Shown: positions 1-32,000 of the stretch, piece after piece
Layout of the letters: every line of letters starts with the position of its first letter
Numbering within the stretch: the first letter of the stretch is position 1
Assembly: GCF_001644705.1 (NCBI RefSeq)
Contig: NZ_CP015137.1
Span: forward strand, 4,860,001-4,892,000
From: Dickeya solani IPO 2222
Lineage (GTDB): Bacteria; Pseudomonadota; Gammaproteobacteria; Enterobacterales; Enterobacteriaceae
Length of the DNA: 32,000 nt
Reading direction: 5' to 3'
Made by a program: the position numbers and the translations under genes
The notes under the pieces: model-generated
What the model was told of the DNA's origin: nothing
Database searches by the model: none
The model's input: only the letters and a program-made list of their open reading frames with translations

Positions 1-519
1 GTAGCTGGTGAAAGGCCGCGACGCGCGGTCGATAGTTTTCCAGGTGGTCAGTTCGCCCCACATCGGTTGGTCGGCAATCAGCTGTTCGCGCAGCCCTTGC
101 TGTTCATCTGACGGCAGTTTGCGCAGCGTGCGGGTGATAAGCTGGCGATACTGGCCGTCCTCATAACCCAACCGTTTGGTGATGGTGGCGACCTGCCCGG
201 TGCTGCGGGCATTGCGCAGATCGCTTACCAGCGCCTGAAACACGCTCTCATCCGGCACATCCTTGCCGGACCATTGCCGCATCGCCTCGATAGTGGTCGG
301 CATGCTGACGCGCAGGTCCGGGTTGGACACGCTTTTGCCCAGAATCGACAGTATCGGGAACAGAAAACTGGCCAGAATGAACAGGAACAACGGTGCAATC
401 AGCAACAGTGACCGTTTCTGATAGCGGGCCTGCGCCTGACGCAACTGCTGTTTCAGACTGGTTCGGTTCCCCTCGCCGCCGGCAGGCGGCTCTGCCTTCA
501 ACATCTCGTTCTGGGACAT
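1..519 (-). CDS. ABC transporter permease, 5' part (gene runs off the left edge of the window)
   Basis: Minus-strand frame is open from the ATG at 519..517 to position 1 (173 codons). It is absent from the ORF track because there is no stop in-window. Translation: MSQNEMLKAEPPAGGEGNRTSLKQQLRQAQARYQKRSLLLIAPLFLFILASFLFPILSILGKS... A basic stretch followed by a hydrophobic TM helix is typical of PotB/PotH-like permeases. The gene starts 36 nt after the stop of the SBP gene. Confidence 0.7.
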   Translation of the reverse strand, partial: MSQNEMLKAEPPAGGEGNRTSLKQQLRQAQARYQKRSLLLIAPLFLFILASFLFPILSILGKSVSNPDLRVSMPTTIEAMRQWSGKDVPDESVFQALVSDLRNARSTGQVATITKRLGYEDGQYRQLITRTLRKLPSDEQQGLREQLIADQPMWGELTTWKTIDRASRPFTSY

Positions 520-555
520 AAGCGCTCTCTCCTTGTGATCAATACCGGTTCGGGA

Positions 556-1587
556 TTACTTCTGGGCAGCCCAGGCGTTGAAGCGCTGCTCCAGCTCTTC
601 GCCGTGATCGATCCAGAACTCGGTATCCACCTGCACCGACTGAGCCAGGTTATCCGGCGCGGTCGGCAGGTTGCGGCTGATCGCGGGGTCCAGCAAGGCG
701 GTGGTTTTACCGTTGGTCGGGCCGTAGGCGATGTTTTCCGCGAACACTTTCTGGTTTTCCGGCTGGTTGGCGAATGCGATGAACTGTTCGGCCAGCGCTT
801 TGTGTTTGGAGCCTTTCACGATGGCCCAGCTATCCAGATCGTACAGGCCGTCTTTCCAGACGATATTGATGCCCGGTTTCTCTTTCTGCGCCACCGCTAC
901 GCGGCCGTTGTAGGCGGAGGTCATCACCACGTCGCCCGCCACCAGCCATTGCAGCGGCTGCGCGCCGGATTCCCACCACTGGATATTGGATTTAATCTGA
1001 TCGAGTTTCTTAAACGCACGATCGACGCCGGCCGGAGTCGCCAGCACGTTATAGACGTCTTCACGCTTCACGCCGTCCGCCAGCAAGGCGATTTCCAGCG
1101 TGAACTTGGCGCTTTTACGCAGCGCGCGCTTGCCGGGGAAGTTTTTCACGTCCCAGAAATCGGCCCAGCTTTTCGGCGCTTGTTGCAGTTTGTTGGCGTT
1201 ATAGGTCAGCACGGTGGACCAGACAAAGATCCCGGCGCCGCACTCGGAAACCGACCCCTTCACGAAATCAGCCTGATTGCCCAGCTTTTTCCAGTCCAGC
1301 GGTTCAAACAACCCTTCGTTGCACCCACGCAGCAGTTCCGGACCCTCCACCTCCACCACGTCCCAGCCGACCTGCCCGGTCTGCACCATGGCGCGGATAC
1401 GAGCCATTTCACCGTTGTATTCGCCGGCTTCGATAGCGCCCTTACCTGCCGCCTGGAACGGTTTGTAAAACGCTTTATCCTGCGCGTCCTTGTTGGTGCC
1501 GCCAAAGGAAATCACGGTCAGGTTGTCGGCCCAGGCCTGGGAAGCCATGGCAACGAGCAGAGCGGATAATGCAAATTTTTTCAACAT
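556..1587 (-). CDS. periplasmic substrate-binding protein of a polyamine/amino-compound type ABC transporter (PotD/PotF-like)
   Basis: ORF 556..1614. I prefer the internal ATG at 1587, which gives MLKKFALSALLVAMASQAWA (a signal peptide) and has AGGAG (complement of 1595..1599) 7 nt upstream. Size of about 343 aa and sequence character fit family-1 solute-binding proteins. A permease gene lies immediately downstream. Confidence 0.8.
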   Translation of the reverse strand: MLKKFALSALLVAMASQAWADNLTVISFGGTNKDAQDKAFYKPFQAAGKGAIEAGEYNGEMARIRAMVQTGQVGWDVVEVEGPELLRGCNEGLFEPLDWKKLGNQADFVKGSVSECGAGIFVWSTVLTYNANKLQQAPKSWADFWDVKNFPGKRALRKSAKFTLEIALLADGVKREDVYNVLATPAGVDRAFKKLDQIKSNIQWWESGAQPLQWLVAGDVVMTSAYNGRVAVAQKEKPGINIVWKDGLYDLDSWAIVKGSKHKALAEQFIAFANQPENQKVFAENIAYGPTNGKTTALLDPAISRNLPTAPDNLAQSVQVDTEFWIDHGEELEQRFNAWAAQK

Positions 1588-1673
1588 GGTCTGGCTCCTG
1601 AAAAGAGTAGTCAACGTATGCCCACGAGGGCAAAACCCTTAATTTTTTTTGATGCATAGGCATCAGTTTATAA

Positions 1674-1690
1674 AGCAGTTTTCATGCCAG
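1674..1690 (-). promoter_or_regulatory. candidate sigma54 (-24/-12) promoter for the SBP-permease operon
   Basis: The minus strand reads CTGGCATGAAAACTGCT. The GG and GC doublets have exactly the TGGCAC-N5-TTGC spacing. The site is about 87 nt upstream of the SBP ATG. Confidence 0.45.
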
Positions 1691-1739
1691 TTTCTGTCGT
1701 CTGCGTTGAAAACCACCGGATGGCGCCGTAGAGAAACCG

Positions 1740-1760
1740 CGTTGTGCAATGTGCACAACG
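1740..1760. promoter_or_regulatory. 21-bp palindrome CGTTGTGCA-ATG-TGCACAACG (candidate activator/repressor site)
   Basis: Perfect 9-bp arms read directly in the sequence. It lies about 50-70 bp upstream of the candidate sigma54 promoter, relative to the minus-strand operon. Confidence 0.4.
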
Positions 1761-1806
1761 CCTATCCTATTTTTCGCGTGATAGCTTGTACTGAATTCGC
1801 CTTGTT

Positions 1807-1837
1807 ATGGTGCAGTCCGGCAGTAAGACTGCACCAT
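1807..1837. promoter_or_regulatory. perfect 11-bp inverted repeat ATGGTGCAGTC-N9-GACTGCACCAT (enhancer-like site or gabD 3' hairpin)
   Basis: Read directly. It contains TGGTGCA / TGCACCA half-sites resembling NtrC-type sites, but in everted order. It lies 43 nt after the gabD stop and has no U-run, so its function is ambiguous. Confidence 0.35.
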
Positions 1838-1879
1838 GTTGGCTCGAAAAGCCGGATGAGCGACCCTGCTTATCCGCCG

Positions 1880-3340
1880 TCAGGCTGACGGAGTGAGGTC
1901 AACGCAGAGATATTTCATCTCCAGGTATTCCTCGATGCCGAAGCGTGAACCTTCGCGCCCCAGCCCTGATTGTTTCACCCCGCCGAAGGGGGCTACTTCG
2001 TTGGAAATGAGGCCGGTGTTGATCCCCACCATGCCGTATTCAAGCGCTTCCGGCACCCGCCACTGCCGAATGGCGTCGCGGGTGTAGACGTAGGCAGCCA
2101 GGCCGAACTCGGTATCGTTGGCCATCGCCACCGCCTGCGCCTCATCGTCAAACGGGAACAACGGCGCCACCGGGCCAAACGTCTCCTCGCGGGCGAAACG
2201 CATATCGCGCGTCACGCCGCCGATCACCGTCGGGGTAAAGAAAGTGCCGCCGAGCGCGTGGCGCGAGCCGCCGGTCAGCAGTTTCGCCCCTTTCGACAGC
2301 GCATCGTCAATATGCTGCTCGACTTTGCCGACCGCATCGTCGTCGATCAACGGGCCTTGCATCACGCCGGGCTGGGTGCCGTCGCCCACTTTCAACTTCT
2401 CCACCTCTTCCACCAACCGGGCCGCCAGCGCTGGATAAATACCGCGCTGAACATAAATGCGGTTGGCGCAGACGCAGGTTTGCCCGCTATTGCGGAATTT
2501 GGACGCCAAAATGCCTTTTATCGCCTGCTCCAGGTCGGCATCGTCAAACACGATGAACGGCGCATTGCCACCCAGCTCCAGCGACAGCTTTTTCACCGTC
2601 GGCGCACATTGCGCCATCAGAATACGGCCGACTTCGGTGGAACCGGTAAAACTCAGCTTGCGCACCACCGGGCTGTCGCACAGGACTTTACCGACCGCCG
2701 GCGCGTCGCCGGTCACCACCTGCAGCACACCGGCGGGAATACCGGCCTGCTGCGCCAGTTCCGCCAGCGCCAGCGCGGTAAACGGCGTCTGTTCCGCCGG
2801 CTTGACGATCATGGTGCAACCGGCCGCCAGCGCCGGCGCGGCTTTGCGGGTGATCATCGCCGCCGGGAAGTTCCACGGCGTGATCGCGGCGCACACGCCG
2901 ATACCCTGCTTGATCACCAACAAACGCTGACTAGCCTGCGGCGATTGCAGCACGCTGCCTTCCACCCGTTTGGCCTCTTCGGCAAACCAGTCGATAAACG
3001 AGGTGGCATAGGCGATTTCACCGCTGGCTTCCGCCAGCGATTTGCCCTGTTCAGCGGTCAGAATGGCCGCCAGATCGTCCTGATTCGCGCGAATCAATTG
3101 CGCCCACGCCTGCATCAGCGCAGCGCGTTCTTTGCCGGTGCGCTGACGCCACGCGGTCAGCGCCTGTCCGGCGGCGGTAATCGCCTGCTGGGTCTGTTCC
3201 GCCGTTGCCAGCGGAATGCTTCCCAACGCAGTGCCGGTCGCGGGGTTGGTCACGCTCAGGCGTTCCCCATTGAGGCTATCCTGCCATTCGCCGCCGATTA
3301 GGCATTGTTGACGAAATAACGTTTTATTTTTCAGTTGCAT
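1880..3340 (-). CDS. gabD: NAD(P)-dependent succinate-semialdehyde dehydrogenase
   Basis: ORF 1880..3358. The ATG at 3340 gives MQLKNKTLFRQQCLIGGEWQD, which aligns with the E. coli GabD N-terminus MKLNDSNLFRQQALINGEW. Aldehyde dehydrogenase motifs are present (ELGGNAP, FRNSGQTCVCANR). It lies immediately downstream of gabT. Confidence 0.9.
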   Translation of the reverse strand: MQLKNKTLFRQQCLIGGEWQDSLNGERLSVTNPATGTALGSIPLATAEQTQQAITAAGQALTAWRQRTGKERAALMQAWAQLIRANQDDLAAILTAEQGKSLAEASGEIAYATSFIDWFAEEAKRVEGSVLQSPQASQRLLVIKQGIGVCAAITPWNFPAAMITRKAAPALAAGCTMIVKPAEQTPFTALALAELAQQAGIPAGVLQVVTGDAPAVGKVLCDSPVVRKLSFTGSTEVGRILMAQCAPTVKKLSLELGGNAPFIVFDDADLEQAIKGILASKFRNSGQTCVCANRIYVQRGIYPALAARLVEEVEKLKVGDGTQPGVMQGPLIDDDAVGKVEQHIDDALSKGAKLLTGGSRHALGGTFFTPTVIGGVTRDMRFAREETFGPVAPLFPFDDEAQAVAMANDTEFGLAAYVYTRDAIRQWRVPEALEYGMVGINTGLISNEVAPFGGVKQSGLGREGSRFGIEEYLEMKYLCVDLTPSA

Positions 3341-3361
3341 AACTACCCTTTCACTCACGTC

Positions 3362-4627
3362 TCACTTCGCCAGAACGCTGTTCAGGATCGACAGCGCCTT
3401 GCTGAACTGGGTATCCGGAATGGTCAATGGATACAGGAAACGAATCACGTTGCCGTGCGTGCCGCAGGTCAACAGCAGCAGCCCCTGTTCCAGCGCCGCC
3501 TGCTGGTATTTTTTGGTGCTCTCCGCGCTCGGTTTGCCGGTCTGCGGGTCGTTAAACTCCACCGCCACCATGGAACCGCGGGCGCGAATATCGGCGATCG
3601 CCGTATTGCCGGCTTTCGCTCTTTCCAGCGCTTCCACCAGTGTAGCGCCCAGACGCTGGGCGCGCTGGCACAGTTGTTCTTCTTCAATCACATCCAGCAC
3701 CGCCAGCGCCGACGCCACCGCCAGCGGGTTACCGGCATAGGTGCCGCCCAGCCCGCCGGGGCCCGGCGCGTCCATCACCTCGGCGCGGCCCACTACGCCG
3801 GAAATCGGGAAACCGCCGCCCAGGCTCTTCGCCATGGTGATCAGGTCCGCTTTATCGTCGTAATACTCCATAGCGAACACCTTGCCGGTACGGGCAAAAC
3901 CGGTCTGCACTTCATCGGCGATCAACAACATGCCGTACTTGTCGCACAGCTGGCGCACGCCGCTGATGAATTCCGGCGGCGCGACATTGAAGCCGCCTTC
4001 GCCCTGAATCGGCTCCAGCAGAATGGCCGCGACCTGATCGGCGGCGATATCGGTGTGCAGCAGGCGGTCAATGCTGTCCAGCGCCTGCTCTACGGTGATG
4101 CCATGCTGGGCATTCGGATACAGCGCATGGAAAATGGAGCCAGGGAACGGACCGAACCCGGTGGAATACGGTGCCACTTTACCGGTCAGCGTCAGGGTCA
4201 GCAGCGTACGGCCGTGGAATGCGGCGCCAAAGGCGATCACCCCTGGGCGTTTGGTATACGCGCGGGCGATTTTCACCGCATTTTCAACCGCTTCGGCACC
4301 CGTGGTGAAGAAAGCGGTCTTGGCCGGGCCGGCGATCGGCGCCAGCGCGTTCAGGCGTTCCGCCAGCGCCACATAGCTGCCGTACGGGACGATTTGATAA
4401 GCGGTATGGGTGAATTTCTCCAGTTGTTCGCGCACCGCCGCCACCAGTTTCGGGTGACGGTGGCCGGTGTTCAGCACCGCAATCCCGGCAGCAAAATCAA
4501 TATACTCGCGCCCTTCAACATCCCACAGGGTGGCGTTCTCGGCCTTGTCGGCAAAGAAATCGCACATGACGCCCACGCCACGCGGCGTAGCGGCCAAACG
4601 ACGTTGATTCAATTCGCTGTTACTCAT
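3362..4627 (-). CDS. gabT: 4-aminobutyrate--2-oxoglutarate aminotransferase (class III PLP aminotransferase)
   Basis: ORF 3362..4708. I prefer the ATG at 4627 (MSNSELNQRRLAATPRGVGV...), as in GabT. Class-III aminotransferase hallmarks are present (LLIADEVQTGFARTG, the TMAKSLGGG lysine region). It is paired with gabD. Confidence 0.9.
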   Translation of the reverse strand: MSNSELNQRRLAATPRGVGVMCDFFADKAENATLWDVEGREYIDFAAGIAVLNTGHRHPKLVAAVREQLEKFTHTAYQIVPYGSYVALAERLNALAPIAGPAKTAFFTTGAEAVENAVKIARAYTKRPGVIAFGAAFHGRTLLTLTLTGKVAPYSTGFGPFPGSIFHALYPNAQHGITVEQALDSIDRLLHTDIAADQVAAILLEPIQGEGGFNVAPPEFISGVRQLCDKYGMLLIADEVQTGFARTGKVFAMEYYDDKADLITMAKSLGGGFPISGVVGRAEVMDAPGPGGLGGTYAGNPLAVASALAVLDVIEEEQLCQRAQRLGATLVEALERAKAGNTAIADIRARGSMVAVEFNDPQTGKPSAESTKKYQQAALEQGLLLLTCGTHGNVIRFLYPLTIPDTQFSKALSILNSVLAK

Positions 4628-4753
4628 TATTCTGCTCCGATTCGATGAACACACCACCCGACGGGGGCTGACGATTAACGTTCTGATGTTGCTATTTATC
4701 CCCTGCATGGCCCTATAATCCAGAGCCAGTTTTTAATATTTGAAGGATCCACT

Positions 4754-6241
4754 TTGCGCTCACTACTGACCGATTTGCTGCTGCAGGGGCTGGAGCAACA
4801 GCAGGAAGGCACCCTCAACAAGCGGCTGTACGACACTATTCGGCTGGCGATTCTGAGCGGCGATATCGCGCCGGGGCGGCGGCTGCCCTCGTCTCGCGAC
4901 CTGGCACAGCAGTTGTCGCTGTCGCGCAATACGGTGATCGCCGCCTTTGAACAGTTGCTGGCGGAAGGCTATATCGAAACCCGCACCGGCAGCGGCAGTT
5001 ATGTCACCGAACAGTTGCCGGACACTCACCCGCCGGATGTGCGCGACGATACCCAGTCGCCATTGCGCCCGGCGGTGCGGGAGATTTCCCGGCGCGGCAT
5101 GCACCTGCTGGGCTACGCCGGCGCGTCGGCGCGCCAGTGGGGAGCCTTTATGCCAGGCATCCCGGATATCGCCAGCTTTCCGCATGACCTGTGGCGACGG
5201 CTGCAAACCCGGCTGTCTCGCCGCCTGAAACCGGAACAACTCTCCTATTCGCCGATCGGCGGCTGCCCGGAGTTGCAACAGGCGCTGGTGGACTACCTGC
5301 GGGTGGCGCGCTCGGTCACCTGTACCCCGGAACAAATTCTGATTACCGAAGGCACCCATCAGGCGATGGACCTGCTGGCAAAAATGCTGTGTAACCCCGG
5401 CGATCTGGCGTGGATTGAAGACCCCTGCTACTGGGGAATGCGCAACGTGCTGACCATCAACGGCTTGCGTGTCGCGCCCATCGAGGTGGATGAGCAAGGC
5501 ATGGTGCCGCCGGACGACGTCTCGCCCCAATCGGTACCGCGGCTGATTTGCGTCACTCCGTCGCACCAGTATCCGCTGGGCGCAGTGATGAGTCTGGCAC
5601 GCCGCCAGCGCCTGCTGGCACTGGCGCAGGAACACAGCAGTTGGGTTATCGAAGACGATTACGACAGCGAGTTCCGTTTTTCCGGCAGCCCTATCCCGGC
5701 GCTACAGGGGCTGCAAACCCAGCCACCGGTGATTTACATCGGCACCTGCAGCAAAACCCTCTATCCGGGGCTGCGCGTCAGTTACATGGTGCTGCCGCCG
5801 CATCTGGCGCGTGAGCTGAAAACGGCGCACGCCGAGCTATACCGGGGCGGTCACCTGCTGACGCAACTGACGCTGAGTCAGTTCATCAGCGAAGGCCACT
5901 ACGCCGCCCACATCCGCCGCATGCGCCTGCTGTACGCGCGCCGCCGCGCCCTGCTGAGCGAGTTGATCGTGCAGCATCTGGGCGAAGATTACCTTGGCTA
6001 CAACAGTAACGCCGGTCTGCACCTGATTTTGCGGTTGCCCGACCACATCGACGATGTGGTGTTGAGCGCCCGTATTCTGCAACACGGCGTGATGGTTAAA
6101 CCGCTGTCCAGTTACTATCTGCGACCGACGCACCAGCGCGGGCTGCTGCTCGGTTACGCCAGCGTGGACGACGCCGAGATGGTGCGGGCATTTGAGGTGA
6201 TCCTCCGCTGTTTACGCACGCTGAAAAACGCGCGCGCCTGA
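4754..6241 (+). CDS. MocR/GabR-type transcriptional regulator (GntR wHTH fused to an aminotransferase-like PLP domain)
   Basis: 495 aa with a TTG start and AAGGA 6 nt upstream. The N-terminus LYDTIRLAILSGDIAPGRRLPSSRDLAQQLSLSRNTVIAAFEQLLAEGYIETRTGSGSYV is a GntR HTH. The remaining ~400 aa is a fold-type-I aminotransferase-like domain. The gene is divergent from gabT-gabD. Confidence 0.85.
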   Translation: MRSLLTDLLLQGLEQQQEGTLNKRLYDTIRLAILSGDIAPGRRLPSSRDLAQQLSLSRNTVIAAFEQLLAEGYIETRTGSGSYVTEQLPDTHPPDVRDDTQSPLRPAVREISRRGMHLLGYAGASARQWGAFMPGIPDIASFPHDLWRRLQTRLSRRLKPEQLSYSPIGGCPELQQALVDYLRVARSVTCTPEQILITEGTHQAMDLLAKMLCNPGDLAWIEDPCYWGMRNVLTINGLRVAPIEVDEQGMVPPDDVSPQSVPRLICVTPSHQYPLGAVMSLARRQRLLALAQEHSSWVIEDDYDSEFRFSGSPIPALQGLQTQPPVIYIGTCSKTLYPGLRVSYMVLPPHLARELKTAHAELYRGGHLLTQLTLSQFISEGHYAAHIRRMRLLYARRRALLSELIVQHLGEDYLGYNSNAGLHLILRLPDHIDDVVLSARILQHGVMVKPLSSYYLRPTHQRGLLLGYASVDDAEMVRAFEVILRCLRTLKNARA

Positions 6242-6584
6242 ATCCCTTGCCTGCCGTTTGAGCGCGCACTTGCCGCCAAAAACACGCAGCAGAAAAACCG
6301 GTGGAGCCGACATTCTCCACGCCGGTTTTTCGCCTCAAAATAACGCACAACAGCAGTGCCTTTATTTAACACACTCTCACCATTTTGATGCAAAGGCGAA
6401 TTACCGTACACTTTATTGTTCACGGCTGCTGTTCGCTGTGGCGATTTTACCGTTGTGCAACATGCACAATAAACTCCCCGTCAATGGCTGAGCCTCGGCC
6501 TGATTTTTTGCTGGAGTAAGATTCTGTATTGCTCTTTTTTCACCCTCATAATTATAAGAATAATTTCTCAATTAAGTATCAGGC

Positions 6585-6608
6585 ATGACTTATGCATACA
6601 TAAGTCAT
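6585..6608. promoter_or_regulatory. 24-bp inverted repeat ATGACTTATG-CATA-CATAAGTCAT (candidate operator)
   Basis: Perfect 10-bp arms, read directly. It lies 36 nt upstream of the ABC ATPase ATG, inside an AT-rich promoter-like stretch. Confidence 0.4.
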
Positions 6609-6643
6609 CAGCGCCGCGCTACGACACGTGAGAGAAGGGAAGA

Positions 6644-7738
6644 ATGAAAACCTACGTTAGCTTCAAAAATATTCAAAAAACCTACGATGGCGATCGTCTG
6701 GTGGTCAAAAATCTGAATCTGGATATTCAGGAAGGCGAGTTTCTGACCATGCTGGGTCCGTCAGGCTCCGGCAAAACCACCAGCCTGATGATGCTGGCCG
6801 GGTTTGAAACGCCGACACAGGGCGAAATTCTGCTGCGCGACACACCGCTGCACAACCTGCCGCCCCACCAGCGCGGCATTGGTATGGTATTTCAGAACTA
6901 CGCACTGTTCCCGCACATGACGGTGGCGGAAAACCTGGCGTTTCCGCTCTCTATTCGCCGCATGAACCGCAGCGATATCAAGGAAAAAGTGGATCGGGTG
7001 CTGGACCGCGTCAAACTGACCAATCTGGCTGACCGTTACCCGGCGCAGATGTCCGGCGGTCAGCAACAGCGCGTGGCGCTGGCCAGAGCGCTGGTGTTCG
7101 AACCGCGTTTAGTGCTGATGGATGAACCGCTGGGCGCGCTGGACAAGCAACTGCGCGAGCACATGCAACTGGAAATCAAGGAACTGCACCGGGCGCTGGA
7201 GCTCACCGTGGTGTACGTCACCCACGATCAGAGCGAAGCGATGACCATGTCGGACCGGGTCGCGGTCTTCAACGACGGGATTATTCAGCAGATGGACAGC
7301 CCCAGCGATATCTACGAACGTCCGCAGAATGCCTTCGTCGCGCAGTTTATCGGCGAAAACAACACGCTGATTGGCACCCAGTCCGGCGGCGATAGCGACT
7401 ACTATCAGGCCCAGTTGGATGACGGCACCGCATTACGCGCGCTGAAAGTCCGCCCCAGCTCACCGGGCAGAAAAATCCACCTGTGCATTCGCCCGGAGCG
7501 GGTACGGGTCAACGCCAGCGTGCTGCCGGACGGCGCACAACAGGTCAGAGCCCGCATCCAGCAGTTTATCTACCTCGGCGATCATGTCCGCATGATGACC
7601 GAGGTTGCCGGTCAACCGCAGTTTATGGTGAAACTGCCGGCCAGCGACGTAAACCCGAACTGGCAAATCGGCAGCGAAATCAACTTGTCCTGGCAGCCGG
7701 AACACCTGCGCGCGCTGGATGCCGTCACTACGCATTGA
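6644..7738 (+). CDS. ABC transporter ATP-binding protein (PotA/MalK-like importer ATPase with C-terminal regulatory/TOBE-type domain)
   Basis: 364 aa. Walker A GPSGSGKTT, Q-loop, signature MSGGQQQRVALARAL, Walker B LVLMDEPLGALD and H-loop VTHDQ are all present. No permease or SBP gene is adjacent on this strand. Confidence 0.9.
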   Translation: MKTYVSFKNIQKTYDGDRLVVKNLNLDIQEGEFLTMLGPSGSGKTTSLMMLAGFETPTQGEILLRDTPLHNLPPHQRGIGMVFQNYALFPHMTVAENLAFPLSIRRMNRSDIKEKVDRVLDRVKLTNLADRYPAQMSGGQQQRVALARALVFEPRLVLMDEPLGALDKQLREHMQLEIKELHRALELTVVYVTHDQSEAMTMSDRVAVFNDGIIQQMDSPSDIYERPQNAFVAQFIGENNTLIGTQSGGDSDYYQAQLDDGTALRALKVRPSSPGRKIHLCIRPERVRVNASVLPDGAQQVRARIQQFIYLGDHVRMMTEVAGQPQFMVKLPASDVNPNWQIGSEINLSWQPEHLRALDAVTTH

Positions 7739-7803
7739 TCAGTAGCTATACATTGATCAATAACTACACATTGATCAGCAACTACGCATTGTTCAGTCAC
7801 CAC
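7732..7803. repeat. 4 x 18-bp imperfect tandem repeat (GCATTGATCAGTAGCTAT / ACATTGATCAATAACTAC / ACATTGATCAGCAACTAC / GCATTGTTCAGTCACCAC)
   Basis: Read directly. Unit 1 overlaps the ATPase stop codon (7736..7738). Units 1-3 each carry TGATCA, giving GATC at 7737, 7755 and 7773. Confidence 0.85.
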
Positions 7804-7966
7804 ACAGTAATGATGGCGACAGACATTGCCACCGGTTAAGCCGACGTCAATAATAGAGGGCTGACGCTTGCTGCCCGACGCCATGCCAACGCTGGCACGG
7901 GCAGCCGCCGGCGTTAGGTTAACCGCTTCCTCCACAGACAGGACGCACTACACGGAGCCTTTATCT

Positions 7967-8197
7967 ATGCCACATGTTGCCATCAAGTATTTTCCCCGCA
8001 ATCTGCCGGAAACCGCCAAACAGGATTTGGCAAACGAGATCAGCGAATTACTCAAGAAGTACCTGAACGCGGAAGACAAGTCGATCTCGGTTGCCTTAAC
8101 CGAAGTCGCGCCGGAAAGCTGGAAAGAGGCGGTTTACGATATCGAAATCGGGCCGGAGCTGGATAATCTCACCAAAAAGCCGGGGTATACGCTGTAA
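7967..8197 (+). CDS. pptA: tautomerase PptA (4-oxalocrotonate tautomerase family)
   Basis: The internal ATG at 7967 has GGAG about 10 nt upstream. It gives the 76-aa protein MPHVAIKYFPRNLPETAKQDLANEISELLKKYLNAEDKSISVALTEVAPESWKEAVYDIEIGPELDNLTKKPGYTL. The Pro-1 catalytic residue and the overall sequence parallel E. coli PptA/YdcE (MPHIDIKCFPR...KKPGYS). Confidence 0.85.
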   Translation: MPHVAIKYFPRNLPETAKQDLANEISELLKKYLNAEDKSISVALTEVAPESWKEAVYDIEIGPELDNLTKKPGYTL

Positions 8198-8695
8198 CGC
8201 CAGCGCATGAAACAGGTTATCAGCGATCAACGACGGAACAGTGTGATCAACGATCGCTGTGGCCTGAATACTCTGTGTTGCCCCGTCAAGGACAAGGCTC
8301 ATCACGAGCCTTGTAACACAACTGCCCTATCTGTGATTCGCCGCACCACGGCTTCGTTATTGCTCGTTCTGAGCCATGAAGGCGGCCTTCTACATCGGTT
8401 AGCATGACCATCAGTCTGTTCAGTTAGTCGCTCCTGACCCCATGGATTCCCGCTGTGAATCTTGTGGGCCAGGGACTTCTGCAACAACTCCGGACCTGAC
8501 CGTACGCCAGACCATGAATATGGCTCATGTTGTAATGAAATTAAGTCTCTTTCACTCATCCAATGACTCTGGCATAAAATATGCTGAATTAACTTATTGA
8601 CAACATGAAGACTGCTGAGTGATAAACAAACAAATCATTTAAAATCAACAAATTAATTCAGTTTTCATATCAAAATTTAGGATGCAAAGATCGCG

Positions 8696-9679
8696 ATGAA
8701 TAAAGATTTCACATTTACGATTAAGAGCAGTTGCTTCGATGAAAATTACAACCCCTCCGAAAATACGCGTATCACTACCAACTTTGCTAATTTGGCCAGA
8801 GGAACGAGGCGCCAGGAGAACTTACGCAACACTCTCGTGATGATTGATAATCGTTTCAATACACTGGCGTATTGGGATAACCCCAAAGGAGATCGTTATT
8901 CTGTCGAACTTGAAATCATTTCCGTTGAGATGAATATTGCAGTCGAAGGCAATAGCGATACCTTCCCTGTGATTGAAATATTGAAAACGAATATTGTTGA
9001 CAAAAAAACCAATGAACGCATCGAAGGCATTGTAGGGAATAATTTTTCCTCTTACGTGCGAGATTATGATTTTAGCGTATTACTCCCTGAGCACAATAAG
9101 CATCGCACCGAGTTCGGCACGCCGGATAATTTTGGCGATTTGCATGGAAAAATATTTAAATATTTCACGAGTTCAAACACTTACAAAAATAACTTTAATA
9201 AACAACCTGTTATATGCCTAAGTGTTTCAAGTAAAAACACCTATCATCGGACTGGAAATCAGCATCCTGTATTGGGCATCGAATACCAGCAAAATGACGC
9301 TTCCTTGACCGATCATTATTTCGAAAAAATGGGGTTGCAGGCCCGCTACTTTATGCCTGCAAATAGCGTTGCACCTTTAGCTTTTTATTTTTCTGGTGAT
9401 CTACTGAGTGATTACACTAATCTTGAGCTTATCAGCACTATCAGCACGATGGAGACTTTCCAAAAGATTTACCGACCTGAGATTTACAATGCTAACTCTG
9501 CAGCAGGGCAATACTATCAACCCCACCTGGATCACCAGGATCATTCATTAACAAAAATTGTTTATGACCGGGAAGAACGCAGTCAGTTGGCTATTGAGCA
9601 GGGAAAGTTTACTGAAGAGCACTTCATCAAACCCTACAAGAATATTCTTGAACAATGGTCTGCTCACTACGCGCTTTGA
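8696..9679 (+). CDS. DUF1852-domain protein (MesX-like partner of the core methionine synthase)
   Basis: 327 aa, low-GC. It lies 27 nt upstream of a ~340-aa MetE-C-terminal-like gene, which is the conserved DUF1852 + short methionine synthase pairing. I recognise the family from the size, the pairing and the sequence character, not from a computed search. Confidence 0.65.
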   Translation: MNKDFTFTIKSSCFDENYNPSENTRITTNFANLARGTRRQENLRNTLVMIDNRFNTLAYWDNPKGDRYSVELEIISVEMNIAVEGNSDTFPVIEILKTNIVDKKTNERIEGIVGNNFSSYVRDYDFSVLLPEHNKHRTEFGTPDNFGDLHGKIFKYFTSSNTYKNNFNKQPVICLSVSSKNTYHRTGNQHPVLGIEYQQNDASLTDHYFEKMGLQARYFMPANSVAPLAFYFSGDLLSDYTNLELISTISTMETFQKIYRPEIYNANSAAGQYYQPHLDHQDHSLTKIVYDREERSQLAIEQGKFTEEHFIKPYKNILEQWSAHYAL

Positions 9680-9706
9680 TTCACCAAAAAGATAAGGTCA
9701 CCTGTT

Positions 9707-10738
9707 ATGAAAACATTGCTACCCACCTCGACTGCCGGCAGTTTGCCCAAACCGTCCTGGCTCGCAGAGCCTGAGAAACTGTGGTCCCCCTGGAAATTAC
9801 AAAACGAAGAGTTAATTGAGGGGAAAAAAGATGCTCTGAGTTTGTCGCTGTTTGATCAACTGCGTGCAGGTATTGATATTGTCAGCGATGGCGAACAAAC
9901 GCGCCAACACTTTGTCACGACGTTTATTGAGCACCTTAGCGGCGTGGATTTTGAGAAACGTGAAGTCGTTAAAATTCGTAATCGCTATGACGCGAGCGTA
10001 CCGACGGTTGTCGGTGCGGTGGCGCGCCAAAAGCCCGTTTTTGTTGAAGATGCCAAATTCCTACGTCAACTCACCAGGCAACCTATTAAATGGGCTCTGC
10101 CAGGGCCGATGACGATGATCGATACGCTCTATGATAACCACTATAAAAGCCGCGAAAAACTGGCCTGGGAATTCGCCAAAATTCTCAATCAGGAAGCGAA
10201 AGAGTTAGAAGCAGCGGGTGTGGATATTATTCAGTTTGATGAGCCAGCGTTTAATGTCTTTTTTGATGAGGTGAATGATTGGGGTATCGCCGCGTTAGAA
10301 AGAGCGATTGAAGGGCTGAAATGTGAGACGGCGGTACACATCTGCTACGGATATGGCATCAAAGCCAACACCGACTGGAAAAAGACGTTGGGGTCAGAGT
10401 GGCGGCAATATGAAGAAGCGTTTCCCAAACTGCAAACATCCAATATCGATATCATCTCGCTGGAATGCCATAACTCGCGTGTTCCCATGGATCTGCTTGA
10501 ACTGATTCGCGGTAAAAAAGTGATGGTCGGGGCCATTGACGTGGCAACCAATACCGTCGAGACACCAGAAGAAGTCGCCGATACGCTACGAAAAGCACTT
10601 CAGTTTGTCGATGCCGACAAGCTCTACCCGTCGACCAACTGTGGCATGGCCCCCTTATCTCGTCGGGTAGCCACAGGCAAGCTCAATGCGTTAAGTGCAG
10701 GCGCAGAAATCATCCGCGGAGAACTCTCGGCTAAATAA
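9707..10738 (+). CDS. core-MetE type (cobalamin-independent, MetE C-terminal domain only) methionine synthase, MesD-like
   Basis: 343 aa: MKTLLPTSTAGSLPKPSWL...IVSDGEQTRQHFV...IQFDEPAF...VHICYGY...ISLECHNS...PSTNCGM. This is the UROD/MetE-like barrel with the His/Cys/Glu/Cys Zn-ligand pattern (HICYG, ECH, NCGM). It is a single-domain protein, as in the Mes families. Confidence 0.75.
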   Translation: MKTLLPTSTAGSLPKPSWLAEPEKLWSPWKLQNEELIEGKKDALSLSLFDQLRAGIDIVSDGEQTRQHFVTTFIEHLSGVDFEKREVVKIRNRYDASVPTVVGAVARQKPVFVEDAKFLRQLTRQPIKWALPGPMTMIDTLYDNHYKSREKLAWEFAKILNQEAKELEAAGVDIIQFDEPAFNVFFDEVNDWGIAALERAIEGLKCETAVHICYGYGIKANTDWKKTLGSEWRQYEEAFPKLQTSNIDIISLECHNSRVPMDLLELIRGKKVMVGAIDVATNTVETPEEVADTLRKALQFVDADKLYPSTNCGMAPLSRRVATGKLNALSAGAEIIRGELSAK

Positions 10739-10901
10739 CATCGCCCAATAATAGATCATTTAAACAAAACTCAGTCCGTGTCAGGCGATCTGATCAATCG
10801 CCAAATCACCTAAACCACCAACCGGACTGAGTGATTTAGTTGGGCCTACTCTTGACCTCGTAAGGGTGTCGGTCTTACCAACCCCCTTGCAGTGAACGAC
10901 G

Positions 10902-11792
10902 TCAACCCGGCCCTTCACTTCCTGCCGCCAGCAGCGGTACCAGCACGTCGCTGATGGGCGTAGGAATACCCTGTGAACGACCACGACGTTGTACCACGCC
11001 ATTGCGGATATCCCACTCCAGCGGGCGGTTAGCCTGTCGGTCGGCAAGAATTGAGGTGCCTAAATCCGTAGGGGCACGCTGAAAACCGTCAACGATCTCC
11101 TGCGGAACGTTATCGCTCAGTACCGCACCTTCCGCACGCGCTACCGTCAGACACTCGCGCAGATAAGCCAGCGCCAGCTCCGTTATATCCCCGCGTGAGA
11201 ACATCCCGGCACGGCGATTAGCCAGAACCATCAGACCAGCGGCCGCATTCTGCAGCAGTTTGCGCCAGGCGATGGAGATAAAATCGGATGACAACTCCAC
11301 CGTGCAACGTGTACCACTGAGCGCATCAGCGACCCATTTTGCCTGCGGCACATCCGGCAGCGTCAGGCGCGGTTTCGCACGCAGCCAGACAGACGCATCT
11401 GGCTCGCGCTGTGCCGGGAACCACACTACCGAAGGCAGCACCGTTGCACCGTTGACCCAGGGTTCCAGCTGAGTTTTCTGCTCTACGCCGTTTTGCAGCG
11501 CACACACCACGGTGTTTTCATCGCACAGCGCGGCCAGCCAGCCGGCACTGTCAGCGACCTGGGTGGTTTTCACCGCGACAAACACCAGATCGAACGGATG
11601 GCTGATAGCCGCCGGATTGTTCAATACCGGACCAGGCACCACAACTTCACCGTCATCGTGACGCAAAATTAACTGCGGATGCGCGGTGCGTCCGCAAAGG
11701 AACGGCGTACGGTCAACTTCATGCAGTGCAGCAGCGATGGTAGTGCCGATAGCGCCCGGCCCCAGAAGAGCCATCGTGGGATGGTCAGACAT
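10902..11792 (-). CDS. 2-dehydropantoate 2-reductase family oxidoreductase (PanE/ApbA-like)
   Basis: ORF 10902..11852. The ATG at 11792 has a GGAG-complement about 9 nt upstream and gives MSDHPTMALLGPGAIGTTIAAAL, a Rossmann GxGxxG motif. Size of about 296 aa and a C-terminal ApbA-like region fit the family. Confidence 0.7.
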   Translation of the reverse strand: MSDHPTMALLGPGAIGTTIAAALHEVDRTPFLCGRTAHPQLILRHDDGEVVVPGPVLNNPAAISHPFDLVFVAVKTTQVADSAGWLAALCDENTVVCALQNGVEQKTQLEPWVNGATVLPSVVWFPAQREPDASVWLRAKPRLTLPDVPQAKWVADALSGTRCTVELSSDFISIAWRKLLQNAAAGLMVLANRRAGMFSRGDITELALAYLRECLTVARAEGAVLSDNVPQEIVDGFQRAPTDLGTSILADRQANRPLEWDIRNGVVQRRGRSQGIPTPISDVLVPLLAAGSEGPG

Positions 11793-11923
11793 CTTGTGTT
11801 CTCCTGATTTGATTAGCCCATCATCAGTGTGCCGGCGGCAATCACCGTGCACGCCAGCATTTTTCTCAGCGTTAACGTTTCACCGGGAAACCGATCACCC
11901 AATACCGCGGCAAACCTAGTGTC

Positions 11924-12547
11924 TTAGACCATACCATTATTCCCATGACGCAAAAATGCCGGTCGCTGATTCAAGCGCGCAAACCACGCGTCAATGGCAG
12001 GGACGTCGGGATGGGGAAATGGTGTCATTTTCCAGCGATTCACCGACAGCCCGAGCACCACATCCGCCAGCGTAAACCTCTCGCCTGCCGCCCATGCACC
12101 GGTGCGCTGGAGTTGTTGTTCAAGAATACCAATACAGTGGTTCCACTCTTTAATGCCGGCGGCAATCGCGTTTTGATCGTTATAGGCCGGGTTCTTGCGC
12201 GCCAGAGCCGGGAAGACATAACGCCAGGCGTTGTTAAATTCGGTCGCCTGCCAGTCCATCCAGTGCTCGACGTTAGCGCACGCCTGCGGTTCGTTGGGGA
12301 GCAGATCATCGCGCCCGGCTTTGCGCACCAGATAGCGACAAATCGAATTGGATTCCCACAGCACGAATTCATCGTCAATCAACACGGGCACCATCGCGTT
12401 CGGGTTCAGGGCGCGAAATGCATCGGTTTCCGTCGAGGCAAACCCGCTACCGTAATCTTCCTGAACATAATCCAGCCCCGCCTCTTCGCAGGTCCAGAGC
12501 ACTTTGCGCACATTTATTGACGTCGTTTTGCCAAGTATTTTGAGCAT
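11924..12547 (-). CDS. gstB: glutathione S-transferase (GstB/YliJ-like)
   Basis: 207 aa. The N-terminus MLKILGKTTSINVRKVLWTCEEAGLDY...VPVLIDDEFVLWESNSICRYL parallels E. coli GstB ([22 protein letters not shown]...LWESNAIVRYL). The fold is thioredoxin-like N-terminal plus helical C-terminal GST. The symbol is assigned from remembered similarity only. Confidence 0.7.
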   Translation of the reverse strand: MLKILGKTTSINVRKVLWTCEEAGLDYVQEDYGSGFASTETDAFRALNPNAMVPVLIDDEFVLWESNSICRYLVRKAGRDDLLPNEPQACANVEHWMDWQATEFNNAWRYVFPALARKNPAYNDQNAIAAGIKEWNHCIGILEQQLQRTGAWAAGERFTLADVVLGLSVNRWKMTPFPHPDVPAIDAWFARLNQRPAFLRHGNNGMV

Positions 12548-12805
12548 ACTTCGAATGTCCTTCCGCGTGATTAATCGTTTAAAAACAATACACCAGCTTA
12601 ATATCTTTTTGCTACTGGCAGCAGCGCACTGGACACACAGAATGCACTAACGTCCTCGACATCAAAAAACAGTTTGACGGCAACCTGGACGCGCTTCATG
12701 CCCCTACCGGCGTACTCTGTTGGCACTTTGCTGCGTATTTAGCTATAAATCAGAATACATCTGGTTGCTATATCACTCAAAACAGACGCTCATGAGGGTA
12801 CTGTA

Positions 12806-13072
12806 ATGAAGCAGACTCACTCCATTCCTGAAATCTACAACCCTGATGTTCCATACGGTGCAAAATGTGAAATTATGGATCAACTGTGCCAGGCGCTGGC
12901 GAGACATAAAGGAATGGAGCGCTTCGAACTGCGTGATTACCTGTTGGAGAGGATCCACGTGGATTTCGAAAATCTGGAGAATAATCCTGTAGGGATGCTT
13001 CTGCTGTATGAATACCTACACAGCCAGCGTCCGGGAGTCTGCATCCGTTCTACGGAAAAACAGCTCAATTGA
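12806..13072 (+). CDS. hypothetical protein (88 aa, orphan)
   Basis: ATG with GAGGG 7 nt upstream, in the low-GC island. I recognise no motif. Confidence 0.4.
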   Translation: MKQTHSIPEIYNPDVPYGAKCEIMDQLCQALARHKGMERFELRDYLLERIHVDFENLENNPVGMLLLYEYLHSQRPGVCIRSTEKQLN

Positions 13073-13303
13073 TCCTCACATGTCACGTAGACATTTAATA
13101 TATAAGTATGACGGCACATCGTTATCGTGACCTAACGCGCCAATATCCCTTCTGACAGCGGCAAATCCAAAAGATGGGGCGTGTCTGCTGTGAGCAAGGA
13201 GCGGACTCTGGTAGAGTCATCTAACTCAGTCAATACTTAATCGCCCAATGCCGTGTTTTACAGACGAGTCTATAACTTATTCACTTATAGGAGGATTTAA
13301 AGG

Positions 13304-13486
13304 TTGGATACTAAAAGAAGATTAAAGCGAGCATTAAGCGCTATCGATGATGCTATGTCCACATTACAACGTGCTCGTTCTAAAGTAGAAGAAGGTCGCT
13401 CAGATATATCACGTGCTTTAAATGAGTTAGATGATGCTGAGACTAATATACGCAAAGCTATTCGTGAACTGCCTGATGATATCTAG
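13304..13486 (+). CDS. hypothetical 60-aa helical-hairpin protein with internal duplication
   Basis: TTG start 9 nt after a perfect AGGAGG (13289..13294), followed by a strong terminator. The sequence shows two related halves: RALSAIDDAMSTLQRA and RALNELDDAETNIRKA. Confidence 0.5.
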   Translation: MDTKRRLKRALSAIDDAMSTLQRARSKVEEGRSDISRALNELDDAETNIRKAIRELPDDI

Positions 13487-13497
13487 ATATAGTAGAT

Positions 13498-13526
13498 ATG
13501 GCCGCAATTCAGCGGCCATTCTTTTA
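13498..13526 (+). terminator. rho-independent terminator (ATGGCCGC-AATTCA-GCGGCCAT + TCTTTT)
   Basis: An 8-bp GC-rich stem followed by a T-run, read directly. It sits between the convergent 60-aa ORF and the HerA gene. Confidence 0.7.
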
Positions 13527-13567
13527 GTATTTTGACTATCACACCTAGCTAGCGGTGATAACTCATC

Positions 13568-15334
13568 TTATTTTCTCCAACGTTCAATAACCTTCGCGAA
13601 GACAATATCACGCCATGCTGCATTCCACTCACTATGTACTTTTACGCTCTGGGAATGTGGTTCTGGGGAAGGTAGTGGCATCTTGATCACCGCTGGCAGC
13701 AACACGGCATCGCCAACTACTACGCATTCTCCGGGAGCTAGATTAGGTAAGATTTCCGTAATCGCATTGGCATTATCTGGAAATAGTCGTCGCACGTATG
13801 ATTGATCGGCATCGTTAGTAAGACGCAGAGAAATGAAGTTGTTACACTGAGCAAATATTGTTTCCGATACTTCTGAAGGACGCTGACTTACTACCATCAG
13901 ACTTAAGCCATATTTTCGTCCCTCCTTTGCTATGCGTTCGATGGACTTCCGAGATGCCCGATATGAGGCATGATTATCTCGAGGTACATAGTTGTGCGCC
14001 TCTTCACACACCAACATAACAGGGATATCATTGAGTTTGCCAAGCGCATGCCGCAATTTAGAATAATGAAAGCAAAAATCAAAAATTAGGCGAGAAATCA
14101 AGCTTACAGTCACGCTAAGAACTTCGAACGGGACTCCACTCAAGTCGACAACAGTAACGTTCGATTTGTGGAGATAGCCAATAAATTGCTTCATTAGCGT
14201 CTCAAAGTCCTCAGTCAAATGTTCCTTCCCATCAGCTTTCTTAGTATTCAAAAGGAACCGAAGACGTTTATCAGCCAATTTCGCTTCCAACCGCGAAACA
14301 AACCTATTGAACTCTCCATTGAAAGGCCCATTAGTCGCCTTGGATGCAGCTGCGCTCGAGGTAGCAACAAAATCGTGGACTTTTTCGAAATAAATATTCC
14401 GATCAGACACCAAATCTCCATTAGCTAGCTTAGGTTTATCCTCTCCGGGTAGCCGACCAATGACCTCCCTATTCATATTTTCAATGAAGTTGTAAACCTC
14501 TTTAATCGAGAAATAAACAGGGGTGTCGTAAGTCACTTCTGGAACAGCCGGGTTATGCTTTTCTTTGTTCAGCACAACAGCATGCTTGAACTGACTAACT
14601 TGATTGTGAGAGTTCGCTTCGTTACTTTCGATAAACATACTTTCGAGTTCTTCAGAGTTCATCAGCCAGTATGGGAGTTGGAGGGAGTCAATATCTAATC
14701 GGCTCAGAGTAAAAGACTCTTCAGCCTGTAAAGTAAATGCCGCGGTATATTCATCATGAATATCAAATATCACCACATGCGAGTTATTTTGCATGTTCTT
14801 GTTGCTGTTTTTACGTTGAGATATTCCAACTATACCCTGCAACACGCTAGCAACAGTACACGACTTACCGGAACCAGTGGATCCTACAACCGCAATATGC
14901 TTACTGAAGAATCTATTACCACTGATCATAAGATTAATGGCTTTATTCATAGAAAGTTTGCCAAGAGGGAAATCATGATCACCATCAGCCGAGAATATCT
15001 TGTCTAAGGTATCATTTTCCGCAACGAATGCATGTTCAGTTGGAACCGGTAAAAGGAGACTGCTACGGTCAAAACTTTTGTCATCCACTAAAGTTCCTAT
15101 AGCTTGACATTCAATCTGGAAGTTCCAGACCGTTTTTCCGTCAGGTGTGGTTGTATTTGTACCTTTAATGTTTCGGATGGTAACGATAGTAAAATCATGA
15201 TTTCCCTGTGCAATCTTAAGAAAACGGCCAACCTGAAGATTTTCTTTATTTTTCTCAAATACTTCAAGGTTATCAACAGCAACTACGACAGCCTCTGGCG
15301 CACACGAAAGCACTGCTCCAATTTTAATAAGCAT
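13568..15334 (-). CDS. HerA/FtsK-type (DUF87-like) hexameric ATPase, defence-system motor component
   Basis: 588 aa. Walker A IAVVGSTGSGKS, Walker B-like VMLVCEEAHNYVP, then LSLMVVSQRPSEVS and FISLRLTNDADQ, as in HerA helicases. An N-terminal ~130-aa barrel-like region is present. The ATG overlaps the upstream gene by 11 nt. Confidence 0.8.
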   Translation of the reverse strand: MLIKIGAVLSCAPEAVVVAVDNLEVFEKNKENLQVGRFLKIAQGNHDFTIVTIRNIKGTNTTTPDGKTVWNFQIECQAIGTLVDDKSFDRSSLLLPVPTEHAFVAENDTLDKIFSADGDHDFPLGKLSMNKAINLMISGNRFFSKHIAVVGSTGSGKSCTVASVLQGIVGISQRKNSNKNMQNNSHVVIFDIHDEYTAAFTLQAEESFTLSRLDIDSLQLPYWLMNSEELESMFIESNEANSHNQVSQFKHAVVLNKEKHNPAVPEVTYDTPVYFSIKEVYNFIENMNREVIGRLPGEDKPKLANGDLVSDRNIYFEKVHDFVATSSAAASKATNGPFNGEFNRFVSRLEAKLADKRLRFLLNTKKADGKEHLTEDFETLMKQFIGYLHKSNVTVVDLSGVPFEVLSVTVSLISRLIFDFCFHYSKLRHALGKLNDIPVMLVCEEAHNYVPRDNHASYRASRKSIERIAKEGRKYGLSLMVVSQRPSEVSETIFAQCNNFISLRLTNDADQSYVRRLFPDNANAITEILPNLAPGECVVVGDAVLLPAVIKMPLPSPEPHSQSVKVHSEWNAAWRDIVFAKVIERWRK

Positions 15335-16502
15335 TAGTCATCCCCATCATATATTTGATTTCATCAAGTTTTTCGGCACCTAATATTTCAAGGTTTACAT
15401 CCTGTAAGTCTAAACTCGTAATATCTCCATCTCCAATTACAAAGAAATCGTCCGCCTTGGTTTCAATATAAAGATTTTTATAGTCATCCCACCGAATGAA
15501 GCGCAGAACGAACTCTTTTTTATCCTTGGTGACAATCGGATCACGAAAAAAAAACCTCCCTGAGAAAGTATTTACTGGTCGTCCAAGGTTTGGGATTACA
15601 TCCTTCCCAATTAATCGCTCCGCAATTTCATCAAATATAGATTGAGAAACATCCAATATAAAGATTGGAGTATGTGTATGCACCTGTTTAAAATGATACT
15701 TATCAACAAAAGATTTTATAAAGAGAACGATTTGTTTATCAAACTGCTCTAGGAGATCAGGGAAAATAAGTATAAATCGCAAACGAACGTTTGCATTCAG
15801 GTTTTCTTTTAATTGTTTACGTCGTGCCTCCAAAACCTTCTGACGCGTTTTTAACGCAAGAGTCCATTGAGAAACCGCTGTAGACCTAATCCGGCGTAAT
15901 GTTTCCAGAAAAAAACTCTTGGTGATTTTCCTAAGATTTTCATCATGTTTGATACTAAGATCACCAATGATCTGAATGGCGTTTGGATAGAATAGTGTTT
16001 CCACTTCACTCTTATTAAATCCTAGATCTACAAGCAGCTTTACATTTTCTTCCATCAAATCGTCATACTTTGGCGTTACCGTTATAGAAAACACCTTAAG
16101 GAATTCATTAATATCAACACCAGTAGCCTCCGCTATCAAATTTTGTAAATCTTTACTTTTAGAACTGAGGGCACCATTCAACTCTACAGCAGAAATAAGG
16201 ATTGAAGATGTATTCGGAAAATGAGCGAAAAGATGATAATTTATTTTTGCATTGGGATTTGACTTGAAATGCTTCATCATCTGAAGTAGAGGATCGTAAA
16301 GAATGCTAGGCGTATATTTAGCCTGTGCTTCATGGTATTTACACTGAATGGCCTTGGTTCCGGTAAATGTAGCGACTTCGATATCTTCGACAATCCCTTC
16401 TAAAGTAATTTCCGCCTCATCCGCTGCCTTGAGTAGTTCAGCGAGTGTTAGATTAAACTGATATAAGAACCCTTGGATAGTGTAGTCGGCTGAACGCCTC
16501 AT
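15324..16502 (-). CDS. DUF4297 / Cap4-like PD-(D/E)xK nuclease-domain protein (effector partner of HerA)
   Basis: 392 aa. The N-terminus ADYTIQGFLYQ followed by GIVEDIEV...AIQCKY gives the GFxYQ ... D/E ... QxK arrangement I associate with Cap4/DUF4297 nuclease domains. The C-terminal ~200 aa is unassigned. AAGAGG RBS. The gene is translationally coupled to the HerA gene. Confidence 0.6.
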   Translation of the reverse strand: MRRSADYTIQGFLYQFNLTLAELLKAADEAEITLEGIVEDIEVATFTGTKAIQCKYHEAQAKYTPSILYDPLLQMMKHFKSNPNAKINYHLFAHFPNTSSILISAVELNGALSSKSKDLQNLIAEATGVDINEFLKVFSITVTPKYDDLMEENVKLLVDLGFNKSEVETLFYPNAIQIIGDLSIKHDENLRKITKSFFLETLRRIRSTAVSQWTLALKTRQKVLEARRKQLKENLNANVRLRFILIFPDLLEQFDKQIVLFIKSFVDKYHFKQVHTHTPIFILDVSQSIFDEIAERLIGKDVIPNLGRPVNTFSGRFFFRDPIVTKDKKEFVLRFIRWDDYKNLYIETKADDFFVIGDGDITSLDLQDVNLEILGAEKLDEIKYMMGMTNAY

Positions 16503-16956
16503 TTAAATAAACCTCTTTAAGTCTAAAAACGCTAAACTCCAGAATTACTTACACATAGGCTAACACTATAAGCCCACCGTTTAGATTCTGCTAGCCTGGC
16601 AGCATGCTAATGATCGCACTTTATGGAATTTAATCCTCAGAGATAGGGGGATTAGCAAAAGTTGACAATTGACTTTGGCTAAATCTGTATAGCGATCATG
16701 TTTATAACGAACTGTATTTGATAGTTAACCCATGGCCCCTGACGCACATACCGAGGTAACCCAATACGTATAACAAATAAGCTAAACTGCACTTATTCTT
16801 CATCGTTGCGCTAAATTCAATAGCTTTGAGAGGCCCGCTCCTGACACTTAACCGCCATCAGAAATAATCACACCGAATATAATATCCAATTAAAATTAAT
16901 TAGAGACTAATACAATACCTCTGATTTATAAAACAACCCACCATCCCACTATAGAC

Positions 16957-17139
16957 CGTTATAAAAAAAGCCCCCAACCATCAGACCAGGGGCTTTTGAA
17001 TACCATTCAAATCACGGCAGAACACGGCGGCGAAAATCTCGACGATTTCGGCGTGAGTCACTTTTTCTGGGTGATCAGACCGCTGGCATCTTTTAACATA
17101 TTTGCCACCAGCAAGAAGCTATCTCTTCTGAGATACCGT
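16957..17139. repeat. diverged direct-repeat copy A of the ADH 3' end + terminator
   Basis: By eye this aligns with 17814..17998. I estimate about 85% identity in the terminator and last ~25 codons, decaying further in. The estimate is not computed. Confidence 0.75.
17017..17139 (-). pseudogene. 3' fragment (about 41 codons) of an iron-type alcohol dehydrogenase gene
   Basis: The minus strand translates to ...[41 protein letters not shown]. The intact gene's C-terminus is ...[39 protein letters not shown]. The stop codon is replaced by TGC. There is no upstream coding continuation, because it abuts the doc stop codon. Confidence 0.7.
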
Positions 17140-17517
17140 TTATTTTTCCACCCGTTGTCTTAATTGTTCGGCGAGTTCCGACACCAGGCATTCTCCGGTT
17201 GCCGCCTTAATGGTGAGTTCTTCCAGCGAATTATCGTTATCGACAATCAATATGCCATTGCGGCGCAAAAATGTCATGGTAACAAAAAAAGCAGTGCGTT
17301 TATTGCCATCATTAAAAATATGACCACGAGCAATAGTTACCCAATACGTCGCCGCCAACTCAAACAGTTCGGTCACACCTTCATAATAAAGACGGTTTTG
17401 TACTCGATAAATCAACTCCTCAGCCCGACCCGGATCAGCCATACCCACCACACCAGGCAACACCTGCAAAATACGATCATGGAAGTCAATGACGTCCTGC
17501 GCACTCACCCATTTCAT
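17140..17517 (-). CDS. doc: Doc toxin (Fic/Doc family kinase, death-on-curing)
   Basis: 125 aa with the Fic/Doc motif HIFNDGNKRTA. It has a 4-nt ATGA overlap with the upstream antitoxin gene. Confidence 0.9.
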   Translation of the reverse strand: MKWVSAQDVIDFHDRILQVLPGVVGMADPGRAEELIYRVQNRLYYEGVTELFELAATYWVTIARGHIFNDGNKRTAFFVTMTFLRRNGILIVDNDNSLEELTIKAATGECLVSELAEQLRQRVEK

Positions 17518-17735
17518 CTGTCGGCGAGCGCTTTGATTGTGTGTCCGTGGCGCTGCATGATGAAATCGAATTCAGCGTCTAATCTGGCTTTCTGATAAGC
17601 CTCAAACTCTGCTTTGGGGATGAGTACAGCCGAGGTGCCATCCCGACGCTTAATCTCTACCGGCTCACCGCTGGCCGCCGTATCAATGACTGTCGCAATA
17701 TTTTGCCGGGCTTCAGTAATGGTATAAGTCTTCAT
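17514..17735 (-). CDS. phd: Phd/YefM-family antitoxin
   Basis: 73 aa. MKTYTITEARQNIATVIDTAASGEPVEIKRRDGTSAVLIPKAEFEAY is a typical Phd/YefM N-terminal fold. It is translationally coupled to doc. Confidence 0.85.
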   Translation of the reverse strand: MKTYTITEARQNIATVIDTAASGEPVEIKRRDGTSAVLIPKAEFEAYQKARLDAEFDFIMQRHGHTIKALADR

Positions 17736-17749
17736 GGCACCCCCTTAAA

Positions 17750-17770
17750 ATGTACATTTCAAGTGTACAT
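17750..17770. promoter_or_regulatory. candidate phd-doc operator: two TGTACA palindromes 13 bp apart
   Basis: ATGTACAT lies at 17750..17757 and GTGTACAT at 17763..17770, which is 15-35 nt upstream of the phd ATG. TA operons are classically autoregulated at tandem palindromes. Confidence 0.5.
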
Positions 17771-17813
17771 CTGATTAGTAAAATAGACCATCAGCTATGC
17801 CGCGTTAATGCGA

Positions 17814-17998
17814 CGTTATAAAAAAAAGCCCCCAACCATCAGGCCGGGGGCTTTTCAATACCATCCAAATCACAATCAGAACGCGGCGGCGAAAATCTCG
17901 ACGATTTCAGCGTGAGTCGCTTTTTTCGGGTTGGTCAGACCGCAGGCGTCTTTCAGCGCGTTGTCCGCCAGAATGCTGAAGTCTTCTTCTTTCACGCC
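17814..17998. repeat. direct-repeat copy B (functional 3' end + terminator of the ADH gene)
   Basis: Partner of 16957..17139. The two copies bracket the 674-bp phd-doc cassette (17140..17813). Confidence 0.75.
17819..17856 (-). terminator. rho-independent terminator of the ADH gene
   Basis: Stem AGCCCCC (17827..17833) / GGGGGCT (17846..17852). On the minus strand it is followed by a T8 run. It lies about 20 nt after the ADH stop. Confidence 0.8.
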
Positions 17999-19024
17999 CA
18001 GATCTTTCAATCCGGCCGGGATACCGACATCGTGCGCCATCTGGCTGATCGCCGCGATCGCCGCATCAGCCGCCTGCCGATCGCTCAGCCCGGCGACATC
18101 CACACCCAGCGCTACCGCAACGTCTTTCAGACGCCCGGCGGCCACAGTTGCGTTGTAGCGTTCAACGTGCGGCAGCAGCACCGCGTTGCACACCCCGTGC
18201 GGCAGGTTATAGAAGCCGCCCAACTGGTGCGCCATCGCATGAACATATCCCAGCGATGCGTTGTTGAACGCCATGCCGGCCATAAACTGGGCGTAAGCCA
18301 TTTGCTCGCGCGCCACCATGTTTTTGCCGTCTTTGACCGCATCACGCAGATGGTCGCGGATTAGCTCAATCGCTTTGATCGCCACCGCATCGGTAATCGG
18401 GTTAGCGGCGGTCGAGACATAGGCTTCAATGGCGTGGGTTAAGGCGTCCATCCCGGTAGCGGCGGTCAGCGAGGCCGGCATGCCGACCATCAGGACTGGG
18501 TCGTTGACGGACATCACCGGCGTCACGTTTTTATCCACGATCGCCATTTTCACATGACGCACTTCATCGGTAATGATGCAGAAACGGGTCATTTCAGACG
18601 CGGTGCCCGCCGTGGTGTTGATGCCGATCAGCGGCAACTGCGGCTTGGCGGAAACATCCACGCCTTCATAGTCGGCGATCTCGCCGCCGTTGGTCGCCAG
18701 CAGCGCGATCCCTTTGGCGCAGTCGTGGGAAGACCCCCCGCCCAACGACACCACGCAATCGCTGTGGTTCGCCTTCAGAATCTTCAGACCAGCATCCACG
18801 TTGGCGACGGTCGGGTTCGGCTGCACGCCATCATAAATGGCGCTGTCGATCTGGTACTTTTTCAGCAGTTGCTGCACGGAGGCGGCGACGCCGATTTTGT
18901 TTAGCACGCCGTCAGTCACGATCAAGGCATGTTTGAAACCCTGCAACTGAATCTGCCTGGCCGCTTCCTCTAACGCACCCTCACCCATCAGGTTCAAGGC
19001 CGGAATATAAAATGCGCTGCTCAT
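17876..19024 (-). CDS. yiaY: iron-containing (group III) alcohol dehydrogenase, YiaY / ADH-II-like
   Basis: 382 aa. There are long stretches matching what I remember of E. coli YiaY and Zymomonas AdhB: [96 protein letters not shown]. Confidence 0.85.
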
Positions 19025-19395
19025 AGATCACCATCCATTTATTACAGAGTCTTAACTTACAGCCATCCTAGCATTGACATTTCCCGGCAAAATTGACCGA
19101 AAACAAACTTCATCCACTCTTCGCTAAAAGGCTGAACCGTTTTTTCTGAGGAATATCATGGAGGAATGAAAAAACCGCACCGCACAAATAAACAATTATT
19201 TTACTTTAGAACTGGACATAAAACCGGCGTAACGGGGCGAACGGTATTTTCGTTGTAAACAAGCGGGTCAATCTGCCGTTATTACATAGATTACGGCCTG
19301 AAAAGGTGTTACATCGGCGCATCGCGCCAGACCAAACCGTATCAGTATTAGTGAACGGATACAGGCTGTCGTATCATGACCACTCGGGGCTTTTA

Positions 19396-19866
19396 ATGTC
19401 GACAATACCCATGACGAATGAGATCACATTTAAGGTGATCGGCGATATCAGTACGGCCAGCGCCTGTAGCGCTGCGCTGGTGGTACTCGTCGATCCGTAC
19501 GGAAAAATCCTGCTGCAATTGCGGGATGCAGATAAAGACATTCCCTACCCCGGTTACTGGTCGCTGTTCGGCGGCGGACTTGAAGGTGAAGAGACGCCCG
19601 CCCAGGCGGCGGTGCGTGAATTAAATGAAGAAATCGGCATCATCCTTGACGATCGGGATCTGACGCCGCTGATCGTCACGCTGTCGGATGACAGTAAAAA
19701 CGCCCGGATTTATATCTTCTCCCTGACAACAACGCTGACGCCGGGCGATATCGTCCTGCAGGAAGGCTCCGGGTTCGCCTTCTTCACCCGGGAACAAATC
19801 GCGCATTTGCCGGTTGTGCCCTACGTCATGCGCGCTCTGAACCTGCTCTGGCGCAACACGCACTGA
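19396..19866 (+). CDS. NUDIX hydrolase
   Basis: ORF 19306..19866. I prefer the ATG at 19396 (MSTIPMTNE...), though 19411 is also possible. The Nudix box GGGLEGEETPAQAAVRELNEEIG matches GX5EX7REUXEEXGU. Confidence 0.8.
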   Translation: MSTIPMTNEITFKVIGDISTASACSAALVVLVDPYGKILLQLRDADKDIPYPGYWSLFGGGLEGEETPAQAAVRELNEEIGIILDDRDLTPLIVTLSDDSKNARIYIFSLTTTLTPGDIVLQEGSGFAFFTREQIAHLPVVPYVMRALNLLWRNTH

Positions 19867-19885
19867 TTCTCCCGCCGAAAATGAC

Positions 19886-19913
19886 AACGCGATACGCCGG
19901 AGCGTATCGCGTT
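19886..19913 (-). terminator. hairpin AACGCGATACGC-CGGA-GCGTATCGCGTT, likely narI terminator (possibly bidirectional)
   Basis: Perfect 12-bp stem, read directly. On the minus strand it is followed by GTCATTTTC. It lies between the convergent NUDIX and narI genes. Confidence 0.6.
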
Positions 19914-19937
19914 AACCATACCGAATGCCGCGCGGCG

Positions 19938-20615
19938 TTAGTGCCGGTTTCTGACCAGCTGATAACGACGGGTCAGATACTCAACCGGCGCGCTCCAGAT
20001 ATGCACCAGCCGGCAGAACGGGAACAGCAGGAACAGCGTCATCCCCAGCACCAGATGCAGGCGGAAAATCAGCGCCACGCCATCCAGATGCGCCGCCGCG
20101 CCGCCGCGGAACGTCACTACCGTCTGCGCCCAGTTCACCAGCTTCATCATCTCGCTGCCGTCCATGTGTTGCGCGGAAAACGGGATAGTCAGCAGCCCCA
20201 GCGCCGCCTGAATCACCAGCAGCGACATGATCAAGATGTCGCCGGTGGTTGACGTGGCACGCACCCGCGGATTCGTCAGCCGACGCTTCAGCAACAGCAC
20301 GCCGCCCACCAGCGTCAGCACGCCACACGTCCCGCCGCCGATCATCGCCATCTTCTGTTTTATTTCCAGCGGCAGGAACGACTCGTACATCCAGTGCGGC
20401 GTCATCATGCCCAGAAAATGGCCGCCCAGCACGCCCAAAATCCCGAGGTGAAACAGGTTCGAGGCCAGCCGCATGCCCTTCTTATCCAGCATCTGGCTGG
20501 AGCCGGCGCGCCAGCTGTACTGACCGTAGTCGTAGCGCAGCCAGCTGCCGATCAGAAAAACCGCGCCGGCGATGTAGGGGTAGATATCAAACAAAAACAG
20601 ATTGAGATAATGCAT
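19938..20615 (-). CDS. narI: respiratory nitrate reductase A, gamma (cytochrome b) subunit
   Basis: 225 aa, polytopic membrane protein with conserved His residues. It is the last gene of the narGHJI-ordered cluster and overlaps the narJ stop by 1 nt. Confidence 0.9.
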
Positions 20616-21334
20616 CAGCAGTCTCCTTTGGCGCGTGACGCGTCAAGGTTCAGGTAGTGCGGCGCCACCGCGTCGACGAAACGACGCTGATGGCCAGTCT
20701 GTTGCGCCGGGGCGCAGCCCGCGTCGGCCAGAAAGCGGACCTGCTCCTCTTCCCACACCGCATCCAGCGCCTGCGGCGTGTCATCACGCTCCTCTTCCGC
20801 CACCTTCGCCGCCACGGATTCACGCGCGGGCTCGAATGCCGCCAGCGTTAGCAGCAGATCCGGCAACAAAGCATACTCGCTGTCGCGCTGGCGCAACCGC
20901 TCCGCCAGCAGCGTCAGGATCGGCGCAATATCGCGCAACCCATCGCGCACGGTCAGCGGATCGCGCAGCGTCAGGTACTCCAGATACAGCGGCAGGAAAT
21001 CCGGCAGTTCGCGGCAATCCAGCTCCAGCCCGACCTCACGGTACTGCGCCAGCAAATCCACCATCGCCTGACCACGGTCGCGCGACTCGCCGTGCACATG
21101 TTCGAACAGCAGCAGCGACAGCGCGCGGCCGCGGTCGAACAAATCGCTGTAGCGCGCCTGCCGGTCCAGCAGGTCGCCCCGATAAAAGTCGGCGATGAAC
21201 TGCAGCAGTTGCGCGCTCTGCTGTAGCGGCAGTTCGTCGGCCTGTTCCAGCGCTTCCAGCATGGCCTGCTGTTGCTGCCACAATTCCGCATCCGGATACT
21301 CCAGCAGCCGGGCGATAACGCGAAGACTGATCAT
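20615..21334 (-). CDS. narJ: nitrate reductase molybdenum-cofactor assembly chaperone
   Basis: 239 aa. [12 protein letters not shown]...[37 protein letters not shown]...[16 protein letters not shown] is near-identical in pattern to E. coli NarJ. Confidence 0.92.
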
Positions 21335-22893
21335 GACTTGTTCTCCTGCATCCGCCGGTTGCTCATGGTCTGGGTTTTGCTGGTGACGTCGATGGCATCG
21401 ATACGCCGGCTGTTGAACAGATTGAACGACGAATCGCTGCCGTGGCAGCCGTCGCCAAAGCTGAAGCCGCAGCCGCGGGTTTCCGGAAACGCTTCCCGCG
21501 CCAGTTCCCGGTGGCTGGACGGCACCACAAAGCGATCCTCATAGTTGGCGATCGCCAGATAGCGGTACATTTCCTCGGCCTGCGCCTGCGTCAACCCAAC
21601 CTGCTCCAGCGCGCTGACATCGGTGACCTGCTCCACCGTCTGCGCCCGCTTGTAATGGCGCATCGCCAGCATACGCCGCAACGCGCGCAGCACCGGGCGG
21701 GTGTCGCCTGCGGTCAGCAGATTAGCCAGATACTGTACCGGGATACGCAGGCTCTCCACGTCCGGCAGTACGCCGCTGTGCGCCAACTGGCCCGCGTCGG
21801 CGGCGGACTGGATCGGCGACAACGGCGGCACGTACCACACCATCGGCAACGTGCGATATTCCGGGTGCAGCGGCAGCGCCAGTTGCCATTCCACCGCCAG
21901 CTTGTACACCGGAGATTGCTGCGCCGCGTCAATCACGCTGAGCGGAATGCCGTCGCGTTGCGCCTGCGCGATCACCTCAGGGTCGTGAGGGTCGAGGAAA
22001 ATATCCAGTTGACGGCCGTACAGATCGGTCTCGCTTTCTGCCGATGCCGCCTGCTCAATACGGTCGGCATCGTAAAGCAGGACGCCCAGATAGCGGATAC
22101 GCCCGACGCAGGTTTCCGAGCACAACGTCGGCATGCCGGATTCGATACGCGGATAGCAGAAAATACATTTTTCCGACTTGCCGCTCTTCCAGTTGAAATA
22201 GATTTTCTTGTACGGGCAGCCGGTCAGGCACATGCGCCAGCCGCGGCATTTATCCTGGTCGATCAGCACAATGCCGTCTTCCGCCCGTTTGTAGATGGCA
22301 CCGCTCGGGCAGGTGGCGACACAGGCCGGGTTCAGGCAGTGCTCGCACAGTCTGGGCAGGTACATCATGAAGGTGTTTTCGAACTGCCCGTACATCGCCT
22401 TCTGCATGTCGTCGAAGTTCTTATCCTTCGACCGCTTGCTGAACTCGCCGCCCAGATCGTCTTCCCAGTTAGGGCCGTTTTCGATCTTTTCCATACGCTG
22501 ACCGGTAATCAGCGAACGCGGACGCGCCACCGGCTGGTGCCGGCTTTCCCCGGCGCGTTGCAGGTGAGCATAGTCGTAGTCGAACGGCTCGTAATAATCG
22601 TCCAGCGCCGGGACGTCCGGGTTGGCGAAAATCTTCGACAGCACGCCGACGCGGTTGCCCATGCGCGGCACCAGTCGTCCGTTGATTTTGCGGATCCAGC
22701 CGCCCTTCCATTTTTCCTGATCCTCCCAGGCATGCGGATAGCCGGTGCCGGGCTTGGTTTCCACGTTGTTGAACCAGGCGTATTCCATCCCTTCGCGGCT
22801 GGTCCAGACATTCTTACAGGTCACCGAACAGGTATGGCAGCCAATGCATTTATCCAGATTCAGCACCATGCCGACTTGTGAACGAATTTTCAT
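21331..22893 (-). CDS. narH: respiratory nitrate reductase A, beta (Fe-S) subunit
   Basis: 520 aa with four Cys clusters (CIGCHTCSVTC, CEHCLNPACVATCP, CRGWRMCLTGCP, CIFCYPR...C). It has 4-nt overlaps with both narG and narJ. Confidence 0.95.
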   Translation of the reverse strand: MKIRSQVGMVLNLDKCIGCHTCSVTCKNVWTSREGMEYAWFNNVETKPGTGYPHAWEDQEKWKGGWIRKINGRLVPRMGNRVGVLSKIFANPDVPALDDYYEPFDYDYAHLQRAGESRHQPVARPRSLITGQRMEKIENGPNWEDDLGGEFSKRSKDKNFDDMQKAMYGQFENTFMMYLPRLCEHCLNPACVATCPSGAIYKRAEDGIVLIDQDKCRGWRMCLTGCPYKKIYFNWKSGKSEKCIFCYPRIESGMPTLCSETCVGRIRYLGVLLYDADRIEQAASAESETDLYGRQLDIFLDPHDPEVIAQAQRDGIPLSVIDAAQQSPVYKLAVEWQLALPLHPEYRTLPMVWYVPPLSPIQSAADAGQLAHSGVLPDVESLRIPVQYLANLLTAGDTRPVLRALRRMLAMRHYKRAQTVEQVTDVSALEQVGLTQAQAEEMYRYLAIANYEDRFVVPSSHRELAREAFPETRGCGFSFGDGCHGSDSSFNLFNSRRIDAIDVTSKTQTMSNRRMQENKS

Positions 22894-25800
22894 CGGGCTT
22901 TCTCCTGCAGATGAGGTTGCACATGGGAAGACAGGTCGTCATGGCTGTCCTCATCCAGCCAGTCGATACGGTTCATCTTGCGGACCACCACGAACTCATC
23001 GCGGTTGGAACCGACGGTGCCGTAATAATTAAAGCCATACGCCAGTTGGGCGTAACCGCCAATCATGTGGGTCGGTTTCGGGCAAACGCGCGTGACCGAG
23101 TTGTGGATGCCGCCGCGCTGGCCGGTGACTTCCGAACCGGGCAGGTTCACCAGTCGTTCCTGAGCGTGGTACATCATGGTCATGCCGGACGGAATACGCT
23201 GGCTGACTACCGCGCGGGCGGTCAGCGCGCCGTTGGCGTTAAACACTTCCACCCAGTCGTTGTCGGCGATGGTCAGCTCGCGGGCATCGTCCTCGCTCAG
23301 CCAGACAATCGGACCGCCGCGCCCCAAGGTCAGCATCAGCAGGTTTTCGCTGTAGGTGGAGTGGATACCCCACTTCTGATGCGGCGTCAGGAAGTTGAGC
23401 GCCTTTTCCGGGTTGCCGTTGGGCTTTTTATTCAGCAACGGCTGCGCGGCGCGGGTATCCACCGGCGGGCGATACACCAGCAGGCTCTCGCCGAAGGCGC
23501 GCATCCACTCGTGATCCTGATACAGCTGCTGGCGACCGGAAATCGTGCGCCACGGAATCAGTTCATGCACGTTGGTGTAACAGGCGTTATAAGACACATG
23601 CTCGTCTTCCAGGCCAGACCAGGTCGGGCTGGAAATGATTTTGCGCGGTTGCGCCTGAATATCCCGGAAGCGGATTTTCTCCTCCTCTTTCGGGTGCGCC
23701 AGATGGGTGTGATCGCGCCCGGTGACCTTGCTCAGCGCCGCCCAGGCTTTTACCGCCACCTGGCCGTTGGTTTCCGGCGCCAGCGACAGGATCACCTCGG
23801 CGGCGTCTATCGCACTGTCGATTCTCGGCCGGCCGGCGGCCGGGCCGTCTTCCTGCACCCGGTTCAGACGCTTGAGGAAATCGACTTCGTTTTGAGTATT
23901 CCAGCTGATGCCTTTACCGCCGTTGCCCAGCTTATCCAGCAACGGGCCCAGCGAGGTAAAGCGGGCATACAGGTTCGGGTAGTCGCGCTCCACCGTCATG
24001 ATGTGGGGTGCGGTTTTGCCCGGAATCAGATCGCACTCGCCTTTTTTCCAGTCTTTCACGCCCAGCGGCTGCGCCATTTCGGCCGCCGAGTCATGCTGAA
24101 TCGGCAGCGTCACCACATCGGTTTCCACCCCCAGATGCCCCTGACAGACGCGGGAGAAGGTTTTCGCCAGCCCTTTATAGATTTCCCAGTCGGTTTTCGA
24201 CTCCCAGGCCGGGTCAACCGCCGCCGACAGCGGGTGGATGAACGGATGCATGTCCGAGGTGTTCATGTCGTCCTTTTCATACCAGGTGGCGGTCGGCAAC
24301 ACAATGTCGGAATAAAGACAGGTGCTGGACATACGGAAATCAAGCGTGACCACCAGATCCAGCTTGCCTTCGCCGCCCTGCGCGCACCATTCCACCTCTT
24401 CCGGCGTCACGCCGCCCTGTTGGCCCAAATCCTGCCCCTGAATGCCGTGTTCGGTGCCCAGCAGGTACTTGAGCATGTACTCATGTCCCTTACCGGACGA
24501 CCCCAGCAGGTTGGAACGCCAGATAAACAGGTTGCGCGGGAAGTTTTCCGGGTTGTCCGGCTGCTCGGCGGCAAAACGCAGACGGCCGGCTTTCAGTTCC
24601 GCCACAGTGTAATCCTGCGGCGACATCCCGGCGGCGGCGGCCTGTTCGGCGATATGCAGCGGGTTTGCGCCCAGCTGCGGCGCCGACGGCAACCAGCCCA
24701 TGCGCTCGGCGCGCACGTTGAAATCGATCAGACTGCCGCTGAAACGGGATCGGTCCGCCAGCGGCGACAGCAGTTCCTGCGGCGCGATGGTTTCGTAACG
24801 CCACTGGCTGGAGTGGTTATAGAAGAACGAGGTGCTGTTCATATGACGCGGCGGACGCTGCCAGTCCAGCCCGAACGCCAGCGGCAGCCAGCCGGTTTGC
24901 GGGCGCAGTTTCTCCTGGCCGACATAATGCGCCCAGCCGCCGCCGCTCTGCCCGACACAACCGCAGAAGATCAGCATATTGATAATGCCGCGGTAGTTCA
25001 TGTCGAGGTGATACCAGTGGTTCATGCCCGCGCCGACGATAATCATCGAACGGCCGTGGGTCTTGTCGGCGTTATCGGCGAACTCACGGGCGATACGGAT
25101 GATATTCTGCCGCGACACGCCGGTAATCTGCTCCGCCCACGCCGGGCTGTACGCTTTCACCTGATCGTAGTCGGTCGCGCACTGCGCATCGTCCAGACCG
25201 CGATCCACACCGTAGTTGGCGAGCGTCAGGTCGTAAACGCTGGTAACCAGCGCTTCCTGACCATCGGCCAGCGTCAGGCGTTTGACCGGCAACCGATGCA
25301 GCAGCACTTCATCCAGTGCGACGCTGGCGAAGTTTTCACTGGATGCGCCGCCAAAATACGGGAAGCCGACGGACACCACCTCGTCGTGGTGGCCCAACAG
25401 GCTCAGTTGCAGATTGACGTCGCGCTGGTCGCTACCTTCGCGCTGTTCCAGATTCCATTTGCCCTGCTCGCCCCAGCGATAACCGATGGAGCCCTGCGGC
25501 GCGACCAGTTCGCCGGTCGGTTCATCAATGGCGATGGTTTTCCATTCCGGGTTGTTCTCCTGCCCCAGTTTTCCCACCAGATCGGCGGCGCGCAGCAAAC
25601 GCCCGGCGGCGTAGCTGCCATCCGCACGTTCCTCCAGCAGCACCAGCATCGGCATGTCGGTATAGCGGCGCACGTAATCGGTGAAGTACTGGCGCGGCTG
25701 TTTGAGATGGAACTCATTGAGGATCACGTGGCCCATCGCCAGCGCCAGCGCGCTGTCGGTGCCCTGCTTCGGATTCAGCCACTGATCGCACAGCTTGGCG

Positions 25801-26663
25801 ATTTCCGCATAATCCGGGGTGATGGCGACGGTTTTGGTGCCTTTATAGCGTACTTCCGCGAAGAAGTGGGCGTCCGGGGTGCGGGTTTGCGGTACGTTGG
25901 AACCCCAGGCGATGATGTACGACGAGTTATACCAGTCGGCCGATTCCGGCACGTCGGTCTGTTCGCCCCAGGTTTGCGGCGACGCGGGAGGCAGGTCGCA
26001 GTACCAGTCGTAAAAACTGAGGCATACCCCACCCAGCAACGACAGGTAACGGGCGCCGGCTGCGTAGGACACCATCGACATGGCCGGAATCGGCGAAAAG
26101 CCAATCACCCGGTCCGGACCGAAGGTTTTGGCGGTATACACGTTGGCGGCGGCGATCAGTTCATTCACCTCCTGCCAGTCGGCACGCACAAAACCGCCGC
26201 GCCCGCGTACCTGTTTGTATTCCTTCGTTTTGCTCGCGTCGCCGACAATCGACGCCCAGGCGTCCACCGGGTCGGCATGATGCTGACGCGCCTCGCGCCA
26301 CAGCTTCATCAAGCGCTTACGCACCATCGGATATTTCAACCGATTGGCGCTGTAGAGATACCAGGAATAGCTGGCGCCGCGCGGGCAACCACGCGGTTCA
26401 TGATTCGGCAGATCCGGCCGGGTGCGGGGGTAATCGGTTTGCTGCGTCTCCCAGGTGACCAGCCCGTTTTTGACGTAAATCTTCCAGCTGCACGAACCGG
26501 TACAATTGACGCCATGCGTCGAACGTACCACCTTGTCATGTTGCCAGCGGCTACGATAGCCGTCTTCCCAGTCACGGTTGGTATTCAGCGTCTGGCCGTG
26601 ATCGCCGGAAAACGGCTCGGCCAGCTGTTTGAAATAACGTAACCGGTCAAGAAATTTGCTCAT
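22890..26663 (-). CDS. narG: respiratory nitrate reductase A, alpha (Mo-bisMGD) subunit
   Basis: ORF 22890..26729. The ATG at 26663 gives MSKFLDRLRYFKQ..., the canonical NarG N-terminus, with a GGAG-complement 8 nt upstream. HGVNCTGSCSW is the FS0 cluster motif. Length is about 1257 aa. Confidence 0.95.
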   Translation of the reverse strand: MSKFLDRLRYFKQLAEPFSGDHGQTLNTNRDWEDGYRSRWQHDKVVRSTHGVNCTGSCSWKIYVKNGLVTWETQQTDYPRTRPDLPNHEPRGCPRGASYSWYLYSANRLKYPMVRKRLMKLWREARQHHADPVDAWASIVGDASKTKEYKQVRGRGGFVRADWQEVNELIAAANVYTAKTFGPDRVIGFSPIPAMSMVSYAAGARYLSLLGGVCLSFYDWYCDLPPASPQTWGEQTDVPESADWYNSSYIIAWGSNVPQTRTPDAHFFAEVRYKGTKTVAITPDYAEIAKLCDQWLNPKQGTDSALALAMGHVILNEFHLKQPRQYFTDYVRRYTDMPMLVLLEERADGSYAAGRLLRAADLVGKLGQENNPEWKTIAIDEPTGELVAPQGSIGYRWGEQGKWNLEQREGSDQRDVNLQLSLLGHHDEVVSVGFPYFGGASSENFASVALDEVLLHRLPVKRLTLADGQEALVTSVYDLTLANYGVDRGLDDAQCATDYDQVKAYSPAWAEQITGVSRQNIIRIAREFADNADKTHGRSMIIVGAGMNHWYHLDMNYRGIINMLIFCGCVGQSGGGWAHYVGQEKLRPQTGWLPLAFGLDWQRPPRHMNSTSFFYNHSSQWRYETIAPQELLSPLADRSRFSGSLIDFNVRAERMGWLPSAPQLGANPLHIAEQAAAAGMSPQDYTVAELKAGRLRFAAEQPDNPENFPRNLFIWRSNLLGSSGKGHEYMLKYLLGTEHGIQGQDLGQQGGVTPEEVEWCAQGGEGKLDLVVTLDFRMSSTCLYSDIVLPTATWYEKDDMNTSDMHPFIHPLSAAVDPAWESKTDWEIYKGLAKTFSRVCQGHLGVETDVVTLPIQHDSAAEMAQPLGVKDWKKGECDLIPGKTAPHIMTVERDYPNLYARFTSLGPLLDKLGNGGKGISWNTQNEVDFLKRLNRVQEDGPAAGRPRIDSAIDAAEVILSLAPETNGQVAVKAWAALSKVTGRDHTHLAHPKEEEKIRFRDIQAQPRKIISSPTWSGLEDEHVSYNACYTNVHELIPWRTISGRQQLYQDHEWMRAFGESLLVYRPPVDTRAAQPLLNKKPNGNPEKALNFLTPHQKWGIHSTYSENLLMLTLGRGGPIVWLSEDDARELTIADNDWVEVFNANGALTARAVVSQRIPSGMTMMYHAQERLVNLPGSEVTGQRGGIHNSVTRVCPKPTHMIGGYAQLAYGFNYYGTVGSNRDEFVVVRKMNRIDWLDEDSHDDLSSHVQPHLQEKAR

Positions 26664-26765
26664 CCGGACTCTCCTGCTGCGGAACCTGACGGTTCCTGTC
26701 GTTATGAAGTACACGTGGGTTTTGCTCACTGAGGCGTAGGGTAGCCAGCTGGGTAAGTGTCAGAA

Positions 26766-26779
26766 TTGACAGCGATCAA
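26766..26779. promoter_or_regulatory. FNR box TTGAC-AGCG-ATCAA of the narG promoter
   Basis: It has 9/10 match to TTGAT-N4-ATCAA. The centre lies about 110 bp upstream of the narG ATG, which is compatible with a class II (-41.5) site and a leader of about 65-70 nt. Confidence 0.7.
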
Positions 26780-26848
26780 GCCAGCCCGGGCCGATTTGCG
26801 CGGGGTACAGCGGAGATACCACTAAAGGATTATTCGAAAAAAACAATC

Positions 26849-26861
26849 TAATGAACTGATA
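26849..26861 (-). promoter_or_regulatory. candidate IHF site (TATCAGTTCATTA on minus strand)
   Basis: It matches WATCAR-N4-TTR inside an A/T tract. It lies about 83 bp upstream of the FNR centre, i.e. near -125 if FNR is at -41.5, as in the E. coli narG promoter. Confidence 0.4.
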
Positions 26862-26991
26862 AAAAAGAAAATTTATTGATGTGCAACGATCAGGTGAGAC
26901 TATACTTACCCCCGGTGACTATTTGGAGGTAGTAGGTCGTATCAGGCGACCAAAACCGGTTTTATCCCAGCCGCCCAACCTGTGACTGCGG

Positions 26992-27882
26992 TTAGCCGTA
27001 TCGCGGTAAATCCTGCGCCAGAAAATCCAATAGCGTGCGGAGCGTGGCGGGCATATGCCGCCGCGACACATAGCAGGCGTAAATACCCAGCGCCTGAGTC
27101 TGGTAGTCGGGCAACAGCAGCGTCAGTTCCCCGGCTTCCAGTCCGACTCGCGCCACAAATTCCGGCAGACAGGCGATGCCTTCGCCGGCTCGCGCCGCAT
27201 TCAACAGCACCAGCGTATCGTTAGCGATAACGCGCCCCGCCACCATCACCCGGTGCAACGCCCCGCTATCCCGGTGCGTGAAGCACCATTCCCTGCCGAG
27301 GCGTGTGTGATTGAGGCAATCGTGCCGTATCAGGTCATTCGGCGTGACCGGGTGCGCATGGCGGGCCAGATAGTCCGGCGCGGCGCACACCACCGACGCG
27401 CAGTGGCCTAGCGGTTTGGCAATCAGGTTGTGATCCGGCGTGTTAGTGACATCCACCGACAGATCAATACGCTCTTCCACCAGCTTGATGGTGCGATCCG
27501 TCAATATCAATTCCGTGGTGGTATGCGGGTAACGGGCGCGATAGCGGCTCAGCGCCTGCGCCAGATAAGACTGCCCGAACGACACGCTGCTCGCGATACG
27601 AATCACCCCGTGCGGCTCGGTATCGCCGTGGCCGGAAAGCACCGCCATGTCCTCCGACAACGCCAGAATCTGGCGGCAGCGCACCAGCATGTCGTTACCG
27701 GCGCTGGTCAGCCCCAGACTGCGGGTCGAACGATGCAGCAGCCGCACGCCCAGCCAGTGCTCCAGCGAGGCAATGTAACGCGTGGCCATCGAGCGCGACA
27801 TGTCCAGTTTGTTCGCCGCCGCCGTCAGGCTGCCCAGATCCGCCACATCCACAAACACCTGCATCGCGATAAGACGATCCAT
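26992..27882 (-). CDS. LysR-family transcriptional regulator
   Basis: ORF 26992..27912. I prefer the ATG at 27882 (MDRLIAMQVFVDVADLGSLTAAANKLDMSRSMATRYIASLEHWLGVRLLHRSTR, a LysR wHTH). It is divergent from the MBL-fold gene. Confidence 0.88.
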   Translation of the reverse strand: MDRLIAMQVFVDVADLGSLTAAANKLDMSRSMATRYIASLEHWLGVRLLHRSTRSLGLTSAGNDMLVRCRQILALSEDMAVLSGHGDTEPHGVIRIASSVSFGQSYLAQALSRYRARYPHTTTELILTDRTIKLVEERIDLSVDVTNTPDHNLIAKPLGHCASVVCAAPDYLARHAHPVTPNDLIRHDCLNHTRLGREWCFTHRDSGALHRVMVAGRVIANDTLVLLNAARAGEGIACLPEFVARVGLEAGELTLLLPDYQTQALGIYACYVSRRHMPATLRTLLDFLAQDLPRYG

Positions 27883-27986
27883 AGCGCTCCTATTGACCGA
27901 TATATGCAACAAACTATGGCCTATTTTAGGGTTTATTCGCTCACGTCAGGAAGCAATAATAATTCTCTGTCTGTAGACATGCTGCT

Positions 27987-29009
27987 ATGAGATTGATTAT
28001 GTTTAAAAAATACCTCTTGTTGTATCTTACTGCCGGACTGCTGGCGGCGCCGGGCACCTCCGCGCTGGCGCAAACACCGCCGTCCCCCACCCACACCGCC
28101 GCGCCGCAGCCATTAGACGGTTGCCCGTCGGATGCCATCAACGCGCGGTTTACTGAATTTGGCCGTACCGGCCGCATGCCGCCAGACCTGAACCAGTGGC
28201 TGAATGATCCGAAGGCGCAGGCTATCCCACCCTATCAGGCGTTCGACAATGTCTACTTCGTCGGGGTTTGCTGGGTTTCCGCCTGGCTGATTAAAACCAG
28301 CGGCGGTCCGGTGCTGATTGATACGCTGCATGAACCGTATGTCGATCAGTTGATCGCCAATATCCGGCAGGTCGGCATTGACCCGGCGGAGATCAAACTG
28401 GTGTTGATGACCCACGGTCATTTCGACCATGTGGGCGGCGCTTATAAGATCAAAGCGTTGAGTCAGGCGCGATTTGTCATGACCCAGGCCGGCTGGGACG
28501 AAGCGCGGGAAGACGCCAGACAATCGCAACATTCGCCCCACCCCTGGAAAATGCTGGATAACGCCGACATCGTGGCGCAGGACGGCCAGACCTTCACCGT
28601 CGGCGATACCACCTTTTACGCTTACGCCACCCCCGGTCATACCTGGGGAACCACGTCCTACGCCTTTGATGTCAAAGACGGCGACAACACCTATCGGGCC
28701 ATCACCATCGGAGGAATGGGGTTGAATGCCATCGAAAATGCCCGTCAGGTACAGGCCTATATCGCCAGCATCGACCGCCTGAAACGGCTGAACACCGATC
28801 CGCAACATCCGATCGCGGTTCACCTGACCGCGCACCCGTTCAATACCGGATTAACGGAAGCGAAAGAACGCCTGAAAACGCGCCAGCCGGGAGAACCGCA
28901 CCCGCTGGTCGACCAGGCCGCCTTGATTAAACAACTGGATAGCGCCCGCGACGCGGCCGAACAACGCCTGAACGCCGAGCAGAAAAAAGAACGGGAAAAC
29001 ACGCGGTAA
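27987..29009 (+). CDS. secreted MBL-fold metallo-hydrolase (subclass-B3-like beta-lactamase fold)
   Basis: 340 aa; the start may instead be the ATG at 27999. Signal peptide MFKKYLLLYLTAGLLAAPGTSALA. The HxHxDH motif is MTHGHFDHVGG, with a later TPGHTWG His. Substrate cannot be inferred from the sequence alone. Confidence 0.8.
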   Translation: MRLIMFKKYLLLYLTAGLLAAPGTSALAQTPPSPTHTAAPQPLDGCPSDAINARFTEFGRTGRMPPDLNQWLNDPKAQAIPPYQAFDNVYFVGVCWVSAWLIKTSGGPVLIDTLHEPYVDQLIANIRQVGIDPAEIKLVLMTHGHFDHVGGAYKIKALSQARFVMTQAGWDEAREDARQSQHSPHPWKMLDNADIVAQDGQTFTVGDTTFYAYATPGHTWGTTSYAFDVKDGDNTYRAITIGGMGLNAIENARQVQAYIASIDRLKRLNTDPQHPIAVHLTAHPFNTGLTEAKERLKTRQPGEPHPLVDQAALIKQLDSARDAAEQRLNAEQKKERENTR

Positions 29010-29071
29010 GCGCCATAAGTTCAGATGCTATCTGCAGTTCAGATGCGGCCCGCAGCAATGGCGTTGGAAGG

Positions 29072-29104
29072 TATCGTGCCGGGGCTCGTCGCCTCGGCAC
29101 GATA
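29072..29104. other. inverted repeat TATCGTGCCG-N13-CGGCACGATA between the convergent MBL and narK genes
   Basis: Perfect 10-bp arms, read directly. There is no clear U-run on either strand, so a terminator role is uncertain. Confidence 0.35.
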
Positions 29105-29118
29105 CGATGAGATAAGCA

Positions 29119-30510
29119 TCAGGAACGGGTTTTACGTCCGTAACACAGCCAGGTGATAACCACACAGGCAATGTAGAACACCACGAAGATCTTCATCGCG
29201 CCGGCCGGCGAGCCGGTCATCGCCAGCGATGTGCCGAACGCTTTCGGGATGAAAAAGCCGCCGATAGCGCCGATGGCGGAGATGAATCCCAATGCCGCGG
29301 CGGTATCGGTCACCGCGCTGCGCTGCGCTTCGTCTTCGCCGCCGCCCTCTGAGGTCACCCTCTCTACCGTCAGCCCGCGGAAAATCACCGCGATCATCTG
29401 GAAGGTCGACCCGCTCCCCAGTCCGGCCGTCAAAAACAACAGCATGAAGATACCAAAAAACAGCAGGAAGGAGCCGGGCTGATTGTCACCCGGCAACGCG
29501 GTGAACAACAACACTGACAAGATCGCCATGAACACAAAATTGATCAGCGTCACCCGCACGCCGCCAAAGCGGTCCGACAGCATGCCGCCCACCGGGCGCG
29601 CCAGCGCCCCTAACAGCGGACCGCAAAAGGCGTAATGCAGGATAATCACATCCGGGAACTGGGTTTTCGATAGCATGGCGAAACCGGCGGAAAAACCGAT
29701 AAAAGAGCCGAACGCCGACAGATACAGTACGCTGAGGATCCACAGGTGCGCCCGCTTGAGCACCGGCAACTGCTGACGTAGCGACGCTTTGGCGGTGGAC
29801 AGATCGTTCATACCGAACCAGGCCGCCGCCGCCGCGATAAGCAGTAGCGGCACCCACACCCAGGGCGCATTCTGCAACCAGACCTGACCGCCGTCCGGCT
29901 GCGCCACGCCATTGCCGGTAAAACTCAGCACCGGCAGAAAAATCACTACCGGCACCAGCAACTGCATCACGCTGACGCCGAGATTACCGAAACCGCCATT
30001 CAGGCCCAGCGCGCTGCCCTGCTGCGCCTTCGGGAAAAAGAAGCTGATGTTGGCCATGCTGGAAGCGAAATTGGCGCCGGCGAACCCGCACAGCAACGAG
30101 ATAATAATGAATACGTTGTAGGGCGTTTGCGGATCCTGCACCACGAACCCCAGCCACACGCACGGGATGATCAGAATCAGCGTACTGAAGGTGGTCCAGC
30201 GGCGTCCGCCCGCCAGCGGAATAATAAACGAATACGGCACCCGCAGCAGCGCGCCGGATACCGACGGCAAGGCGGTCAACATAAACAGCTGATCGGTGGT
30301 GAAATGGAACCCAACTTTGTTCAGATTGACGGCCACGGTGCTGAACAACATCCAGACACAGAAAGCCAGCAACAGACAAGGAATTGAAATCCACAGGTTG
30401 CGCTGGGCAATGCCCCGCCCCTGTTTTTGCCAGAACTGAACGTCTTCCGGGCGCCAATCCCGGATAACAGTCTGTCGTGAATCGCCTGGCGTAATGGTTG
30501 ACTGCGTCAT
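29119..30510 (-). CDS. narK: nitrate/nitrite antiporter (MFS)
   Basis: 463 aa. DWRPEDVQFWQKQGRGIAQRNLWISIPCLLLAFCVWMLFSTVAVNLNKVGFHFTTDQLFMLTALPSVSGALLRVPYSF is almost colinear with E. coli NarK. Confidence 0.95.
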   Translation of the reverse strand: MTQSTITPGDSRQTVIRDWRPEDVQFWQKQGRGIAQRNLWISIPCLLLAFCVWMLFSTVAVNLNKVGFHFTTDQLFMLTALPSVSGALLRVPYSFIIPLAGGRRWTTFSTLILIIPCVWLGFVVQDPQTPYNVFIIISLLCGFAGANFASSMANISFFFPKAQQGSALGLNGGFGNLGVSVMQLLVPVVIFLPVLSFTGNGVAQPDGGQVWLQNAPWVWVPLLLIAAAAAWFGMNDLSTAKASLRQQLPVLKRAHLWILSVLYLSAFGSFIGFSAGFAMLSKTQFPDVIILHYAFCGPLLGALARPVGGMLSDRFGGVRVTLINFVFMAILSVLLFTALPGDNQPGSFLLFFGIFMLLFLTAGLGSGSTFQMIAVIFRGLTVERVTSEGGGEDEAQRSAVTDTAAALGFISAIGAIGGFFIPKAFGTSLAMTGSPAGAMKIFVVFYIACVVITWLCYGRKTRS

Positions 30511-30579
30511 AAAAAGCCTCGGTCAGTAAAAATACCTCTATCACTACGCGCCACATTAGAAGGTATGTCCGGGGCAAAG

Positions 30580-30593
30580 TTGATATACATCAA
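30580..30593. promoter_or_regulatory. perfect FNR box TTGAT-ATAC-ATCAA of the narK promoter
   Basis: It has 10/10 match to the consensus. The centre is 76 bp upstream of the narK ATG. Confidence 0.75.
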
Positions 30594-30736
30594 CAGGTTG
30601 TTGGGTAAAAAAATGCGCCTCTTTCGCTACCACTCCCAAGGGGGTAAGCGATAGTGACAAGTTAATGTCGTAGTTTCATACTGTTATAGTCATTTGCTTT
30701 GTCACTGTACTCACTACCACCCCCTTATTGAAATTA

Positions 30737-30770
30737 AGGGGTACTTCTTTAGGGGTATAGGGTTACCCCT
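30737..30770. promoter_or_regulatory. cluster of three perfect NarL/NarP heptamers (TACCCCT)
   Basis: AGGGGTA lies at 30737..30743 and 30751..30757, and TACCCCT at 30764..30770. All three fit TACYYMT. Weaker heptamers (TACCACT, TACCACC) lie nearby, in the narK-narX intergenic region. Confidence 0.55.
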
Positions 30771-30930
30771 GAAAATAAGAAAAAATGACCTTGTGATGCG
30801 TGAGGCCGTTTCTCACAACAGGCAGTTGGACTCAAGCTTCTGTCGATCGCCATCAAAGCGTAGCACCATATCCGCGATATAGTTTTTATCACACAAACGC
30901 GTTTCCACTTTCGTTACAGGCGGTTTCCCG

Positions 30931-32000
30931 ATGTTCAGACGCTTTCGGCTTCCACTCTCGCTGGTCAATCAGGTGGCGTTGCTGATGTTGCTGCTGGGCC
31001 TGTTGGGGATTGCGGGCATGGCGGTTTCCAGCTGGATGTCGCAAAGCATTCAGGGCAATGCGCACGCCATCAATACCGCCGGCTCTCTGCGTATGCAAAG
31101 CTACCGGTTGCTGTCGATGGTGCCGCTCAACGCCGACAGTGAACGCTATTTGCAGGAACTGGAACGAGATGAAAACGACGACGACCTGCGTCAGGCGGTG
31201 ATGCGCGAGGGACTGAGCGAACAATTCAGCATCTTACGCCATTACTGGGCGGAACAGCTTAAACCACGCCTGCGCCAGGCTGAACGCCCGACCGATGCCG
31301 CCGCCACGGTAGCAGACTTCGTCCACCATCTGGATACGCTGGTGCTGGCCATCGACCAGAAAACCGAGGCGCACCTGCGGCTGGTGACGCTGGTACAACG
31401 CATTTTTATCGGCATCATGCTGTCGCTATTGCTGATCACCTTTTTCTATTTGCGCCACCGCTTGCTGGCACCCTGGCGTAAGCTGGTGTCGATGGCGCAG
31501 GCCATCGGTCAGGGCGAATTCCATCAGCGTGTAACGCTACGCGGTCAGGATGAAATGAGCACGCTGGCGCAGGCGCTGAACAATATGTCGGATGAGCTGT
31601 CGGCAATGTACCGCGATCTGGAACGACGGGTGACGGACAAGACCGCTGACCTACAGCAAAAGAACGACACGCTGGAGTTTCTCTACCGCGCCAGCCGCCG
31701 GCTGCATACCAGTGCGCCGCTATGCAGCCGACTGCTGCCGGTGCTGGATGAGCTGAGCGCGCTGATGCCGCTGTCCGATATCCGATTACAGCTTTATGAA
31801 GACAATCATCAGGCACATGTCACCCCCTCCAGCCTGACGCACATTCCCGACCCCGACGCCTGCCCGGACAGTCACTGCCAACGCTGCTATCACCTTTCGC
31901 CGCCCCACATGCCGACCGAAGGCAAACCGGTAAGCTGGAATCTGCACGACAAGCTCGGCCATTACGGCGTGGTGCTGGCGCGGCTGCCCGAAAATCAGCA
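30931..32000 (+). CDS. narX: nitrate/nitrite sensor histidine kinase, 5' part (runs off the right edge)
   Basis: The frame is open from the ATG at 30931 to the window end (356 codons). It is absent from the ORF track because there is no stop in-window. MFRRFRLPLSLVNQVALLMLLLG...GNAHAINTAGSLRMQSYRLL carries the P-box. A HAMP-like region and the Cys-rich central region are colinear with E. coli NarX. Confidence 0.9.
   Translation, partial: MFRRFRLPLSLVNQVALLMLLLGLLGIAGMAVSSWMSQSIQGNAHAINTAGSLRMQSYRLLSMVPLNADSERYLQELERDENDDDLRQAVMREGLSEQFSILRHYWAEQLKPRLRQAERPTDAAATVADFVHHLDTLVLAIDQKTEAHLRLVTLVQRIFIGIMLSLLLITFFYLRHRLLAPWRKLVSMAQAIGQGEFHQRVTLRGQDEMSTLAQALNNMSDELSAMYRDLERRVTDKTADLQQKNDTLEFLYRASRRLHTSAPLCSRLLPVLDELSALMPLSDIRLQLYEDNHQAHVTPSSLTHIPDPDACPDSHCQRCYHLSPPHMPTEGKPVSWNLHDKLGHYGVVLARLPENQ

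Follow-up and report, generated by a model that had tools for sequence, protein, structure and literature searches.

Gene organisation of the locus

Two adjacent, co-oriented genes are encoded on the minus strand of the window, i.e., the whole stretch of 32,000 nucleotides of Dickeya solani IPO 2222 that was analysed. The first gene (15324..16502, 392 aa) codes for a DUF4297 protein consisting of a Cap4-like PD-(D/E)xK nuclease and a C-terminal oligomerisation domain (ORF, profile, PDB, and fold matches), and is followed by a HerA gene (13568..15334, 588 aa), whose product is a hexameric ATPase/translocase by homology (ORF, Pfam, PADLOC, and PDB matches). The HerA start codon (ATG, 15334..15332) precedes the DUF4297 stop codon (TAA, 15326..15324), which results in an 11-nt overlap (15324..15334, minus strand; junction sequence ...AATGCTTATTAA) through which translation of the two genes is probably coupled. 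Strand, lengths, and overlap were exactly as given in the original prediction, and all motifs quoted there were found in the respective proteins. The pair had also been placed in the most AT-rich part of the window, which is correct by a narrow margin (GC minimum of 0.373 at 15001-16000 versus 0.381 at 8501-9500). GC at third codon positions is 0.34 for DUF4297 and 0.39 for HerA, compared to 0.60-0.74 in the flanking housekeeping genes. Chance open reading frames can be dismissed because both proteins have sequence matches in the PDB of up to E 6e-71 (DUF4297) and E 8e-229 (HerA). Relative to the copies in Cedecea, both genes are under purifying selection (omega 0.13 for DUF4297 and 0.06 for HerA).

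The non-coding region upstream of the DUF4297 gene (16503..16848, minus strand) is presumed to be its promoter or regulatory region. In the nearest relative, Cedecea neteri (L008), it accompanies the genes as part of a segment common to both genomes (13210..16848, 90% DNA identity). A sigma-70 scan of the minus strand upstream of DUF4297 returned no site scoring at least 9/12, and site counts were not above those of shuffled controls. Convergent to HerA lies orf60 (13304..13486, plus strand), a 60-aa coiled-coil ORF with a TTG start, and between both genes there is a GC-rich hairpin (13498..13519). This hairpin is a possible terminator: it is a terminator-like site on the plus strand whose T-tract faces orf60, and an 8-bp stem without a subsequent U-tract is predicted for the minus-strand RNA.

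Domain architecture and conserved residues

Both proteins were compared to the HerA-DUF4297 system of Bacillus sp. HMH5848 (PDB 9c1m/9c1n/9c1x/9c5x; Rish et al., bioRxiv 10.1101/2024.10.24.620088; proteins BsHerA and BsDUF), whose two proteins correspond to those of the window in architecture from end to end. Residues 3-588 of HerA align end to end with residues 1-582 of 9c1m_M (57% identity), from which a HAS barrel, a RecA-like core, a helix bundle, and a C-terminal hook can be assigned with reasonable likelihood. The protein carries the motifs GSTGSGKS (151-158), LVCEEAH (441-447), and VVSQRPS (481-487), and its Walker A K157 and Walker B E444/E445 correspond to BsHerA K149 and E438/E439. 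BsHerA E25/H44/E92, the DUF4297-binding surface according to the review of Rish et al., are conserved as E27/H46/E100. The expected profile matches to HerA-type ATPases were recovered with Pfam DUF87 (E 4e-29) and the PADLOC model PDLC02188 (E 1.8e-170).

The DUF4297 protein (40% identical to BsDUF) carries the motifs GFLYQ (11-15), EDIEV (39-43), and QCK (53-55). Its nuclease domain and the start of the linker (15888..16502, minus strand, approximately aa 1-205) include the predicted catalytic residues D40, Q53, K55, and E58, which are invariant in a 20-sequence alignment of the family reaching down to 35% identity; the first three occupy the same positions as the residues mutated in the Escherichia coli protein by An et al. 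(Cell Res 2024, PMC11291478). In its N-terminal stretch, the protein is similar to 9c1m_A (E 1.7e-27). Mutation of BsHerA K149, E438/E439, or E25/H44/E92, or of BsDUF D41/E59/R337/D412 abolishes activity or defence (Rish et al.), and the BsDUF residues are likewise conserved in the window protein, D41/E59 in the active site and R337 and D412 in the HerA-DUF interface as R296 and D368. Nearly all residues shown to be needed by mutagenesis are thus present, the one exception being BsDUF K61, named as catalytic by Rish et al., which is Q60 in the window protein and falls into a column that varies across the whole family. BsDUF is about 40 aa longer, with additional residues inserted where the nuclease core meets the linker, and the host of the window copy is a Gram-negative plant pathogen.

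The C-terminal half had been left unassigned in the original prediction, and the locus was considered a possibly divergent member partly on these grounds. This was not borne out. Residues 127-389 align to residues 166-433 of 9c1m_A (E 1.2e-41), and the AlphaFold model (pLDDT 81.7) superimposes on 8ziq_A with a TM-score of 0.83 over 394 columns. In the model, the C-terminal domain (15327..15797, minus strand, approximately aa 236-392) forms a beta-alpha-beta sandwich, and Foldseek comparisons to chains consisting of this domain only gave TMt values of 0.84-0.89, with 8ziq_B and 9c5x_A at 0.88-0.89. As judged from alignment, model, and Foldseek, the C-terminal half is an alpha/beta oligomerisation domain that belongs to the family itself (CTD or "UFO"), and the locus is therefore a typical rather than a divergent member.

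Profile models and annotation

For the 392-aa protein, the anticipated profile match to DUF4297 or Cap4 was obtained in part. A Pfam-A search returned no family at E <= 1, including DUF4297 and Cap4, and the best NCBIfam matches of both proteins, two "anti-phage-associated" models, scored under their cut-offs (NF042945, DUF4297_antiphage, 170.8 bits versus 300; NF042944, HerA_antiphage_2, 620.7 bits versus 850 for HerA). Decisive were the matches to the PDB and to PADLOC (PDLC02187, E 1.2e-42; for both proteins, PADLOC was applied at the level of the single profile models). Only PADLOC, NCBIfam, and searches of PDB sequences and folds detected the nuclease domain, and the Pfam result reflects the sensitivity of the model and not the absence of the domain. 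No SIR2 domain was matched in the DUF4297 protein with Pfam or PADLOC, and a weak PADLOC match to LmuA (E 2e-8) is probably due to the shared nuclease fold.

NF042945 and NF042944 probably represent the E. coli-type clade, and the structures of the E. coli proteins are matched far more weakly by both window proteins than 9c1m and 8ziq are. Because of these weaker matches, the missing Pfam match, and the sub-cut-off NCBIfam scores, the window clade is separate from the E. coli-type one, which the NCBIfam models appear to fit; by sequence, the locus is placed within the DUF4297-HerA system type and outside the narrow clade set by these two models. RefSeq names for plasmid copies of the window clade are "hypothetical protein" and "ATP-binding protein." A widespread proteobacterial DUF4297-HerA clade is hence poorly annotated, and annotation-based surveys could undercount the system.

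Distribution and chromosomal slot

The two genes are adjacent in 24 of 24 loci from other species, and the module with its 11-nt overlap recurs across Proteobacteria at identities of 68–89% (DUF4297) and 83–96% (HerA). The same overlap offset, i.e., a HerA match whose start precedes the end of the DUF4297 match by 8 nt, was found in 19 of these loci; the exceptions are L018 and the distant L027, L028, and L030, in which the protein match begins with query residue 4-5, and L026 with its incomplete DUF4297 gene. Across the 24 loci, no other gene is consistently linked to the pair, and Rish et al. likewise found no third conserved gene with HerA-DUF4297. The module is mobile, and one relative resides on a Pantoea plasmid among ICE genes. 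A search of a phage collection with the DUF4297 protein gave no match, and DNA of the clade is absent from E. coli genomes at megablast sensitivity, save for a 254-bp orf60 segment. The exact window proteins are present on about 38-40 contigs; a literature search on Dickeya solani and HerA retrieved nothing relevant.

Within D. solani, the pair is carried by a strain-variable low-GC island (12728..16964; 4,237 bp, GC 0.40) that adjoins a Phd–Doc toxin–antitoxin pair and occupies the slot between this pair and a GST gene. Two other Dickeya genomes have replacements: 1,498 bp with a Schlafen/AlbA_2-type gene in L007, and about 2.3 kb with a ParA-like ATPase and SIR2 in L035. The cargos of the three strains differ, are unrelated to each other, and are all low in GC, and those of the other two strains are defence-like as well. 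The L007 cargo gene is matched in length by a 463-aa ORF elsewhere in the window (29119..30510), which encodes an MFS transporter and is not related to it. In both comparisons the left junction is located at 12727|12728, while the right junction lies directly after a hairpin at 16968-17000 in the comparison with L007 and at about 16857 in that with L035. The genomic context, which had been described as unusual, is a strain-variable low-GC hotspot by a toxin-antitoxin pair and as such typical for defence genes.

Comparison with characterised systems

The best structural match is the DUF4297-HerA complex 8ziq/8zir/8zit, which going by the reference list of a review is the work of Tang et al. 2025, with full-length matches for DUF4297 (E 8e-65) and HerA (E 6e-221), although its DUF4297 is only about 35% identical to the window protein. 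The DUF4297-HerA system of E. coli (PDB 8xau-8xay, 8zgi; An et al.), whose discovery is credited to Gao et al. 2020 in PMC11291478, is of the same type, and its catalytic numbering is identical (D40/Q53/K55; HerA K157). Mutation of these residues abolishes defence in E. coli, where the system was demonstrated to protect against lambda and P1 and to cause abortive degradation of DNA (PMC11291478). It nevertheless belongs to a more distant clade (DUF4297 E 2.5e-18 and about 17-21% identical when aligned by fold; HerA E 1.5e-130). Both window proteins align end to end with 8xav, DUF4297 with chain 8xav_G.

SIR2-HerA (e.g., PDB 8j4u, 8su9) shares a homologous HerA hexamer and, according to a review, the 12:6 architecture of DUF4297-HerA. 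Its effector, however, is a SIR2 NADase instead of a PD-(D/E)xK nuclease, and its HerA is far from the window protein (E 7.6e-33 versus 8e-229). CBASS Cap4 (e.g., PDB 6wan) has a related N-terminal nuclease fold and D...QxK active site (Rish et al.), and the DUF4297 model matched 6wan_F weakly in Foldseek (E 2.6e-3, TM 0.21). In contrast to Cap4, the window protein has no SAVED sensor domain but a C-terminal domain of the DUF4297 type, and no CD-NTase cyclase is found among the neighbouring genes; Cap4 is activated by a cyclic oligonucleotide, DUF4297 by HerA-driven assembly. Lamassu pairs LmuA with the SMC-like LmuB, whereas the partner in the window is HerA, and the island holds no SMC gene. 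In the archaeal HerA-NurA end-resection complex (PDB 4d2i), a HerA-type hexameric translocase also feeds DNA to a bound nuclease, yet NurA is unrelated to DUF4297, the complex acts in repair and not in defence, and archaeal HerA has neither the helix-bundle insertion nor the C-terminal hook (An et al.).

Proposed function and alternative explanations

Profile, sequence, fold, and residue-level evidence support the predicted DUF4297-HerA anti-phage pair, and the locus is very probably a functional copy of this abortive-infection system that was horizontally acquired by Dickeya solani. By analogy to its homologues, the window copy would form the 12:6 assembly, possess nuclease and ATPase activities, and cause an abortive phenotype. 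Six HerA subunits would form a ring, as in the three solved systems, and twelve DUF4297 subunits would stack in two layers on the N-terminal barrel face of this ring, joined through their C-terminal domains. Assembly of this complex (approximately 1 MDa, by homology to 9c1m, 8ziq, and 8xav) would flatten the HerA ring and thereby activate its ATPase (Walker A K157, Walker B E444/E445), and would pair the nuclease domains of the top layer into clamp-shaped dimers. Double-stranded DNA would then be threaded along the central channel, and the D40/Q53/K55 site would cleave it non-specifically. Since both phage and host DNA would be destroyed, the infected cell would die without releasing phage. 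The DUF4297-HerA system has already been characterised, and the locus teaches nothing new about its mechanism.

That the pair is a silent or decaying passenger of an AT-rich island, unexpressed or no longer functional in D. solani, would agree with the base composition, the lack of a consensus promoter upstream, and the split or truncated gene calls at the locus in some D. solani assemblies. These apparent disruptions are most likely assembly gaps or indel errors rather than pseudogenes: in L003, coordinate gaps of 100 bp coincide with the gene breaks, and L004 has a few scattered indels relative to the window, with calls of unrelated neighbours (e.g., the ADH gene) being split as well. Intact ORFs in the window, retention of all catalytic residues, omega values well under 1, and identical proteins on so many contigs also speak against decay, which we consider very unlikely. 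Least probable of all is a role in DNA repair or transfer, e.g., end resection of the HerA-NurA type or conjugative translocation of the FtsK/TraB type. HerA does match, though more weakly, archaeal repair HerA (NCBIfam E 3e-37; PDB 4d2i E 4e-25) and FtsK/TrwB/TraB families, but the anti-phage HerA models score better by about 150 orders of magnitude, the partner is DUF4297 and not NurA/Mre11/Rad50, and the window has no conjugation genes; the ICE surroundings of the Pantoea copy, which could be taken as a hint at transfer, fit a cargo gene on a mobile element.

A contribution of orf60 as a third component, i.e., as a regulator or immunity factor of DUF4297-HerA, is only marginally less remote than such a repair role. 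Cedecea and Providencia have it in the same place with 90% conservation, its omega is 0.2-0.3, and it is included in the DNA segment common to the window and Cedecea. However, this omega estimate rests on about 14 substitutions, the ORF starts with TTG and matches no family, it was not found in the other 22 of the 24 other-species loci, and no orf60-like gene is annotated alongside the Pantoea plasmid copy. On an E. coli chromosome it is flanked by an IS3 element and a serine recombinase gene, without DUF4297-HerA detectable by megablast; this separate occurrence and the negative result in 22 loci, together with the missing third gene in Rish et al., led us to reject a third component as unlikely. 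Somewhat less improbable, although still unlikely, are the ideas that the slot is a site-specific exchange point for defence cassettes and, separately, that the proteobacterial clade of 392-aa/588-aa proteins differs in trigger or regulation. An exchange point, for which the three unrelated cargos and the left junction common to both comparisons could be cited, would hint at an unrecognised insertion mechanism instead of simple replacement by homologous recombination via the conserved flanks. A search for direct or inverted repeats flanking the island yielded only short matches at the level of chance, no tRNA genes or Rfam families at gathering score were detected in the window, and no integrase gene was seen in the ORFs and gene lists inspected.

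With an acquired DUF4297-HerA copy as the preferred reading, the defence inventory of D. solani, a potato pathogen, gains one system. Should it act on Dickeya phages, any phage employed against D. solani could be restricted in its host range.

Identification of the DUF4297–HerA gene pair

Both minus-strand genes were located at exactly the predicted coordinates, i.e., 15324..16502 for DUF4297 (392 aa) and 13568..15334 for HerA (588 aa), and the predicted 11-nt overlap is present at their junction (AATGCTTATTAA), with the HerA ATG starting 11 nt before the DUF4297 stop codon ends. Every quoted motif was recovered, namely GFLYQ (residues 11-15), EDIEV (39-43), and QCK (53-55) in DUF4297 as well as GSTGSGKS (151-158), LVCEEAH (441-447), and VVSQRPS (481-487) in HerA. 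The region had been described as the most AT-rich part of the window, which is true by a small margin (GC 0.373 at 15001-16000 vs. 0.381 at 8501-9500); GC3 was 0.34 for DUF4297 and 0.39 for HerA vs. 0.60-0.74 in flanking housekeeping genes. A second low-GC patch (8696..10738, plus strand, GC 0.40-0.49) encodes the putative oxygenase MesX (Pfam, E-value 9e-190) and a cobalamin-independent methionine-synthase-like protein, and was found in every Dickeya locus examined.

The DUF4297–HerA system is already characterised by experiment and structure, and the Dickeya locus is an intact, unremarkable member of it. PADLOC models hit both proteins as a cognate pair (DUF4297, PDLC02187, E-value 1.2e-42; HerA, PDLC02188, E-value 1.8e-170), and PDB sequence searches returned full-length matches in all three sets of solved complexes of this type, for DUF4297 (9c1m_A, 6e-71; 8ziq_A, 8e-65; 8xav_G, 2.5e-18) and for HerA (9c1m_M, 8e-229; 8ziq_M, 6e-221; 8xau_A, 1.5e-130) alike. 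These paired matches support the central claim of the original prediction. In the corresponding alignments, identity to the Bacillus proteins was 57% for HerA and 40% for DUF4297, and DUF4297 was 35% identical to the 8ziq protein; the Dickeya locus falls into the same clade as the 9c1m (Bacillus) and 8ziq systems, whereas it lies outside the E. coli-type clade.

Pfam hit the central domain of HerA only (DUF87, E-value 4e-29) and returned zero matches for DUF4297. The top NCBIfam models were "DUF4297 family anti-phage-associated protein" and "anti-phage-associated helicase HerA," with scores below the equivalog cut-offs (170.8 vs. 300 and 620.7 vs. 850, respectively). Of practical note, the missing Pfam match and the two sub-threshold NCBIfam scores constitute an annotation gap. 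Databases list copies from this clade, the exact D. solani proteins included, as "hypothetical protein" and "ATP-binding protein," and more distant plasmid relatives (~29-30% identical over the N-terminal ~250 residues only) carry the name "DUF4297 family anti-phage-associated protein."

C-terminal half of DUF4297

The original prediction had left the C-terminal half unassigned and considered the system possibly divergent. In the PDB sequence search, residues 127-389 aligned with residues 166-433 of 9c1m_A (E-value 1.2e-41). An AlphaFold2 model built from a 20-sequence family alignment (mean pLDDT 81.7) matched full-length 8ziq_A with a TM of 0.83, and its C-terminal half matched CTD-only chains (8ziq, 8zir, 9c5x) with a TMt of 0.84-0.89. 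This domain, termed CTD in An et al. (PMC11291478) and "UFO" oligomerisation domain in Rish et al. (bioRxiv 10.1101/2024.10.24.620088), forms two six-membered DUF4297 layers and touches the HerA barrel. As judged from sequence and predicted fold, the C-terminal half is this CTD/UFO domain, hence a defining part of the family rather than a mark of divergence.

Functional residues and proposed mechanism

The substitutions D40A/Q53A/K55A in DUF4297 and K157A in HerA removed nuclease activity and defence in the E. coli system (An et al., PMC11291478), and all four residues occur with identical numbering in the window proteins. The residues used by Rish et al. (bioRxiv 10.1101/2024.10.24.620088) were mapped likewise: BsHerA K149, E438/E439, E25, H44, and E92 correspond to K157, E444/E445, E27, H46, and E100, and BsDUF D41, E59, K61, R337, and D412 to D40, E58, Q60, R296, and D368. 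The sole mismatch is K61 to Q60 (codon at window 16323..16325), K61 being a member of the catalytic triad according to the same authors. In the 20-sequence alignment (down to 35% identity), D40, Q53, C54, K55, and E58 were invariant and the K61 column varied freely, which suggests that the conserved active site consists of D…QxK plus E58.

Extrapolating from the homologues to the Dickeya copy, HerA on its own would form a hexamer that is split and nearly inactive, and DUF4297 by itself would likewise have almost no activity. Their co-assembly into a ~1 MDa complex of 12 DUF4297 and 6 HerA subunits would flatten the HerA ring, thereby switching on ATP hydrolysis, and pair the top-layer nuclease domains into dimeric DNA clamps. 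Double-stranded DNA would then be degraded regardless of sequence or source, leading to DNA-free cells and an abortive-infection phenotype. Among the phage countermeasures described in the literature are a JSS1_004-type kinase and a protein resembling Gam.

Distribution and alternative readings

The exact proteins come from Dickeya solani. A protein search with DUF4297 yielded 938 relatives at E ≤ 1e-5, the best 120 of which are nearly all 392 aa long, 66-91% identical, and hosted by Pectobacterium, Yersinia, Erwinia, Citrobacter, Cedecea, Pseudomonas, Burkholderia, Bordetella, and others. Representative genomes from other species provided 24 loci; in every one, DUF4297 was followed by HerA, with the start offset giving the 11-nt overlap in 19. 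Within the close clade (21 loci), HerA identity (83-96%) was consistently higher than that of DUF4297 (68-89%). Plasmid-borne copies exist, one of them amid ICE genes on a Pantoea plasmid, and a phage collection search returned zero copies. DNA common to the window and Cedecea spans 13210..16848, which takes in the two genes, the 346 bp upstream of them, and orf60, a convergent ORF of 60 aa; in more distant hosts, DNA homology ends at the boundaries of the two genes.

Intact ORFs, conserved active sites, and omega values far under 1 (vs. Cedecea, 0.13 for DUF4297 and 0.06 for HerA) make it unlikely that the copy is silent or decaying. Such decay might be read from split or truncated DUF4297/HerA calls in two D. 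solani assemblies, GCA_000400565.1 (loci L003/L006) and GCA_013334165.1 (L004/L037). The breaks in L003 coincide with 100-bp coordinate gaps and those in L004 with a few scattered indels, and in L004 unrelated neighbours, e.g., the ADH gene, are split as well; the breaks most likely stem from gaps in the scaffolds and from indel errors, so that these copies would not be pseudogenes. A role in repair or conjugation is not supported, as the archaeal HerA family and the FtsK/TraB families match far more weakly and neither a NurA gene nor a transfer gene was found nearby. A three-gene system would include orf60 (13304..13486, plus strand), which runs convergently to HerA, starts with TTG, is predicted to form a coiled coil, and contains a 28-aa internal repeat. 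Cedecea and Providencia have it downstream of HerA at 90% conservation, with an omega of 0.2-0.3, but it was not found in 22 of the 24 other-species loci and occurs in an E. coli chromosome without a DUF4297–HerA pair at megablast sensitivity, flanked by an IS3 element on one side and a serine recombinase gene on the other, making this reading unlikely as well; a family search with orf60 returned zero matches.

The island as a defence hotspot in Dickeya

In the strain carrying locus L007, 1,498 bp stand in place of window 12728..16964, with a cargo gene (L007:10062-11453) encoding a 463-aa Schlafen/AlbA_2 plus HATPase_c_4 protein. Locus L035 (GCA_000147055.1, which we take to be Dickeya dadantii 3937) carries in the same slot a ParA/CbiA-like ATPase and a SIR2_2 protein (L035:7821-9766), the latter matching ThsA-type SIR2 models at an E-value of 3e-25. 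Both comparisons put the left junction at 12727|12728; in the one with L007, the hairpin at 16968-17000 is followed directly by the right junction. All three cargos have a low GC content (0.36-0.40). The slot is a typical strain-variable defence hotspot; hence, the genomic context is not unusual, contrary to what had been proposed. In practical terms, this provides a well-defined defence hotspot adjoining Phd–Doc in Dickeya.

Also within the island, and outside the Cedecea-shared segment, lies orf88 (88 aa, 12806..13072, plus strand), which is called as a gene in D. solani assemblies and had zero matches in Pfam, PADLOC, and PHROG. In L035, an IS3-type element is located between the ADH gene and Phd. 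In the window, a direct repeat of ~150 bp (16963-17111 and 17821-17971) lies on either side of the Phd–Doc cassette (17140..17735); in the first ~110 nt, its copies share 91-92% identity. The repeat comprises the 3′ end of an Fe-ADH/L-threonine dehydrogenase gene plus a terminator hairpin and contains a remnant ORF (16981..17061, minus strand); Phd–Doc looks like a ~859-bp insertion with target duplication.

Follow-up and report, generated by a model that had tools for sequence, protein, structure and literature searches.

We propose that the two diverged copies of the 3′ end of an iron-dependent alcohol dehydrogenase (ADH) gene that bracket a phd-doc toxin-antitoxin (TA) operon in Dickeya solani IPO 2222 represent an old duplication-insertion scar of the Dickeya lineage, common to five lineages, and not a recent import. 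We consider this account probable, if well short of certain. The downstream copy is orthologous across species and has decayed in a lineage-specific manner, and relatives exist that have no TA operon at this locus, which together favor an old scar over a recently imported allele. All positions given herein refer to the window, which is the whole 32,000-nt stretch of DNA that was analyzed, and all of the features described lie on its minus strand.

The upstream copy, copy B, is the end of an intact gene for a 382-residue Fe-dependent ADH (17876..19024; Pfam Fe-ADH, E 1e-47, and ADH_Fe_C, E 2e-78), which is named L-threonine dehydrogenase in the sources, where the exact protein is assigned to Dickeya solani, and which has orthologues in Dickeya, Musicola, and Lonsdalea. 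The downstream copy, copy A (16957-17129), is a direct-orientation repeat of copy B (17814-17990), and each contains the last ~38 Fe-ADH codons followed by a strong terminator hairpin. A Smith-Waterman alignment of the two scores 191, compared with 17.6 ± 2.4 (maximum 28) for 300 shuffles, which confirms the direct repeat reported in the initial annotation, and the homology extends past the hairpin and well into the ADH coding sequence. The copies are 88% identical over 140 nt by blastn, with gapless blocks of 92% (16963-17015 vs 17821-17873), 91% (17018-17072 vs 17877-17931), and 74% identity (17062-17111 vs 17922-17971), and they share blocks of 22 and 25 nt without a mismatch. An identity of about 85% decaying toward the 5′ side had been estimated by eye; the repeat is indeed diverged, but its identity is bimodal, at ~65% across the 5′ 73 nt and ~90% across the 3′ ~100 nt. 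Copy A was said to have lost its stop codon, and it has done so through a 1-nt deletion in TGA. It was also said to encode a continuous peptide and to begin exactly at the doc stop codon, but the peptide quoted spans two frames, owing to a −1 frameshift in an AAAAAAG run (between …QKK and VTHAE…), and the homology is recognizable from ~17129, some 10 nt after the doc stop.

The repeat probably continues beyond the T-run on the far side, as the alignment extends for ~47 nt more, from 16916 in copy A and from 17766 in copy B, and reaches the motif AATCAGA(G/T)GTA that borders the phd operator. The extension has z = 4.6-6.9 for D. solani copy A, with strict scoring significant for the window copy A only and lenient scoring giving partial support in two more species; its signal is weaker in D. 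dadantii and D. dianthicola, and neither D. chrysanthemi nor Dickeya sp. CFBP 2040 shows any. With these probable segments included, copy A (16916..17129) comprises the frameshifted, stop-less codons, terminator A, and a post-terminator segment (16916-16956), and copy B (17766..17990) comprises ADH codons (17879-17990), the stop codon (17876-17878), terminator B, and the segment beyond the T-run (17766-17813).

The 674 bp between the repeats is occupied by operator, phd, and doc only, leaving ~10 nt unused beyond doc. The phd promoter/operator region (17736..17790) contains an operator-like palindrome, ATGTACATTTCAAGTGTACAT, at 17750-17770, and is followed by genes for a 73-residue Phd antitoxin (17514..17735; Pfam PhdYeFM_antitox, E 5e-12; P1 Phd structures, E 2e-11) and a 125-residue Doc toxin with a Fic fold (17140..17517; Pfam Fic, E 7e-12; P1 Doc 3k33, E 1e-33). 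Residues 1-121 of Doc align with 3k33 and the catalytic motif HIFNDGNKR is intact opposite HIFNDANKR. The Doc-type motif H-x-F-x-(D/N)-(A/G)-N-(G/K)-R and a coupled Phd/YefM gene immediately upstream, overlapping doc by 4 nt (ATGA), place the pair among the Phd/Doc type II TA systems, and it resembles P1 phd-doc in its antitoxin-toxin order, Fic motif, and Phd match. The exact Doc protein is present in 42 Dickeya contigs. As the Doc paralogues at the yicC locus are 2-10 residues longer, truncation of Doc at the junction was considered, and it was dropped given that P1 Doc has 126 residues compared with 125 here. The window cassette has 97.5% DNA identity to the copy at the same locus in D. dadantii 3937, which we equate with phd-doc genes DDA3937_RS11885/RS11880 by strand and approximate position (locus L002). 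According to the available text of PMC8198452, the 3937 operon is co-transcribed and autorepressed with the toxin as co-repressor, inhibits growth in D. dadantii, with a toxicity that the antitoxin counteracts, and is a functional TA system, but, unlike P1 phd-doc, it gave no stabilization of an unstable mini-F plasmid in E. coli. The survey in that text handles all Pectobacteriaceae homologues as a single system, the terms alcohol dehydrogenase and transposase have no occurrence in it, and within it we found no description of the ADH 3′ end duplication, of a separate yicC-locus clade, or of inter-species exchange.

In other Pectobacteriaceae a paralogous phd-doc cassette adjoins yicC, and the homology between the two cassettes is confined to the stretch from operator to doc, starting in the promoter/operator region. 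The yicC-locus cassettes have no convincing long flanking duplication, the only match being one of 36 nt, 72% identical and AT-rich, in locus L099. A search of plasmids with the cassette plus copy A returned only phd-doc homologues of 65-72% identity in which the ADH remnant was never covered, and the same search of phages gave zero matches.

Terminator B (17816..17860) is the predicted intrinsic terminator of ADH, with a GC-rich 15-bp stem, a 4-nt loop, and a U8 run, and it folds at −29.8 kcal/mol (z −6.1; motif match 17825-17854). Terminator A (16957..17000) has the same hairpin with two stem differences followed by a U7 run, folds at −22.6 kcal/mol (z −3.0; motif match 16967-16996), and is predicted to end the phd-doc transcript and so insulate the downstream DNA. 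Both terminators were called from folding, as a consensus terminator scan detected neither hairpin. The 30-nt hairpin motif is present in exactly two copies in 32 kb, where none is expected, and hence it is not a dispersed REP-type element; nor is the similarity of the two copies of the REP/BIME kind, as it runs >110 nt into the ADH coding sequence. Target-site duplications of transposons and insertion sequences (IS) are short (2-15 bp) and exact, and are accompanied by terminal inverted repeats and a transposase. Here the repeat is ~180-225 nt, with neither inverted repeats nor a transposase, in support of the earlier view that this is not a simple transposon target-site duplication. An integron gene cassette, which would have an attC site and an intI/attI nearby, is likewise not indicated, as there is no integrase and the flanking repeats consist of ADH sequence and terminator.

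Orthologues of copy A, found at loci L002, L086, L091, and L094, exist in D. dadantii, D. chrysanthemi, D. dianthicola, and Dickeya sp. CFBP 2040, as judged from one to a few genomes per species. The decay of copy A is lineage-specific, with a frameshift, a lost stop, and differing deletions: the D. chrysanthemi copy retains the stop codon, that of D. dianthicola has a ~110-nt internal deletion, and that of CFBP 2040 has a deletion between two GAAAAG motifs. The terminator A hairpin is kept in four of the five lineages, including D. dadantii, D. chrysanthemi, and CFBP 2040. In D. dadantii 3937 an IS lies inside terminator B, while in Musicola the terminator, promoter, and 21 codons of phd are kept before a deletion, and the terminator is split by a 356-bp insert in which Rfam gave nothing credible. 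No TA operon is found at the ADH locus of D. aquatica, D. zeae, or Lonsdalea, and the Lonsdalea-type genomes have ADH followed by a different terminator. D. aquatica and D. zeae could have kept an ancestral TA-less state, and the TA operon would then have spread by transfer and would not be ancestral to Dickeya plus Musicola.

The two parts of copy A appear to have followed different courses. Its 5′ part is, by its divergence, a pseudogene adrift: it is 55-70% identical to every ADH gene examined, whereas those genes are 85-97% identical to each other. For the well-conserved part, the nearest relative is in every case copy B of the same genome. Informative sites in the 5′ part group the copies by orthology (12 vs 2) and those in the 3′ part group them by genome (3 vs 0; Fisher p = 0.015), and copies A and B of D. 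chrysanthemi differ at 5 of 96 positions, compared with 11 of 97 between the A copies of D. chrysanthemi and D. solani. We infer that the two copies have been homogenized within genomes over the 3′ ~100 nt by gene conversion, a reading based on 3-5 informative sites, and such conversion would account for the ~90% identity of this part; selection on the terminator could in part explain its conservation as well.

Judging from synonymous divergence, the phd-doc cassette has been swapped between Dickeya species. Between the window and D. dianthicola, dS is 0.17 for narJ, 0.21 for narI, and 0.28 for ADH, compared with 0.65 for phd and 1.12 for doc, while between the window and D. chrysanthemi the corresponding values are 0.43, 0.59, and 0.80, compared with 0.29 for phd and 0.07 for doc. 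Exchange begins within the ADH 3′ end or the promoter region and runs to the doc 3′ end; the right edge of the tracts falls in the interval 17182 to 17138, the left edge is a gradient, and in the comparison with D. dianthicola a recombination breakpoint falls inside the last ~20 ADH codons. The tract edges, the IS in 3937, the Musicola insert, and the variable cargo found after copy A all point to the ADH 3′ end as a real zone of recombination and plasticity, and to this extent the suggestion of an insertion or recombination footprint at a gene-3′-end hotspot is upheld.

The variable cargo block (12728..16856) has a low GC content of 37-44% and lies downstream of copy A, outside the duplication, with the flanks conserved in D. 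dadantii 3937 stopping at 16857 and 12727. It includes adjacent genes for DUF4297 (15324-16502; PADLOC PDLC02187, E 1e-42) and HerA (13568-15334; PADLOC PDLC02188, E 2e-170) that overlap at 15324-15334, and they correspond to DUF4297-HerA, a characterized two-gene anti-phage system according to the available text of PMC11291478. The remainder of the block is ~0.8 kb with two small unassigned ORFs, and the 90%-identity cluster of HerA includes proteins of Morganellaceae and Cedecea. Among genomes the slot between the ADH/TA block and GST or Meth_synt_2 differs in content and holds DUF4297-HerA, a ParA-like ATPase with SIR2, an HD-domain pair, an AlbA_2/HATPase_c_4 gene, metabolic genes, or nothing. 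This variety of cargo between conserved genes resembles that of known defense-island hotspots, but the block here is without mobile-element genes or flanking repeats, and the slot is filled with or without the TA operon. The initial annotation had raised the possibility that the TA operon stabilizes the adjacent defense island. The same TA operon is kept beside four different cargos or none (none in loci L092 and L094) and TA-less D. aquatica carries cargo at the same position, so such a stabilizing role is unsupported; the location of the cargo outside the repeats and the failure of the 3937 operon to stabilize a plasmid also speak against it, as does one D. solani genome (L003) in which an intact TA operon stands beside decayed DUF4297-HerA. 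The L003 cargo is the same island as that of the window, but ~480 bp of it has been deleted and its HerA gene is split.

On the reading we prefer, an operator-phd-doc unit of ~640 bp, a paralogue of the yicC cassette, would have been inserted ~47 nt downstream of the ADH terminator, and the insertion would have duplicated a target of ~180-225 nt, with ADH codon ~−38 at one end and the terminator at the other. Most likely this took one illegitimate, template-switch-type event; an equivalent outcome would follow from a tandem duplication, or from a Campbell-type event, if the second TA copy was then lost. Copy B, upstream, would have stayed the working end of ADH, and copy A, downstream, would have become a pseudogene fragment that now serves the phd-doc operon as its 3′ UTR and terminator. 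The 5′ part of copy A would then have drifted and acquired the frameshifts and deletions peculiar to each lineage, while the 3′ ~100 nt of the two copies were homogenized within genomes and phd-doc alleles were swapped between Dickeya species through homologous recombination, and the position after copy A would have become a cargo slot for horizontally acquired modules, independent of the TA operon. Bacterial chromosomes are known to contain tandem-duplication junctions, and also insertions with long target duplications that arise through template switching or illegitimate recombination. The likeness lies in the tight boundaries of a paralogous segment and in a target repeat far longer than a transposase-made duplication; this likeness does not demonstrate the original mechanism, which we can only infer, as the insertion is too old for the sequence to reveal it or to show junction microhomologies.

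The foremost of the competing explanations, which we nevertheless consider unlikely, is that the repeats are the attL/attR footprint of an integrase-bearing island that entered at the ADH 3′ end with its own copy of that end, leaving ADH intact, and from which all but phd-doc was later deleted. The order of gene, element-borne 3′ end, element, and displaced native 3′ end matches such islands, the 22- and 25-nt perfect blocks in both copies are in line with it, and the paralogous cassette adjoins yicC, the 3′ end of which is reported as a target of SGI1-like islands in the available text of PMC8409611. SGI1-type islands, for which that text gives trmE, dusA, and yicC, have in common with the present case an intact gene, inserted DNA, and a displaced 3′ end copy in direct orientation. 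They differ in that here there is no integrase, only 674 bp is bracketed, the island lies outside the repeats, and the repeat, ~180-225 nt long, would have drifted as a pseudogene subject to gene conversion. No integrase, excisionase, or remnant of either was found between the repeats or nearby in nine Dickeya/Musicola loci with phd-doc or a phd remnant, searches of the genes from ADH to ApbA, and of those listed for the related loci, gave no recombinase domain, and neither an integrase or transposase nor a further copy of the repeat was found from ADH to GST. Moreover, the operator and the two genes leave no room for anything else between the repeats, and the variable cargo is not bracketed.

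A rather unlikely reading would make phd-doc an integrase-free mobile cassette by virtue of its ~200-nt repeats, with RecA excising a circle of one repeat plus TA operon and with this circle, or a linear equivalent, re-entering the ADH 3′ end of any Dickeya, after uptake, by homologous recombination. If true, excision would leave a scarless ADH-terminator site such as that of D. aquatica and D. zeae, and the post-segregational toxicity of Doc would penalize it. Such mobility would also explain the inter-species doc sweep (dS 0.07 vs 0.8 for ADH), the gene conversion of the repeats, and the scattered occurrence of the TA operon. As a weaker extension, some function might underlie a habit of this phd-doc clade of lying at the edge of variable defense slots, both at ADH and at yicC.

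Less likely again are two separate steps in which phd-doc was inserted in ADH at codon ~−38, truncating it, and ADH was then repaired with the intact 3′ end, terminator, and downstream sequence of another strain by homology-facilitated illegitimate recombination, such that copy B would be imported and copy A native. This sequence of events yields exactly the observed order and accounts for copy A lying right against the doc stop, and the breakpoint seen today between the window and D. dianthicola is of the kind that it needs. It requires, however, two rare events and a broken-ADH intermediate, and no truncated ADH was found in the genomes examined; the two-step and one-step versions are indistinguishable at such a sequence age. 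We attach little probability to the proposal that the duplicate is kept for more than termination, with the doc 3′ UTR acting as a regulatory RNA or decoy for ADH, or with the repeats and TA operon guarding the neighboring island from deletion. It would fit the identity of ~90% between species in the homogenized 3′ ~100 nt and the retention of the hairpin in four of the five lineages, but the coding remnant has been deleted differently in D. dianthicola and CFBP 2040, no Rfam family reaches its gathering score anywhere in the window, the cargo varies or is absent while the TA operon stays, and phd-doc of 3937 did not stabilize a plasmid in E. coli (PMC8198452, available text). Finally, the original suggestion that copy A is an allelic ADH 3′ end recently imported from another genome with the TA operon and/or the defense island is very improbable in spite of the ~12-19% difference between copies A and B and the reality of recombination at the locus, as copy A has orthologues across five or more Dickeya lineages among which ADH dS is as high as 0.8-0.9, has no match among outgroup ADH genes, is frameshifted and without a stop, and has a 5′ part whose 55-70% identity to ADH genes fits neutral decay; an ADH gene with a C-terminus of the …DSFLLVANMLKDASGLITQKK… type would be needed to revive it.

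The old duplication-insertion scar that we favor thus corrects the reading of copy A as a foreign allele imported with a defense island. It leaves the mechanisms of Phd-Doc and DUF4297-HerA as they were, and these components were already known. What the locus would offer is a datable example of a chromosomal TA operon that became fixed beside a core gene, with the spare copy of the end of that gene reused as the operon terminator. The adjacent defense slot appears to turn over independently of the TA operon, which provides context for reading TA-plus-defense neighborhoods as functional units, and the operon itself appears to cross Dickeya species boundaries far more readily than the core genes that surround it.

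The narGHJI nitrate reductase genes (19938-26729, minus strand) are separated by a NUDIX gene (19306-19866, plus strand) from the minus-strand gene for an Fe-dependent alcohol dehydrogenase (ADH; 17876-19024), which is followed on the same strand by a strong hairpin terminator (T_B), an operator palindrome (17750-17770), phd (17514-17735) and doc (17140-17517), the last two overlapping by 4 nt. Beyond doc, and also on the minus strand, the hairpin recurs (T_A) within an ADH-like remnant at about 16957-17129; we refer to this displaced duplicate as copy A and to the working 3' end of ADH as copy B. A non-coding stretch of about 450 nt then leads to the variable cargo, here DUF4297 (15324-16502) and HerA (13568-15334), and after a spacer of about 1 kb to a GST and a ketopantoate-reductase-like gene, all on the minus strand. 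GC content drops from about 60% to 37-44% at roughly 12.5-17.5 kb, and no tRNA or Rfam family was found in the window.

The direct repeat around phd-doc is real, as copies A and B align with a score of 191 vs 17.6 ± 2.4 for shuffled sequences. The gapless blocks are 91, 92, and 74% identical, blastn gives 88% over 140 nt, and the pairwise alignment called for in the initial annotation shows similarity running well beyond the hairpin, more than 110 nt into the ADH coding sequence. A mere REP or terminator element is excluded by this extent and because the hairpin motif occurs just twice in the 32 kb window (none expected). The two hairpins fold at −29.8 (T_B) and −22.6 kcal/mol (T_A), each followed by a run of 7-8 U. 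The stop codon of copy A is lost, as had been noted, but a −1 frameshift had been overlooked, and recognizable homology starts about 10 nt past the doc stop codon rather than at it. At its other end the repeat probably runs on for about 47 nt beyond the T-run and reaches AATCAGA(G/T)GTA, on the border of the phd operator; this extension is significant for copy A of the window (z = 4.6-6.9), weaker in two species and absent in two more.

Identity between the copies is bimodal: the 5' 73 nt match at about 65%, the 3' ~100 nt at about 90%. In a four-sequence comparison of both copies from D. solani and from D. chrysanthemi, 12 informative sites in the 5' part pair the orthologous copies and two pair by genome, whereas in the 3' part three sites pair by genome and none by orthology (5' vs 3', Fisher p = 0.015). 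Copies A and B of D. chrysanthemi differ at 5 of 96 positions, and the A copies of the two species at 11 of 97. This is the signature, albeit from small numbers of sites, of intragenomic gene conversion between the copies, which would explain why the repeat is still 85-90% identical; selection on the terminator may contribute to the similarity of the 3' part.

The same locus was collected from other genomes by exact-protein look-ups. The locus is essentially identical in three other D. solani genomes (L001, L003, and L004); in L004, ADH and DUF4297 are called split or shortened, which could reflect assembly errors or genuine frameshifts. D. dadantii 3937 (L002) has both copies, a ParA-like ATPase and SIR2 as cargo, and an IS within the T_B hairpin (HTH_Tnp_1 and rve transposase genes, L002:8236-9676), the third independent insertion at or beside this hairpin if the cassette and the Musicola insert described below are counted. 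D. chrysanthemi (L086-L089) has both copies, a copy A that retains its TGA stop, and a metabolic SDR/YCII/SnoaL/AraC block. In D. dianthicola (L091-L093) phd-doc is present, copy A has an internal deletion of about 110 nt, and the cargo is a 168-aa protein with an HD-domain protein, or nothing; in the cargo-free L092 an N lies exactly at the jump from the spacer after copy A to the Meth_synt_2 flank (about 8560), so this state may be a scaffolding join and not a true junction. Dickeya sp. CFBP 2040 (L094) has phd-doc without cargo, and its copy A lacks the stretch between two GAAAAG motifs; its terminator A has the usual orientation and its terminator B (L094:7673-7702) matches the hairpin of other species on the other strand, as though the stem-loop were flipped in place.

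In Musicola paradisiaca (L090), a 356-bp insert separates the ADH terminator from a second copy of it, beyond which lie the phd promoter and the first ~21 phd codons, followed by a deletion. A 23-nt direct repeat of the terminator core (22/23) flanks the insert (L090:11175-11576), which has no copies among the loci compared and no credible Rfam match. In D. aquatica (L105) there is one ADH end with its terminator and no trace of phd-doc or copy A; directly after it come a 463-aa AlbA_2/HATPase_c_4 (Schlafen-like) gene in the cargo position, convergent with ADH (L105:7203-8594), and GST. In D. zeae (L085) unrelated genes follow a single ADH end, and Lonsdalea-type genomes (L005, L106) lack phd-doc and have another type of terminator. 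Since copy A is present in all five phd-doc-bearing Dickeya lineages examined, decaying differently in each, we conclude that it is one old feature, a resident pseudogene fragment. Its proposed origin as a foreign ADH allele is contradicted by this distribution, and copy A matched no outgroup ADH gene.

What moves between Dickeya species is the cassette. The core genes of the window are near those of D. dianthicola and far from those of D. chrysanthemi (dS of 0.17 vs 0.43 for narJ, 0.21 vs 0.59 for narI and 0.28 vs 0.80 for ADH), whereas the order is reversed for phd (0.65 vs 0.29) and most of all for doc (1.12 vs 0.07). Divergence from D. chrysanthemi falls stepwise from 23% in ADH to 12% in its last 41 codons, 9% in the promoter, 6% in phd and 2% in doc, and leaps to 22% right after the doc stop codon, the last difference within doc being at 17182 with dense differences from 17138. 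Divergence from D. dianthicola climbs from about 17940, within the last ~20 ADH codons. These edges and the dS reversal bear out the suggestion of recombination at the ADH 3' end, and they indicate that the exchanged object is phd-doc, at times with the adjoining ADH end, and not copy A.

A paralogous phd-doc clade (Doc 74-79% identical) adjoins yicC in Lonsdalea, Pectobacterium and D. zeae/oryzae, and a Salmonella copy lies in apparently the same region. The yicC-locus cassettes (L095-L097, L098-L104) lie at the far edge of a variable segment, empty in Lonsdalea, that otherwise holds McrBC-like genes, AbiEii, a 1275-aa helicase with an HsdR-like protein, P4 cII/Bro-N genes, or NA37 with an unknown protein; hence the family lies beside variable slots at two loci unrelated to each other. 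The two clades are homologous only from the operator through doc, and at the ADH locus the repeat appears to end where this homology starts, which fits the copying-in of a minimal unit with target duplication. We propose that a minimal operator-phd-doc unit was copied into a site about 47 nt beyond the ADH terminator, with duplication of approximately 180-225 nt of target, most simply in a one-step illegitimate event of the template-switch type. The same product would result if the second phd-doc copy was lost after a tandem duplication or Campbell-type event, and sequence this old is compatible with either route. A two-step history, in which insertion into ADH was followed by repair with an imported 3' end, is also possible. 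A lost integrase-bearing element is a less likely source of the repeats than the one-step event, as they enclose just 674 bp, the variable cargo sits outside them, and no recombinase or remnant was found in any lineage examined. The yicC-locus cassettes have no comparable flanking duplication, which is thus not general to the clade. Of the initial interpretation, the part that stands is that the repeat marks an insertion or recombination event at a plastic gene end; the foreign allele does not stand. We consider it improbable that the repeats let phd-doc excise and re-enter through homologous recombination alone.

The phd-doc operon is intact in the window: Phd aligns to P1 Phd, and Doc, which has the catalytic motif HIFNDGNKR, matches P1 Doc with E = 1e-33. 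Its counterpart in D. dadantii 3937, with a DNA identity of 97.5%, was shown experimentally to be co-transcribed from a weak promoter and autorepressed with the toxin as co-repressor, and Doc overproduction slowed growth of D. dadantii (PMC8198452). Copy A would be the 3' UTR of the operon and T_A its predicted terminator, and T_A is kept in four of the five lineages.

DUF4297-HerA is described as an anti-phage system (PMC11291478). Morganellaceae (Proteus, Providencia) and Cedecea have HerA proteins of the same 90%-identity cluster, indicating horizontal acquisition, and this distribution and the low GC content of the block (37-44% vs ~60% for the genome) together suggest that the cargo arrived horizontally and recently. 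Its right-hand part (12728-13567) contains two small plus-strand ORFs of no credible family (12806-13072, 88 aa; 13304-13486, 60 aa) and a 17-nt inverted repeat (13217-13233/13418-13434). A second low-GC stretch (8000-10800, 38-47%), with MesX and a cobalamin-independent methionine-synthase-like gene, is kept at the same position in Musicola and most Dickeya and is thus resident DNA outside the island. The initial annotation suggested that the toxin-antitoxin pair may stabilize the adjacent island, and the comparative evidence argues, if indirectly, against this: phd-doc is kept beside four different cargos or beside none, the slot is occupied in D. aquatica, which lacks phd-doc, and the cargo has decayed beside an intact pair in one D. 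solani locus (L003:11552-12961; DUF4297 with a ~480-bp deletion, HerA split in two). In the mini-F assay described in PMC8198452, the D. dadantii 3937 operon did not stabilize an unstable plasmid in E. coli.

All of the components of this locus are of known kinds, and what is new is the detail of its history and not the kind of system, namely what would be a long target duplication, the reuse of a spare terminator, gene conversion, and sweeps of a toxin-antitoxin cassette between species.
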